Part shown: positions 1 through 45,750 of the stretch, in pieces
Layout of the letters: each line of letters opens with the position of its first letter
How positions within the stretch are numbered: position 1 is the first letter of the stretch
IMG/VR virus record: IMGVR_UViG_3300012347_000336
DNA length: 45,750 nucleotides
Origin: a virus
Strand: one strand, 5' to 3'
Made by a program: the position numbers and the translations under genes
Notes under the pieces: generated by a model
The model's database searches: none
Told to the model about the DNA's origin: nothing
What the model saw: the letters and a program-made list of their open reading frames with translations, nothing else

Positions 1-2
1 CA

Positions 3-1097
3 ATGAGCAACGCAAGAGAATTAGCAGAGCTGGCCGGTAGCTACGGCACTGGCGGTTTTGTGGGGATGAAGAACCGCATCATCAATGGCGACATGCGCAT
101 TGATCAGCGTAATGCGGGTGGTGTTGTGGCAGCATCACAGAACGTTAGCAACGTCTACATGCTAGACCGCTGGTGCTATTACTTCTACGGTGTTGGCACT
201 GCGAACTTCCAACAAGTTTCTGATGCACCTGCTGGCTTTACCAAGTCACTCAAGATGACTGTGACTGGTGTTGACTCAACCATCGCAGGTGCTGACGATT
301 ACATGATTCGTCATTTCATTGAAGGGTTCAACTTCGCTGATATGGGCTGGGGCGCTGCTGGCGCTCAATCAGCAACACTTTCATTCTGGGTGAAGTGTTC
401 AACGACAGGCGTTATCGCAGTTGCACTGCAAAGCGGCGCTGGCGATTTGTCTTATGTGACTCCCGTGACAATCAACTCCGCGAACACGTGGGAATACAAG
501 ACTGTCACGATTGCTGGCCCAGCATCTGGCACGTTTGCTACTGGAAACACAGCGAATGTGTCTGTGAACTTCTCTGTCGGAAATTCCAAGACCAACACCG
601 CCAACACTTGGAACGCTGGTAACTATATTGGAGTATCTGGTGCGACCAACTTCATGGCGACCAACGGTCTTACATTCCAAGTCACAGGCGTTCAACTAGA
701 AAAAGGCAGCACAGCCACATCGTTTGACTACCGCCCGTATGGTACTGAGTTGGCTTTGTGTCAGCGGTATTACTTTAAAACAGGGTCTGGGGCTGGTGGA
801 ACGCTTGCTATTGGGCAGGCTGCAAATTCAACTCTTGCCGAGATGCACGTTCATTTTCCAGTCTCAATGAGAGCTGCCCCTACGGCTTTAGATCAAAGCG
901 GAACGGCATCAAATTACAGCATTATTTATGGTGTAAATTCAGCGGCCTCAACGGTTGTTCCATATATTGCAGGGTCTCAGTCAACTAAAGACATTGGAGT
1001 CTGTGTTGCAACGGTTTCTAGCGTATTAACAGCGGGTTATGCAGTGTACTTGCGTAGTTCTGCTGGTGGAGCACTTGGATTTAGTTCGGAGCTATAA
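3..1097 (+). CDS. Second tail fibre / receptor-binding protein (364 aa)
   Basis: Contains 'VQLEKGSTATSFDYRPYGTELALCQRYY', a hinge motif that recurs in phage tail-fibre proteins. In copy 2 the ATG follows a GGAGG and is ATGA-coupled to the upstream ORF. It lies directly after the main fibre module, and its distal half is lower in GC. Confidence 0.75.
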   Translation: MSNARELAELAGSYGTGGFVGMKNRIINGDMRIDQRNAGGVVAASQNVSNVYMLDRWCYYFYGVGTANFQQVSDAPAGFTKSLKMTVTGVDSTIAGADDYMIRHFIEGFNFADMGWGAAGAQSATLSFWVKCSTTGVIAVALQSGAGDLSYVTPVTINSANTWEYKTVTIAGPASGTFATGNTANVSVNFSVGNSKTNTANTWNAGNYIGVSGATNFMATNGLTFQVTGVQLEKGSTATSFDYRPYGTELALCQRYYFKTGSGAGGTLAIGQAANSTLAEMHVHFPVSMRAAPTALDQSGTASNYSIIYGVNSAASTVVPYIAGSQSTKDIGVCVATVSSVLTAGYAVYLRSSAGGALGFSSEL

Positions 1098-1098
1098 G

Positions 1099-1269
1099 AT
1101 GACCTATAAAAAATTACCAAAACTTCGACAAGATGACTCTCAGTCGTTGGCCTGCATTGACGATGACGGTAAGTGCCGTCTAACTTGCACGGAGCAAGAC
1201 CAAGCCTATTTGGCATGGTTGGAGGAAGGCAACACGCCCGAGCCAGCAGACGAACCAACAGCGGAGTAA
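1099..1269 (+). CDS. Small hypothetical protein (56 aa) downstream of the fibre
   Basis: The ATG at 1099 lies 1 nt after the fibre stop. The longer track ORF (1039..) would overlap the fibre. The C-terminal 'AYLAWLEEGNTPEPAD' resembles small fibre-adjacent phage proteins. Confidence 0.55.
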   Translation: MTYKKLPKLRQDDSQSLACIDDDGKCRLTCTEQDQAYLAWLEEGNTPEPADEPTAE

Positions 1270-1272
1270 CCG

Positions 1273-1461
1273 ATGGCGACTGAGCACTCAACTGAAACTC
1301 TGGCGGCTGTGGCAACTAAGGTTGCTCCTCCAGCGACAATTTCTCTTGCAACTGTTGCTGGCTACCAAGTCAGCGAATTGGTGCTGTGGGCCACGCTGAT
1401 CTACACGGTCTTGATGATCGGACACAAGTGCTGGCAGATCGTCAAAGAAGCACGCGAATAG
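1273..1461 (+). CDS. Holin-like small membrane protein (62 aa)
   Basis: A strongly hydrophobic segment (LVLWATLIYTVLMIG) is preceded by a weaker one and followed by a charged C-terminus (KEARE). It is the first gene of the lysis-proximal cluster. Confidence 0.55.
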   Translation: MATEHSTETLAAVATKVAPPATISLATVAGYQVSELVLWATLIYTVLMIGHKCWQIVKEARE

Positions 1462-1465
1462 TGAT

Positions 1466-2215
1466 GTGGGCCCAGAGATCATGCTCGCTCTGCAAGCAAT
1501 GCGTGCTGCGTATAGTGGCATTCAGTACTGCTGCGATTGCCTACGTGAAGGCTCTGTCGAAATTCAGCGCGTCAAGAAAACAGTCGAAGGTGGGGTTGCT
1601 GACGCCAAGAAGATTTATGCAGAAGTCACCGGCATCTGGGGGTGGATCAAATCTTTACTTGGTGCGCCTGCAAAACCTAATGGAAGCGCTATCGCCAAGC
1701 AGCATGAAGCCGCCGCCGAGCCAGTCAAATCACCCGCGAAAAAATCCAGCGCCAAAGACGAGTATGTCGACCACATCCCAACGCAGGACGAAGTCGTGCA
1801 GCAGTTCATCGGCCACGTTGGCGAGTGGTTCGACAAGTACGCTTTCCTGAAGTCGTACACCGAGAAGCGCTACGCAGAAGTTTTTGGCAAGGACGTGATC
1901 GACCAGAAGGAAGTGCTGGAGCTCACGCAGTTGCAGGTCGAAGTGGATGCCGCCTACCCAGCGTTGATGACACTGATGACCAGCAATGCGCCATGGCAGC
2001 TTGGGCCGATCTGGACGCAGTTCAAAGAGATGCAGGATAAGGTGAAGGTTGGTCAAGCGGCTCGCCAGATGAAGCAGAAACGCGAGCGTGCTGCGCTGGT
2101 GGCTAGGCAACACAGAGAGCGCCACGACCGCATCGACCGCAACGTGACGGTGTTCTTCTTGCTGCTCATGGTGGCCTACTTTTGGTTGTTGATTGGTATC
2201 ATTGCGAATGTCTAA
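1466..2215 (+). CDS. Hypothetical tail-anchored protein (249 aa), helical with a charged mid-region and a C-terminal TMD
   Basis: Long ORF in the cluster's coding frame. The extreme C-terminus 'VTVFFLLLMVAYFWLLIGIIANV' is a TMD. The start is uncertain (GTG 1466 or ATG 1481). Confidence 0.65.
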   Translation: MGPEIMLALQAMRAAYSGIQYCCDCLREGSVEIQRVKKTVEGGVADAKKIYAEVTGIWGWIKSLLGAPAKPNGSAIAKQHEAAAEPVKSPAKKSSAKDEYVDHIPTQDEVVQQFIGHVGEWFDKYAFLKSYTEKRYAEVFGKDVIDQKEVLELTQLQVEVDAAYPALMTLMTSNAPWQLGPIWTQFKEMQDKVKVGQAARQMKQKRERAALVARQHRERHDRIDRNVTVFFLLLMVAYFWLLIGIIANV

Positions 2216-2432
2216 ACCTGACAACCTTGGCGTGATTGTGTTTCTTGGCTTGCTTGTCATGTGCTTTGGCACAGTCATTTTCTGGGGTCTGTTTAAGTTT
2301 GCAGTTCAAGATGCCGAGCGCACACGCGATCGCCGCGAGTTGAACAAGGCTGCATTGGTTTTGCGCGAAGAGAGAGAGAAGCTCGAGCGTTTATTGAAGA
2401 CGGTGGAAAACACCGAGAAAGGCAAGGAGTGA
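2208..2432 (+). CDS. Small N-terminal-TMD coiled-coil protein (74 aa), possible i-spanin-like component
   Basis: The ATG at 2208 overlaps the upstream stop (ATGTCTAA). The TMD 'LGVIVFLGLLVMCFGTVIFWGLF' is followed by a charged helical tail (RDRRELNKAALVLREEREKLERLLK). Confidence 0.55.
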   Translation: MSKPDNLGVIVFLGLLVMCFGTVIFWGLFKFAVQDAERTRDRRELNKAALVLREEREKLERLLKTVENTEKGKE

Positions 2433-2752
2433 AAGAGCTATTACTGAAAATCATCGAGGCGCGTATCAATCGGCCCAAGCCAACCGTCGAAGAGGTCGAG
2501 GTGCAAGTGTGGGCCTTTGTGGTTCGTTCGATCACGATCATGGTGATGGTCATTGCGTTTGGTGTTTTGTACGCCATTGCGTTTGAGGTGCAGTCAGAAG
2601 ACTTGGCACCAATCGACGCCATCTTCTTGGAAATCCTGAAAGCCATTGCCTTCATGGGTGTTGGCACATTGGGTGGCATCTCTGGTCGCAAGGCCACTAC
2701 CGCGATCGCGCAGGCCATCGTTGGAAAGCCGGACGATGGACAGCCTTCTTAA
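2429..2752 (+). CDS. Two-TMD membrane protein (107 aa)
   Basis: The GTG start forms a GTGA overlap with the upstream stop. It has two hydrophobic helices (ITIMVMVIAFGVLYAIAF and ILKAIAFMGVGTLGGI). Confidence 0.6.
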   Translation: MKELLLKIIEARINRPKPTVEEVEVQVWAFVVRSITIMVMVIAFGVLYAIAFEVQSEDLAPIDAIFLEILKAIAFMGVGTLGGISGRKATTAIAQAIVGKPDDGQPS

Positions 2753-3185
2753 TCTGTTGAAGAGCGCAGCCCCAGCGCTGGCCACTGCGGTGGCTGGCCC
2801 TATGGGTGGCATGGCTGTGAAGGCCATTGCTGACAAGCTCGGCGTACCTGCGTCAATTGGTGAGGTGACTAAGGCTTTGGAGTCGAATCCGGAGCTGGCG
2901 CTCAAACTCAAAGAGATTGACACGCGTGCGTTTGAAGCTGAAACAAAGGCCGTCAGCGAACGCTGGCAGGCTGACATGGCCAGTGACTCATGGCTATCAA
3001 AAAACATCCGTCCAATGACGCTGATCTACATTCTGTCGGCCTATCTAGGCATGGCGGTTGCAGATGGTTTCGGGTTCCGTATTGCCGAGGCGTATGTGAA
3101 CCTGTTAGGTCAGTGGGGGATGATCGTAATGACTGCCTACTTCGGTGGTCGCACTGTTGAGAAAGTAATGGAGAGTCGCAAATGA
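2736..3185 (+). CDS. Holin, GTA-type '3TM holin'-like (149 aa)
   Basis: The internal ATG at 2736 is used because the track start at 2646 would lie deep inside the upstream gene. The N-terminus 'MDSLLNLLKSAAPALATAVAGPMGGMAVKAIADKLG', the mid 'ERWQADMASDSWLSKNIRP' and the C-terminal TMDs resemble the holin-of-3TMs family. It sits immediately upstream of the endolysin and is coupled to it (ATGA). Confidence 0.65.
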   Translation: MDSLLNLLKSAAPALATAVAGPMGGMAVKAIADKLGVPASIGEVTKALESNPELALKLKEIDTRAFEAETKAVSERWQADMASDSWLSKNIRPMTLIYILSAYLGMAVADGFGFRIAEAYVNLLGQWGMIVMTAYFGGRTVEKVMESRK

Positions 3186-3658
3186 CAAATCTAACCCCAC
3201 ACTTCACGCTTGAAGAGCTGACGTACACCGACCACCGTGAACTGGACAACACGCCGACTGAGCGTGAGCGCTGCCAGTTGGTTAAGAATGGTACATACGT
3301 GGAAATCAATGCGGTGGCCAATCTGCCGCGCCTGGCTGACTTCTTGGAGCAGGTCAAGGTCGTGCTAGGTGGCAAGCCAATCATCGTCAACAGTGCATTC
3401 CGCAGTAAGGGTGTCAACGACGCAGTTGGTTCAAGTGATACCAGCGACCATCGTCGTGGTTGTGCCGCTGACATTCGCGTGCCTGGCATGACTCCGGACG
3501 AAGTGGTGAAGGCGATCATTGCCAGCGAGCTACCCTACCAACAGGTGATTCGCGAGTTCGACCGCTGGACTCATGTGGCCATCACCACCAATGAGAGCGA
3601 CGTGCCCAAGAAGTCAAAGCTCATCATCGACAAGCAAGGCACACGCGCTTACGCTTGA
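3182..3658 (+). CDS. Endolysin, peptidase M15 family (L-alanyl-D-glutamate / D-Ala-D-Ala peptidase type)
   Basis: The N-terminus 'HFTLEELT' and the Zn-ligand motif 'SDHRRGCAADI' (SxHxxGxAxD) are typical of Peptidase_M15 phage endolysins. Confidence 0.9.
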   Translation: MTNLTPHFTLEELTYTDHRELDNTPTERERCQLVKNGTYVEINAVANLPRLADFLEQVKVVLGGKPIIVNSAFRSKGVNDAVGSSDTSDHRRGCAADIRVPGMTPDEVVKAIIASELPYQQVIREFDRWTHVAITTNESDVPKKSKLIIDKQGTRAYA

Positions 3659-3774
3659 TCGTCGTGGTTGTAGATGTCTCTGGTAAATAGCCAGCACAAT
3701 ACAAAAACCACAAGGCCTGCTGCAACGAAGATCAACCCGATCAACGTCAGCAGGCTTTTTAATTCGTCGCTCAT
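3649..3774 (-). CDS. Micro-ORF: 41-aa single-TMD peptide (MSDELKSLLTLIGLIFVAAGLVVFVLCWLFTRDIYNHDDQA)
   Basis: Not in the ORF track (<60 aa). Its ATG forms an ATGA overlap with the stop of 3771..4028. It has a clear TMD. Its stop overlaps the 3' end of the convergent endolysin gene by 10 nt. Confidence 0.55.
   Translation of the reverse strand: MSDELKSLLTLIGLIFVAAGLVVFVLCWLFTRDIYNHDDQA
3715..3760 (+). terminator. Candidate intrinsic terminator for the rightward late/lysis transcript
   Basis: GCCTGCTG (3715-3722) pairs perfectly with CAGCAGGC (3748-3755) and is followed by TTTTT (3756-3760). The loop is large (25 nt) with an inner GATC/GATC pairing. It lies about 55 nt after the endolysin stop, antisense inside the 41-aa micro-ORF. 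Confidence 0.45.
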
Positions 3775-4028
3775 TTCTTTTTCTTCTTTGTTGTGTTGGC
3801 TGTGCCTGCTTTGCTGTAGTACATGATTTCTTTTGGCGCAAGGCTGACGCGTTGTGTCTTTGGAAATGTGGCGATGGTGAACACTGCCTTGTCTGCTGAT
3901 TCTCGCGTTGCCTTGGCCCTTGAGCCGTACTTCGACCCGTTGGCTTGCTGGATGCCTTCGGCTCTGATGGTGGACAAAAACTCTGGCATGTGTGTCTTCA
4001 CGTAGTCGGGGTGAAATGCGTTAATCAT
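3771..4028 (-). CDS. Hypothetical protein (85 aa) with a Lys-rich C-terminus
   Basis: The internal ATG (MINAFHPDYV...) overlaps the stop of the upstream micro-ORF (ATGATTAA). The track's longer form (to 4058) would overlap that ORF. Confidence 0.6.
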   Translation of the reverse strand: MINAFHPDYVKTHMPEFLSTIRAEGIQQANGSKYGSRAKATRESADKAVFTIATFPKTQRVSLAPKEIMYYSKAGTANTTKKKKK

Positions 4029-4137
4029 TCTGTGCTTCCATGTAATAAATAAATCCAAGCAAGACGGCCCAAGTCACGCCTATACCTAGCACCATCAAGG
4101 CAACCATGAGCGCAATGTTTTCTATTGCCTCAATCAC
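4021..4137 (-). CDS. Micro-ORF: 38-aa single-TMD peptide (MIEAIENIALMVALMVLGIGVTWAVLLGFIYYMEAQND)
   Basis: Not in the ORF track. The GTG start forms a GTGA overlap with the stop of 4134..4340. An alternative ATG at 4107 would give 28 aa. Confidence 0.5.
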   Translation of the reverse strand: MIEAIENIALMVALMVLGIGVTWAVLLGFIYYMEAQND

Positions 4138-4340
4138 ACCGGCTCCTTACGCGCATACTGCACGCGGTAAAGCAAACCCCACCAAAAGGTTACGGTGCAG
4201 ATAAAGTAAAACATCCTGTCTTCACGTTGCCACATGAACGGATCTGTGCTTGCACCAACAATGGCCATGAATGGGTACAACAGGATTGCCGTCACAATGA
4301 ACGGGGTTGTACAAATTAAGATTTCTTTTAACTCTTTCAT
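4134..4340 (-). CDS. Two-TMD small membrane protein (68 aa)
   Basis: The ATG is preceded by GGAGTAAGAC, so the RBS overlaps the upstream stop. It has two hydrophobic helices. Confidence 0.7.
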   Translation of the reverse strand: MKELKEILICTTPFIVTAILLYPFMAIVGASTDPFMWQREDRMFYFICTVTFWWGLLYRVQYARKEPV

Positions 4341-4343
4341 GTC

Positions 4344-4982
4344 TTACTCCTTAATGCCGTGGGCGGCTTCGACGTCTCTAGCAAAGTTCAAAGCGCACCC
4401 AGCAGGTATTCTGTAATCAACTAGATATTCATCTGAGATCGCATTGATCTGCTCATCCGTCAGCGGCTCGCGTTGTTGCCGTTGCGTAGCAACATATGGT
4501 GTGGTGTAGAGTTGAATGTTTGGCGCAAACTTTGGCCCTGTGTAGCCATATTGGTATGCGTTTCCATGTTCATCGGTATATCCCACAGGCTCCCCCGTAT
4601 GCTCTTGCTTTGGTTGTGGTGTGGTGTAGAAGGCAACACCTTTGTCGCTATCACGGCTTTGCACCCACGCATCAAGACGCATGTCGTATCGGAAATACCC
4701 ATAAGGCTCACCCTGCTCTTGCTTGGCCTCGAAGTTGCGGCTTTCTTCAATGGCTAGATATGTCACGCCATCGCTGTCTTCTTGCACTTCGTAGATACGA
4801 CCAAAGATGCGGTGCTCAGGTTCATCACCCTTTGATACATCCATGCTGACCATCACACCGATAGGCTCACCCTGCTCTTGCTTGGCTAGTGCTTCTTCTA
4901 AATCTGTTGCAATTTTTGTTGGATATACAAAATGACCTGACCTTAAAAAATCAAGTGCTTGTTTCATGGCTTCTTTACTCAT
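4344..4982 (-). CDS. Hypothetical protein (212 aa) with internal KQEQGEP-type repeats
   Basis: The ATG at 4982 forms an ATGA overlap with the stop of 4979..5473. The track's 278-aa form is rejected as an N-terminal over-extension. The repeats are 'AKQEQGEPIGV', 'AKQEQGEPYGY' and 'PKQEHTGEPVGY'. The C-terminus is 'LTDEQINAI...FARDVEAAHGIKE'. Confidence 0.75.
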   Translation of the reverse strand: MSKEAMKQALDFLRSGHFVYPTKIATDLEEALAKQEQGEPIGVMVSMDVSKGDEPEHRIFGRIYEVQEDSDGVTYLAIEESRNFEAKQEQGEPYGYFRYDMRLDAWVQSRDSDKGVAFYTTPQPKQEHTGEPVGYTDEHGNAYQYGYTGPKFAPNIQLYTTPYVATQRQQREPLTDEQINAISDEYLVDYRIPAGCALNFARDVEAAHGIKE

Positions 4983-5473
4983 AGCACATCCTTTGGCAGC
5001 ATCGCTTTCATTCCTCTGATCCAGTTTTGAATCGGGCGTTCTTCGCGGCATTGATCGAAGTGTTGCTGGGCCAGCCAGTCGAGCGTTTCTTCTGGTGTTG
5101 TCACTATCCATATTTCTTTTTCTGCGACTTGCTCTTGTTTGGTTTTGCCCGCGCAAGGGCCAAGGCCGCATTTTTTGCATGTGTGTGGATATGGTTTATT
5201 TTGCAATAGCAATGTTTCATTGCATGTGCTAATCCATGGCACTCCATCCGCCCCCTGCTCATTGCGCCAGTTCTTGTCGTCGAGCGCTGCTTGTTTTTTC
5301 TGCTCTGGTGTGCGCGTGTCAGGTTGCAGCATCGCTTCGACTTCTTCTGTGCTGGCGTAACCTGTGACGTCCAGAAGTTCAATCGGGCCGTCTTGCGTGC
5401 GTTGGATTGTTTTTTGAATGATCGTTCCGTTTTGGTCTTTCAAGACCGTTAGCTTTGGTGTCCAGTTACTCAT
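4979..5473 (-). CDS. Hypothetical protein (164 aa) with a Cys cluster (CKKCGLGPCAG)
   Basis: The ATG is preceded by GGAGACAACC. It is in phase with the operon and its stop is coupled to the next gene. Confidence 0.75.
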   Translation of the reverse strand: MSNWTPKLTVLKDQNGTIIQKTIQRTQDGPIELLDVTGYASTEEVEAMLQPDTRTPEQKKQAALDDKNWRNEQGADGVPWISTCNETLLLQNKPYPHTCKKCGLGPCAGKTKQEQVAEKEIWIVTTPEETLDWLAQQHFDQCREERPIQNWIRGMKAMLPKDVL

Positions 5474-5485
5474 GGTTGTCTCCTT

Positions 5486-5620
5486 TTAATAACGCTCAAA
5501 CCAGCATGGTGGTTTGTTTTCAGACCAGTACTCGTTGCGCACAAATCGAAATCGTGGACGGTCAGGCCCGATTTGTAAATGCCATGCGCCGAAGCGCCAG
5601 TTAATCCACAAGTTGCTCAT
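5486..5620 (-). CDS. Micro-ORF: 44-aa Trp/Arg-rich peptide (MSNLWINWRFGAWHLQIGPDRPRFRFVRNEYWSENKPPCWFERY)
   Basis: Not in the ORF track. It has an ATGA overlap with the stop of 5617..5844 and the same GGAGACAACCATG initiation context as the next gene downstream. Confidence 0.5.
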   Translation of the reverse strand: MSNLWINWRFGAWHLQIGPDRPRFRFVRNEYWSENKPPCWFERY

Positions 5621-5844
5621 GGTTGTCTCCACAGTTTGTCGCCGCGTTTGTTGGTGCAGATTAGTTTGTCGTTCTTGTCGAACTTAAACCAAGCGTTCGG
5701 GCCTCCAATGGCTGCGCATGTTTTGTACGCTTCGCTTTTGGTTGGGCGCTCGTAGTTAAACGAGATCGTTTGCGCGTTTCCGTCGAGCATGTACGCTGTG
5801 CTCATGACGATCGCAATGATGATTGCTGCTATCCATTCCTTCAT
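5617..5844 (-). CDS. Small exported or membrane-anchored protein (75 aa)
   Basis: The start MKEWIAAIIIAIVMSTAY is an N-terminal hydrophobic signal or anchor and is preceded by GGAGGTCAGC. The mature part has two Cys. Confidence 0.7.
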   Translation of the reverse strand: MKEWIAAIIIAIVMSTAYMLDGNAQTISFNYERPTKSEAYKTCAAIGGPNAWFKFDKNDKLICTNKRGDKLWRQP

Positions 5845-5978
5845 GCTGACCTCCAAACAAACAAATCAAAAATCACCGCGACAAATGCGGCAGCGATTGT
5901 GAAGCGCAGCATCCACTTGAGTAGTGCTTCTCTGCGCATGACTTTGAGCCTGTCTTCAATGGTGAGAATTTCTTTCAT
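5841..5978 (-). CDS. Micro-ORF: 45-aa C-terminal-TMD peptide (MKEILTIEDRLKVMRREALLKWMLRFTIAAAFVAVIFDLFVWRSA)
   Basis: Not in the ORF track. The ATG is preceded by GGAGAGCACG, and the stop forms an ATGA overlap with the 5844 start. Confidence 0.5.
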   Translation of the reverse strand: MKEILTIEDRLKVMRREALLKWMLRFTIAAAFVAVIFDLFVWRSA

Positions 5979-5987
5979 CGTGCTCTC

Positions 5988-6479
5988 CTATACGTCAATC
6001 ATTTCTACGTCGTGCGGTTTTCTTTTGCCTGCCAGTATTTCGTGAATGCGTCGCTCTGTGTTTCTGTGCACCGTCATCATGGTTCTGGCTGGCATTGCTT
6101 CGAGCACGCTGGCGTAATCTTCAAGCACTGCGCTGACCGCTTTGATGCCTGGTGCATCGAGGCGCAGCTTCTTGCCTTGCTTGTATCGTTTGCCTGCTTC
6201 TGCAAGCGCCTTGACAGCGTCTTCAAGCAGGCCGCTTGTGTCTTCCACGATTTTCATGTCCACCATGGTTTCCATCAAGTTGACAGCGTCGCTGCACACG
6301 CGCCAGTCGTCCGTGGTTGGTGTCTCTGCGGTCTTGATTGACGCGAGGCCGTTCCACATGCGTGTGAGCTGGTGTCTGCGCTTTGACGCGTCCATTGGCT
6401 TGTCTGGGCTGGCGAACATCAAGTCGAGCGTGTTGTACTTGTAGATCACTACCGGTTTCATGCGGGTGCGTTTTTTCAT
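5988..6479 (-). CDS. Hypothetical protein (163 aa)
   Basis: It has an ATGA overlap with the upstream HTH gene's stop (tcat at 6476-6479). The composition looks coding, and no motif was recognised. Confidence 0.75.
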   Translation of the reverse strand: MKKRTRMKPVVIYKYNTLDLMFASPDKPMDASKRRHQLTRMWNGLASIKTAETPTTDDWRVCSDAVNLMETMVDMKIVEDTSGLLEDAVKALAEAGKRYKQGKKLRLDAPGIKAVSAVLEDYASVLEAMPARTMMTVHRNTERRIHEILAGKRKPHDVEMIDV

Positions 6480-6667
6480 TTGGACACCTCGGCGATCCAG
6501 TTCTCAACGTCTTGGCGTCGGTACCGCACTGGGCTTCGTGGTTTGCCGCCAAGTTTTAGAAACGCGGGGCCGTAGTTTTTTTGTCGCCAGTTCTCAAGCG
6601 TGCCGACGGTGATCTTGAGGATGCCCGAGACTTCTTCCGGTGTGAGCAGTTCTTGTTGGTTTGTCAT
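6476..6667 (-). CDS. Excisionase/MerR-type helix-turn-helix DNA-binding protein (63 aa)
   Basis: 'LLTPEEVSGILKITVGTLENWRQKNYGPAFLKLGG...RYRRQDVENWI' matches the HTH_17/excisionase pattern. Confidence 0.8.
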   Translation of the reverse strand: MTNQQELLTPEEVSGILKITVGTLENWRQKNYGPAFLKLGGKPRSPVRYRRQDVENWIAEVSK

Positions 6668-6682
6668 GGTGTTCTCGTGTGT

Positions 6683-6707
6683 GGGGCCTCGGTGTGAAGG
6701 AGGCCCC
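6683..6707 (-). promoter_or_regulatory. GC-rich stem-loop between recT and the HTH gene
   Basis: GGGGCCTC (6683-6690) pairs with GAGGCCCC (6700-6707) around a 9-nt loop. There is no U-tract on the transcribed (minus) strand. Confidence 0.4.
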
Positions 6708-6713
6708 GTTGTT

Positions 6714-7556
6714 TTAGATGGGCGAGTCGTCTGGGTTGCCTGCCGGTGCAGCTTCGCGGTGTGGCACGTCGATCACGCCGTCGTCGTCATGCTCTGGCGT
6801 TTGCTGTGGGGCCTGTGCTGCGACTTTGTCTAGTCGGCTAGGGCGTTTGCTTGCCGATGCTGCTGGAGCGGCTTGTGGCGCTTCCTGCTGCGCTTCTGCT
6901 GGTGGCATGAACAGCTCGTCGTCTTCGTGCATGACGCCGTCGATGTCTGTGCTCAGTGGCAGGCGTTTGCTGTGGCGTCGCACAACAGTTTTCTTGGCCA
7001 TCTCGGCGAAGTCTGAAACCCAAGGGCCTGACTTGCCACTGCGGCTTCGGCCTCGGATGGCGTTGACGTCCTCGACGCTCATGACCTCGCGGGACTTCTC
7101 GCCGTCCTTCATGCTGACGATGCTGTACACCGCGATCAGCTGGCCGCGATTGGAGAGGGCTGGCTTGTGGGTGATGTGCTCCTCGTCGCCAAGGCAGAAG
7201 TCGAATTGGTCGTTTTCGTAGACCGCTTGCACGCTCCATGTGCTGATCTCGCCGCTGTTGCGCACCAGCTTCATGATGCCTGCGACCATTGGCATCCATT
7301 GGGCTTGATTGCCAAAGGTGACGATCGCGCCTTCGCGTCCGTCGGGTAATAGGCCCATCTGCGCTGCCTTGGTCGCGGCTCCGAAGAGTGTGCGTCTGTC
7401 GGCGTCAAGCAGGGCTGGGTTTGTTTGCACAGCGGTCAGCGTGACGCGCACGAATTTCTCGACGCTTACGTGGGCTGGTAATGCTGCTTTGAACTGGGGG
7501 GCCATCTTCTCGATGGCGTGTCGCACTTCTTGCACGACGAGCTGGTTGTTGCTCAT
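6714..7556 (-). CDS. recT: RecT-family single-strand annealing recombinase
   Basis: The N-terminal pattern 'IEKMAPQFKAALPAHVSVEKFVRVTLTAVQTNPALL...LFGAATKAAQMGLLPDG.EGAIV' and the later 'KSGPW..DFAEMAKKTVVRR' are typical of RecT. It is adjacent to an exonuclease gene. Confidence 0.9.
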   Translation of the reverse strand: MSNNQLVVQEVRHAIEKMAPQFKAALPAHVSVEKFVRVTLTAVQTNPALLDADRRTLFGAATKAAQMGLLPDGREGAIVTFGNQAQWMPMVAGIMKLVRNSGEISTWSVQAVYENDQFDFCLGDEEHITHKPALSNRGQLIAVYSIVSMKDGEKSREVMSVEDVNAIRGRSRSGKSGPWVSDFAEMAKKTVVRRHSKRLPLSTDIDGVMHEDDELFMPPAEAQQEAPQAAPAASASKRPSRLDKVAAQAPQQTPEHDDDGVIDVPHREAAPAGNPDDSPI

Positions 7557-7596
7557 GGGTTTCTCCTAAAAGTACCGGTGGCCGACCGGTGGCGGT

Positions 7597-7613
7597 GTTG
7601 CTTGTTTTGCAAC
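7597..7613. promoter_or_regulatory. GTTGC-N7-GCAAC inverted repeat between the exonuclease gene and recT
   Basis: GTTGC (7597-7601) and GCAAC (7609-7613). The half-sites match those in the early control region (9673-9707). Confidence 0.3.
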
Positions 7614-7619
7614 AGTGTA

Positions 7620-8579
7620 TCACGCTTTAGTGGGCTTGCGTGTGTTTATTCGTAATCCTCGAAAGCCTTTTCGACCGCCGTAGGTTTTGCCGATCATGTC
7701 TTCTGTGATGATGGTTGGTGGTGTGTCAGCCTGCATGGCTGCGCTGATGGTGAAGCCTGGCAGCAGGACTTTCTCGGCGTCGCCAATGTGCTCGAGCAGC
7801 TTGGCTTTGCAGGCCTGTTTGTCTTCTTCCCAGTTGGCCGCTTGTGTTGCCGCGTTTTTGTAGTCGTTCACCAAGCCGATCAGCACTTCGTCTGTGCTGG
7901 CGTCGAGTACTTTGCCTGGCTGTGCGTACTGGTTGAGCCTGATCACCACGTCTGCGTCTTGTGGCATGACCGGCATGGGCTCCTCGTTGGCGTCGATGGT
8001 GCGCCAGAACTCGGCCACCTTGGCTTTGATGGCCGCAATGACTTGCTCGTCGCGCTGGCGCTCAATGACGACGCCTCGGTTGCCTGCGATGAATGCGCCA
8101 ATGAATGATCGGGTGAATCCGCTCACGGCCATCTGGTGCTGCACCTGCATCTCGATGTGCTCAGGTGCCTCGATGCTGCCATCGTCGTGCTCGATCCAGC
8201 CGTCGCGGAATGCGAGGTAGTCGACGTTCTTAATCTCCAGATGCGCTGGGCCACCTTCGAGGTTGGTGATCATAAAGTCGAACGAGCTGCCGATGCGTGC
8301 GTCTGGGTCGCGCATGTAGTCCTTGAGCGGCACGATTTCCCAGCCTTGTTCCTCTGCGATGCCGTGGGCGATGGCGGCTTCCAGTCGGTTGCCCCACTTC
8401 ATGCGCTCGTTGACCTTGAAGTCTGGCGTCACGTTGTTGCGTTTGCGATGCCACAAGTCGAAGTGCGTCAGGTATGGGCTCATGCCAAACAGCGCGGCTG
8501 ATTCGGTGCTGGTGACGTCTAGCTTGCGCAGCTCCAGCCATTGCTGCTCGCTGGTGGTTTTGATGATTTCGGTTGTCAT
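7620..8579 (-). CDS. YqaJ/lambda-Exo-like recombination exonuclease (PD-(D/E)XK) with a C-terminal extension
   Basis: 'QQWLELRKLDVTSTESAALFGMSPYLTHFDLWHRK' and 'LEIKNV' match YqaJ viral recombinase exonucleases. It is paired with recT. Confidence 0.85.
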   Translation of the reverse strand: MTTEIIKTTSEQQWLELRKLDVTSTESAALFGMSPYLTHFDLWHRKRNNVTPDFKVNERMKWGNRLEAAIAHGIAEEQGWEIVPLKDYMRDPDARIGSSFDFMITNLEGGPAHLEIKNVDYLAFRDGWIEHDDGSIEAPEHIEMQVQHQMAVSGFTRSFIGAFIAGNRGVVIERQRDEQVIAAIKAKVAEFWRTIDANEEPMPVMPQDADVVIRLNQYAQPGKVLDASTDEVLIGLVNDYKNAATQAANWEEDKQACKAKLLEHIGDAEKVLLPGFTISAAMQADTPPTIITEDMIGKTYGGRKGFRGLRINTRKPTKA

Positions 8580-8962
8580 TTGGTTTCTCCTTCTAATTCT
8601 GCGAGTTGTTTGCGTAGTCGATCTGCTTTGGCTTTTTTCTCTGCTTCTCGTTCCTCTGCTTCTTTGACTTTCAACAGCTCGTAAGTCGACTGGTTGATCA
8701 AGCCGTTGTGAAAGGCATCCCCTGCACTCAGATAGTCGCCGAGCGGTATGTCGCTTGACCCGTAAAACGATGGCTCCACTTCAATTGTTGGGGCCTCGTC
8801 GTAACTTCCGCCCTCGGCGCTGAGCGCAAGGTAGCAACCCGTATCTGTGACGATGACAACGCCAACATCACGCTTCCCACATGGGTTTTCAATCACCGCT
8901 TTGATGGTGTGCCCAACAAGGCTGTCAAGGCTGCGAAGTTGAATATCTTGGTCTAAGCTCAT
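8576..8962 (-). CDS. Hypothetical protein (128 aa) with a charged coiled-coil C-terminus
   Basis: ATGA overlaps at both ends (8959-8962 and 8576-8579). Confidence 0.75.
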   Translation of the reverse strand: MSLDQDIQLRSLDSLVGHTIKAVIENPCGKRDVGVVIVTDTGCYLALSAEGGSYDEAPTIEVEPSFYGSSDIPLGDYLSAGDAFHNGLINQSTYELLKVKEAEEREAEKKAKADRLRKQLAELEGETK

Positions 8963-9306
8963 TTGGTTTCTCCGGTTGCTTTAACGATGGCTGCGCGGGC
9001 TTGCTGTGCGGCCTCCTGCGCATCTTGTAGCGTGGTCGTTCCACCCATCAGTCGCTTGAGCGCCTCCAGCAGATCAGGCGCTGCGGCGATCAGGCGGGCG
9101 TCTGCTGCGCCTCCTTGTTTTATTCCACGAAGCTCATAGCAGACGTTGCCTTCGTCGTTCCATGTGCAGTAGCCGACTTCCCACGGCCCTGGTGTGTGTT
9201 GTGTTGTCATAGTGGTGCCTCTGGTAGTTGTTGACGTTGCTGGGTTTGGTACGCTTTTTGTTGAGCCTGCGTCCATGGCTGTGCTGGGAATGGTGGGAAT
9301 GGCCAC
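8959..9306 (-). CDS. Hypothetical protein with the 'TPGPWE...ARLIAAAPDLLEAL' motif (start uncertain)
   Basis: The conserved-looking core starts at MTTQHTPGPW (ATG 9210, 83 aa). The track form starts at GTG 9306, adjacent to the upstream stop. Confidence 0.65.
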   Translation of the reverse strand: MAIPTIPSTAMDAGSTKSVPNPATSTTTRGTTMTTQHTPGPWEVGYCTWNDEGNVCYELRGIKQGGAADARLIAAAPDLLEALKRLMGGTTTLQDAQEAAQQARAAIVKATGETK

Positions 9307-9307
9307 A

Positions 9308-9598
9308 TTACAGTCTTACTCCGGTTGCGTTAAAAATTCTGCGGTTCATCTCGCGGGCGAAGTCCGTGTCCATGGCCGCGTCGATCTCGCTTTGCAGGCG
9401 CTCGGCTCGGCAGTGTTTGCGGTACTCTTGTTCGAGGCTTTCGATCACCGTGTCGCTGAGCAGGTTGTAAATCTCGGCGCCGTTGACGTAGACGTGCCAG
9501 AGGTTGCTGGTGTAGTCCTCGAAGTAGCATTCAAGTGACGCGTCGCTGTCGTCGCGTGCGTTGGCTGTGTACATCGTGAGGTCGTCGTGTCGGCTCAT
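9308..9598 (-). CDS. First gene of the leftward early operon; acidic hypothetical protein (96 aa)
   Basis: The ATG at 9598 is preceded by AGGAGAACGCA, so the track's longer 110-aa form is not needed. By my count there are about 19 D/E against about 10 K/R. Confidence 0.7.
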   Translation of the reverse strand: MSRHDDLTMYTANARDDSDASLECYFEDYTSNLWHVYVNGAEIYNLLSDTVIESLEQEYRKHCRAERLQSEIDAAMDTDFAREMNRRIFNATGVRL

Positions 9599-9657
9599 TG
9601 CGTTCTCCTGTTGTGTTGCAATAACTGCATCATGCCACACAAATCCGGCCGAGTTGG

Positions 9658-9687
9658 ATTAAATGTGCATGAGTTGCTGAATTGCAA
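9658..9687 (-). promoter_or_regulatory. Candidate leftward early promoter (TTGCAA-N18-TTTAAT)
   Basis: Read on the minus strand, the -35 TTGCAA is at 9687-9682 and the -10 TTTAAT at 9663-9658. This sits about 50 nt upstream of the first leftward gene. Confidence 0.4.
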
Positions 9688-9707
9688 CAAACGCAACGTG
9701 TTGCGTT
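9673..9707. promoter_or_regulatory. Operator-like inverted repeats built from GTTGC/GCAAC half-sites
   Basis: The sites are GTTGC-tgaatt-GCAAC (9673-9688) and AACGCAAC-gt-GTTGCGTT (9690-9707, perfect 8-bp arms). They lie between and over the divergent promoters. A degenerate third site is at 9615-9631. Confidence 0.5.
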
Positions 9708-9710
9708 ATT

Positions 9711-9719
9711 TGCTACAAT
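9711..9719 (+). promoter_or_regulatory. Candidate rightward early promoter, extended -10 (TGcTACAAT)
   Basis: TGC plus TACAAT at 9711-9719. It ends 6 nt before the ATG at 9726, which implies a leaderless transcript. Confidence 0.45.
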
Positions 9720-9725
9720 CGCGGC

Positions 9726-9989
9726 ATGAATACACCAGACACACAAACAACTGACGACACGCCCGCTGGCAAGTGCATCGCTGCCTTTGGTGGCGTGCGT
9801 GCCTTGGCGCGTGAGCTTGGCCGTAACCCTTCGAGCATCAGCCGCTGGCGCAGTCCCAAAGAAGAGGGCGGCACTGGCGGCTCTGTGCCTGCGCAGTTGC
9901 AGGGTCGCGTCTTGGCTCTCGCTCGCGCCCGTGGCTTGAGCTTGGTGGCCGAGGACTTGATCTTGAAGGCTGCTGAGCATGGTGTCTGA
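9726..9989 (+). CDS. Cro/YdaS-like HTH transcriptional regulator (87 aa)
   Basis: 'AAFGGVRALARELGRNPSSISRWR' is a Cro/YdaS-type helix-turn-helix. It is the first gene of the rightward operon, next to the operator-like repeats. Confidence 0.7.
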   Translation: MNTPDTQTTDDTPAGKCIAAFGGVRALARELGRNPSSISRWRSPKEEGGTGGSVPAQLQGRVLALARARGLSLVAEDLILKAAEHGV

Positions 9990-10173
9990 TCGCCAGTTGG
10001 CGTCCATCGTTTCGGTGGATCGCTACGAGCTGCCGAGCAAAATTGCAGAACGCGCCGGTGTGCGCAGGTTGAGCAACGCCTCGCTTGGGCGCTTGCACCG
10101 TGCTGGCATCCTTGAGCGTGTGCCTGGCCCGACCTGCTTCATGTACCGGTCAAAACAGATGAGGATTAAATGA
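9979..10173 (+). CDS. Small hypothetical protein (64 aa), possibly DNA-binding
   Basis: It overlaps the upstream gene's stop by 11 nt and is ATGA-coupled to the helicase gene. Confidence 0.6.
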   Translation: MVSDRQLASIVSVDRYELPSKIAERAGVRRLSNASLGRLHRAGILERVPGPTCFMYRSKQMRIK

Positions 10174-11558
10174 CCATCACCCTGCGCCCATATCAGAACA
10201 CCTTGATCGAGCGTGCCCGTGCCAACTTCATTGCGGGCAAAACGAGCCAGCTCATCGTGCTGCCCACCGGTGGCGGCAAGACTGTGTGCTTCTCGTACAT
10301 GGTCAGCAACGCTGTGAAGAAGGGCCTGCGCGTTTGGGTGCTTGCCCATCGCGTCGAGCTGCTTGAGCAAATCTCGCGCACGCTCACCTCGTTCGATGTT
10401 GACCACGGCATGATCGCGCCCAGCTATATCGGCAATCGCCATTCGATGGTGCAGGTGGCTTCCGTGTTCACGCTGGTGCGCAGGCTCGACCGCTATGCTG
10501 CGCCCGACCTGATCATCGTGGACGAGGCTCACCATGCAATCAGCGACAGCACATGGGGTAAGGTGATCACAGCTTATCCACAGGCAAAACTGCTGGGCGT
10601 GACAGCCACACCGATTCGCTTGTCTGGCGAGGGCTTGCGCGACTTGTTCCAGTGCATGGTGCAAGGGCCTTCGATGCGCGACCTCATCGAGCTGGGGGCC
10701 TTGAGCCCGTACCGTTTGTTTGCGCCTGCCGGTGTCGATTTGTCCGGTGTGCACACGCGCATGGGCGACTACGTGCGTGGCGAGCTGGAGGCTGCGGTGG
10801 ACAAGCCGTCCGTGACCGGCGACGCTGTGGCTCACTATCAACGCCTCGCGCCTGGCCGTCGTGCCGTGGCGTTTTGCGTTTCTGTCAAGCACGCGCAGAA
10901 CGTGGCCGACCAATTCAACGCCAGCGGCATCGTGGCCAGAGCAATCGATGGCACCATGGAGCGCGACTTGCGTGCTGCCGTGCTGGCTGAGTTTGCCGAG
11001 GGTAAGGTGCAGGTGCTTGCCTCGTGCGACCTGATTTCCGAGGGGTTTGACGTGCCGGCCATCGAGGCTGCTATCTTGTTGCGCCCTACCCAGTCGTTGG
11101 GCTTGTACTTGCAGCAGGTTGGGCGCGCGCTGCGCACCTTCCCTGGCAAAACGGAGGCGATCATTCTTGACCATGCTGGCAACGTGAAGCGCCATGGCAT
11201 GCCGGACGAGGTGCGTGCGTGGTCGTTGGATGGCCAGCCAAAGAAGCACGGGGCCAAGAAGTCCGAAGTGCCCGTTAAGACCTGCGCCGAGTGCTTTGCC
11301 ACCGTGGCGTCTGTCGCAACGCATTGCAGTTGTGGCTATGAGTTCCCAGTGGTGGAGCGCGAGTTGAATCAGGTGGACGGTGAGCTCGAGGAAATCGACC
11401 AAGCCGCTGCCGTGAAGATGCGCAAGGCTGAGCAGGCGTTTGCTCAGGACGAGCAGACCTTGGTGGCGCTTGGCCGCAGCCGTGGCATGAAGCGTCCGGA
11501 GCTGTGGGCCCGTCATGTGTTGCGTGCGCGTCACGCGAAGGTTGCGCGTCGTGTCTGA
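10170..11558 (+). CDS. Superfamily-2 DNA helicase (ResIII/DEAH + Helicase_C) with a C-terminal Zn-ribbon
   Basis: Walker A 'LPTGGGKT', 'DEAH', 'VTATP' and helicase C motifs ('LLRPTQS', 'QQVGRALR'), plus the C-terminal 'CAECFATVASVATHCSCG'. Confidence 0.9.
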   Translation: MTITLRPYQNTLIERARANFIAGKTSQLIVLPTGGGKTVCFSYMVSNAVKKGLRVWVLAHRVELLEQISRTLTSFDVDHGMIAPSYIGNRHSMVQVASVFTLVRRLDRYAAPDLIIVDEAHHAISDSTWGKVITAYPQAKLLGVTATPIRLSGEGLRDLFQCMVQGPSMRDLIELGALSPYRLFAPAGVDLSGVHTRMGDYVRGELEAAVDKPSVTGDAVAHYQRLAPGRRAVAFCVSVKHAQNVADQFNASGIVARAIDGTMERDLRAAVLAEFAEGKVQVLASCDLISEGFDVPAIEAAILLRPTQSLGLYLQQVGRALRTFPGKTEAIILDHAGNVKRHGMPDEVRAWSLDGQPKKHGAKKSEVPVKTCAECFATVASVATHCSCGYEFPVVERELNQVDGELEEIDQAAAVKMRKAEQAFAQDEQTLVALGRSRGMKRPELWARHVLRARHAKVARRV

Positions 11559-11811
11559 GTGCCTTGGCTGTCGTCGCTGCGAATCTGGCCCTGTGGTGAC
11601 TTTGATCGATGGGCGCGTGGTGTGCAACTTCTGCGAGGACTGGCGCACCGAGTGCGAGGCTCGCCACGTTCTTTCGATGCCGCGCATTGACCAGCGTCGC
11701 TCGTACATCGCCGATGTGACCAAGCGTAGGGGTGAGGCTGCTGGCAACGCGTTTGCCAACCTGATTCGCGCTGTCCATGCGCACGCAAAGGCTCAACGTG
11801 ACCGAGGCTGA
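11551..11811 (+). CDS. Cys-rich (zinc-finger-like) hypothetical protein (86 aa)
   Basis: The GTG at 11551 overlaps the helicase stop by 8 nt. It carries 'CLGCRRC...CNFCEDW'. The start is uncertain (the track start is 11515). Confidence 0.55.
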   Translation: MSECLGCRRCESGPVVTLIDGRVVCNFCEDWRTECEARHVLSMPRIDQRRSYIADVTKRRGEAAGNAFANLIRAVHAHAKAQRDRG

Positions 11812-12112
11812 TCTCATGCGCTCGATCATGCTGGAGCTGTCAAAGGCTGGCCACATGGTGTTTCGCGGCAACGTTGGACTGTTCTTCACCAAGGACGGCA
11901 GGCCGGTCAAGTCTGGGCTACCCGTTGGGTTCTCCGATCTGTTTGGCTTCACCGACGATGGGCGTCCGTTTTTCCTTGAGGTCAAGACGGCAACTGGCCG
12001 AATCTCCCAAGCGCAGCACGCGTTTCTCAACGCAATGCGCAGCCGTGGCGCTCTTGCGGACGTCGTTCGGTCGGTTGATTCTGCCTTGTGGGTGTTGCGT
12101 AAACCGCAATAA
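11777..12112 (+). CDS. VRR-NUC domain nuclease
   Basis: 'EADLMRSIMLELSKAGHMVFRGNVG...GFSDLFGF...FFLEVKTATGRISQAQHAFL' matches the VRR-NUC PD-(D/E)XK core (D...EVK...Q). The start is uncertain (11777, 11795 or 11816). Confidence 0.85.
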   Translation: MRTQRLNVTEADLMRSIMLELSKAGHMVFRGNVGLFFTKDGRPVKSGLPVGFSDLFGFTDDGRPFFLEVKTATGRISQAQHAFLNAMRSRGALADVVRSVDSALWVLRKPQ

Positions 12113-12216
12113 CTATGGTACATTTCTTTCGGGGCTTGGTCTGACTAGCTATCAGGCGACGACGCATGACCCTGGCGAGTGCGGCCCCACCTTTTCGCCA
12201 GTTTTGAGAGCCAGGT

Positions 12217-14478
12217 ATGAACGCACAACAAGAATTTAGAGACGCCATTGCTGCTGCGGGGTTGACGCCCCCTGACGAAATCATTGGCGATGGCAAAATC
12301 CAGCGCTTTAGCTCAAACGGGACGCCCCGTGACAAGGCTGGCTGGTATGTGTTTCACGACGACGAGCGCCCTGCTGGCCGGTTTGGCTGCAACCGAGCGC
12401 AGGTTGACGCGACGTGGTCGTCAAAGAACAAGCGCGAGTTCACACCCGAAGAGAAGCGGGCATGGCGCAAGAAGATGGACGACGCCAAAGCGCAGCGCGA
12501 GGCCGACATGGCCTGTGAGCACGCCGAGTGCGCCGTCCGTGCTGCATCGATGTGGGAGCAGGCTCAGGAGATGAGCCACCCATACGGCGTGCGCAAGATG
12601 GTGGGCACCGAGGGAACGCGTGTTTTGAACGGTGAGCTGCTGATTCCTGTGCGCCATGGCCCTGGCCCGCTTGTTGGCCTGCAACGCATCCATGCCGATG
12701 GCGAGAAGCGGTTTCTCAAGGGCACGCCCATGGCCGGTGCTTATACCGTGCTGGGTAAGCCGTCGCGCCTCGGCCCCGTGGTGATTTGCGAGGGCTGGGC
12801 CACTGGCAAGTCGATCGAGCTGGCCACCGGCTACTGTGTGGTGGTGGCGTTCAACGCTGGCAACCTCGAAAACGTGGCCGTCAAGATTCGCAAGGCTTTG
12901 CCGGACGCGCTGATCATCATCGGTTGCGACGACGACTTCAAGACCAAGGGCAACCCTGGCATGGTTGCTGGCGCTGATGCTGCCCGCGCGGTCGGTGGTG
13001 TGGTTGCTTGGCCCGTTTGGATGAACGAGCAGACCGGTACCGACTTCAACGATTTGCACGCCGATGAGGGCTTGCAGGCTGTTCGTATGTGTTTTGAAGA
13101 CCCAAGGCCACCACGCGACTTCGAGCCGGAGGATAATCCGGTGCAGGTCAATGCGGCGAGTGACCCGTCCTCTACCGGCGCAGCAGCGGGTGAGATCACA
13201 AACAACCCCGCAAGCAGCGGAGACGTTACCTCTCTGGCGCCTGCCGCTGCACCCATTGACTACTACGGCTTTCTGCCCGACACCAACGACAAAGGTAAGC
13301 CGCTCTCGACCATCGAGAACTTGGCGACCATTGCGCGTCGCTTGGGCGTCATCATCCGCTACAACGTGATCAGCAAGGAGGAGGAGATTCTCATCCCAGA
13401 CGCTGGTTTCTCGTTGGACAACCGGCAAAACGCCAGCCTGTCGTGGCTGATCTCCGAGTGTGCCAAGTTCCGCATGCCCGTCGACCGCGTGCCGGACTTC
13501 GTGACCTACCTTGCCGACCAGAACCAGTACAACCCCGTGGCCGAGTGGGTGACCAGCTCGCCTTGGGATGGTCAGGATCATCTGGCCCAGCTCATTGCCA
13601 CGGTCAAAGCCAAGGGTGAGGACGCCGATCACCGCATCATGGCCATGAAGACCGCGTTCATGACCCGCTGGATGATTTCGGCCATCGCTGCCGCCTTCCG
13701 TCCGACCGGCGTATCTGCCCACGGTGTGCTCGTTTTTCAGGGTGCGCAGTACGTGGGCAAGACCAAGTGGTTCAAGTCCTTGGTACCCGACAGCATCGGT
13801 GTGCTCAAGGATGGCATGCTACTGCGCCCTGACGACCGTGATTCGGTGATGAAGTGCGTATCGAACTGGCTGGTGGAGCTGGGCGAGATCGACGCCACCT
13901 TCCGCAAGTCAGACGTGGCTGCGCTTAAGTCCTTCCTAACCTCCGACCGTGACGTCCTGCGCCGAGCCTATGCCCGCAAGGAGTCGGCGTTTGCCCGTCG
14001 CACCGTGTTCTTTGCTTCGGTCAACCCCAAGAACTACCTGCACGACGACACGGGCAACCGGCGCTACTGGACGATCGAGTGCGAGAAGCTCGACCACGAC
14101 CACAACGTGAACATGCAGCAGTGCTGGGCGCAGGTCTATGAGCAGCTTTACCGTCCTGGCGAGTCGTGGTTTCTTACAACTTCTGAGATGGCTTTGCTCA
14201 ACGACCACAACGAGGACTTCACCGTAATCGACCCAATTGAGGAGCTGATCACGAGCGGTTTGAAGTGGTCTGACCCGCGTTCGATGTGGAAATGGCGGAG
14301 CGCGACGGAGGTGATGGTGTCACTAGGAAAGCTGAATTGTTCCAAGGCTGAGGTGACCAAAGGGGGCATCATCATGCGCAAATTGAACGGCGAGCAGTCG
14401 AAACGCACCGGCAACACCCGCCTTTTGTACGTTCCTGACACCTCTATGACACCGGCACAAAATAGGAGTCACTTTTGA
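12217..14478 (+). CDS. DNA primase/helicase (N-terminal primase Zn-binding-like region + Toprim + VirE/P-loop domain)
   Basis: The N-terminus is 'GKIQRFSSNG...KAGWYVFHDDERPAGRFGCNRAQVDATW'. The Toprim-like segment is 'VVICEGWATG...GCDDD'. The C-terminal Walker A is 'GAQYVGKT', followed by the VirE-like 'LGEIDATFRKSDVAALKSFLT...RRAYARKESAFARRTVFFASVN'. Confidence 0.85.
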   Translation: MNAQQEFRDAIAAAGLTPPDEIIGDGKIQRFSSNGTPRDKAGWYVFHDDERPAGRFGCNRAQVDATWSSKNKREFTPEEKRAWRKKMDDAKAQREADMACEHAECAVRAASMWEQAQEMSHPYGVRKMVGTEGTRVLNGELLIPVRHGPGPLVGLQRIHADGEKRFLKGTPMAGAYTVLGKPSRLGPVVICEGWATGKSIELATGYCVVVAFNAGNLENVAVKIRKALPDALIIIGCDDDFKTKGNPGMVAGADAARAVGGVVAWPVWMNEQTGTDFNDLHADEGLQAVRMCFEDPRPPRDFEPEDNPVQVNAASDPSSTGAAAGEITNNPASSGDVTSLAPAAAPIDYYGFLPDTNDKGKPLSTIENLATIARRLGVIIRYNVISKEEEILIPDAGFSLDNRQNASLSWLISECAKFRMPVDRVPDFVTYLADQNQYNPVAEWVTSSPWDGQDHLAQLIATVKAKGEDADHRIMAMKTAFMTRWMISAIAAAFRPTGVSAHGVLVFQGAQYVGKTKWFKSLVPDSIGVLKDGMLLRPDDRDSVMKCVSNWLVELGEIDATFRKSDVAALKSFLTSDRDVLRRAYARKESAFARRTVFFASVNPKNYLHDDTGNRRYWTIECEKLDHDHNVNMQQCWAQVYEQLYRPGESWFLTTSEMALLNDHNEDFTVIDPIEELITSGLKWSDPRSMWKWRSATEVMVSLGKLNCSKAEVTKGGIIMRKLNGEQSKRTGNTRLLYVPDTSMTPAQNRSHF

Positions 14479-14504
14479 AAGCCTTGATTTCATTGGGTTT
14501 TTTT

Positions 14505-14535
14505 CACCTATACACCTATGACACCTATTACCTAA
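14505..14535. repeat. Iteron-like direct repeats, 3 x CACCTAT plus a degenerate TACCTAA
   Basis: CACCTAT occurs at 14505-14511, 14513-14519 and 14522-14528, and TACCTAA at 14529-14535. They lie in an AT-rich spacer just downstream of the primase-helicase gene. Confidence 0.6.
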
Positions 14536-14609
14536 AACTAAAGAAAATTAGGGATATAGGGAACGCGCGAGGGGCGCACACGAAAAACGGGCGCGTAATA
14601 GGAAAGCTG

Positions 14610-14634
14610 GTCACAGGTGACATGACGTGTCATG
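14610..14634. promoter_or_regulatory. Two abutting palindromes upstream of the late operon
   Basis: GTCAC-ag-GTGAC (14610-14621) and CATGAC-gt-GTCATG (14621-14634). They overlap the candidate -35 of the late promoter. Confidence 0.45.
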
Positions 14635-14651
14635 CCCTTGTGTTGCATAAT
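14622..14651 (+). promoter_or_regulatory. Candidate late-operon promoter (ATGACG-N18-CATAAT)
   Basis: -35-like ATGACG at 14622-14627 and -10 CATAAT at 14646-14651. A GGAGAG RBS at 14663-14668 precedes the ATG at 14673. Confidence 0.35.
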
Positions 14652-14672
14652 TAACATCAACCGGAGAGAGAA

Positions 14673-16010
14673 ATGAAAAACGAAACGAAATCACCCGCGC
14701 TTGGCGTCTACCAGCTGCGTCCGATCGCTGGCCTGAAACCTTACGAAAAAAACGCCCGCACCCATTCCGCGTCTCAGGTCGAGCAGCTTTGTCGCTCAAT
14801 CAAGGAGTTCGGTTTCACGAACCCGCTTCTGATCGACGAGCAAGATCGCATCATTGCTGGCCACGGTCGTTTGCAAGCTGCCCTGGCGCTCAAGATGACA
14901 GAGGTTCCTGTCCTGATATTGGCTGGCCTGTCTGATGCCCAACGCAAGGCCTTGATCCTTGCCGACAACAAGATCGCGCTCAACTCTGGCTGGGACTTAG
15001 CTTTGCTCAGCTCCGAGCTGGCGGACTTGAAGGCTGATGGCTACGACCTGACGCTGACCGGTTTCTCGCTCGAGGAGATCGATGGCATGGTCGAGACCTT
15101 AGAACCTGAAAACGACCCCGACGATGCCCCTGACGTGCCCGCAGAACCGAAGACAAAGGTGGGCGACGTCTACATCCTTGGCCCACATCGTTTGGTTTGC
15201 GGTGATTCGACCTCGATGGCGAACCTCGACGCCTTGATGCAGGGCGAGCTGGCCGACTGCTGCTGGACTGATCCACCCTACAACGTGGCCTACGAGACCA
15301 AGGCTGGCAAAATTGCCAACGACGACCTGAGCGACAAGGAGTTCCGCGAGTTCATTTGCTCTGCTATGACCACGGCGTATGCTGTCATGAAGCCTGGCGC
15401 GGCCATCTACGTGGCGCACGCTGACACCGAGGGCTTGAACTTCCGCGCTGGCTTCACCGCTGCTGGCTTCAAGTTGTCCGGTTGCCTCATCTGGAAAAAG
15501 GATTCCCTTGTTCTTGGCCGTTCCGACTACCAGTGGCAGCATGAGCCAATCCTCTACGGTTGGAAGCCTGGCAGCTCGCATCGCTGGTACGGTGGCCGCA
15601 AGCTCACGACCATGATTGACCTCGATCAAGACCGTATGCCGTTCACGCGTCGTGAAGATGGCCGCTTTGAGATTCGTGTGGGTGACTCGGTCATGGTGAT
15701 TGACGGCACGGCCACGATTGAGGAGATGGTTCCGTCCATCATCCGTGAATCAAAGCCCAAGCGCTCCGACGGCCACCCGACCATGAAGCCTGTGGCCTTG
15801 ATCGAACGCATGCTGCGCAACTCTGCGCGTCCTGGCGACATCATCCTTGACCTGTTTGGTGGCTCCGGTTCTACGCTGATGGCTGCTGAACGCCTTGGCA
15901 TGTGCGCCCGTTTGTCTGAGCTTGACCCTGGCTACTGCGATGTGATCGTTTCTCGTTATGAGGCCTACACTGGCCGTAAAGCTGTACTGGAGACCCGCAA
16001 TGAAACTTGA
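14673..16010 (+). CDS. ParB-like nuclease domain fused to an N6-adenine/N4-cytosine DNA methyltransferase
   Basis: The N-terminal ParBc pattern is 'LKPYEKNARTHS...IKEFGFTNPLLIDEQDRIIAGHGRLQAA'. Methyltransferase motif IV is 'DPPY' (CCWTDPPYNV). The AdoMet motif near the C-terminus is 'LDLFGGSGST', preceded by 'HPTMKPVALIERML' (beta-class order). Confidence 0.9.
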   Translation: MKNETKSPALGVYQLRPIAGLKPYEKNARTHSASQVEQLCRSIKEFGFTNPLLIDEQDRIIAGHGRLQAALALKMTEVPVLILAGLSDAQRKALILADNKIALNSGWDLALLSSELADLKADGYDLTLTGFSLEEIDGMVETLEPENDPDDAPDVPAEPKTKVGDVYILGPHRLVCGDSTSMANLDALMQGELADCCWTDPPYNVAYETKAGKIANDDLSDKEFREFICSAMTTAYAVMKPGAAIYVAHADTEGLNFRAGFTAAGFKLSGCLIWKKDSLVLGRSDYQWQHEPILYGWKPGSSHRWYGGRKLTTMIDLDQDRMPFTRREDGRFEIRVGDSVMVIDGTATIEEMVPSIIRESKPKRSDGHPTMKPVALIERMLRNSARPGDIILDLFGGSGSTLMAAERLGMCARLSELDPGYCDVIVSRYEAYTGRKAVLETRNET

Positions 16011-16470
16011 AAAACCTGATTTAAAAAGCAAGAAATCAAAAAGCGTGCCAACAAAACCACGTCACCCCAATTACGGTGGCGCTCGTTCTGGTGCTGGTCG
16101 TCCTGCATTTGAGCCCACTCAAGCCGAGCGTAAGCAGGTGGAGGCGTTGTCTGGCTACGGTTTGCCGTTCGCCCAGATCGCTGTGCTGGTTCGCGACGGT
16201 ATCAGCTTGGACACGTTGTCCGAGCATTTCGCTGCCGAGCTGGCCTGCGGCAAGGCCAAGGCCAATGCCAAGATCGGCCAGACGTTGTTCCAGAAGGCAA
16301 CCGGCGGCGACACCACGGCCATGATCTGGTGGTCAAAGACTCAGATGCGTTGGTCTGAGCGCATCGAGCTGACCGGTGCTGATGGTGGCGCGATCAAGAC
16401 CGAGAACGCAAACACCGTGGTGCTGGAGCCGTCCGAGGCCTACAAGCGCCTGATCGGTGGTGCGGTATGA
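16000..16470 (+). CDS. terS: Terminase small subunit (156 aa)
   Basis: The ATG at 16000 overlaps the methyltransferase stop. 'GRPAFEPTQAERKQVEALSGYGLPFAQIAVLVRDGISLDTLSEHF...AMIWWSKTQMRW' resembles HTH-type small terminases. It lies two genes upstream of TerL. Confidence 0.65.
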   Translation: MKLEKPDLKSKKSKSVPTKPRHPNYGGARSGAGRPAFEPTQAERKQVEALSGYGLPFAQIAVLVRDGISLDTLSEHFAAELACGKAKANAKIGQTLFQKATGGDTTAMIWWSKTQMRWSERIELTGADGGAIKTENANTVVLEPSEAYKRLIGGAV

Positions 16471-16742
16471 GCGACATTGACGCCATCTTGGCTGAGCGTG
16501 CCGCTCGCTATGGTTCGTTCCTTGGGCATGCTGAGATTTCTCAAAGGCTCAAAGGCACGATTCACTACTTCGAGGCTGAGCGTGGTTGCGACCTAGACCC
16601 TGACATGCGCGAGGCGCTTGAAATGGTCATGCACAAGGTGGCACGGATTTTGAACGGCGACCCTCGTTACGCCGACAACTGGCTGGACATTGCTGGCTAC
16701 TCGAAGCGCGTGGCCGACCGGTTGCAAGAGTCGCATGACTGA
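16467..16742 (+). CDS. Conserved phage helical protein (91 aa), function unknown
   Basis: It is ATGA-coupled to terS. 'RAARYGSF...MVMHKVARILNGDPRYADNWLDIAGYSKRV' resembles a recurrent small phage family of unknown function. Confidence 0.7.
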   Translation: MSDIDAILAERAARYGSFLGHAEISQRLKGTIHYFEAERGCDLDPDMREALEMVMHKVARILNGDPRYADNWLDIAGYSKRVADRLQESHD

Positions 16743-18234
16743 CTTCGACTGGCGCAATCCGGACTATGGGCCTGTCTTTCAGGCTCGCATTGACCGCGTC
16801 AAGCGCATGCGTGAAGACCCGTCGATCTTGCCTGGCCTCATGCAGTTCTATGCCGACCACCCTGTCGAGTTCATCTCTGACTGGGGTATGACCTTTGACC
16901 CGCGTAACGTCGAGCGTGGCTTCGAGGCGGTGACGCCTTTCCTGCTGTTCCCGAAGCAGTCCGAGTTCGTCACTTGGGTGATCGACCGATGGATGGGGCG
17001 CGAGGATGGTTTGGTCGAGAAGTCTCGCGACATGGGCGCTTCGTGGCTTTGTGTGGCTGTTGCCGTCTGGATGTGGCTGTTCAAGCCTGGCACCGTGATT
17101 GGCTTTGGCTCGCGCAAGGAGGAGTACGTGGACAAGCTGGGCGACCCGAAGTCGTTGTTCTGGAAGGTGCGCCAGTTCATCAACCTGCTTCCGCCTGAGT
17201 TCACGCCTGCTGGCTACACCGAGCGGCTGCACGCGCCTTCGATGCGCATCATGAATCCGGTCAACGGGAGCACGATTGTTGGTGAATCTGGCGACAACAT
17301 TGGTCGTGGCAACCGGACGTCGATCTACTTTCTGGACGAGGCCGCGTTCATTGAGCGCCCTGAGCAGGTGGACGCCGCCTTGTCTCAAACGTCAAACTGC
17401 AAGCTGCACGTCTCAACGCCCAACGGCGCAGGCAATCCGTTCTATCGCAAGCGCCACGGTGGCCGCATCCCTGTTTTCATCTTCGATTGGAAGGACGACC
17501 CGCGCAAGGATCAGGCTTGGTACCAGAAGCAGAAGGACACGCTCGACCCTGTGATCGTGGCGCAGGAAATTGACCGCGACTACACGGCTTCGGTTTCCAA
17601 CGCGTTCATCGCTGGCGATATCGTGAAGGCTGCAATGTCGCGTGGCCCTGCCGACGTGCGTGCTGTTGGCCCGTTGCAGGTTGGTGTGGACGTCGCCCGC
17701 TTTGGCAATGACAAGTCCGTGATCACCTTCCGCCAGGGGCGCGTTGTCTACCCGCCGATCGTGTTTGGCCAGTGCGACGTGGTGGACGTGGCCGGTCGGG
17801 TCAAGGATGCCGTGGCTTCGTGGGGTGGCAAGGTGGCCCAGATTGCGGTGGACTCGATCGGCATTGGTGCTGGCGTGGCCGACATGCTGCGTCGTGACTT
17901 CCCTCGTGGCGTGGTGGTGGATGTGAATTCAAGCATCCGGCTGTCCGATGGGCAGAACTACAACCTGCGTGCCCGCATGTGGCGCGACATGCGCGAGTAC
18001 TTGAAAAACGGCGCGTCGATCCCGAACGATGGCGAGTTGGCCACTGAGCTGTCTGCGTTGCAGTACGAGTACCGTGGTGGCGAGCTGCTGATGGAGTCGA
18101 AGGACGACGCCAAGAAGCGCGGCATCAAGTCTCCTGACCGTGCGGATTCGCTGGCCTTGACGTTTGCAGTCCCTGTGCGAGAATTGGGCGGAGTTCTGCA
18201 AACACACGCAGAAGTGAATTATTCAATTTTGTAG
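16735..18234 (+). CDS. terL: Terminase large subunit (499 aa)
   Basis: The ATG at 16735 overlaps the upstream stop, so the track start at 16690 is rejected. The ATPase region has 'KSRDMGASW' and the Walker B-like 'IYFLDEAAF'. The nuclease region has 'VGVDVARFGNDKSVI'. Confidence 0.85.
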   Translation: MTDFDWRNPDYGPVFQARIDRVKRMREDPSILPGLMQFYADHPVEFISDWGMTFDPRNVERGFEAVTPFLLFPKQSEFVTWVIDRWMGREDGLVEKSRDMGASWLCVAVAVWMWLFKPGTVIGFGSRKEEYVDKLGDPKSLFWKVRQFINLLPPEFTPAGYTERLHAPSMRIMNPVNGSTIVGESGDNIGRGNRTSIYFLDEAAFIERPEQVDAALSQTSNCKLHVSTPNGAGNPFYRKRHGGRIPVFIFDWKDDPRKDQAWYQKQKDTLDPVIVAQEIDRDYTASVSNAFIAGDIVKAAMSRGPADVRAVGPLQVGVDVARFGNDKSVITFRQGRVVYPPIVFGQCDVVDVAGRVKDAVASWGGKVAQIAVDSIGIGAGVADMLRRDFPRGVVVDVNSSIRLSDGQNYNLRARMWRDMREYLKNGASIPNDGELATELSALQYEYRGGELLMESKDDAKKRGIKSPDRADSLALTFAVPVRELGGVLQTHAEVNYSIL

Positions 18235-18245
18235 TGAGGTGTCTC

Positions 18246-18761
18246 ATGGGTGGAGCAGTTCCTAGTCCTAAAAAAGTTTTGAAGAAGGCGAAAAACGTCG
18301 TCACAGACGTTGTTGACGCTGGTGTGAGCACCGTGAAGAAGGCGGCTGATGTTGTTGTTGAAGCTCCAAAAGCTGCTTTGAATGTTGCGACTGACACCGT
18401 CAAAGGCACCGTGAGCGCTGCGAAAGACTTGGCCACCGGCACCGTTGATCTGGTGAAGGACGTTGCCAAGGTTCCTGTCGATCTGGCCAAGGGTGTTGTC
18501 AAGGTGACCAAGGATGCCGTTGGCGATGTGGTTGAGGCAATCATCCCAACTCCAAAGATTCCAGAAATGCCAGCCGTTGATGACGGCTCTGATGCTGCTG
18601 CCGATGATGCTGTTTCTCGCAGCAATCAGATGATCAGCGAGCGCGACCGTGCTGACCGCTTGCGTCGTCGTCGTGGCCGTGCTGCAACGCAGCTTGTTCA
18701 ACCTTCCATTGCGGCTGTGCCAGCAGGCTCTGTTGCAACTAAAACTCTTTTGGGGCAGTAA
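18246..18761 (+). CDS. Repeat protein (171 aa): eight tandem 11-residue repeats plus an Arg-rich C-terminus
   Basis: The ATG at 18246 follows GAGG after a 7-nt spacer. Residues 9-96 split into eight 11-mers (KKVLKKAKNVV / TDVVDAGVSTV / KKAADVVVEAP / KAALNVATDTV / KGTVSAAKDLA / TGTVDLVKDVA / KVPVDLAKGVV / KVTKDAVGDVV). It lies between TerL and the portal gene. Confidence 0.75.
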   Translation: MGGAVPSPKKVLKKAKNVVTDVVDAGVSTVKKAADVVVEAPKAALNVATDTVKGTVSAAKDLATGTVDLVKDVAKVPVDLAKGVVKVTKDAVGDVVEAIIPTPKIPEMPAVDDGSDAAADDAVSRSNQMISERDRADRLRRRRGRAATQLVQPSIAAVPAGSVATKTLLGQ

Positions 18762-18763
18762 TC

Positions 18764-20425
18764 ATGGCGGATTCACGCGCATCTGACATACTCGACAAAC
18801 ACGAGCGCATGCGTCAGCAGCGCGTGTACTTCGAGCGCATCTGGCAAGAAATTGCCGACCGCATCATTCCTCGCAAGGCTGAGTTCAAGCGCCACCGTGG
18901 TCGCGTGACTGATCCCAAGGGCGACCGTCGTACCGATCAGGTGTTTGACGCTGCCCCTGCTTTGGCGCTTGACCGCTTTGCTGCTGCCATGCATTCGCTG
19001 GTGACGCCTCGCAATCAGCAGTGGCATTCGCTGCGCCCGCAGAGCGATGAGCTGGCCGAAGACCAAGAGGTGAAGAAGTACCTCGAGGAAGTAAACAAGC
19101 GATTGTTTGCCGCGCGTTACTCGAGCAACTTCGACAACCAAATCCACGAGTGCTACTTCGACTCTGGTGCGTTCGGCAACATGTGCATGTTCGTTGGCGA
19201 CCGTCTTGGCCGCTCGATCTACTACCGCACGGTACCCGTCGAGCAGTTGTTCTTCATGGAGAACGAGTTTGGCGTTGTTGACTTGGTGCACCGCGAGTTC
19301 CCAATGACCGCGCGTCAAGCTGCCAGCAAGTTTGGCACTGACCGTCTGCCTTCACAAATCCGCGACGCTGCCGAGAAGCGCCCAGAGCAGGAGTTCTGGT
19401 TCTTGCATTGCGTCAAGCCTCGCGAAGATGCGGACATGTCGCGCAGGGACTACAAGGGCATGGCCTTTGCCTCGTACTACGTGTGCATCGAATCACGCGA
19501 GATCGTCAGCGAGGGCGGCTTCCGCTCGATGCCTTATGCAGTCTCTCGCTATGCCGTTTCCTCTGGTGAGGTGTACGGTCGTGGCCCTGCGCAGATCATC
19601 TTGCCCGACGTGAAGATGCTCAACGAGATGAACCGCACCGTGATTCAAGCTGCGCAGCTCGCTGTGCTGCCTCCGTTGTTGGCTCACCGTGATGGCATCT
19701 TGGACGCGATTCGCCTGACGCCTGCGGCCATCAACTATGGCGGTGTTGACGACAACGGTCGCCAGCTCATCCAAGCGATGAACGTTGGCCAGAACGTGAA
19801 CCTCGGCCTTGAGCTGATGGATCAAAAGCGTGCGCTCATCAACGACGCGTTTTGGAATACCTTGTTCCAGATTCTGGTGGACACGCCCAACATGACGGCG
19901 ACCGAGGCGATGCTTCGTGCGCAGGAGAAGGGCGCACTGCTTGCCCCGACTGCCAGCCGTATCGAGTCCGAGTTCTTGAACCCGATGGTTGAGCGTGAGC
20001 TTGACATTCTGGCCATGGCTGGCGAGCTGCCTCCAATCCCTGACGCGCTCATGGAGACTGGCGGCTTGTTCGAGGTCGAGTACACCTCGCCGCTTGAGCG
20101 TGCTCGTCGTGCCGAGGAGGGCGTGGCCATCTTGCGCACCTTCGAGCAGTTGGCTCCGATTGCGCAGGTCGACCCGAACGTTTACCGTCGTTTCAACATG
20201 GGCGAGGCCGCGAAGGTCTTGGCCGACGTCAACGGCGTTCCTTCCAAAATCATGTACACCGACGACGAGATGGCTGAGATTGACGCGGCTGACGCCCAGC
20301 AGCAACAGCAGCAACAACTTTTGCAGGCCGCTCCGATTGCTGCAAGCGCAGCGAAGGACTTGGCTCAGGCTCAGTCGTTGGCGGCTGCTGCTCCGAATCA
20401 AATGCTGCCCAACATCGGCGCTTAA
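18764..20425 (+). CDS. Portal (head-to-tail connector) protein, podovirus type
   Basis: The N-terminus 'ILDKHERMRQQRVYFERIWQEIADRIIPRKAEF' is typical of T7-like connector proteins. At 553 aa it is close to T7 gp8. It is positioned after the terminase and before the scaffold gene. Confidence 0.85.
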   Translation: MADSRASDILDKHERMRQQRVYFERIWQEIADRIIPRKAEFKRHRGRVTDPKGDRRTDQVFDAAPALALDRFAAAMHSLVTPRNQQWHSLRPQSDELAEDQEVKKYLEEVNKRLFAARYSSNFDNQIHECYFDSGAFGNMCMFVGDRLGRSIYYRTVPVEQLFFMENEFGVVDLVHREFPMTARQAASKFGTDRLPSQIRDAAEKRPEQEFWFLHCVKPREDADMSRRDYKGMAFASYYVCIESREIVSEGGFRSMPYAVSRYAVSSGEVYGRGPAQIILPDVKMLNEMNRTVIQAAQLAVLPPLLAHRDGILDAIRLTPAAINYGGVDDNGRQLIQAMNVGQNVNLGLELMDQKRALINDAFWNTLFQILVDTPNMTATEAMLRAQEKGALLAPTASRIESEFLNPMVERELDILAMAGELPPIPDALMETGGLFEVEYTSPLERARRAEEGVAILRTFEQLAPIAQVDPNVYRRFNMGEAAKVLADVNGVPSKIMYTDDEMAEIDAADAQQQQQQQLLQAAPIAASAAKDLAQAQSLAAAAPNQMLPNIGA

Positions 20426-20428
20426 GTC

Positions 20429-20692
20429 GTGGACTTGTTCAGCCGTTTTTGGAACAAGCGCAACGCGTATCGCACTGCGTTTGGTGAGAAGGCTGGCATG
20501 CATGTGCTGGCCGATCTGCGAGAGTTCTGTCGTGCTGATTCATCCTGCGTGGTGGTCGGCAAAGATGGGAAAATAGACACGCATGCCACTTTGCTTGCCG
20601 AGGGTCGGCGCGAGGTTTGGCTGCGTATTACTGAAACCCTGCAATTGACCGACGAGCAATTGCTCAAACTGAAAGAGAACCACAATGTCTGA
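20429..20692 (+). CDS. Small conserved hypothetical protein downstream of the portal gene (87 aa)
   Basis: The GTG start lies 3 nt after the portal stop. It overlaps the scaffold start (ATGTCTGA). Confidence 0.65.
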   Translation: MDLFSRFWNKRNAYRTAFGEKAGMHVLADLREFCRADSSCVVVGKDGKIDTHATLLAEGRREVWLRITETLQLTDEQLLKLKENHNV

Positions 20693-21428
20693 CGCCCCTG
20701 CTGCACCCGCAACACCTGCCGCAACACCTGCTGCTGCTACTGCTGCACCACTTTCCGCTGCCGCCTCATTGGCTGGTGGCGATCCAACACCCGCAACGCC
20801 TGCGGCACCGGCTGCTCCTGCCGCTGCTCCTGCTGCCGCTGATCCAGCACCCGCAGACCCGAACGCGCCAGTGGCCGTCACGCTGCCTGGCAAGGACGCG
20901 ACGCCTGAGCAGTGGGCGGAGTTCTACAAGAACATTGGCGCTCCTGAAAGCTCCGACGCCTACGAGTTGCCCATCCCTGATGGCGACAACGGCGAGTTTG
21001 CGAAGACCGCAGCCGCTTGGTTTAAGGACGCTGGCTTGCTGCCTCAGCAGGCAAACGCTCTGGCATCGAAGTGGAATGAGTTTCAGGGCGCACAAGCTGC
21101 TGCAGCTCAAGCCGCTGAGGATGCTCGCCTGCAAGCCATGGACACAAAGAACCGCGCTGAGGAGACCGCTCTGAAAACCGAGTGGGGTCAAAAGCACGAG
21201 GCGAACATGGAGCTGGCCAAGCGTGCTGTGCGTCAGTTCTTGCCCGCTGATAAGTCTGGCGAAATCATCACCGCGCTCGAAGACAAGCTGGGCTATGCCG
21301 AAACGATCAAGCTGCTGCACACCATTGGCGCTGGCCTTGGTGAGCACGACGCTGCCGGTCTTGGCCAGCAGTCCGGTGGCAAGAAGTCTGCTGCCGAGAT
21401 TCTGTACGGTGGCACTGCCAGCAAGTGA
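20685..21428 (+). CDS. Scaffolding protein with an Ala/Pro-rich N-terminal low-complexity region
   Basis: It lies between the portal and capsid genes. It is helical and acidic, with 'PEQWAEFYKNIGAPESSDAYELPIP'. No prohead protease gene is present, as in T7-like assembly. Confidence 0.7.
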   Translation: MSDAPAAPATPAATPAAATAAPLSAAASLAGGDPTPATPAAPAAPAAAPAAADPAPADPNAPVAVTLPGKDATPEQWAEFYKNIGAPESSDAYELPIPDGDNGEFAKTAAAWFKDAGLLPQQANALASKWNEFQGAQAAAAQAAEDARLQAMDTKNRAEETALKTEWGQKHEANMELAKRAVRQFLPADKSGEIITALEDKLGYAETIKLLHTIGAGLGEHDAAGLGQQSGGKKSAAEILYGGTASK

Positions 21429-21673
21429 CGAACCCCAAGCCGATACCTGAGCAGCTGGGCGAGCGCGTGCCCATGCTCAACAGGTACGGCTTCTTTGTCC
21501 GTGCGGGCTATCCCTTTGGCGTCATGCGCCCGCTCGATTACTTCATCGTCCCAGACCGCTTGCGCACGCCAGAGATGGTTCGCCAAGCGGTTTGTCGTCG
21601 TGCCAAGCGCCACGGCGAGACGTTCCAGACCAAGCGCACGGTTGACGGAATCATGGTTATTCGCATCGCTTGA
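21425..21673 (+). CDS. Small basic hypothetical protein (82 aa)
   Basis: The GTG start forms a GTGA overlap with the scaffold stop. The composition looks protein-like and no motif was recognised. Confidence 0.5.
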   Translation: MTNPKPIPEQLGERVPMLNRYGFFVRAGYPFGVMRPLDYFIVPDRLRTPEMVRQAVCRRAKRHGETFQTKRTVDGIMVIRIA

Positions 21674-21683
21674 GTTGACAGCG

Positions 21684-21713
21684 TTGCAAAACGTGAGAAT
21701 TCGCGCATAGAAT
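21684..21713 (+). promoter_or_regulatory. Candidate promoter upstream of the major capsid gene (TTGCAA-N18-TAGAAT)
   Basis: -35 TTGCAA at 21684-21689 and -10 TAGAAT at 21708-21713. The architecture matches the candidate leftward early promoter. Confidence 0.4.
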
Positions 21714-21720
21714 TCGCGCA
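21696..21720. repeat. Tandem direct repeat, 2 x AGAATTCGCGCA (13-bp period)
   Basis: The copies are at 21696-21707 and 21709-21720, separated by a single T. Each carries an EcoRI site. The -10 candidate spans the junction. Confidence 0.8.
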
Positions 21721-21782
21721 CTGTGGTGCTTGAGTGTGCTGCAGCCCCTTCGCCGACCGGCGTTAACCCTTTGGAGGTCTAA

Positions 21783-22802
21783 ATGACAACCCTTGCAAAC
21801 AATGCGCTGACGCTCGCCGACTGGGCAAAGCGCCGCGATCCCGACGATCGCGTCTCCACCATCGTTGAGTTGCTCAACCAGACAAACGACATTCTTCAGG
21901 ACATGTTGTGGCTCGAAGGCAACCTGCCAACTGGCCACCGCACCACCGTGCGAACCGGCCTGCCCGAAGTAGCATGGCGCAAGCTGAACTACGGCGTGGC
22001 TCAATCGAAGAGCACAACCGTGCAAGTGGATGACTCCACCGGCATGTTGGAAGCCTTCGGTCAAGTCGACAAAGACTTGGCAGAGTTGAACGGCAACACC
22101 GCTCAGTTCCGTCTGTCTGAAAACATGGCCTTCTTGGAAGCCATGAATCAGGAGATGGCCAGCACGTTGTTCTACGGCAACAGCACAAACGAACCAGAAG
22201 CCTTCACCGGTTTGGCAGTTCGCTACTCCAGCTTGTCCGCTACAAACGGCCAAAACATCTTGTCTGCTGGTGGCGCGTCCACTTTGACTTCGGTGTACTT
22301 GGTTGGTTGGGGCGACAACACCGTCCACGGTATCTATCCAAAGGGCACGACTGCTGGTTTGCAGCACACTGACCTCGGCTTGGACACTGTGACTGACGCT
22401 GCTGGTGGTAAGTACCGTGCGTACCAAGACCACTATCAGTGGAAGTGCGGCATGTCTCTGCGCGACTGGCGCTATGTGACCCGCATTGCCAACATCAACA
22501 TCACCCACTTAGCTGCTCAGTCTGACACGCAAGCGTCGACTGCCGGTACCGAGTTGATCAAGATGATGAGCCGTGCCATCGACCGCATCCCCGCGTTCGG
22601 TATGTGCAAGCCCGTGTTCTACATGAACCGTACCGTGTTCTCTTTGTTGCGCGTCATGGCGTTGCAAAAGTCCTCAGGTGCGTTGTCCATCGAGCAGGCT
22701 GCAGACCAGTTTGGCAATCCAGTGCGCGGCAACTTGTCGTTCATGGGTATTCCAATCCGCCGCGTTGATTCGATCTTGAACAACGAAACAGCAATCAGCT
22801 AA
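21783..22802 (+). CDS. Major capsid protein (339 aa)
   Basis: A strong GGAGG RBS precedes it. The N-terminus 'LTLADWAKRRDPDDRVSTIVELLNQTNDILQDMLWLEGNLPTGHRTTVRTGLPEVAWRKLNYGV' matches a widespread podovirus capsid family. Its size and position match T7 gp10. Confidence 0.85.
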   Translation: MTTLANNALTLADWAKRRDPDDRVSTIVELLNQTNDILQDMLWLEGNLPTGHRTTVRTGLPEVAWRKLNYGVAQSKSTTVQVDDSTGMLEAFGQVDKDLAELNGNTAQFRLSENMAFLEAMNQEMASTLFYGNSTNEPEAFTGLAVRYSSLSATNGQNILSAGGASTLTSVYLVGWGDNTVHGIYPKGTTAGLQHTDLGLDTVTDAAGGKYRAYQDHYQWKCGMSLRDWRYVTRIANINITHLAAQSDTQASTAGTELIKMMSRAIDRIPAFGMCKPVFYMNRTVFSLLRVMALQKSSGALSIEQAADQFGNPVRGNLSFMGIPIRRVDSILNNETAIS

Positions 22803-22815
22803 TTGGAGGCTCACA

Positions 22816-23283
22816 ATGCTTATCGACAAACTCTTGGAGTTCTCTGATGCACAAGCGGTCACCTCGACCGCCATCAGCACGAACGTGATTGACACTGCGC
22901 CTCAGGGCAACGGTGTGAACACAAACACAACCCGCGACCTTGGCAACGGTGAAGACCTGTACTTGGTGGTGATCACTCAAACTGCCGCGACAGACACTAG
23001 CAGCGATGCTACGTTGACCGTGACGCTTGAGTCTGACAGCACCGAAGACTTGGCAACATCGGCTACCACACATTTCAGCACTGGCGCTTTGGCTTTCGCA
23101 GCCTTCTCGCCTGCTGGCACTGTGTTGGCTAAGGTGAAGCTGCCCGCTGGCTCTTACGAGCGCTATGTGGGCGTGCGCTACACCGTGGCTTCTGGCCCGT
23201 TGACTGCTGGTAAGTTCGACGCGTTCTTGACGAACGGTGTTGACTCTCCACGCAGCTACGTTGCTGGCTCGACAATCGTCTAA
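22816..23283 (+). CDS. Capsid decoration/cement-like protein (155 aa)
   Basis: It lies immediately after the capsid gene and has a GGAGG RBS. 'LLEFSDAQAVTSTAIS.NVID...LGNGEDLYLVV...YVGVRYTV...LTAGKFDAFL' resembles jelly-roll cement proteins of BPP-1-like phages. Confidence 0.55.
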   Translation: MLIDKLLEFSDAQAVTSTAISTNVIDTAPQGNGVNTNTTRDLGNGEDLYLVVITQTAATDTSSDATLTVTLESDSTEDLATSATTHFSTGALAFAAFSPAGTVLAKVKLPAGSYERYVGVRYTVASGPLTAGKFDAFLTNGVDSPRSYVAGSTIV

Positions 23284-23292
23284 GGTTAACCC

Positions 23293-23535
23293 GTGAAGTA
23301 CCGCGCTACCCAGCCTGGCTTCATGGGTTTTCGGGTCAAGGTTGGCGATATTGTGGAAATCAACGGAGAACCACCTATCGCCGGTCTTGTGCCAATCGAC
23401 GAACCTGCTGCCGAATCAGCACCAGCCGAAGTGACCGAGAAGCCTGCAAAGGCTCCAAAGAAACAGAAGCAGGCAACACCAGAAGCTGACGCGGAGAAAG
23501 GCCCTGAGCCTGACCCCGTTGGTGACGTGATCTAA
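23293..23535 (+). CDS. Hypothetical protein (80 aa) with a Lys/Pro/Glu-rich tail
   Basis: It has a GTG start after AAGG and ends directly before a strong terminator. Confidence 0.55.
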   Translation: MKYRATQPGFMGFRVKVGDIVEINGEPPIAGLVPIDEPAAESAPAEVTEKPAKAPKKQKQATPEADAEKGPEPDPVGDVI

Positions 23536-23536
23536 G

Positions 23537-23558
23537 AAGGCCCTTCGGGGCCTTTTTT
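23537..23558 (+). terminator. Rho-independent terminator
   Basis: AAGGCCC-ttcg-GGGCCTT stem-loop followed by a T-run (aaggcccttcggggcctttttt). Confidence 0.85.
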
Positions 23559-23571
23559 ACTTGGAGCTCAA

Positions 23572-24144
23572 ATGAAAACATTTCAAAAACCCGCACTGCC
23601 GTTTTTGTACAGCGCTGCGAATGGCGACTTGGCCGGATTCAAAGACCCAGATGGCAGCGAGCAGTTGTTTTTCTTTCAGCCTCGCCTTGGCTTTTTCTAC
23701 AGCACGCAAGACCAGACGGATGGTGGCGCGACCGCTGTGACGTTTAACAACACGGCGTTGTCTCGTGGTGTGTCTGTTGTCGACAGCTCCAAGGTGTATG
23801 TTGATCGTCCTGGCTGGTACGAATTCACGCTGTCGTTGCAGATTCAAAACTCGGACACTTTGGCTCATGGTTTTGACTTGTGGGGCGTGCTTAATGGTCA
23901 GATCATTCCAGACAGCAATTTCTCGTACAGCGTTCAGGCAAGCCATGGCGGAAAGCCTGGGCGTCTTGTGCCAAGCCAGAACTTCTTTCTGCCACTCAAC
24001 GCTGGCGACTATGTGCAGGTGAATTGGGTAACGGACAACGCTGCTGTGACCATTCAGACCACCGCAGCGCAGGTTACACCGACCCGTCCTGTGACGCCTT
24101 CTGTGCTGCTTACGGTCAAGGAAATTGGCAGCTTGGAGGCTTGA
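23572..24144 (+). CDS. Virion-associated protein with a C1q/TNF-like jelly-roll-looking C-terminal half (190 aa)
   Basis: A GGAG RBS precedes it. 'VTFNNTALSRGVSV.DSSKVYVDRPGWYEFTLSLQIQN...LNGQIIPDS...LPLNAGDYVQV' has the pattern seen in C1q/BclA-C-like domains. The assignment is pattern-level only. Confidence 0.4.
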   Translation: MKTFQKPALPFLYSAANGDLAGFKDPDGSEQLFFFQPRLGFFYSTQDQTDGGATAVTFNNTALSRGVSVVDSSKVYVDRPGWYEFTLSLQIQNSDTLAHGFDLWGVLNGQIIPDSNFSYSVQASHGGKPGRLVPSQNFFLPLNAGDYVQVNWVTDNAAVTIQTTAAQVTPTRPVTPSVLLTVKEIGSLEA

Positions 24145-24200
24145 TCTAGACCTGCGGGATTATTGGTGCGAAAATCCTGCCAATCTCAGGAGTTCCGCCC

Positions 24201-24854
24201 ATGGCATCAAAGGTCGAAATCGCAAATCGTGCGCTCACAAAGTTGGGCGCAGACCGCATCCTCTCTCTGGCTGACCAGACCAAAGAGGCCCGCACACTTA
24301 ACTCCATGTTTGACACGGTGTTCTATGCGGAGCTTCGTCGTCACCGTTGGAAGTTTGCCGTCGCTCGCACCACGCTGCCAGCGCTTGTTGCTGCGCCTGC
24401 TTGGGGCTACCAGTACGCATACGCGTTGCCCGCTGACTACTTGGCGCTGATTCAGGTGAACGACATTCGTGTGCGTGCCACCAAGCAGACTGTGCCGTGG
24501 ACTATCGAGGGCGATCAAATCTTGACCGACTTGCCTGCGCCTTTAAAGTTCCGCTACATCAAGAAGGTCACCGAGTTCACGTTGCTCGACCCGTTGTTCG
24601 TTGAGGTGTTTGCCTGCAAGCTGGCACTGGAGTGCTGCGAGACGCTGACCCAGTCAACCCAGAAGCGCCAGCTCGCTGCTGAGGAGTACAACTTTGCAGT
24701 GACTGAGGCTGTGCGCCTTGATGCCATTGAGAACGAACCGGACGAGCTGCCAAACGGCACATGGTTTGATTCACGCGAGAGCAGCTTGGTCTACTCTGGC
24801 ACGGTCATTGATGGCACGTTGATCAACCTCAGCTCTGGCGTGACAGTCGTATGA
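24201..24854 (+). CDS. Tail tubular protein A-like (T7 gp11 position; 217 aa)
   Basis: 'IANRALTKLGADRILSLADQTKEARTLNSMFDTVFYAELRRHRWKFA' is a pattern common in podovirus gp11-like adaptor proteins. Its size and position match T7 gp11. Confidence 0.6.
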   Translation: MASKVEIANRALTKLGADRILSLADQTKEARTLNSMFDTVFYAELRRHRWKFAVARTTLPALVAAPAWGYQYAYALPADYLALIQVNDIRVRATKQTVPWTIEGDQILTDLPAPLKFRYIKKVTEFTLLDPLFVEVFACKLALECCETLTQSTQKRQLAAEEYNFAVTEAVRLDAIENEPDELPNGTWFDSRESSLVYSGTVIDGTLINLSSGVTVV

Positions 24855-27064
24855 GCAAGGCTTCACCCGCAATCACGAACTTCAACTCTGGCGAGTTCTC
24901 GCCTTTGTTGGAGGGCCGCATTGACTTCGAGCGTTATGCCAACGGCTGCGTGTTGGTGGAGAACTGGATTCCAACAGTTCAAGGCCCTGCCATCCGTCGT
25001 GCTGGCACGCGCTATGTGTCGTCTGTCAAAACAGCGGCCAACAAGGTTCACCTTCACCCGTTCGAGTACTCGGCAGAGATTGCTTACGTCATCGAGTTTG
25101 GCGATCAGTACATCCGGTTCTACACAAACAACGGCCAGCTAGTTTCTGGCGGCTCACCCGTTGAGGTTGCCACGCCCTACACGCAGGCCAACTTGTTCAA
25201 CGCCGACGGCACTTGTCGTTTGCGCTTTGCTCAGTCTGGCGACTTCTTGTACATCACGCATCCGCTGTATCAGCCGCGCGTGCTCAAACGCACTAGCTCC
25301 ACCACTTTCACGCTTGACTTGTTCGAGGCAAAAGGTGGCCCGTTCATGGGCACCAATCCTGACGAGACCGTGACGGTGTACGGCTCTGGCGAGACTGGTT
25401 CGATCACGTTGACCGCTTCGTCTTCGATCTTCCAGTCTGGCCACGTTGGTTCGCTGTTCTACCTTGAGGCTAAGAACGTGGACTCGATCGCGGCTTGGGA
25501 GGTCAACAAGGCGATCGCCGCAACTGGCGTGCGTCGTCGTTCGGACAGCAAGTACTACGAAGCCATGACCACTGGTACCGGTGGCACGGTCAAGCCTGTG
25601 CATTCGTCTGGTGAGCGCTACGACGGCGACCCTGGCATCTTGTGGGCCTTCCGTGACGCTGGCTTTGGTTTGGTCAAGATCACCGGCTACACGTCCGGCA
25701 CTTCTGTTTCTGCCACTGTGCTTTCTCGCTTGCCTGCTGGCTGCGTTGGTTCTGGCAATGCCACCAACCGATGGTCGCATGGCTCGTGGTCTGCCGTTGA
25801 GGGCTGGCCTTCGTCTGTGGCGTTCTTCCGTGAGCGCCTGTGCTTTGCTCGTGGCCAGCGCGTGTGGATGTCTGTGTCTGCTGACTTCTCTGACTTCTCT
25901 GCGCAAAACGACGCGGGCGAAATCACGACCGACATGGCTGTGTCCATCGAGGTTGCAAGTGGCGAGGTAAACGACATTCAATGGCTGCACCCTGATAAGC
26001 AACTGATTGCCGGTACCGCTGGTGGCGAGTTTGCTGTCGGTGAGTTGTCAAACGGTGACCCGCTTGGGCCAGACAACGTGCAGGCCGTATTGCAGTCTCG
26101 CTTCGGCGTTCGTGCGTTGCAGCCCGTGTCGGCTGGTAGCTCTGCGCTGTTCGTCATGCGTGCTGGTTTGAAGCTGCGCGAGTTCACGTTTGACTCTTTG
26201 GATTCTGCGCTCAAGGCTGCGGACGTCACCACAATCTCCGAGCACATCACCACTGGTGGCGTGATCGACATGGACTATGCCAGCGACCCCAATTCTGTTG
26301 TGTGGTGCGTGCGTGCCGACGGTTTGCTGCTTGGTTTCACTTGGAACAACGAGGAGCAGGTCAAGGGCTGGCACCGTCATCAGCTTGGTGGCGATGGCAA
26401 GGTTGAATCGGTGGCTGTGATTCCTCGCCCTGACGGCACTGGTGATCAGACATGGATGAGCGTGCGTCGCACAATCAACGGGGCCACCAAGCGCTACATT
26501 GAGTTTTTGGAGAACCCGATCAGCTATGCAGCCGACCAGAAAGACGCGTTTTATGTGGACAGCGGACTCACCTACTCTGGTACCGCTGCGACCACGATTA
26601 GTGGCCTGTCCCATCTTGAGGGCGCAACTGTTGACGTATTGGCCGACGGCGCGACGCATCCGCAGGTGGTCGTTACTTCTGGCGCTATCACGTTGCAGGT
26701 GTCAGCATCAAAGGTGCAAGTTGGACTGCCATGCCCAGCCAAGTTAAAGACTGTGCGTCTTGAGGCTGGCTCGCAGGACGGCACGTCGCAGGGTAAAACA
26801 AAGCGCATTCACAAGGTGGCTTTTCGCTTGCTCATGTCTGGCACCATCAAGGTCGGGCCAAACGCCAACACGACGCAGCTCGTTGAGTTCCGCACGCCAG
26901 ACAACGCCATGACCTTGGCCGTGCCGTTGTTCACTGGCGACAAACTGGTGTCATGGCCTTCTAGCTACGAGACCGAGGCGCAAATCTTTGTGATGGTCGA
27001 TCAGCCAACGCCTTGCACGTTGGTGGCCATCTACCCGCAAATCGTGACGCAGGATGCGCGATGA
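24851..27064 (+). CDS. Tail tubular protein B-like / nozzle (T7 gp12 position; 737 aa)
   Basis: It is ATGA-coupled to the gp11-like gene. The N-terminus is 'ITNFNSGEFSPLLEGRIDFERYANGC..VENWIPTVQGPAIRRAGTRYV'. Its size and position match gp12. Confidence 0.6.
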   Translation: MSKASPAITNFNSGEFSPLLEGRIDFERYANGCVLVENWIPTVQGPAIRRAGTRYVSSVKTAANKVHLHPFEYSAEIAYVIEFGDQYIRFYTNNGQLVSGGSPVEVATPYTQANLFNADGTCRLRFAQSGDFLYITHPLYQPRVLKRTSSTTFTLDLFEAKGGPFMGTNPDETVTVYGSGETGSITLTASSSIFQSGHVGSLFYLEAKNVDSIAAWEVNKAIAATGVRRRSDSKYYEAMTTGTGGTVKPVHSSGERYDGDPGILWAFRDAGFGLVKITGYTSGTSVSATVLSRLPAGCVGSGNATNRWSHGSWSAVEGWPSSVAFFRERLCFARGQRVWMSVSADFSDFSAQNDAGEITTDMAVSIEVASGEVNDIQWLHPDKQLIAGTAGGEFAVGELSNGDPLGPDNVQAVLQSRFGVRALQPVSAGSSALFVMRAGLKLREFTFDSLDSALKAADVTTISEHITTGGVIDMDYASDPNSVVWCVRADGLLLGFTWNNEEQVKGWHRHQLGGDGKVESVAVIPRPDGTGDQTWMSVRRTINGATKRYIEFLENPISYAADQKDAFYVDSGLTYSGTAATTISGLSHLEGATVDVLADGATHPQVVVTSGAITLQVSASKVQVGLPCPAKLKTVRLEAGSQDGTSQGKTKRIHKVAFRLLMSGTIKVGPNANTTQLVEFRTPDNAMTLAVPLFTGDKLVSWPSSYETEAQIFVMVDQPTPCTLVAIYPQIVTQDAR

Positions 27065-27495
27065 TTCGAGTTGTGAAGATGAAGCCTCACCACTTGCAGG
27101 AGCTGCGCTTGCAGCCGATGCAGGAGGGGCTTTCGGCGACAATCAGGGACGACGCTTATGCGCAGTCCTTGGCCGAGACGGACTATGCGTTTGCTGTTCT
27201 TGCTGACGGCAAGGTCATCGCGTGTGCTGGTTGCCTTGAGATGTGGGAGAACCGCGCGTATGCGTGGTCGATGATTTCAAAAGACGCAGGGCCTCATTTC
27301 TTTGGGTTCTTGCGCGTGGTGGATGGCTTTTTAAAGCAGGCCCCATGGCGCAGGATTGAGGCCGCTGTGCAGTCAGATTTTGTGCAGGCGCATCGCATGA
27401 TCCGCTTGCTTGGTTTCGAGTTCGAGGGCTGCATGCGTGCGTTCTCGGTCGATGGTGTGGATAACGATCTTTACGCGAGGGTGCGACATGGCTGA
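27061..27495 (+). CDS. gp13-position protein with a GNAT-like fold signature (144 aa)
   Basis: The ATG at 27061 forms an ATGA overlap. '...RRIEAAVQSDFVQAHRMIRLLGFEFEG' resembles the acetyltransferase-fold C-terminal beta-alpha-beta unit. Its size and position match T7 gp13. Confidence 0.5.
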   Translation: MIRVVKMKPHHLQELRLQPMQEGLSATIRDDAYAQSLAETDYAFAVLADGKVIACAGCLEMWENRAYAWSMISKDAGPHFFGFLRVVDGFLKQAPWRRIEAAVQSDFVQAHRMIRLLGFEFEGCMRAFSVDGVDNDLYARVRHG

Positions 27496-28063
27496 TCCGG
27501 TAACGTTAATGCTGATCGCTGGTGGCATGCAGGCCGTCGGCGCAATACAACAAGGCAAAGCTCAGGCTGCTCAGCTTGAAAGCCAAGCCCGTGCTGATGA
27601 CTACAACGCTCAGATTCAAGCGAATCAAGCGGAAGAGACTGCACGTCAGGCTGGCCAACGCGAGGACTTGCAGCGTCGTCAGGCGCGTGCATTGATTGGC
27701 AAGCAAGTGGCCGGCACGGCTCAGGCTGGCATCAAGATGACCGGCTCTGCGCTGGACTTGTTGAATCAGTCTTACAAGGCGTCTGAGGAGGATGCGCTTG
27801 CGATTCGCTACGAGGGTGAGCTGAATCGTCAGGGTTTGCTGCAACAGTCTGAGCTGACCAAGTTTCAGGCTGCGTCTAATCGTTCGGCTGCTTCGTCCAC
27901 GATGAAGAACGCGTACTTGTCTGCCGCCACATCGATGGCGTCGGCTTATGCTTACACGAAGATGCCAGGCATAACGACGCCTGCTGGCTCCACCGGTACC
28001 GGCTTGAAGTCCGCTGGCTCGATGGGCTTTAAACCAACAGGCGGCATTGGCTTGCGCTACTAA
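27488..28063 (+). CDS. Internal virion protein, gp14 position (191 aa)
   Basis: The ATG at 27488 overlaps the upstream stop. It has an N-terminal hydrophobic helix (VTLMLIAGGMQAVGAI) followed by a Gln/Ala-rich coiled coil. Its size matches T7 gp14. Confidence 0.55.
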   Translation: MADPVTLMLIAGGMQAVGAIQQGKAQAAQLESQARADDYNAQIQANQAEETARQAGQREDLQRRQARALIGKQVAGTAQAGIKMTGSALDLLNQSYKASEEDALAIRYEGELNRQGLLQQSELTKFQAASNRSAASSTMKNAYLSAATSMASAYAYTKMPGITTPAGSTGTGLKSAGSMGFKPTGGIGLRY

Positions 28064-28072
28064 GGATAGAAG

Positions 28073-30673
28073 ATGGCAACAATTCCAGTTTATGAACGAC
28101 GCGTCCTGCCTTCTGGCGTTGGCGTGACACCGCGTGCCCAAGGTGCGCAGGTTGCTTCGACGGGTCAGGCTGTGGCGAACATGGGCCGAGCTCTTGGCCA
28201 GTTTGCCGAGCAGGAGATGGAAGACCGAGGCGCTCTTGAGGCGTCCAACGCTTTGTCAAAGGGCGACCTGCAATGGCGCGATCAGTTCACCGCGCGTGCG
28301 AACGAGTGGAAGCCTGGCGATCCTGACCTGCGCGAGCAGATCGGCAAGGAGTTCGATACTTGGACGCAAGAGACCGCTGGCAAGCTGCCGACCCGCAAGG
28401 CGCAGATGTATTTCCAGCAGAACGCTATCTCGATGAAGAACCGGCTCGACCGCGATGCCTTCATGCATCAAGAGCGCACGATCACCAATTCTGTTTTGCA
28501 ATCGACCGACGAGGGCATGCAGGCTGACATTCAGTTGGTGTTTGCTGACCCGAATCGTCGCGAGGAAATCGTCAAGCGTCGCGTGGCCACCATTGAGGCC
28601 GTTGGCCGAATCCCACCGGACAAGCGTCGCGAGATTTCGTTGAAGTTCATTGAGCAGGCCAACATGGCCGCTGAACAGTCCGAGCTTGCTGCCGACCCGT
28701 CTGGCTACTATTCGCGTCGTTTTGGCCGCATGGCTGTCGATGGCGCTGGCGCTTCTGGCGGATTCAACCATTCGATCGACATGCTACTCAAGTCCGAGGG
28801 TGGCTATGTCAGCGCCGACGGCACTTCTGGCGCTCCGGCCAACTTTGGCATCAATCAAAAATTCAACCCCGACATTGACGTCAAGTCGTTGACCCGCGAG
28901 AAGGCTGTCGAAATCTACAAGCAGCGCTACTGGGACAAGATCAACGGCGACGCGATGCCTCCTGAGCTGCAAGCGACCGCCATGGATGCTGCGGCCAATC
29001 AGGGCGTGGCTAATGCGAACAAGTGGATTGCTGAATCTGGTGGTGACCCTGTGCGCTTCAATGAGTTGCGTCGCGCTCACTACGAGTCGTTGATCGCGTC
29101 TGGCAAGTACACGGAGGCCGAGGGCAAGTCTTGGATGCGTCGCTTGGGAATCCACGAGAAAGCTGCCAACGGTGCGCTGCCGTCCGAAGATGACGCGGTC
29201 ATGGGCACGTCGCCTGGCTCGTTCATGGCGCTGCCCTACGAGAAGCGTTTGCAGTTGCGTCGTGCGGCTGATTCGGCCATCAAGCAAAACACAGCGGTGG
29301 CTGCGCAGGCTTTGCGTGGCCGATTGGCTGATTCGTCGGCCATGGCGCGTGACGGCATTCGTGACCCCAACCCGTTGACGCCCGAGTCGTTTGCTCCGCT
29401 TGGTGCTGATGCCACCATGGCGTACACCGAGTACGCTCGCACGCAGCAGTTGGCCACGGACGTTGCCGCGTTTAAGGGCTCCAACAATTCAACGCTTGAG
29501 GCTGTGGCTTCTGGTGGTGTGGTTCGTGCCGTTGCTGGTGCTGGGTACGCCGCTGAGGACGCCCGCGACAAGATTCGCCAACAAGCGGCTGCATCGATCT
29601 TGCAGCAGCGCAATGCCGACCCTGCTGGCTACGTCTCGAAAAACGTTCCGTCTGTCACCGAGTCCATGCGCACCATGCTGTCGGCCAAAACGCCCGAGGA
29701 GCAAGCTGCCGCAACGCAGAGCTTTGCCCGTGAGACGCTGGCCGCTCAGACCAACATGGGTGTTCGTGAGCCTCGCATCTTGTCGAAGGCTGCGGTTGAT
29801 GATCTTGGCACGCGTATTGCCAGCGGCAAGGAATCCGCCGCCGACCTGACTGCTGCGCTTGAGTCGCAATATGGCAAGCAGTACTTTCCGCAAGTTATGC
29901 GTGAGCTCATGAAGGACAGCAAGTTGCCGCCTGCCATGATGATCATTCCAGACCTGCCGTCTGCTGATGCTCGCGAGACCGTTTCTCGACTGTCGGCCAT
30001 GAAGCGTTCGGACTTGGATGCTGGCGTTGACGCGTCGATGATCAAGGACATCAAGGCCAAGGTCACAGACCACATCGCCGAGTTCCGCTTGTCTGCTGGC
30101 CCAATCGGCAAGGTCGGCGCTGAGCAAATGTCGGCGTATCAGGAAACCATGGAGCGCATCGCGATTGACTTTGCTGCCCGTGGTGTGCATAAAAACGGAG
30201 GCGCTGCGGCTGATGCTGCGCGTCAAATGCTGATTGGCAAGTACCAATTCGACGGCACATTGCGCATGCCTGCTGGCGTCAATTCTGGCGCTGTGACTGG
30301 TGGCCTGAGCAAGACTTTGCAGACAACGGTGCTGCCTGCGCTGACTGAGGCCGATGTGCCTGCTGATACGACTGGTGCTCGAACCGGTACCGAGGCGCTG
30401 ATCGAGTGGCGCAATTCTGTGGCTTCGCGTCATTTTTGGCTTGCAAACAACGACACCACGGCTGCTCAGTTGTGGGTCAAGGGTAAGAACGGCGAGTTCT
30501 TCCGCGTGATGCAGGGTGGCCAGCAGGTTGAGGTTCCGTTTGAATCTGCAACAGACATGTCTTCTTTGGCCGCTCAGCCGCATAATAGGGCCAGAATTGC
30601 TCAGCGCACCTACCGCGAATCTTTGGCGGTTGGCTCGCGCAAGATCGAGCAGCAAATGCAACAGGCTAAATAA
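28073..30673 (+). CDS. Internal virion protein (gp15 position) with an embedded GH108-like muramidase domain
   Basis: Residues about 230-345 read 'IDMLLKSEGGYVSADGTSGAPANFGINQKF...AVEIYKQRYWDKI...ELQATAMDAAANQGVANANKWI', which matches the glycoside hydrolase 108 pattern (EGGY catalytic box). Confidence 0.7.
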   Translation: MATIPVYERRVLPSGVGVTPRAQGAQVASTGQAVANMGRALGQFAEQEMEDRGALEASNALSKGDLQWRDQFTARANEWKPGDPDLREQIGKEFDTWTQETAGKLPTRKAQMYFQQNAISMKNRLDRDAFMHQERTITNSVLQSTDEGMQADIQLVFADPNRREEIVKRRVATIEAVGRIPPDKRREISLKFIEQANMAAEQSELAADPSGYYSRRFGRMAVDGAGASGGFNHSIDMLLKSEGGYVSADGTSGAPANFGINQKFNPDIDVKSLTREKAVEIYKQRYWDKINGDAMPPELQATAMDAAANQGVANANKWIAESGGDPVRFNELRRAHYESLIASGKYTEAEGKSWMRRLGIHEKAANGALPSEDDAVMGTSPGSFMALPYEKRLQLRRAADSAIKQNTAVAAQALRGRLADSSAMARDGIRDPNPLTPESFAPLGADATMAYTEYARTQQLATDVAAFKGSNNSTLEAVASGGVVRAVAGAGYAAEDARDKIRQQAAASILQQRNADPAGYVSKNVPSVTESMRTMLSAKTPEEQAAATQSFARETLAAQTNMGVREPRILSKAAVDDLGTRIASGKESAADLTAALESQYGKQYFPQVMRELMKDSKLPPAMMIIPDLPSADARETVSRLSAMKRSDLDAGVDASMIKDIKAKVTDHIAEFRLSAGPIGKVGAEQMSAYQETMERIAIDFAARGVHKNGGAAADAARQMLIGKYQFDGTLRMPAGVNSGAVTGGLSKTLQTTVLPALTEADVPADTTGARTGTEALIEWRNSVASRHFWLANNDTTAAQLWVKGKNGEFFRVMQGGQQVEVPFESATDMSSLAAQPHNRARIAQRTYRESLAVGSRKIEQQMQQAK

Positions 30674-30681
30674 GAGGCTCC

Positions 30682-33600
30682 ATGACCCTTTACTTCGATC
30701 AAGGCGGTACCGACCGCGTCACACTTCAAGACATCGAGCCTTCGTTTGGCACAAAGATGGGCGCTGCCGTCGATGAGGCTTGGCTTGAGTCGTATGGGCC
30801 GACCGCTGTTGATTGGGTAAACAAGAAGCGCCAGCAGGGCGAGCCGTTGTCTGCTGTTGCCGCTGCTGACAAAATCAAAGGCTCCGGCCTTGCTGTGTCT
30901 TTGAAGCCCAAGGACAACGAGTACACCGACGCCCAGCTTGATGTGGTTCTTGGCCGTCAGCGCGAGTTGACCGTTGCCAAGGACATTCGCGACCGCACGC
31001 CTTGGGACATGGGCTCTGCCGTGCGTGGTGTTGCCATGTTTGGTGCTGGCATTGCTGACCCTGTCAACTTGGCCACCGCGTTTGTCCCATGGACTCGTGC
31101 TGTCGGTGCTGCACGCGGCCTTGAGGCCGCTCGCTTGTCATCGTCTGCGCTGACCCGCTTTGGTGGCCGTGCTGGCTTGGGTGCGATTGATGCTGGCATT
31201 TCGACTGCCGCGCTTGAGCCGCTTTATGCTGGCATGCGTCGCAGCTTGGGTGACGACTATGACGCCATGGATTCTGTGGCAAACATCGCATTTGGCACTG
31301 CCTTTGGTGGCGGTGTGCTTGGCGTTGGTGGTGTGGGCGTGGACGCGTTCAGACAGGCCACAGGGCGTGCGTTGCCGTCCGCTAGGTTCAAAGGTATGTC
31401 CACGGACGATATCGAGCTTGTAACCGGCTTAGAGCGCGAAATTGCTGCTGGCATGGATGCTCGCGACGTTGCGCGTGTGCTGGAGACCTATTCGCCCGAG
31501 ATGCGCAAGTCTATGGGTTTTCCTGATGCCGATGCAACGCTAGACGTTGTTGTGCCTCCTGCTGGCATGGTGACCGGCAACGACGCCCGAGTGAAGGTTG
31601 GCGAGGTGTACGAGCCTGCGCAATGGGCCGTGGTCGATGCCGACCAGCTCACCGCCACGATCGACAAAGCCGACAACCAATTCCGCGACCGCAATCGTGC
31701 CGCTTATCAGGCCGAGCTGCAAACCCGCGCAAACAACCTAGACCCATCCTTGCTGCTGTCTGTGGATAACCCGCTGATGGACGTTGGCACGCCAACCATT
31801 GCAGTCGATGGCCGCATCATTGGTGGCAATGGCCGCACGCTGTTCATCCAACGCGCCTATGAAATCGGCAAGGGTGAAGACTACCGTGCCGCCTTATTGG
31901 CCAAGCTGACCGAGCTCGGCATCGACCCTGCGCAGGCTGAGGGCATCAAACGCCCAGTGCTCGTGCGTCGCTTCACGCGTCAGGTTGACGTCAAGAAGGC
32001 CGCGATGCTCTCCAACGAGGGTGGCTCCACTGCTATGTCTGCGCTGGAGCAGGCCAAGGTGGACGCTGAGCGCTTGTCGAACATCCGTCTGGAGGCTGAC
32101 GCCGACGGCAACTTCAACGTGGCGGGCAATCGTGCTGGCATCCGTCGCTGGCTTGAGGCTGTGCCGGACGGTGAGCGCAATGAGTTGATGTCTGCCGATG
32201 GCATGCTGTCGTCTGCTGGTTTGCAGCGCTTGCGCAACGCTTCCCTGTTTCGTGCCTATGGTGATTCGCCTGTGCTGGAGCGTTTGGTCGAATCGACGAA
32301 CGTTGGCAGTCGCAACGTTGCCTCTGCGCTGGCTCGTACTGTTGGCGTTGTTGCCGACGCTGAGGCTGGCATTGGCCGTGGTGAGCTGTACCCGTTGTCG
32401 ATCTCTGACGACATTCGCATGGCTGTTGAGCAATTTGAAAACCTGCGCCAGATGGCCATGCCGGTTGACGCCTACCTTGCCCAGCAGGACGCCTTGGGCG
32501 ACGCGCTGACCGGTGAGGCCCGTTTGCTTTTGAGTGTGATTGGCCGTCATGTGGCCAGCTCTCGCCGCATTGCCGACGTGATTTCTGGTTACTACGACCG
32601 CGTGCAAGACCTGGGCAACCCGTCGCAGGCTGACATTTTTGGCGACGTGATGACGCCCGACAAGCTGCGCATGCTGCAAGATTCGATCGACGAGATGGAG
32701 TCGCGCATGGACAACGCTGCCGAGGTAGTCGAGAAGGTCGAGCCAGAAACGCGTGAGGCCGCAATGCGTGCTGGAATCGCCCAGATGGCTGATGGCCGCG
32801 TGGTGGACGTTGAGGCGATCATCAAGACTGACCCAGCCGCTGGTGGCACTGCCACGGCTCAGGACTTACAGTCTGCTGCGGCTCGCAATCAAGCGCCGGA
32901 GTCTTTGCGTGTTGCTGACTTTGAGGCCAGTGGCGCAATTGACGCCGAGAATGCTACGGCTCCTAAGTGGTCTGGCGTTGCTGACGCTCAGGCTGCTATG
33001 GATGAGGCCGACGCCATGTTGGCCGACACGCTCAAGGCTGGCGATCAAGCGTTCAAGTACTCGCGCGGTGAAGCTCCTGGCCAGAAGAAGGCCACCGTGT
33101 GGCAGGGCACCACTGCCCGCTTTGCTGCCGAGCCAAACAACCCGCTTGGCATGTTCCGCTGGGACAAGATTAACAGCGAGTTCGGCGAGCAGGCGCAGGC
33201 GTTTGGCTATGGCCACTACCTTGCTCAGCAGGCTTGGGTTTCGCAGACGCGGTACCGTCAGCGCTTGACCGAGCGCCGGTTAAGTCAGGGCCGCTCGTAT
33301 GAGGTTTCTGATGGTGCTGGTGGCACGATGATCTTGAACATGATCACCAGCGCCAAGGCCTTTACATTGGCTGACGGCACGGTTGTTCACCGAGACCAAA
33401 AGAACCCAGCTATGGCCGCTAAGGCTGCTGCAATTTATCAAGTGCGCGAGTTTGGCTATGAGGGTGCTGAAATTAGCTTTCGTCGGCGAATCCAAGAAAT
33501 TGAAAATTCGATTGCAAATGAAACGTCTCCGTCAATGGCCGCTCGCATGCGTGGCGATCTTGCCGACGTTCGCGTCCGCTTGCGTGCAATTTATGACGTG

Positions 33601-36600
33601 ACTAAGCCCAACGAGGTGATCTATGACGAGGCGAAGATGGAGGGCGAGTTTGCCAAGTCCAGCTTCTACATCGACAACGACCCGATCAATGGCGCGGCTG
33701 CTCGCTTGTATGTTCAGAATTCACCGTTCGGCTTTGGCAACAAGGATTTTGACAGCGTCAACGAAGCGGTGCAGTTCATCCGCGACAACGCTGGCCGCAC
33801 GCTTGACCCTTCCATCAAAGAGTACGTGCCGCCTGTGCCGGACGACATGCGCACGCGCGTCATCGCTGGCGGTCAGGAAATCACCAGCAACTTGAGCTTG
33901 TACATCGAGCGCGAGGCCGATATCAGTTCTGGCCGCGTGCTGGGTGAAACCATTGGTTTGGACATCAAGCCTCGCACCTCGACGATCAAGGGTGTGAACA
34001 AGGTGGTGCAGCTCGATATGCTGCTTGAGCGTTTGAATCGCGACCAGCAGGCCGATGCCGTTGCGTCTCGTCAGTCTGCGATCACCGAGCTGGAGCAGTT
34101 GATTTCCAATGGCGTGACCGAGGCAAACGTCGAAGCGCCTGGCAGTCTGTACCGTGCTGAAATTCCAGAGGACGTGTTTGGGCGCATGCTTTTGTGGGAG
34201 GCACCCATGGGTGAGCAGTCCCCAGAGATTCAGGCGCTGTTTGAGGACTGGGGTCTTGAGCCGTTCAAGCCACCAGTGTGGGAGCCCATCGATGGTGGCT
34301 TCCAAATTGATCATGGCGTCAGCGGCAAGGTTGCTGTGAAAGAGCTCAAGCAACCGTCCGTTCAGGCGATCCTTGACCAGTACGGGTACCAGATTTATGA
34401 GGCTCCTGCTGGCAGTCCTGACGAGTGGGCTTTCCAATTCAAGGACGGGTCTGTGTCTTACTACAGCACGCTGACGGACGCCGAGGCTGTGGCCATCCGC
34501 GAGTGGGAGGTGGATTCTGGTGCTGAGGACGGTCGCTTTGCGTTCTATCGGCAAGGCAACCTTGCTGGCAACTATGCAACGCTGGACGAGGCTAAGGCTG
34601 CGGCCATGGACTGGTTGGGCGTGTCAGACTACACAGGCGAGTATGCCTACCGCTGGCTGGTCGACCAAATCAATTCAGGCGAGTATGGCGACGAGCTGGG
34701 CGACCCGATCATGGAGGCCCACTACGAGATCGCTACGCGTCGCTTCCCTGACGTTGAGCCAATTCAGGCTATGTCGGATTACGACCCGAGCCCAGAAGAA
34801 GTGGCCTCGATCATCTTGCACAACAACGGCGTGCCAGGTCATTTGTTCTTTGATGGCCAGTCTCGCGCTGCCGGTCAGGGTGCTTACAACCTAGTGGTTT
34901 ACGCTGATGACGTTGCCAAGATCGTTGATCGCTACGCACGCCAGACTGGTGAGCTGCTTCGCGCTACGGACAATCCTGCCGACATGGTTCAGGCTTTGCG
35001 CCTGTCGTTTGGCGAATCGACCGAGACGCTGCTTGATGCTGGCCGCGTTCGCATCGTTGCAACGCCAGATCAAATACCTGGCGGGCCGCATCCGGCTGAC
35101 GTCAAAGGCGCGACCGCACCGAACGGCTTGGTCTACATGGTGGCGTCTAACCTGAGCGTGGCTGAGGCCAAGGGCATGATGCTGCACGAGGTCGGCGTTC
35201 ACGTTGGCATGGAATCCATGCTTGGGCGTGAGTTGTTTGACGAGGTGTTGTCACAGCTTGACGACGCCATCTTGCGTGGTGAGGATTGGGCGCAGCGTGC
35301 CCGCGCTTCTGTTCCTGCCGACACGGCTGCTAGTTTGGTTCGTGAGGAGCAGTTGGCCTACTTGGTGCAAAACGCGCCGGAGCTGCCAATCGTTCAGCGC
35401 ATCATCGCTGCCGTTCGCGCTTGGGCTTACCGCACGTTTGAGGCTGCTCGTGGACGGTTTCAGCTCACCGAGGCCGACTTCCGCGCTTTGGCTGTGTCTG
35501 CCTTGCACGCTGCAGCACGCGCCGAGAAGGTAAGCGCTGAGGGCTTGTCGCCTGCGTTCTCTCGCGATCTCAAGCAAACGGCCACACGCGCGTTCCGTGA
35601 GTGGTTTGGTAAGTCTGAGCTCGTTGACGCTGCTGGCGATCCGTTGGTGATGTACCACGGCACGGCTGAGGACTTGGATGCTGTTGACCTTGGCCGCGCT
35701 GGTACCGCCACTGACATGGGCAACATGGGCACCGGCTTCTATGTCACGCCTGAGGACTTTATCGCCGAGACTTATGCCCGCATGGCTGGTGGTGACCGTG
35801 TTGTGATGCCTTTGTTTGTTCGCGCCGAGAACGTGCTCAAGCTGGGCACGCTGGACGAGAACTACATCACAGCCGTTACGCGTTTGACCGACGAGTGGGG
35901 CATGGCTGAGAAGCCTCAGTTCGACGGCACCAAGCAAAAGAACAAGGCATGGGCTGACGAGTTCGCGGCTGCGGCTCAGGCCCGTGGGTTTGACGCTGTT
36001 GCTGCCTACACGCCTGCTGGTGAAATGTTCCAGCTCGCTGTGTTCCGTGAGGACGCCGTCAAGCACGCCACTGAAAACACCGGCCAGTTCTCTCCAACTG
36101 ACAAACGCTTGCGCTACTCGCGTGGTGAGACGCCTGACAACGCTGGTGAAAACCCTGAGATGAAGGCAGCGGACGCCAAGGTGGCGCGTGCCAAGTCTTA
36201 TGCCAAGGTGCTTCGTTCTGCCGCTGACAAGCTGGACAACGACGCCGAGGCTGTGGCTGCGATGAAGTCTGAAATGCCGGACATCATGCCGGAGGAAATC
36301 GACGACTTGCTCGGCCGGTTGCGCAAGCAGGTGCAGGGCCTTCGTGGTGTGACGCGTTCTGTGCGTGACGCCATGGGCGCTGAGGATGCTGCGGCCAAGA
36401 TGCAAACTGAGGCCATGCGTGCGGCTGACATGCTGGCGAACAACTTGGAGATGGCTGCTGTCATCGAGCGTCGCAACGTGGCGCTAAACATGAACGTGCG
36501 CTTAAAGGCCGCGTCGTTTGTGAACCAGTACAAATCTAAGGGCTTGGACTTTGAGGGCTTTGCTGCCTTGCTGGTCGGCTCTCAGCGTGTTCGTGCTGGC

Positions 36601-38784
36601 GCTCGTGTGTCTGTCGATGCTGAGTACAAGGGTTTCCGTGGGGAGTTCTTGGGCGGCATGATTGCCGACATTGAGAAGCTGGGCCTCATGCGTGAGTTCG
36701 TGTCTGGCGTGTTTGACCGTGATGTGTACGACGCGCTGTGGCGCTTAGGCCAAGACAAGCCGGACTTGACCGGTCTGTCGCCTCAGGCGGTGCAGTTGGC
36801 AGAGATCGTCAACAAGTACCAGCAGACCGCTCGCGATCGTCGTAATCGTTTTGGCGCTTGGATTCGTGATCTGCAAGGCTACATCACGCGCCAGTCGCAC
36901 GACATGTTCAAAATCCGCGAGGCAACGGATGCCGAGTGGGTGGACTTCGTGAAGGACAAGCTCGACCTGCCCAAGATGATGCGATTGGGTTTGATCAGCG
37001 AAGTTGACCCCATGGGCTCGTTGCGTGCTCTGTACGACGACTTTGCTGCCGGTGTGCACATGAAGGCCAACCCGTTGGACGAGGACACGGTCGCCATGGG
37101 CAAGGGCTCGAATCTGGCGAAACGTGAATCTGTCAGCCGTGCCTTGTACTTCAAGGATGGCGTCTCGGCGTTTGAGTACAACCAGCGCTTTGGCATGGGC
37201 ACCTTGGCCGAGTCCGTTGTGACCGGCCTTGACCGCTCTGCCTCTGCTGCTGCGCTGCTCAAGACCTTGGGCACCAACCCAGAGGCAACGCTCACCCGTT
37301 TGCTTGACGAGTACGAGAATTCGCTTGTGTCTGACCCTGTCCGACGCGCCAAGTTCCGCGAGCGTCGTGGTGCTGTGATGAACTTGTTGGCTCAGGTGGA
37401 CGGCTCGGTGAACATTCCTGGCGATGTGACTGCGGCCAAGATCAGCTCGTTTGCCCGCTCTTGGATGAGCATGGCCAAGCTGGGTGGCGCGTTAATTTCT
37501 TCGGTGTCGGACTTGGCTGGTTACGCGGCTGAGCTGCGCTACTCCGAGGGGAAGAACATGTTTGAGGGTGTGCTTGACGGCATGAACCGACTGACTGAGG
37601 GCCGTGCCAAGAACGAGAAGGCCGACATTGTGTCTTCGCTTGGCGTGTTCCACGAGTCTGTGGCTGGCTCTGTGAGCGCCCGTTTTGACAATCCTGACTT
37701 GGTGGCTGGCAAGATGGCTGCGGCCATGCAGCAGTTCTTCAAGTTGAACGGTTTGAATTGGTGGACTGAAACGTTGCGCGACGGTGCTGCCTTGCAGCAT
37801 TCGCACTACATGGCGTTGCAGGCTGGCAAGAAGTTTGACGGTCTAGACCCAGAATTGCAGCGCTTGCTTACGCTCTACAACATCGACGGCAAGAAGTGGG
37901 ATTTGTTGCGTATGGGCACCATGCAAATGGCCGACGGTCGTGCGTACATGACGCCAGAGGCTTTGCGCACCGTGCCGCGTGCTGCGCTTGAGAACTACAT
38001 CACCGAGGTTGGCCGCACAGTCAGCGACGCGTCAGTGAAGAACTTGACCGACGATTTGTCGCAGGCTTTGCGCGTTATGGCCGTTGATCGTGCCCACCAT
38101 GCAGTGCTGGAGCCAAGCGCTCGCTCTCGTGCGTGGATGCTCCGTGGTTCACGCCCTGGCACTGTGCAGGGTGAGTTGCTGCGATTCATTGGCCAGTTCA
38201 AATCGTTTAGTGTGGCGATGACGCAGATGGTCTTGGGCCGCGAGGTCTATGGCCGTGGTTATGACACCGTGGGTGAGTACATCAAGAACGGGCGTGGCGA
38301 CATGGTTGGCTTGGCCTCGATGATCGGCATGTATGGTGCGTTGGGCTATGCCGCCATGGCTGGCAAGGACTTGCTCAAAGGGCGCGAGCCTCGTGACCCG
38401 ACCGACCCCAAGACCATCGTGGCCGCTTTGGCTCAGGGTGGTGGCCTTGGTATCTATGGCGACTTCCTGTTCGGCGAGTACTCGCGTATGGGCCGCACGT
38501 TCACATCGTCGCTGGCTGGGCCTGTGATCGGTAATTTGGACACGCTGACCGACTTGTGGACGCGCGTGCGCAACGGTGACGACGTGGCTGCGGCTTCATT
38601 TAAGGCGTTGCTGGACAATACACCGTTCTTAAATCTGTACTGGATTCGCCCGCTTTTGGACTACATGGTGCTGTTCCGCATTCAGGAATCGCTGAACCCT
38701 GGCTTCTTGCGCCGGATGGAGAAGCGGATCGAGCGTGAGAACGGTCAGTCATATATCTTGCCGCCGTCACAGGTAGCGTTCTAA
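30682..38784 (+). CDS. Giant polyvalent virion/ejection protein (2,700 aa; T7 gp16 position) with ParB-like and ADP-ribosyltransferase-like modules
   Basis: A single uninterrupted ORF with a GAGG RBS. A ParB-like box 'DGRIIGGNGRTLFIQRAY' lies at residues about 375-393. An ART-like module 'FREWFGKSELVDAAGDPLVMYHGT...GTGFYVTPEDF' lies at about 1637-1693. Gly-zipper hydrophobic segments occur near both termini. Confidence 0.85.
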   Translation: MTLYFDQGGTDRVTLQDIEPSFGTKMGAAVDEAWLESYGPTAVDWVNKKRQQGEPLSAVAAADKIKGSGLAVSLKPKDNEYTDAQLDVVLGRQRELTVAKDIRDRTPWDMGSAVRGVAMFGAGIADPVNLATAFVPWTRAVGAARGLEAARLSSSALTRFGGRAGLGAIDAGISTAALEPLYAGMRRSLGDDYDAMDSVANIAFGTAFGGGVLGVGGVGVDAFRQATGRALPSARFKGMSTDDIELVTGLEREIAAGMDARDVARVLETYSPEMRKSMGFPDADATLDVVVPPAGMVTGNDARVKVGEVYEPAQWAVVDADQLTATIDKADNQFRDRNRAAYQAELQTRANNLDPSLLLSVDNPLMDVGTPTIAVDGRIIGGNGRTLFIQRAYEIGKGEDYRAALLAKLTELGIDPAQAEGIKRPVLVRRFTRQVDVKKAAMLSNEGGSTAMSALEQAKVDAERLSNIRLEADADGNFNVAGNRAGIRRWLEAVPDGERNELMSADGMLSSAGLQRLRNASLFRAYGDSPVLERLVESTNVGSRNVASALARTVGVVADAEAGIGRGELYPLSISDDIRMAVEQFENLRQMAMPVDAYLAQQDALGDALTGEARLLLSVIGRHVASSRRIADVISGYYDRVQDLGNPSQADIFGDVMTPDKLRMLQDSIDEMESRMDNAAEVVEKVEPETREAAMRAGIAQMADGRVVDVEAIIKTDPAAGGTATAQDLQSAAARNQAPESLRVADFEASGAIDAENATAPKWSGVADAQAAMDEADAMLADTLKAGDQAFKYSRGEAPGQKKATVWQGTTARFAAEPNNPLGMFRWDKINSEFGEQAQAFGYGHYLAQQAWVSQTRYRQRLTERRLSQGRSYEVSDGAGGTMILNMITSAKAFTLADGTVVHRDQKNPAMAAKAAAIYQVREFGYEGAEISFRRRIQEIENSIANETSPSMAARMRGDLADVRVRLRAIYDVTKPNEVIYDEAKMEGEFAKSSFYIDNDPINGAAARLYVQNSPFGFGNKDFDSVNEAVQFIRDNAGRTLDPSIKEYVPPVPDDMRTRVIAGGQEITSNLSLYIEREADISSGRVLGETIGLDIKPRTSTIKGVNKVVQLDMLLERLNRDQQADAVASRQSAITELEQLISNGVTEANVEAPGSLYRAEIPEDVFGRMLLWEAPMGEQSPEIQALFEDWGLEPFKPPVWEPIDGGFQIDHGVSGKVAVKELKQPSVQAILDQYGYQIYEAPAGSPDEWAFQFKDGSVSYYSTLTDAEAVAIREWEVDSGAEDGRFAFYRQGNLAGNYATLDEAKAAAMDWLGVSDYTGEYAYRWLVDQINSGEYGDELGDPIMEAHYEIATRRFPDVEPIQAMSDYDPSPEEVASIILHNNGVPGHLFFDGQSRAAGQGAYNLVVYADDVAKIVDRYARQTGELLRATDNPADMVQALRLSFGESTETLLDAGRVRIVATPDQIPGGPHPADVKGATAPNGLVYMVASNLSVAEAKGMMLHEVGVHVGMESMLGRELFDEVLSQLDDAILRGEDWAQRARASVPADTAASLVREEQLAYLVQNAPELPIVQRIIAAVRAWAYRTFEAARGRFQLTEADFRALAVSALHAAARAEKVSAEGLSPAFSRDLKQTATRAFREWFGKSELVDAAGDPLVMYHGTAEDLDAVDLGRAGTATDMGNMGTGFYVTPEDFIAETYARMAGGDRVVMPLFVRAENVLKLGTLDENYITAVTRLTDEWGMAEKPQFDGTKQKNKAWADEFAAAAQARGFDAVAAYTPAGEMFQLAVFREDAVKHATENTGQFSPTDKRLRYSRGETPDNAGENPEMKAADAKVARAKSYAKVLRSAADKLDNDAEAVAAMKSEMPDIMPEEIDDLLGRLRKQVQGLRGVTRSVRDAMGAEDAAAKMQTEAMRAADMLANNLEMAAVIERRNVALNMNVRLKAASFVNQYKSKGLDFEGFAALLVGSQRVRAGARVSVDAEYKGFRGEFLGGMIADIEKLGLMREFVSGVFDRDVYDALWRLGQDKPDLTGLSPQAVQLAEIVNKYQQTARDRRNRFGAWIRDLQGYITRQSHDMFKIREATDAEWVDFVKDKLDLPKMMRLGLISEVDPMGSLRALYDDFAAGVHMKANPLDEDTVAMGKGSNLAKRESVSRALYFKDGVSAFEYNQRFGMGTLAESVVTGLDRSASAAALLKTLGTNPEATLTRLLDEYENSLVSDPVRRAKFRERRGAVMNLLAQVDGSVNIPGDVTAAKISSFARSWMSMAKLGGALISSVSDLAGYAAELRYSEGKNMFEGVLDGMNRLTEGRAKNEKADIVSSLGVFHESVAGSVSARFDNPDLVAGKMAAAMQQFFKLNGLNWWTETLRDGAALQHSHYMALQAGKKFDGLDPELQRLLTLYNIDGKKWDLLRMGTMQMADGRAYMTPEALRTVPRAALENYITEVGRTVSDASVKNLTDDLSQALRVMAVDRAHHAVLEPSARSRAWMLRGSRPGTVQGELLRFIGQFKSFSVAMTQMVLGREVYGRGYDTVGEYIKNGRGDMVGLASMIGMYGALGYAAMAGKDLLKGREPRDPTDPKTIVAALAQGGGLGIYGDFLFGEYSRMGRTFTSSLAGPVIGNLDTLTDLWTRVRNGDDVAAASFKALLDNTPFLNLYWIRPLLDYMVLFRIQESLNPGFLRRMEKRIERENGQSYILPPSQVAF

Positions 38785-38808
38785 AATCTAGGAAACACAG
38801 GAGTCGCA

Positions 38809-40788
38809 ATGACCGTTTCAACAACCACAGCGCGATCGGGCCCGTATGCTGGCTCCGGCACGACTGGCCCATTCACCGTAGGATTCCGCTTCCTCGAAAA
38901 CTCTCACATTAAGGTCGTGAAAAACGTGGCCGGTGTAGAGGAGGAGCTGGAGCTTGATGTCGACTACACCGTCACTGGTGCTGGCGCTTCGTCTGGTTCT
39001 GTGACGCTTGGTACCGCTTTAGCCACTGGCCAGACGCTGACCATCGTTCGCAACGTGCCGACGACGCAAGAGACGGACTATGTGGCTGGCGATTCGTTCC
39101 CTGCTGAATCTCACGAGCGTGCGCTTGACCAGCTCACCATGATTGCGCAGCAGCTCAAGGAGGAGGTCGATCGCTCCGCCAAGCTGCCGGTGTCAAACAC
39201 CGAAGATGCGAACGCCTTGGTGGCCGACATTGTCCGTTTGGCCGATAGCGCCGACGAGCTGGATGCTGTTGCTGCAATCGTTGCTGACGTGACCACCGTT
39301 GCTGGTGTGGACACTGAGGTCACCACCGTCGCCGGTATCGCTGCCAACGTGACCACGGTTGCTGGTATTGCTGCTAATGTGACCACGGTGGCTGGCAACA
39401 CGACCAACATCAACACTGTGGCTGGAGTCTCGTCAAACGTGACGACCGTCGCTGGCGTGTCTTCTGCTGTGACTACTGTGGCTGGCATCTCTGCGGCTGT
39501 GAGTACCGTTGCCGCTGATGGCGTTGACATTGGTGCGGTTGCGGCCATCTCTGTCGACGTTCAAGCTGTGGCCGATATTGCCAGCGACGTTTCTGCCGTT
39601 GAGAACATCGCGGCCAACGTGACGACCGTGGCAGGTATCTCCTCCAACGTTACGACCGTGGCTGGCATCGCTGCAAACGTCACGACTGTGGCCGGTGTGT
39701 CTGCTGCTGTGTCTACCGTGGCCACAAACATTGCGTCTGTAAACAGCGCGGCCACAAACATGGCTGCAATCATCGCTGCACCAACTGAGGCTGCAAACGC
39801 TGCCAGCTCTGCCAGCTCTGCTGCTGCAAGCGCTGCTGCTGCTTCTTCGTCTTTGGATTCGTTTGATGATCGCTACCTTGGCCCGAAGTCGTCTGACCCA
39901 ACGCTTGACAACGACGGAAACGCTTTGGTGACCGGTGCGTTGTACTACAACACCACCACGCAGACCATGAAGGTCTATGACGGTGCGAACTGGATCACTG
40001 CCACGGCTGCTGGCACGACAGCGATGAACGTCTACAAGTACGTTGCAACCGCTGGTCAGACAACATTCAGTGGGGCTGCTGCTGTCGGTGGCACTATGAG
40101 CTACACAAGTGGCAACATCATCGTGTTCTTGAACGGCGCTGCACTTGATAGCACAGACTACACGGCAACCAACGGCACAAGCGTTGTGCTTGCATCTGGC
40201 GCTGCGCTGAATGATGAAGTTGTGGTGGTGGCATTTAAGTCGTTCACTGTAGCTGACACTTACACGCAGTCTGCTGCTGATGCGTTGTTGGCTGCAAAGG
40301 CTCCGCTTGCAAGTCCCACGTTTACTGGTTTAGTTACGACTGCTGGGCAGATCAAATTTCCAGCATCTCAAAACGCCAGCGCTGACGCAAACACGCTGGA
40401 TGATTACGAGGAGGGGACTTGGACGCCCACACTGACTGCGGCAGTTTCCGCTCCAACAATTTCCTACGCTTTAAGAACTGGAACCTATGTAAAGATTGGC
40501 AGGATGGTTACAGTTTTTGCAACTTTGCGCTGGACATCTTTTAGCGGAGGAAGCGGTAATTTGCTCGTCAATAATTTGCCTTTTGTTGGGGCTTCAGATT
40601 CGGACGAGTGCGGAGGAGCGATAGGCTTGACTGTAAGCTGGACAACTGCTCCAACACAATTACAAGTTGATTCCACTACGGCTAATCTTTATCTCATGCG
40701 GAATACGGCAAACGCAAACAGCCCAGTCGGAGATGTTGGGTCTGGTCAATATTTGAATTTTTCAATTTGCTACACCACAGATTCTTAA
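38809..40788 (+). CDS. Tail fibre protein (659 aa; T7 gp17 position)
   Basis: A GGAG RBS precedes it. The N-terminal virion-attachment-like domain reads 'GPFTVGFRFLENSHIKV...DYTV...GQTLTIVRNVPTTQETDY...ESHERALDQLTMIAQQLKEE'. It carries 17 decapeptide repeats, the fibre motif 'GALYYNTTTQTMKVYDGANWI' and the distal 'LDDYEEGTWTPTL' domain. Confidence 0.85.
   Translation: MTVSTTTARSGPYAGSGTTGPFTVGFRFLENSHIKVVKNVAGVEEELELDVDYTVTGAGASSGSVTLGTALATGQTLTIVRNVPTTQETDYVAGDSFPAESHERALDQLTMIAQQLKEEVDRSAKLPVSNTEDANALVADIVRLADSADELDAVAAIVADVTTVAGVDTEVTTVAGIAANVTTVAGIAANVTTVAGNTTNINTVAGVSSNVTTVAGVSSAVTTVAGISAAVSTVAADGVDIGAVAAISVDVQAVADIASDVSAVENIAANVTTVAGISSNVTTVAGIAANVTTVAGVSAAVSTVATNIASVNSAATNMAAIIAAPTEAANAASSASSAAASAAAASSSLDSFDDRYLGPKSSDPTLDNDGNALVTGALYYNTTTQTMKVYDGANWITATAAGTTAMNVYKYVATAGQTTFSGAAAVGGTMSYTSGNIIVFLNGAALDSTDYTATNGTSVVLASGAALNDEVVVVAFKSFTVADTYTQSAADALLAAKAPLASPTFTGLVTTAGQIKFPASQNASADANTLDDYEEGTWTPTLTAAVSAPTISYALRTGTYVKIGRMVTVFATLRWTSFSGGSGNLLVNNLPFVGASDSDECGGAIGLTVSWTTAPTQLQVDSTTANLYLMRNTANANSPVGDVGSGQYLNFSICYTTDS
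39265..39774 (+). repeat. In-frame array of 17 x 30-bp (decapeptide, consensus TVAGIAANVT) repeats inside the fibre gene
   Basis: The 30-nt periodicity is visible directly in the 60-nt sequence lines 39301-39720. The units differ mainly at synonymous positions. Confidence 0.9.
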
Positions 40789-40791
40789 TTG

Positions 40792-40811
40792 GTCAAATTG
40801 GATTATTTGAC
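40792..40811 (+). other. AT-rich stem-loop just after the fibre stop codon
   Basis: GTCAAAT (40792-40798) pairs with ATTTGAC (40805-40811) around the loop TGGATT. There is no T-tract. Confidence 0.3.
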
Positions 40812-40832
40812 TGGAACACAAAGGAGATTTAT

Positions 40833-40970
40833 ATGGCATTAACAGAAACAAAAGCAATTGACAAAATCGAGATAGTCGGGATTGGCATTTTGCAAGTTCG
40901 TGAAGCAACAACCATCATGCGTGATGGTGCTGAAATTATTTTTACGATTACACATCAAACAGCAACTTAA
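40833..40970 (+). CDS. Truncated paralogue (45 aa) of the downstream 85-aa gene; possibly a remnant
   Basis: AAGGAG-N7-ATG. MALTETKAIDKIEIVGIGILQVREATTIMRDGAEII aligns at about 50% identity by eye with the N-terminus of 41031..41288. It lies in a 30-35% GC island. Confidence 0.45.
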   Translation: MALTETKAIDKIEIVGIGILQVREATTIMRDGAEIIFTITHQTAT

Positions 40971-40985
40971 CCACGAAGTTCATTA

Positions 40986-41006
40986 GCCTGATTGGATTGA
41001 TCAGGC
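40986..41006 (+). other. Stem-loop after the truncated paralogue, with a loop shared with the 40792 hairpin
   Basis: GCCTGAT (40986-40992) pairs with ATCAGGC (41000-41006) around the loop TGGATTG. Confidence 0.3.
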
Positions 41007-41030
41007 CAGACACAAACGAAAGGAAATCAA

Positions 41031-41288
41031 ATGTCACTGCAAGAAACAAAAGTCATCGACCAAATCACCGTCACCGAAAACGGCATTGTGCTGTATCGTG
41101 AAGCAACTCGCATCACTCGCGACGGAGAACAAATCGCGCAGACATTCCACCGCACTTCACTTGTGCCTGGCCAAGACCTGACTGACCAGCCAGCTAACGT
41201 AGTTGCCATTGCCAACGTAGCTTGGACACCTGAAGTCGTCGCCGCATACGAGGCGCAAGTCGCCGCACAAGCTGGAGGTGTTCAATGA
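41031..41288 (+). CDS. Small hypothetical protein (85 aa) between the two fibre genes
   Basis: An AAGGAAATCAA RBS context precedes it. It is ATGA-coupled to the second fibre gene and may be a fibre accessory or chaperone, judging by position only. Confidence 0.65.
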   Translation: MSLQETKVIDQITVTENGIVLYREATRITRDGEQIAQTFHRTSLVPGQDLTDQPANVVAIANVAWTPEVVAAYEAQVAAQAGGVQ

Positions 41289-42379
41289 GCAACGCAAGAG
41301 AATTAGCAGAGCTGGCCGGTAGCTACGGCACTGGCGGTTTTGTGGGGATGAAGAACCGCATCATCAATGGCGACATGCGCATTGATCAGCGTAATGCGGG
41401 TGGTGTTGTGGCAGCATCACAGAACGTTAGCAACGTCTACATGCTAGACCGCTGGTGCTATTACTTCTACGGTGTTGGCACTGCGAACTTCCAACAAGTT
41501 TCTGATGCACCTGCTGGCTTTACCAAGTCACTCAAGATGACTGTGACTGGTGTTGACTCAACCATCGCAGGTGCTGACGATTACATGATTCGTCATTTCA
41601 TTGAAGGGTTCAACTTCGCTGATATGGGCTGGGGCGCTGCTGGCGCTCAATCAGCAACACTTTCATTCTGGGTGAAGTGTTCAACGACAGGCGTTATCGC
41701 AGTTGCACTGCAAAGCGGCGCTGGCGATTTGTCTTATGTGACTCCCGTGACAATCAACTCCGCGAACACGTGGGAATACAAGACTGTCACGATTGCTGGC
41801 CCAGCATCTGGCACGTTTGCTACTGGAAACACAGCGAATGTGTCTGTGAACTTCTCTGTCGGAAATTCCAAGACCAACACCGCCAACACTTGGAACGCTG
41901 GTAACTATATTGGAGTATCTGGTGCGACCAACTTCATGGCGACCAACGGTCTTACATTCCAAGTCACAGGCGTTCAACTAGAAAAAGGCAGCACAGCCAC
42001 ATCGTTTGACTACCGCCCGTATGGTACTGAGTTGGCTTTGTGTCAGCGGTATTACTTTAAAACAGGGTCTGGGGCTGGTGGAACGCTTGCTATTGGGCAG
42101 GCTGCAAATTCAACTCTTGCCGAGATGCACGTTCATTTTCCAGTCTCAATGAGAGCTGCCCCTACGGCTTTAGATCAAAGCGGAACGGCATCAAATTACA
42201 GCATTATTTATGGTGTAAATTCAGCGGCCTCAACGGTTGTTCCATATATTGCAGGGTCTCAGTCAACTAAAGACATTGGAGTCTGTGTTGCAACGGTTTC
42301 TAGCGTATTAACAGCGGGTTATGCAGTGTACTTGCGTAGTTCTGCTGGTGGAGCACTTGGATTTAGTTCGGAGCTATAA
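41285..42379 (+). CDS. Second tail fibre / receptor-binding protein (copy 2 of 3..1097)
   Basis: Identical translation at offset +41,282. Confidence 0.75.
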   Translation: MSNARELAELAGSYGTGGFVGMKNRIINGDMRIDQRNAGGVVAASQNVSNVYMLDRWCYYFYGVGTANFQQVSDAPAGFTKSLKMTVTGVDSTIAGADDYMIRHFIEGFNFADMGWGAAGAQSATLSFWVKCSTTGVIAVALQSGAGDLSYVTPVTINSANTWEYKTVTIAGPASGTFATGNTANVSVNFSVGNSKTNTANTWNAGNYIGVSGATNFMATNGLTFQVTGVQLEKGSTATSFDYRPYGTELALCQRYYFKTGSGAGGTLAIGQAANSTLAEMHVHFPVSMRAAPTALDQSGTASNYSIIYGVNSAASTVVPYIAGSQSTKDIGVCVATVSSVLTAGYAVYLRSSAGGALGFSSEL

Positions 42380-42380
42380 G

Positions 42381-42551
42381 ATGACCTATAAAAAATTACC
42401 AAAACTTCGACAAGATGACTCTCAGTCGTTGGCCTGCATTGACGATGACGGTAAGTGCCGTCTAACTTGCACGGAGCAAGACCAAGCCTATTTGGCATGG
42501 TTGGAGGAAGGCAACACGCCCGAGCCAGCAGACGAACCAACAGCGGAGTAA
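42381..42551 (+). CDS. Small hypothetical protein (copy 2 of 1099..1269)
   Basis: Identical copy, offset +41,282. Confidence 0.55.
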   Translation: MTYKKLPKLRQDDSQSLACIDDDGKCRLTCTEQDQAYLAWLEEGNTPEPADEPTAE

Positions 42552-42554
42552 CCG

Positions 42555-42743
42555 ATGGCGACTGAGCACTCAACTGAAACTCTGGCGGCTGTGGCAACTA
42601 AGGTTGCTCCTCCAGCGACAATTTCTCTTGCAACTGTTGCTGGCTACCAAGTCAGCGAATTGGTGCTGTGGGCCACGCTGATCTACACGGTCTTGATGAT
42701 CGGACACAAGTGCTGGCAGATCGTCAAAGAAGCACGCGAATAG
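42555..42743 (+). CDS. Holin-like small membrane protein (copy 2 of 1273..1461)
   Basis: Identical copy, offset +41,282. Confidence 0.55.
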   Translation: MATEHSTETLAAVATKVAPPATISLATVAGYQVSELVLWATLIYTVLMIGHKCWQIVKEARE

Positions 42744-42747
42744 TGAT

Positions 42748-43497
42748 GTGGGCCCAGAGATCATGCTCGCTCTGCAAGCAATGCGTGCTGCGTATAGTGG
42801 CATTCAGTACTGCTGCGATTGCCTACGTGAAGGCTCTGTCGAAATTCAGCGCGTCAAGAAAACAGTCGAAGGTGGGGTTGCTGACGCCAAGAAGATTTAT
42901 GCAGAAGTCACCGGCATCTGGGGGTGGATCAAATCTTTACTTGGTGCGCCTGCAAAACCTAATGGAAGCGCTATCGCCAAGCAGCATGAAGCCGCCGCCG
43001 AGCCAGTCAAATCACCCGCGAAAAAATCCAGCGCCAAAGACGAGTATGTCGACCACATCCCAACGCAGGACGAAGTCGTGCAGCAGTTCATCGGCCACGT
43101 TGGCGAGTGGTTCGACAAGTACGCTTTCCTGAAGTCGTACACCGAGAAGCGCTACGCAGAAGTTTTTGGCAAGGACGTGATCGACCAGAAGGAAGTGCTG
43201 GAGCTCACGCAGTTGCAGGTCGAAGTGGATGCCGCCTACCCAGCGTTGATGACACTGATGACCAGCAATGCGCCATGGCAGCTTGGGCCGATCTGGACGC
43301 AGTTCAAAGAGATGCAGGATAAGGTGAAGGTTGGTCAAGCGGCTCGCCAGATGAAGCAGAAACGCGAGCGTGCTGCGCTGGTGGCTAGGCAACACAGAGA
43401 GCGCCACGACCGCATCGACCGCAACGTGACGGTGTTCTTCTTGCTGCTCATGGTGGCCTACTTTTGGTTGTTGATTGGTATCATTGCGAATGTCTAA
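42748..43497 (+). CDS. Tail-anchored hypothetical protein (copy 2 of 1466..2215)
   Basis: Identical copy, offset +41,282. Confidence 0.65.
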   Translation: MGPEIMLALQAMRAAYSGIQYCCDCLREGSVEIQRVKKTVEGGVADAKKIYAEVTGIWGWIKSLLGAPAKPNGSAIAKQHEAAAEPVKSPAKKSSAKDEYVDHIPTQDEVVQQFIGHVGEWFDKYAFLKSYTEKRYAEVFGKDVIDQKEVLELTQLQVEVDAAYPALMTLMTSNAPWQLGPIWTQFKEMQDKVKVGQAARQMKQKRERAALVARQHRERHDRIDRNVTVFFLLLMVAYFWLLIGIIANV

Positions 43498-43714
43498 ACC
43501 TGACAACCTTGGCGTGATTGTGTTTCTTGGCTTGCTTGTCATGTGCTTTGGCACAGTCATTTTCTGGGGTCTGTTTAAGTTTGCAGTTCAAGATGCCGAG
43601 CGCACACGCGATCGCCGCGAGTTGAACAAGGCTGCATTGGTTTTGCGCGAAGAGAGAGAGAAGCTCGAGCGTTTATTGAAGACGGTGGAAAACACCGAGA
43701 AAGGCAAGGAGTGA
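43490..43714 (+). CDS. N-terminal-TMD coiled-coil protein (copy 2 of 2208..2432)
   Basis: Identical copy, offset +41,282. Confidence 0.55.
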   Translation: MSKPDNLGVIVFLGLLVMCFGTVIFWGLFKFAVQDAERTRDRRELNKAALVLREEREKLERLLKTVENTEKGKE

Positions 43715-44034
43715 AAGAGCTATTACTGAAAATCATCGAGGCGCGTATCAATCGGCCCAAGCCAACCGTCGAAGAGGTCGAGGTGCAAGTGTGGGCCTTT
43801 GTGGTTCGTTCGATCACGATCATGGTGATGGTCATTGCGTTTGGTGTTTTGTACGCCATTGCGTTTGAGGTGCAGTCAGAAGACTTGGCACCAATCGACG
43901 CCATCTTCTTGGAAATCCTGAAAGCCATTGCCTTCATGGGTGTTGGCACATTGGGTGGCATCTCTGGTCGCAAGGCCACTACCGCGATCGCGCAGGCCAT
44001 CGTTGGAAAGCCGGACGATGGACAGCCTTCTTAA
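43711..44034 (+). CDS. Two-TMD membrane protein (copy 2 of 2429..2752)
   Basis: Identical copy, offset +41,282. Confidence 0.6.
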   Translation: MKELLLKIIEARINRPKPTVEEVEVQVWAFVVRSITIMVMVIAFGVLYAIAFEVQSEDLAPIDAIFLEILKAIAFMGVGTLGGISGRKATTAIAQAIVGKPDDGQPS

Positions 44035-44467
44035 TCTGTTGAAGAGCGCAGCCCCAGCGCTGGCCACTGCGGTGGCTGGCCCTATGGGTGGCATGGCTGT
44101 GAAGGCCATTGCTGACAAGCTCGGCGTACCTGCGTCAATTGGTGAGGTGACTAAGGCTTTGGAGTCGAATCCGGAGCTGGCGCTCAAACTCAAAGAGATT
44201 GACACGCGTGCGTTTGAAGCTGAAACAAAGGCCGTCAGCGAACGCTGGCAGGCTGACATGGCCAGTGACTCATGGCTATCAAAAAACATCCGTCCAATGA
44301 CGCTGATCTACATTCTGTCGGCCTATCTAGGCATGGCGGTTGCAGATGGTTTCGGGTTCCGTATTGCCGAGGCGTATGTGAACCTGTTAGGTCAGTGGGG
44401 GATGATCGTAATGACTGCCTACTTCGGTGGTCGCACTGTTGAGAAAGTAATGGAGAGTCGCAAATGA
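44018..44467 (+). CDS. GTA-type 3TM holin-like protein (copy 2 of 2736..3185)
   Basis: Identical copy, offset +41,282. Confidence 0.65.
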   Translation: MDSLLNLLKSAAPALATAVAGPMGGMAVKAIADKLGVPASIGEVTKALESNPELALKLKEIDTRAFEAETKAVSERWQADMASDSWLSKNIRPMTLIYILSAYLGMAVADGFGFRIAEAYVNLLGQWGMIVMTAYFGGRTVEKVMESRK

Positions 44468-44940
44468 CAAATCTAACCCCACACTTCACGCTTGAAGAGC
44501 TGACGTACACCGACCACCGTGAACTGGACAACACGCCGACTGAGCGTGAGCGCTGCCAGTTGGTTAAGAATGGTACATACGTGGAAATCAATGCGGTGGC
44601 CAATCTGCCGCGCCTGGCTGACTTCTTGGAGCAGGTCAAGGTCGTGCTAGGTGGCAAGCCAATCATCGTCAACAGTGCATTCCGCAGTAAGGGTGTCAAC
44701 GACGCAGTTGGTTCAAGTGATACCAGCGACCATCGTCGTGGTTGTGCCGCTGACATTCGCGTGCCTGGCATGACTCCGGACGAAGTGGTGAAGGCGATCA
44801 TTGCCAGCGAGCTACCCTACCAACAGGTGATTCGCGAGTTCGACCGCTGGACTCATGTGGCCATCACCACCAATGAGAGCGACGTGCCCAAGAAGTCAAA
44901 GCTCATCATCGACAAGCAAGGCACACGCGCTTACGCTTGA
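44464..44940 (+). CDS. Peptidase M15 endolysin (copy 2 of 3182..3658)
   Basis: Identical copy, offset +41,282. Confidence 0.9.
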   Translation: MTNLTPHFTLEELTYTDHRELDNTPTERERCQLVKNGTYVEINAVANLPRLADFLEQVKVVLGGKPIIVNSAFRSKGVNDAVGSSDTSDHRRGCAADIRVPGMTPDEVVKAIIASELPYQQVIREFDRWTHVAITTNESDVPKKSKLIIDKQGTRAYA

Positions 44941-45056
44941 TCGTCGTGGTTGTAGATGTCTCTGGTAAATAGCCAGCACAATACAAAAACCACAAGGCCT
45001 GCTGCAACGAAGATCAACCCGATCAACGTCAGCAGGCTTTTTAATTCGTCGCTCAT
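44931..45056 (-). CDS. 41-aa TMD micro-ORF (copy 2 of 3649..3774)
   Basis: Identical copy, offset +41,282. Confidence 0.55.
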   Translation of the reverse strand: MSDELKSLLTLIGLIFVAAGLVVFVLCWLFTRDIYNHDDQA

Positions 45057-45310
45057 TTCTTTTTCTTCTTTGTTGTGTTGGCTGTGCCTGCTTTGCTGTA
45101 GTACATGATTTCTTTTGGCGCAAGGCTGACGCGTTGTGTCTTTGGAAATGTGGCGATGGTGAACACTGCCTTGTCTGCTGATTCTCGCGTTGCCTTGGCC
45201 CTTGAGCCGTACTTCGACCCGTTGGCTTGCTGGATGCCTTCGGCTCTGATGGTGGACAAAAACTCTGGCATGTGTGTCTTCACGTAGTCGGGGTGAAATG
45301 CGTTAATCAT
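45053..45310 (-). CDS. Hypothetical protein (copy 2 of 3771..4028)
   Basis: Identical copy, offset +41,282. Confidence 0.6.
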   Translation of the reverse strand: MINAFHPDYVKTHMPEFLSTIRAEGIQQANGSKYGSRAKATRESADKAVFTIATFPKTQRVSLAPKEIMYYSKAGTANTTKKKKK

Positions 45311-45419
45311 TCTGTGCTTCCATGTAATAAATAAATCCAAGCAAGACGGCCCAAGTCACGCCTATACCTAGCACCATCAAGGCAACCATGAGCGCAATGT
45401 TTTCTATTGCCTCAATCAC
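45303..45419 (-). CDS. 38-aa TMD micro-ORF (copy 2 of 4021..4137)
   Basis: Identical copy, offset +41,282. Confidence 0.5.
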   Translation of the reverse strand: MIEAIENIALMVALMVLGIGVTWAVLLGFIYYMEAQND

Positions 45420-45622
45420 ACCGGCTCCTTACGCGCATACTGCACGCGGTAAAGCAAACCCCACCAAAAGGTTACGGTGCAGATAAAGTAAAACATCCTG
45501 TCTTCACGTTGCCACATGAACGGATCTGTGCTTGCACCAACAATGGCCATGAATGGGTACAACAGGATTGCCGTCACAATGAACGGGGTTGTACAAATTA
45601 AGATTTCTTTTAACTCTTTCAT
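45416..45622 (-). CDS. Two-TMD small membrane protein (copy 2 of 4134..4340)
   Basis: Identical copy, offset +41,282. Confidence 0.7.
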   Translation of the reverse strand: MKELKEILICTTPFIVTAILLYPFMAIVGASTDPFMWQREDRMFYFICTVTFWWGLLYRVQYARKEPV

Positions 45623-45625
45623 GTC

Positions 45626-45750
45626 TTACTCCTTAATGCCGTGGGCGGCTTCGACGTCTCTAGCAAAGTTCAAAGCGCACCCAGCAGGTATTCTGTAATC
45701 AACTAGATATTCATCTGAGATCGCATTGATCTGCTCATCCGTCAGCGGCT
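45626..45750 (-). CDS. 3' fragment of the KQEQGEP-repeat protein gene (copy 2 of 4344..4982, truncated by the window end)
   Basis: Identical to 4344..4468, and the window ends inside the gene. Confidence 0.7.
   Translation of the reverse strand, partial: PLTDEQINAISDEYLVDYRIPAGCALNFARDVEAAHGIKE

Follow-up and report, generated by a model that had tools for sequence, protein, structure and literature searches.

Phage-type polyvalent proteins were described by Iyer, Burroughs, Anand, de Souza and Aravind (2017, PMC5512222), and the concept has been known since then. A virion-detected precedent is gp47 of phage phi24B, a 2,811-aa polyvalent protein that is abundant in virions and was proposed to be an ejection protein (bioRxiv 10.64898/2026.04.10.717836). 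The ejection proteins of podoviruses have also been reviewed; they vary greatly in size, their gp16-like members carry membrane helices near the C-terminus, and a lysozyme domain can be swapped onto the gp15 homolog, as in the phage studied here. In the cultured relative YA3, the products of a syntenic gene trio, gp15-gp17, are among the proteins detected in virions by mass spectrometry. The paper on the podovirus PhiGT1 contains nothing on cargo-bearing internal proteins.

We analyzed a 45,750-nt stretch of viral DNA (IMG/VR record IMGVR_UViG_3300012347_000336, the whole of which is referred to as the window), in which one gene encodes a protein of 2,700 aa. The best explanation, to which we assign a probability of about 0.7, is that its product belongs to the internal (ejection) proteins of a podovirus, of which it is the last and largest, that it bears cargo, and that it was fused from two genes. 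Entry of the protein into the host cell alongside the DNA is probable. What this locus adds to the systems named above is detail and testability, not a new kind of protein.

The giant gene in its operon and genome

The gene and its neighbors are located as follows:

27410..28063, + strand: upstream partner gene for an internal virion protein assigned to the T7_gp14 family (PF24072; 37.8 bits, cut-off 27)
28073..30673, + strand: upstream partner at the gp15 position, an internal protein of 866 aa that bears a GH108 lysozyme domain and lacks cysteine
30672..30677, + strand: Shine-Dalgarno-like AAGAGG, 4 nt 5' of the ATG and overlapping the TAA stop of the upstream gene
30682..38784, + strand: whole giant gene, read as a 2,700-aa fused ejection and polyvalent protein, with an ATG start and without internal stop
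38809..40788, + strand: downstream tail fiber gene, which closes the operon

The genes run in the order portal, scaffold, capsid, tail tube A, tail tube B, T7_gp14-family protein, GH108 protein, giant gene and tail fiber. This is a podovirus ejection-protein operon, and the ejection-protein review gives the same order. Judged by sequence comparison, the relatives of the phage are Ab31-, epsilon15- and pelagiphage-type podoviruses. The close relatives of the giant protein are all metagenomic, and a megablast search of the gene against 50,697 phage records returned no near-identical phage. Other genes found among the scanned ORFs, a subset of those in the genome, encode RecT, YqaJ and a VapE-type primase. 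No RNA polymerase was present among the scanned ORFs, and early transcription may therefore depend on the host enzyme.

Bases 1-4468 of the window are identical to bases 41283-45750 and represent a wrapped contig end, so the unique genome measures 41,282 bp, of which the giant ORF takes up 19.6%. An uninterrupted 8.1-kb ORF covering about 20% of the genome, as claimed in an earlier reading of the sequence alone (the sequence-only reading), is thereby borne out at 2,700 aa. With the ORF's own base composition, 2,700 stop-free codons would arise by chance with a probability of ~1e-41. An ORF of this length might nevertheless be an artefact, in which two or more genes were merged by a sequencing or assembly error or joined in a chimeric contig; two genes do occupy the same place in cultured relatives, and the source is a metagenomic contig with a wrapped end. 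Against this, the frame is kept in at least 120 homologs of 1,600-2,900 aa with 41-99% identity, so the ORF is not an assembly or frameshift artefact. The N-terminal anchor and the C-terminal backbone described below share one frame in no fewer than 120 independent proteins, which come from JGI, ENA, Logan and NCBI assemblies, the junction sequence is conserved too, and G+C is uniform along the gene. A frameshift that fused two genes was accordingly rejected, since the fusion is conserved among homologs; by sequence, this conservation already refutes the artefact reading, which we consider next to impossible.

Anchors, cargo slots and junctions

At least 232 metagenomic homologs were found, and 120 homologs of 1,600-2,900 aa were examined and mapped. 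All share a common backbone, and their cargo differs slot by slot. The parts of the giant protein are listed below.

30682..31521, + strand: N-terminal anchor, aa 1-280, kept in nearly all 120 mapped homologs
31030..31407, + strand: Gly-zipper hydrophobic segment, aa 117-242, matching phrog_342 positions 316-416 (E 8e-6)
31615..31974, + strand: slot 1, ddrB-ParB domain, aa 312-431 (Pfam PF18763, 81 bits against a cut-off of 27.6)
31975..32631, + strand: helical extension of the ParB domain, aa 432-650 (phrog_5143, phrog_2299, phrog_14693)
32632..33081, + strand: conserved Ala/Asp-rich linker block, aa 651-800, ending in junction motif A
33046-33069, + strand: junction motif A, AFKYSRGE, aa 789-796, at the end of the linker block
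33082..34968, + strand: slot 2, aa 801-1429, ~630 aa of modules without known family
33286..33831, + strand: hypervariable hot spot of slot 2, aa 869-1050, from comparison with close relatives
34969..35556, + strand: HExxxH module, aa 1430-1625, predicted gluzincin-like metallopeptidase, kept in every member mapped
35626..36090, + strand: slot 3, ART-PolyVal ADP-ribosyltransferase domain, aa 1649-1803 (Pfam PF18760, 60.9 bits against a cut-off of 31.2)
36112..36147, + strand: junction motif B, RYSRGETPDNAG, aa 1811-1822
36169..38784, + strand: C-terminal backbone, aa 1830-2700, of phrog_684 (ORF16) type after its first ~25 aa
38302..38472, + strand: pair of Gly-rich hydrophobic segments near the C-terminus, aa 2541-2597, for which insertion into the inner membrane is proposed

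The two ends of the protein correspond to two separate proteins in other phages. Ab31 and Vibrio phage 1.182.O have two genes at this place, which encode a phrog_3003 protein (579 and 566 aa, respectively) and a phrog_684 protein (858 and 825 aa). The N-terminal anchor is the N-terminus of the former, known as ORF15, and aa 1871-2698 match positions 20-828 of the 840 positions of phrog_684, annotated as 'virion structural protein', and thus match it over its full length (E 1e-171). Matches by tblastn to Ab31, pelagiphages and phiV10 showed 26-39% identity. The first ~25 aa of the backbone are similar to the tail at the C-terminus of the separate ORF15 protein, and the tail of the phrog_3003 protein and the head of the phrog_684 protein of Ab31 and the Vibrio phage align across aa ~1830-1862 of the giant protein. 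By these alignments, the giant gene is a fusion of two ancestral ejection-protein genes and not one enlarged gene. In the Vibrio phage, the phrog_3003 protein has a YHGT ART-like module between anchor and tail already. Ancestral gene 1 was probably a cargo carrier as well, in which a Gly-zipper anchor was followed by a variable middle and by a short tail at the C-terminus, and ancestral gene 2 would have supplied the 830-aa backbone with hydrophobic segments near its end.

In the sequence-only reading, the gene was taken to replace a T7 gp16-type core protein. This holds by position, but homology is only local. Similarity to the T7 gp16 family could be detected in aa 117-242 and nowhere else (25 bits over 125 aa); this stretch is Gly-rich and hydrophobic, and the match to phrog_342 could reflect composition. 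T7 gp16 itself matches phrog_342 over its full length, the giant protein through this stretch alone. When T7 gp14, gp15 and gp16 were compared with the N- and C-terminal family profiles by hhalign, probabilities did not exceed 1.5%. Searches of PDB by sequence with the N-terminal, ART and C-terminal parts and the HExxxH profile gave chance-level matches only, and NCBIfam gave no match to the giant protein. The giant protein has no muralytic domain or N-terminal lytic transglycosylase; the GH108 lysozyme domain is found in the upstream 866-aa protein instead.

The modules agree with the outline drawn in the sequence-only reading. The glycine-zipper segments placed at about residues 113-222 correspond to Gly-rich hydrophobic windows at aa 117-135 and 199-220, and the membrane-like segments of a C-terminal region of about 880 residues to windows at aa 2541-2560 and 2579-2597. 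The ParB-like module (about 305-430) and the ADP-ribosyltransferase-like module (about 1626-1800) are the ddrB-ParB and ART-PolyVal domains of slots 1 and 3; the long helical extension is aa 432-650, the Ala/Asp-rich linker is the block aa 651-800, and the modules of unknown function, quoted by peptides that begin at aa 805 and 1156, fall in slot 2, which is without Pfam match. Both hallmark families named in advance were thus recovered above their Pfam cut-offs, whereas the LPD families named with them were not; no LPD or peptidase family of Pfam matched, with the whole protein at E<=1 or with seven sub-segments at E<=10. The reading as a 'polyvalent protein' is sustained by the two hallmark families and by the PBECR5, GNAT and Zeta toxin domains in the slots of relatives.

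Exchange among homologs takes place by slot: the first holds ParB, the second the PBECR5 nuclease or modules of unknown function, and the third ART, GNAT or Zeta toxin. Among 20 homologs, cargo comprised ART (8), ddrB-ParB (8), PBECR5 (3), GNAT (3) and Zeta toxin (1). The ParB domain and its helical extension are present or absent as one unit, and at least 95% of 60 homologs retain the ParB motif GGNGR (aa 381-385), taken to include the active-site Arg of the ParB/Srx fold. The block aa 651-800 follows; a reading of it as a low-complexity linker only was rejected, as it is kept in nearly all homologs. In one homolog (P0044), a PBECR5 nuclease domain stands right after junction motif A, at the start of slot 2. 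Short sub-blocks of slot 2 recur in other giant polyvalent proteins. At its hot spot, relatives that are 91-93% identical overall show a 173-aa deletion (as two adjacent gaps) or a 51-aa insertion, and local identity falls to 33-53%. A model of aa 800-1640 built from 9 sequences reached a pLDDT of 64 and had no PDB fold match at E<0.3; its apparent fold matches were rejected as noise. In slot 3, H1659 is kept in 41 of 45 homologs and D1771 in 44 of 45. On sequence grounds, these residues fit two positions of the H-Y-D active site of the clade (Iyer et al. 2017, PMC5512222), and Y1686, within GFYV, is the candidate tyrosine.

Between slots 2 and 3 lies the HExxxH module, with its HEVGVH motif at nt 35185-35202. 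Residues H1502, E1503, H1507, E1556 and Y1560 are the same in all of 36 sequences whose identity to the window's copy is 31-53%. The AlphaFold model of the module (pLDDT 91, pTM 0.81) consists of a helix, three strands, the motif-bearing helix and a Glu-bearing helix, and the same zincin core has been described for polyvalent-protein metallopeptidases. Its top PDB fold match, although non-significant (Foldseek E 0.12, TM 0.25), is MATCAP, a gluzincin whose motif is HExxxH and whose third ligand is EE(G). Based on motif and modeled topology, the module is predicted to be a gluzincin-like metallopeptidase; the metallopeptidase families of Pfam gave no match to it. A profile search that included the module returned 5,401 representative proteins, and nearly all of the best 150 matched through it; examples of other proteins with the module carry SNF2-/Sbno-type helicases, a methylase, InPase or LPD23. 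Predicted viral structures annotated as 'internal virion protein D' and 'large polyvalent protein associated domain' also match the module. The presence of a peptidase does not imply cleavage, because the N4 virion RNA polymerase has a metallopeptidase domain and yet is packaged unprocessed.

A Y[SA]RG motif is found 884-891 aa from the C-terminus in almost all 120 homologs, whichever module precedes it, and the Y-S-R-G motif also occurs at other module borders. YSR is 3.8-fold enriched in module-bearing proteins, a value measured within these proteins only, with no control set. Instead of marking a cleavage site, the junction motif could serve a structural or docking purpose, or be the conserved end of a module.

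None of the 2,700 residues of the giant protein is a cysteine, whereas most other proteins of the window contain 0.3-1.8%, and the whole family has 2 cysteines in 263,981 residues. T7 gp15 and gp16, which are known to be ejected, have none either. The absence of cysteine would be explained if, as proposed here, the proteins exit the tail unfolded, and a near-zero cysteine content may serve as a cheap sequence signature for ejected proteins in metagenomes. The fusion origin, the HExxxH module (aa 1430-1625), the junction motifs and the absence of cysteine had all been missed in the sequence-only reading.

Proposed delivery and alternative readings

We infer how the protein is packaged and ejected, its topology in the membrane, its processing and targets, and any role against host defenses. 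A few copies of the giant protein would be assembled with the gp14-like and GH108 proteins into a core above the portal. At infection, all three proteins would exit through the tail unfolded; the gp14-like protein and the lysozyme would open the outer membrane and the cell wall, and the giant protein would insert into the inner membrane through its N- and C-terminal hydrophobic segments, so that the intervening 2,300 residues could reach the cytoplasm ahead of, or with, the DNA. All modules may then, as the sequence-only reading proposed, be inside the cell before phage genes are expressed. There, the ParB module might act on or protect DNA, and the ART might modify host proteins with NAD+. 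The peptidase module may cut the Y-S-R-G junctions and free the modules, a step that we regard as possible, at somewhat less than even odds.

A more elaborate version is speculative and, taken as a whole, rather doubtful. It holds that the protein is a self-processing chassis of two membrane-anchoring halves and three cassette slots, in which a MATCAP-like peptidase cuts at Y-S-R-G after ejection and sets the effectors (ParB, nucleases, ART, GNAT, Zeta toxin) free in the cytoplasm ahead of all phage gene expression. The halves of two-gene relatives would be linked by a disulfide between their only cysteines, a bond that the fusion would have replaced, and satellite-like islands (e.g., in Hydrogenophaga) would encode their own copy and ride a helper capsid with their own entry device.

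Delivery itself may be accepted and the cargo still be thought to serve the phage's own DNA or entry rather than an attack on host defenses. ParB would then hold or protect the leading DNA end in the manner of the P1 Dar system, the ART would redirect host RNA polymerase like T4 Alt, and the peptidase would cut cell-wall peptides. The Dar antirestriction system of P1 includes DdrB as a head protein, T4 injects its ART Alt and thereby retargets RNA polymerase, and the authors of the phi24B study propose a wall-degrading role for the gp47 metallopeptidase; the lack of a phage RNA polymerase among the scanned ORFs also fits. However, the upstream protein already has a GH108 lysozyme domain, the HExxxH module also occurs in polyvalent proteins with helicase and methylase domains, and the present evidence fits host takeover and anti-defense alike, both of which fall within the polyvalent-protein concept. 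We hold this reading to be unlikely. Another reading is a mainly structural role as conduit or core protein, with the modules as spacers, exapted or inactive, that determine how large the core or trans-envelope tube is or what shape it takes, and that deliver no activity. The conserved parts are indeed the anchors, the linker and the C-terminal backbone, slot 2 has no assignable function, and ejection proteins are known to differ widely in size. A range of 1,600-2,900 aa across the family is nevertheless ill-suited to a ruler, catalytic-type residues are kept in the ParB, ART and HExxxH modules, and the alternative cargoes (PBECR5 nuclease, GNAT, Zeta toxin) are all conflict-system-type enzymes; we consider this role improbable.

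It is very unlikely that the protein is made late, stays unpackaged and acts in the producing cell, for example in superinfection exclusion or protein modification before lysis. Packaging is something we infer, which leaves room for such a role, but the gene sits within the internal-virion-protein operon, the families that the backbone matches carry annotations as internal virion or virion structural proteins, and related proteins (YA3 gp15-gp17, phi24B gp47) were detected in virions. A purely cytoplasmic role would also leave unexplained the near-zero cysteine content that the protein has in common with the ejected T7 gp15 and gp16.

The reading as a cargo-bearing ejection protein would make this phage an example of a small phage that spends a fifth of its genome on proteins acting before gene expression. 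Its conserved anchors and three swappable slots offer a comparative map of the activities that phages choose to inject, and the HExxxH module and Y-S-R-G junctions provide a predicted active-site glutamate and a defined candidate cleavage site that are testable in cultured relatives.

Comparison with known systems

Like the polyvalent proteins of Iyer et al. (2017), the giant protein places several effector-type domains on a single polypeptide, whose gene lies among the late structural genes; it has the ddrB-ParB and ART-PolyVal hallmarks, a zincin-like peptidase candidate and a predicted delivery with the DNA. It differs from them in that the cargo lies between two ejection-protein halves and not on a MuF, portal or N4-type RNA polymerase carrier, in that it has no LPD match in Pfam (LPD domains being frequent there, though not obligatory), and in that its peptidase-like module is of the HExxxH and not the HExxH type and belongs to no Pfam family. 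Other head-packaged enzymes injected with the DNA are the N4 virion RNA polymerase, P1 DdrB/DarB, T4 Alt and the MuF-toxin fusions. Of these, P1 DdrB is the ParB prototype, T4 Alt is the precedent for the ART, and the N4 enzyme demonstrates that a 3,500-aa protein can be ejected; they involve other carrier domains and morphotypes, and none is built on a membrane-anchoring ejection-protein backbone.

With MATCAP/TMCP and DPP III, which are gluzincins, the peptidase-like module has in common the extended HExxxH and a downstream Glu-Glu as the likely third ligand. These are eukaryotic or cellular exopeptidases with unrelated substrates and without sequence-level similarity to the module, and the fold match to MATCAP is weak. 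phi24B gp47, compared here by description and not by sequence, is likewise a giant polyvalent podovirus protein with a metallopeptidase domain; proteomics detected it in virions, and its authors propose a capsid-packaged ejection protein. It has LPD5, LPD1, LPD38 and a MuF-C peptidase instead, and anchor and backbone halves or cargo slots were not described for it.

T7 gp16 resembles the giant protein as the last and largest internal-protein gene product before the tail fiber, in an operon whose first such gene is of the T7_gp14 family in the present phage, and in its hydrophobic segments and lack of cysteine; aa 117-242 match the gp16 PHROG. The giant protein is twice its size, lacks the N-terminal transglycosylase and full-length homology, and carries ParB and ART cargo that T7 gp16 does not. 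The two-gene versions, namely Ab31 ORF15 and ORF16, YA3 gp16 and gp17, NVP1182O_16 and 17 of Vibrio phage 1.182.O, and the 'internal virion proteins' of pelagiphages, are separate polypeptides with one cysteine each at the facing ends, little or no cargo, and neither HExxxH module nor Y-S-R-G junctions. They nevertheless have a homologous N-terminal anchor (phrog_3003) and C-terminal backbone (phrog_684), in the same order as in the giant protein.

Genomic setting of the giant ORF

The giant gene is a single uninterrupted ORF at 30682-38784 (+ strand, ATG start, 2,700 codons), as claimed in the sequence-only reading. The hexamer AAGAGG lies 4 nt 5' of the ATG and overlaps the stop codon of the gene before it. 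At the base composition of the ORF itself, the computed chance of 2,700 stop-free codons is ~1e-41, and the G+C content is even over the whole gene. Positions 1-4468 of the window are identical to 41283-45750 (4,468 bases), which leaves a unique genome of 41,282 bp. The contig is a wrapped (circular or concatemeric) assembly, in which the ORFs of the first 4.5 kb are present twice. The giant gene makes up 19.6% of the 41,282 bp, in agreement with the earlier estimate of about 20%.

Late gene order around the giant gene (window positions)
18764: portal
20685: scaffold/protease-like gene, phrog_3742 family
21783: major capsid protein
24201: tail tube A
24851: tail tube B
27410-28063: T7_gp14-family internal protein
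28073-30673: 866-aa internal protein with GH108 lysozyme domain, directly before the giant gene
30682-38784, +: giant gene
38809: tail fibre, after the giant gene

These surroundings are a podovirus ejection-protein operon matching the review of Swanson, Hou and Cingolani, which also describes a shift of the lysozyme domain from the gp16 homologue to the gp15 homologue. The gp16-like proteins in that review range from 609 to 1,337 aa, and the giant protein is twice their upper size limit. Elsewhere, the genome encodes RecT, a YqaJ exonuclease, a Toprim/VapE primase and a ParB-methylase; among the ORFs scanned in the window, neither an RNA polymerase nor an integrase was identified. A second ParB-type domain was observed at 14673-16010, just before the packaging genes, where a borderline ParB_N (24.1 bits vs cut-off 26.3) is fused to an N6/N4 DNA methylase. 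Sizeable window ORFs without a Pfam family are found at 3-1097 (364 aa, +), 4344-5180 (277 aa, -) and 10023-11759 (577 aa, -). A DNA-level search of phage records with the giant gene returned no similar record. At the protein level, the cultured phages closest to it are Pseudomonas phage Ab31 with its kin, Vibrio phage 1.182.O, pelagiphages and phages of the epsilon15/phiV10 type.

Origin of the giant gene and relation to T7 gp16

Matches to PHROG profiles were confined to the two ends of the giant protein: aa 1-226 align with positions 1-220 of phrog_3003, and aa 1871-2698 span the full length of phrog_684, 'virion structural protein' (E 1e-171). Both families are encoded by adjacent separate genes in Ab31 (579 + 858 aa) and in Vibrio phage 1.182.O (566 + 825 aa). 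The giant gene thus arose by fusion of two genes for ejection proteins. In the giant protein, aa ~1830-1850 resemble the C-terminal tail of Ab31 ORF15 (...AEKYSKAYRAAALCEIGRG), and aa ~1850-1870 resemble the N-terminus of ORF16 (...SPCADAVRAAAGDMEATEIQEIF). Because tail and head match consecutive stretches, the join is direct and in frame.

In Vibrio phage 1.182.O, the phrog_3003 protein NVP1182O_16 (7773-9473 of locus L002) has an ART-like module, KVYYHGT...GYDGMIDHDYGQTAVF, between anchor and tail. The module follows the pattern YHGT...G(Y)DG, and the only annotation of the protein is 'coil containing protein'. Since an ART-like module is already present in this separate protein, cargo carrying is older than the fusion. 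NVP1182O_16 is a small cultured version of the cargo carrier and is hence testable.

It had been proposed that the ORF replaces a T7 gp16-type core protein. The operon position bears this out, and the gp16-type character proved to be local. The Gly-zipper stretch of the anchor (aa 117-242) matches phrog_342 at E 8e-6 (one homologue at 5e-5), a family that T7 gp16 matches end to end. Comparison of the N- and C-terminal family profiles with T7 gp14, gp15 and gp16 by hhalign gave probabilities of 1.5% or less, no T7 homology was found outside aa 117-242, and PDB sequence searches were empty. The giant protein thus occupies the same place as T7 gp16, but homology to it is not demonstrable apart from one hydrophobic segment.

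Conserved blocks, cargo slots and the HExxxH module

With the full-length protein as query, at least 232 proteins were found at E<=1e-10. The best 120 of these (1,600-2,900 aa; JGI, ENA, Logan and NCBI assemblies) were mapped onto the query, which revealed four conserved blocks and three variable regions.

Blocks and slots of the giant protein (aa positions)
1-~280: N anchor, conserved
~300-650: slot 1, variable; ParB with helical extension, kept or lost as a unit
~650-800: linker, conserved
~800-1430: slot 2, variable; modules without assigned family in the window
~1430-1625: HExxxH module, conserved
~1640-1810: slot 3, variable; ART in the window
~1811-2700: C backbone, conserved

Most domains predicted earlier from the sequence were recovered. 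The ParB-like module is Pfam ddrB-ParB (aa 312-431, 81 bits vs cut-off 27.6), with a GGNGR motif conserved in homologues, and the ADP-ribosyltransferase-like module is ART-PolyVal (aa 1649-1803, 60.9 bits vs cut-off 31.2), in which H1659 and D1771 are conserved in homologues. The predicted hydrophobic Gly-rich segments correspond to windows at aa 117-135, 199-220, 2541-2560 and 2579-2597, and the peptides quoted for two modules of unknown function begin at aa 805 and aa 1156. The LPD families suggested as a check gave no Pfam match on the whole giant protein or on seven segments of it at E<=10; an NCBIfam search with the giant protein also returned no match. The earlier module list was accurate for the modules it named and lacked one, the HExxxH module at aa 1430-1625.

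Among 20 diverse members, a Pfam census gave ART-PolyVal and ddrB-ParB in 8 each, PBECR5 nuclease and GNAT acetyltransferases in 3 each and a Zeta toxin in 1. The PBECR5 domain of the homologue P0044 begins directly after the AFKYSRGE motif that ends the linker, where slot 2 begins. Turnover is recent: relatives with 91-93% overall identity differ within aa 869-1050 by a 173-aa deletion or a 51-aa insertion, and local identity there falls to 33-53%. Slot 2 has no family; AlphaFold modelled it with moderate confidence (pLDDT 64), and no PDB fold matched the model. Three short sub-blocks of this slot recur in proteins of 5,700-7,200 aa; slot 2 is therefore built from units circulating among giant polyvalent proteins. 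One ~50-aa unit, ..GVPGHxFxDGxSRxxxxxxYNLVVYxDDVAKIVDRYAR, lies just before the HExxxH module (window 34810-34968, aa ~1380-1429) and is present in up to four copies per protein in the 5,700-7,200-aa proteins of other metagenomes. The start of the slot (window 33079-33290, aa 800-870), GQKKATxWQGTTARF...FRWDxINS...AQAFGYGHYLAQQAW, is among its most conserved stretches. Despite this conservation the AlphaFold pLDDT is 25-34, and the stretch may fold only against a partner.

A 1,630-aa 'minimal' homologue, P0116, was observed in Hydrogenophaga sp. GCA_030694665.1 (contig JAUYUP010000026, L003 1477-16681). Its site is a ~14-kb island adjoining guaA, not a full prophage, and the same island is found at two further loci (L004 and L005). 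The island genes comprise an integrase, AlpA, a PriCT/Toprim primase, a primase/helicase-like ORF, DUF5681 and a 207-aa protein of phrog_3742, the family that also includes the scaffold-like gene of the window; gene calling gave no portal, capsid or tail genes for the island. It looks like a phage satellite that brings its own scaffold-like and ejection proteins.

All family members that were mapped contain the HExxxH module. Searching 1.84 billion representative proteins with a profile of aa 800-1640 (E<=0.001) gave 5,401 matches. Nearly all of the best 150 matched via the HExxxH module and were mostly proteins of 1,000-7,000 aa, with module partners such as SNF2/Strawberry-notch helicases, methylase, InPase and LPD23. 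Such combinations are typical polyvalent architectures. Invariance across 36 sequences, 31-53% identical to the window copy, is limited to five residues (H1502, E1503, H1507, E1556 and Y1560), forming the pattern H-E-x-x-x-H followed by E-E-x-L-A-Y. AlphaFold with a deeper alignment gave a model (pLDDT 91, pTM 0.81) with N-terminal helices, three strands, the motif helix and a later Glu helix, and the same core has been described for zincin-like metallopeptidases of polyvalent proteins (Iyer et al. 2017, PMC5512222). The best PDB fold matches were three human MATCAP chains, although weak (E 0.12-0.34, TM 0.25). MATCAP/TMCP1 is a gluzincin in which the motif is extended to HExxxH and, as in DPP III, an EEG motif supplies the third ligand. 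Among predicted viral structures, proteins of Burkholderia phage Bp-AMP4 and Ralstonia phage Alix and entries named 'Internal virion protein D' and 'Large polyvalent protein associated domain-containing protein' also matched (E 7e-7 to 1e-2). No Pfam family covers the module. With moderate confidence, we regard it as a variant zincin peptidase.

Possible processing, cysteine avoidance and comparison with known systems

The Y-S-R-G motif occurs at the end of the linker block (aa 792-796, AFKYSRGE) and again after ART (aa 1811-1815, LRYSRGETPD). In almost all of the best 120 homologues, Y[SA]RG is found 884-891 aa from the C-terminus, whichever module precedes it, with the consensus Y-S-R-G-E-T-P-D-P-S-T; the two flagged exceptions read YCRG and LSRG. 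More copies of this type are found at other module borders. Per protein, ~2.7 [YF]SR were observed vs 0.6 expected, and YSR is 3.8-fold enriched in module-bearing representatives. The motif is absent from the two-gene relatives. Because a conserved border peptide adjoins a conserved peptidase-like module, the pattern suggests self-processing at module borders, in line with what Iyer et al. 2017 (PMC5512222) proposed in general terms. A counter-example to processing is the N4 virion RNA polymerase, which is packaged uncut.

Cysteine is absent from all 2,700 residues of the giant protein, and only 2 Cys were found in 263,981 residues of the best 120 family members, irrespective of cargo. Most other window proteins contain 0.3-1.8% Cys. 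The upstream GH108 protein (28073-30673) has none in 866 residues. T7 gp15 and gp16, which are ejected proteins, also lack Cys in 747 and 1,318 residues, and a Cys-free composition may be a general mark of ejected proteins. It lends indirect support to a presumed unfolded passage through the tail and the oxidising periplasm. In the two-gene relatives Ab31 (L001 9001-13316, ORF15 + ORF16) and Vibrio phage 1.182.O (L002 7773-11947), each protein has exactly one Cys: in the first protein it stands 5-6 residues before the C-terminus, and in the second it is residue 4 or 12. These Cys-bearing ends are the ones peptide-bonded in the fused protein of the window, which hints at an inter-protein disulfide in two-gene virions that fusion would have replaced.

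The following mechanism can be envisaged. A few copies of the giant protein would join the internal core and, after adsorption, exit through the tail together with the lysozyme protein and the gp14-like protein. The hydrophobic segments of its N- and C-terminal parts would insert into the inner membrane and so place the cargo between them in the cytoplasm. There, the ParB module could bind, cut or shield DNA, ART could modify host proteins, and the peptidase would perhaps free modules at Y-S-R-G.

Virion data from related systems are available. For the Ab31-like phage YA3, which has the same operon, 13 virion proteins were detected by mass spectrometry, gp17 (847 aa) included, and gp15-gp17 are treated in the text as virion components. 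In the Stx phage phi24B, the 2,811-aa gp47 carries LPD5, LPD1, LPD38 and a MuF-C metallopeptidase; it is abundant in virions and invisible in the reconstruction, and is proposed by its authors to be an ejection protein packaged in the capsid (bioRxiv 10.64898/2026.04.10.717836). More than 9,900 polyvalent proteins were catalogued by Iyer et al. 2017 (PMC5512222), of which ~35% are phage-type and predicted to be packaged; DdrB-ParB is listed as phage-specific, and ART, with an H-Y-D site, is the commonest protein-modifying domain. The parallel with polyvalent proteins drawn in the sequence-only reading holds, as the giant protein shows the defining features of that family and the missing LPD domains are not obligatory. 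It would work like a phage-type polyvalent protein. The polyvalent concept is eight years old and has a proteomic precedent in phi24B; new relative to the literature searched are the explicit anchor, slots and backbone architecture that arose from a gene fusion, the HExxxH module and the junction motif that goes with it, and the Cys-free signature.

Follow-up and report, generated by a model that had tools for sequence, protein, structure and literature searches.

The locus analysed here raises the question of whether the giant ejection protein of a new phage carries an ADP-ribosyltransferase (ART), and whether such a domain could enter the host as part of the virion. The window comprises 45,750 nucleotides (IMG/VR virus record IMGVR_UViG_3300012347_000336), and the phage, a podovirus of 41.3 kb, is related to epsilon15 and Ab31. 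A megablast search against known phages gave no match, which makes it new at the level of its DNA. The sequence-only reading had placed an ART of the polyvalent-protein clade at 35569-36081, had assigned it to the H-Y-E type and had compared its delivery with that of the T4 Alt protein. The features found are listed in Table 1.

Table 1. Positions of the ART module, its residues and the surrounding features in the window
Feature	Position (nt)	Residues	Strand	Evidence
gp14-like internal virion protein	27410..28063		+	phrog_418 'internal virion protein', E 2.7e-20
Upstream neighbour with GH108 muramidase domain	28073..30673	866 aa	+	PDB NMB1012-like GH108, E 8e-11
Giant internal virion (ejection) 'polyvalent protein' carrying the ART	30682..38784	2700 aa	+	single ORF; ddrB-ParB and ART-PolyVal Pfam; phrog_684
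DdrB-like ParB domain	31615..31974	aa 312-431	+	Pfam PF18763, E 9.9e-23
HExxH (zincin-like) segment	34984..35541 (HEVGVH 35185-35202)	aa 1435-1620	+	invariant motifs, model
Upstream junction peptide AFSRD	35554..35568	aa 1625-1629	+	BLAST alignment breaks
ART-PolyVal module	35557-36126	aa 1626-1815	+	Pfam PF18760, AF2 model, Foldseek, dN/dS
H1659 codon (YHGT, strand 1), predicted NAD+-binding His	35656..35658	H1659	+	alignment and model
Y1687 codon (GFYVT, strand 2)	35740..35742	Y1687	+	alignment and model
D1771 codon (RGFDAV, start of strand 5), predicted catalytic acid	35992..35994	D1771	+	alignment and model
Downstream junction peptide RYSRG	36112..36126	aa 1811-1815	+	alignments resume; tail conserved
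C-terminal chassis	36292..38784	aa 1871-2700 (830 aa)	+	phrog_684 'virion structural protein', E 1e-171

Identity and extent of the ART module

The translation of 35569-36081 on the (+) strand gives exactly the peptide that had been quoted, LKQTATRAFREWFGKSELVDAAGDPLVMYHGT...GFYVT...FQLAVFRED..., and lies in frame inside the single open reading frame of the giant protein. The residue numbers given with it (F1626; YHGT = 1658-1661; GFYVT = 1685-1689) are correct as well. Searched on its own, the module matched the Pfam family ART-PolyVal (PF18760) with 66.7 bits and an E value of 4.9e-18 (gathering score 31.2), a similarity far beyond chance; with the whole protein as query the match scored 60.9 bits (E 3.1e-16). 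The Pfam envelope extends over aa 1649-1803 (nt 35626-36090) and covers profile positions 1-140 of 140. A conserved N-terminal helix with the pattern F..WFG.S..D lies outside the Pfam model, and the likewise conserved C-terminal tail is also part of the natural module. The proposed span thus has the right position, frame and peptide, but the natural module is slightly larger than this span.

ART-PolyVal corresponds to the 'N4-ART' of Iyer et al. (2017), with the virion RNA polymerase protein of Roseovarius Plymouth podovirus 1 as prototype. It is established that the segment encodes one copy of this ADP-ribosyltransferase domain. The assignment to the polyvalent-protein ART clade was confirmed by the Pfam match, the predicted fold and the retained catalytic residues of the family.

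A word-indexed search with the module alone as query found no homologs. Homologs were obtained by an exhaustive search and by searching with the whole protein; 6797 clusters at 50% identity matched the module. Sequence searches of the PDB, either with the module or with its profile, gave no usable match to any solved structure. The GC content of the cassette shows no sign of recent foreign origin.

Catalytic residues, predicted fold and selection

The active site of ART-PolyVal has been described as a His in strand 1, a Tyr in strand 2 and an Asp in strand 5, i.e. H-Y-D (Iyer et al. 2017, PMC5512222). The predicted catalytic triad of the module, H1659-Y1687-D1771, is intact. We aligned 580 ART-PolyVal copies out of 149 representative proteins and found His in the column of H1659 in 94% of the copies and Asp in the column of D1771 in 98%, the latter preceded by a column (G1769) with Gly in 92%. 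In the column of Y1687 about 96% of the copies have an aromatic residue or His (Y 44%, F 26%, W 17%, H 9%). In the AF2 model H1659 is situated in the first beta-strand and Y1687 in the second, and D1771 stands directly before strand E147-151.

The H-Y-E type that had been proposed from the letters was not borne out, as the acid is D1771 and the triad is the H-Y-D published for the family. Nor do the acidic residues of 'FRED' qualify as the conserved acid: E1790 and D1791 fall in non-conserved columns, position 1790 being Pro in 73% and position 1791 Glu in only 33% of the 580 copies. The module shares with diphtheria toxin and the PARPs the YHG[TS] of strand 1, the G-x-Y/F-h-[ST] of strand 2 and an acid at the start of strand 5. 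In these enzymes, however, the acid is Glu, whereas it is Asp 1771 here; furthermore, identity amounts to only 8-16% and the module is without the helical regulatory domain.

The AF2 model of the module reached a pLDDT of 85.8 and a pTM of 0.84. A Foldseek comparison, which had been suggested along with the original claim, returned from the PDB the proteins PARP4, PARP5, PARP3, PARP13, PARP1, diphtheria toxin and AcrIF11 at probabilities of 0.8-1.0, with modest TM-scores to the solved ARTs (0.33-0.42); most of these PDB matches were PARP and diphtheria-toxin catalytic domains. Against BFVD there were 84 matches at E<=1e-3 with proteins named ART-PolyVal first, the best of these having E values down to 3e-16 and TMq up to 0.70. 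The module is therefore predicted to have an ART fold. The top Foldseek match, chain 9k3a_B of the cyanophage A4 pre-ejectosome, was kept as a lead only: in the A-4L ejection proteins gp26, gp27 and gp28 no ART was revealed by Pfam, and comparing the C-terminus of gp28 with the ART alignment at the profile level gave a null result (probability 0.1).

AcrIF11 (PDB 6KYF), an anti-CRISPR ADP-ribosyltransferase of phages and plasmids, was found at rank 8 of the Foldseek PDB list (E 4e-3, TMt 0.49). Like the module, it is a small phage ART fold of the diphtheria-toxin type with a catalytic Asp. It is an active ART with D115 as catalytic residue, H-F-H-D as key residues and N250 of Csy1 as target (PMC12421852). 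No sequence similarity between AcrIF11 and the module was detected in the PDB searches with the module and its profile. Moreover, AcrIF11 is a stand-alone, early-expressed protein, whereas the module is probably virion-borne.

The module is under strong purifying selection, with a dN/dS of 0.057-0.063 as compared with 0.045-0.049 for the C-terminal chassis.

The giant protein and its exchangeable cassettes

The giant protein is encoded in a block with the gene order tail tube A, tail tube B, gp14-like protein, GH108 protein, giant protein and tail fibre, and it occupies the position of T7 gp16 in this ejection-protein block. The core proteins of T7 (gp16), epsilon15 and Ab31 have the same gene position, following the tail tube, gp14-like and muralytic genes. 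The block is syntenic with that of Ab31, and a related contig (L003) has the same gene order; there the ortholog of the gp14-like protein matches PF24072 (T7_gp14) and the ortholog of the 866-aa protein PF05838 (GH108), both weakly. By tblastn the chassis is 42% identical to Ab31 gp16, annotated 'virion structural protein', and about 30% identical to 'internal virion proteins' of Pelagibacter phages. Sequence searches of the PDB with the chassis gave no usable match, and neither T7 gp16 nor any solved ejection protein was matched. The giant protein has no NCBIfam model, and the exact protein of the window is absent from the contig index. With cargo modules of about 1870 aa fused to the N-terminus, the giant protein reaches about three times the length of Ab31 gp16 (858 aa).

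Mass spectrometry of purified virions of phage YA3 found ORF17, a distant positional counterpart of the chassis (PMC7326022). Synteny and remote homology lead us to infer that the giant protein would be packed in the virion and ejected.

As in the ART-PolyVal family, the full-length HMM match, the H-Y-D residues and the predicted fold go together with a large, late-expressed multidomain phage protein that also contains a DdrB-ParB domain (E 1e-22) and an HExxH segment. Unlike the N4-type virion RNA polymerases or MuF proteins that host other copies, however, the chassis is an internal virion protein of the epsilon15/Ab31 type in the gp16 position. In addition, only a single ART copy is present, whereas 2-14 copies are common in other polyvalent proteins.

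BLAST alignments to homologs lacking the ART break at query aa 1625-1628 and pick up again at aa 1783-1810. The tail ...NPDIRYSRG is the end of nearly all ART cassettes in the lineage of the giant protein, and the cargo parts of 120 homologs show an approximately 3-fold enrichment of the motif [FY][SA]R. Such junction peptides are specific to this lineage; as a general feature of ART-PolyVal they were rejected, since only 12% of the 580 copies in diverse proteins have them versus 5% in the background. The slot of the ART is filled by a Zeta toxin in one homolog (P0049) and by other modules in others, and further slots of the relatives carry a GNAT or a PBECR nuclease. These comparisons show that relatives carry other effector domains in exchange for the ART cassette.

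Directly upstream of the ART lies the HExxH segment, whose motifs LHEVGVHVGM and REEQLAYLV vary little or not at all among the 120 homologs. The model of this segment consists of a helix, three strands, a long helix with the HExxH and a later helix with EE. This topology agrees with the MPTase of polyvalent proteins, described as a three-stranded sheet, an HExxH helix and then a Glu-bearing helix (Iyer et al. 2017, PMC5512222). Nevertheless, a peptidase identity found no support from Foldseek, where nothing was significant and anthrax lethal factor was the best match (E 0.97). A Pfam scan of the segment had no match either, and a PDB sequence search with the HExxH profile gave no usable match.

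Proposed action on the host and alternatives

We propose that the ART-PolyVal copy with the residues H1659-Y1687-D1771 is a swappable cargo cassette of a gp16-position ejection protein, which would be packed, ejected and act on the host by means of NAD+; we assign this reading a probability of about 0.7. The ejection protein would be packed in the capsid core and would enter the host envelope and cytoplasm ahead of or together with the DNA. There, with host NAD+ as its substrate, the ART would mono-ADP-ribosylate a macromolecule of the host ahead of all phage gene expression; its target would probably be a protein of transcription, translation or defence. It could act while tethered or once freed at the [FY][SA]R linkers on either side, perhaps through a cut by the adjacent HExxH segment. 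For this phage we infer such an activity, a target and a release from the ejection protein; the enzymatic activity, its target and any role against NAD+-dependent immunity are speculation. In the literature searched, no report of NAD+ binding or ADP-ribose transfer by any member of ART-PolyVal was found, and among 10 early ORFs there was neither a Macro, ARH or NADAR partner nor an immunity gene.

The likeness to T4 Alt that had been drawn at the outset holds in part. What is proposed to be common to both is the logic of an ART packed in the virion, delivered with the DNA and modifying host targets before phage expression; delivery of this kind had already been put forward for ART-PolyVal by Iyer et al. 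(2017, PMC5512222), and it fits the position of the gene in the ejection block. However, Alt belongs to the R-S-E (Alt/VIP2) clade of ARTs, which is separate from ART-PolyVal (PMC5512222), and the Arg-Ser-Glu triad of that clade is absent from the module. Alt is consequently an analogue and not a relative. Besides, Alt occurs as a free protein in the head of a myovirus, whereas the module is a domain of a podovirus ejection protein.

The exchangeable slots allow a bolder version, which we put forward tentatively and regard as rather unlikely. The giant protein could be a delivery polyprotein with about three swappable slots bounded by [FY][SA]R, which the HExxH segment would cut at these sites after ejection, freeing the ART as a pre-loaded enzyme against a host defence or host machine before phage expression. 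In such an arrangement the first slot would hold ParB here and GNAT in a relative; the second, a module without assigned function here and PBECR5 in a relative; the third would be occupied by the ART here, in relatives by a Zeta toxin or a divergent ART. If true, podoviruses would have a cassette system for effectors delivered by the virion, together with a defined cleavage code.

Three alternatives to host-directed modification of a protein by the ejected ART were considered. First, a module with an ART fold could act on something other than protein: it could ADP-ribosylate a small molecule or, like DarT, nucleic acid, or it could simply hydrolyse NAD+, for example against NAD+-derived immune signalling. 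ARTs of the H-Y-[EDQ] superclade include modifiers of DNA and RNA (PMC5512222; PMC9503650), the DNA-related DdrB-like ParB domain resides on the same polypeptide, and nothing in the module sequence specifies the acceptor. On the other hand, ART-PolyVal has been classed among the protein-modifying domains (Iyer et al., PMC5512222), AcrIF11 as the closest characterised structural match from a phage modifies a protein (PMC12421852), and no feature of the module points to nucleic-acid binding. A non-protein target therefore seems unlikely to us, though it is the strongest of the three alternatives.

Second, the module could be a catalytically dead relic serving as a structural or spacer element that fills the core or sets the length of the ejection protein. 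At five of the 17 most conserved non-catalytic positions it departs from the consensus of the family (F1668V, P1718V, G1772A, Q1792A, S1795H). In some homologs the ART copies have Arg in place of the His ('YRGS'), so that not every copy need be active, and relatives manage without an ART in the slot. Yet H, Y and D are all kept in the module, a triad that a mere spacer would hardly preserve, the Asp is nearly universal in the family, and the dN/dS of about 0.06 is as low as that of the structural chassis. We consider a dead relic quite improbable.

Third, and least probable by our estimate, the ART could act on the phage side and, in the producing cell or in the capsid, modify proteins of the virion or the end of the packaged DNA while particles assemble: the giant protein is made late with the structural proteins and would adjoin the portal, the core proteins and the DNA, and the pre-ejectosome proteins of cyanophage A4 contact a DNA segment (PMC12002296), but no precedent was found in the ART-PolyVal literature, and the Zeta toxin interchangeable with the ART as well as the GNAT and PBECR nuclease of other slots are effectors that typically act on the host, which speaks for weapons in the slot and against assembly factors.

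ART-PolyVal is very widespread; among the domains of polyvalent proteins that are predicted to modify macromolecules it is the commonest. The module of this phage is a further example of this already catalogued domain, a proposed kind of virion-delivered enzyme; the underlying idea was published in 2017, and what the finding contributes is an example rather than a new concept. The 41-kb phage is a compact test case: it has one ART copy with an intact predicted triad and under strong constraint, and close relatives differ from it in this cassette. It could be used to study the substrates of ARTs carried in virions, and whether the ejection protein releases them.

Identity and predicted active site of the ART module

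A sequence-only reading had proposed an ADP-ribosyltransferase (ART)-like module at 35569-36081. In frame 1 of the plus strand this stretch encodes exactly the peptide quoted there, inside the 2700-codon open reading frame of the giant protein, and the residue numbers assigned to it (F1626, YHGT 1658-1661, GFYVT 1685-1689) were correct. The Pfam family PF18760 (ART-PolyVal) matched aa 1649-1803 over its full profile (positions 1-140/140); the E-value was 3.1e-16 with the entire protein and 4.9e-18 with only the module (66.7 bits, gathering score 31.2). DUF3990 was the sole other Pfam signal on the module and remained sub-threshold. With the module as query, HMMER was run exhaustively against 1.84 billion representative proteins; 6797 of them matched at E<=1e-3 and, of these, 1276 at E<=1e-10. 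Most of the matching proteins span 1000-7000 aa and match in several places; in the best 149 of them 580 near-full-length ART copies were counted, typically 2-5 and at most 14 per protein.

The module was modelled with AlphaFold2 from an alignment of 34 module sequences taken from homologs of the giant protein (mean pLDDT 85.8, pTM 0.84). The Foldseek comparison that had been proposed as a check matched the model in the PDB to the ART domains of PARP4, tankyrase, PARP3, PARP13, PARP1/2, and diphtheria toxin (probability 0.66-1.0, E 2e-4 to 2e-2, TM 0.32-0.42) and to the anti-CRISPR ART AcrIF11 (6KYF, E 4e-3). PDB sequence searches with the module gave no match. AcrIF11, a phage diphtheria-toxin-like ART with the key residues H-F-H-D, of which D115 is needed for activity (PMC12421852), is a useful precedent. 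Rank 1 in the PDB was 9K3A_B (E 7.6e-5, TMq 0.41), which belongs to the pre-ejectosome of cyanophage A4. In the corresponding paper one 'alpha+beta' domain of the ejection protein gp28 is unassigned (PMC12002296); gp28 of Anabaena phage A-4L (25321-28497 of that genome) showed no ART signal by Pfam or hhalign. Among predicted viral structures there were 84 matches at E<=1e-3 with TMq up to 0.70, including crAss-like phages and a Roseobacter phage vRNAP, and the top matches are named ART-PolyVal or 'PolyVal ADP-ribosyltransferase'. The full-profile Pfam match, the predicted fold, and the retained catalytic residues bear out the proposed membership of the polyvalent-protein ART clade; the module is an ART-PolyVal domain.

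For ART-PolyVal, which was grouped with the Tox-ART-HYD2 clade, a His in strand 1, a Tyr in strand 2, and an Asp in strand 5 have been described (Iyer et al. 2017, PMC5512222). In our model H1659 lies within strand 1 (module residues 31-36), Y1687 within strand 2 (61-64), and D1771 immediately ahead of strand 5 (147-151). When the 580 copies were aligned to the window module, the H1659 column was 94% His and the Y1687 column contained Y (44%), F (26%), W (17%), and H (9%). D1771, in the sequence RGFDAV, falls in a column with 98% Asp, and G1769 ahead of it in one with 92% Gly. The module had been read as H-Y-E type with a later acidic residue, and the peptide quoted there ends in 'FRED'; this end is unconserved, position 1790 being Pro in 73% and position 1791 Glu in only 33% of the copies. 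Since D1771 is conserved and 'FRED' is not, D1771 is the candidate for the catalytic acid, and the predicted catalytic triad is H-Y-D (H1659, Y1687, D1771) and intact. The window copy retains 12 of the 17 columns with at least 85% conservation and departs from the consensus by F1668V, P1718V, G1772A, Q1792A, and S1795H.

A subset of the ART-PolyVal copies carries YRGS for YHG[TS] and Trp for the strand-2 Tyr (GWFT[ST]); the His column is Arg in 4% of the 580 copies. Some proteins combine one copy of each type. The YRGS copies may be a subtype with altered chemistry or an inactive one.

Genome context and the carrier protein

Positions 41283-45750 repeat the first 4468 bases of the window exactly (0 mismatches). 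It follows that the window is a genome of 41,282 bp (56% GC), wrapped as a circle and written beyond its own start, and the ORFs of 41283-45750 duplicate those of 1-4468. By PHROG scans the genes around the giant protein make up a predicted podovirus structural block (see table). The related contig L003 has a weak T7_gp14 match in the gene that precedes the counterpart of the GH108 protein. Directly upstream of the terminase gene lies a fusion of an N-terminal ParB-like nuclease domain and a DNA methyltransferase (phrog_498, E 6e-163; ParB-like PHROGs, E 1e-54). A recombination module is situated on the minus strand.

Features of the window, with dN/dS against two close relatives and examples of YRGS-type copies in homologs
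Feature	Position (nt)	Residues (aa)	Remark	dN/dS
Peptidase_M15 protein	3182-3658 (+)		probably endolysin	
RecT-like annealing protein	6714-7556 (-)			
RecE-like exonuclease	7620-8579 (-)			
ParB-methyltransferase fusion	14673-16010		445 aa	
Large terminase	16690-18234		PHROG	
Portal	18764-20425		PHROG	
Scaffold/protease-like protein	20685-21428		PHROG	
Major head protein	21783-22802		PHROG	
Tail tube A	24201-24854		PHROG	
Tail tube B	24851-27064		PHROG	
Internal virion protein	27410-28063		PHROG	
GH108 muramidase domain protein	28073-30673		866 aa	
Giant protein	30682-38784 (+)	1-2700	single uninterrupted ORF	
DdrB-like ParB domain		312-431	E 1e-22	
KYSRG	33055-33069	792-796		
Cargo module	33067-34932	796-1417		0.13-0.145
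RYARQ	34930-34944	1417-1421		
HExxH segment	34984-35541	1435-1620		
AFSRD	35554-35568	1625-1629		
ART module	35557-36126 (+)	1626-1815	dS 0.6-0.7	0.057-0.063
RYSRG	36112-36126	1811-1815		
C-terminal chassis	36292-38784	1871-2700		0.045-0.049
Tail fibre protein	38809-40788		PHROG	
YRGS-type copy, P0037		748-922		
YRGS-type copy, P0024		1284-1463		
YRGS-type copy, P0007		1568-1742		

The giant protein ends in an 830-aa chassis that matches phrog_684 'virion structural protein' (E 1e-171). The chassis shares 42% identity with gp16 of Pseudomonas phage Ab31, about 30% with Pelagibacter podophage proteins that bear the annotation 'internal virion protein', and 26% with phiV10-like phage proteins. 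The gene order of Ab31 is that of the window, but in Ab31 the chassis stands alone as a protein of 858 aa. Mass spectrometry of purified virions of YA3, which is related to Ab31, detected the positional counterpart, ORF17 (847 aa; PMC7326022). From the gene order, the chassis homology, and YA3 ORF17 we infer on good grounds that the giant protein is packaged and ejected. Gly-rich, weakly hydrophobic segments are found near both of its ends.

Module slots, junction peptides, and the HExxH segment

The giant protein has 237 homologs. Among the best 120 of these the C-terminal third is always present and the remainder is variable; many carry ART-PolyVal and DdrB-ParB, others GNAT, Zeta-toxin, or PBECR5. 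When they are aligned to the window protein by BLAST, the alignments are interrupted at aa ~798-824, ~1411-1435, 1625-1628, and 1783-1810. In P0049 a Zeta-toxin domain (aa 1065-1151) sits exactly in the ART slot, in P0064 GNAT replaces the ParB region, and in P0044 PBECR5 occupies the second slot. P0004, 60% identical overall, has in the ART slot a divergent ART-like module (SHGT...GVYLT...GFDG) that escapes Pfam and is flanked by AFSR and RYSRGETP, as in the window. The module is thus an exchangeable cassette in a gp16-position podovirus protein.

Selection was estimated by the Nei-Gojobori method with the two close relatives with available DNA, L003 and L004. The module is under purifying selection, and its low dN/dS indicates that selection preserves it within this lineage. 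The cargo module at aa 796-1417, without a match in a Pfam search, evolves 2-3 times faster than the remainder of the giant protein. It contains a large indel among close relatives, P0003 lacking query aa 867-1050.

A short [FY][SA]R peptide coincides with each alignment break. In the 120 homologs there are 3.4 such peptides per cargo region versus 1.0 expected from shuffles. Among the 580 copies from diverse proteins only 12% have one near the C-end versus 5% background; the junction motif is lineage-specific and not general to ART-PolyVal. The peptides lie in low-confidence ends of the models and are presumably flexible. They may be sites of cleavage or joints formed by recombination.

The HExxH segment, which immediately precedes the ART slot, is the most conserved on the cargo side, with LHEVGVHVGM and REEQLAYLV invariant or nearly so in all of the best 120 of 237 homologs. 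Its AlphaFold2 model (pLDDT 77) consists of a helix, three short strands, a long HExxH helix, and a later helix with two Glu. The same topology was described for the zincin-like MPTase of polyvalent proteins, for which autoproteolytic domain release was suggested (PMC5512222). A Pfam search with the segment gave no match and Foldseek no significant one, the best being anthrax lethal factor (E 0.97). The segment may represent a new or very divergent MPTase clade, and we hypothesize a peptidase that would cleave at the junction peptides.

Proposed delivery, possible target, and precedent

Together with the gp14-like protein and the GH108 protein, the giant protein would be built into the capsid core and be ejected at infection. 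The ART would then mono-ADP-ribosylate a host target using host NAD+, ahead of phage gene expression. The Alt-like delivery logic proposed from the sequence fits the model published for ART-PolyVal, in which T4 Alt serves as analogue (PMC5512222, PMC9503650). Alt, however, belongs to the R-S-E clade, so the H-Y-D module is Alt-like in logic and would work like Alt without kinship. The anti-restriction-type and toxin-type modules alongside suggest host defence or core machinery as a possible target.

The domain family, its residence in polyvalent proteins associated with virions, and the hypothesis of delivery date from 2017 (PMC5512222) and were revisited in 2022 (PMC9503650); our literature search turned up no experiments on any member of ART-PolyVal. 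The finding is the correct identification of a further member, in a phage without a close DNA relative in the phage collection. What is added, of modest interest and unproven, is the exact layout of the slots, the junction peptides, the invariant HExxH segment beside the ART slot, and the strong constraint on the module.
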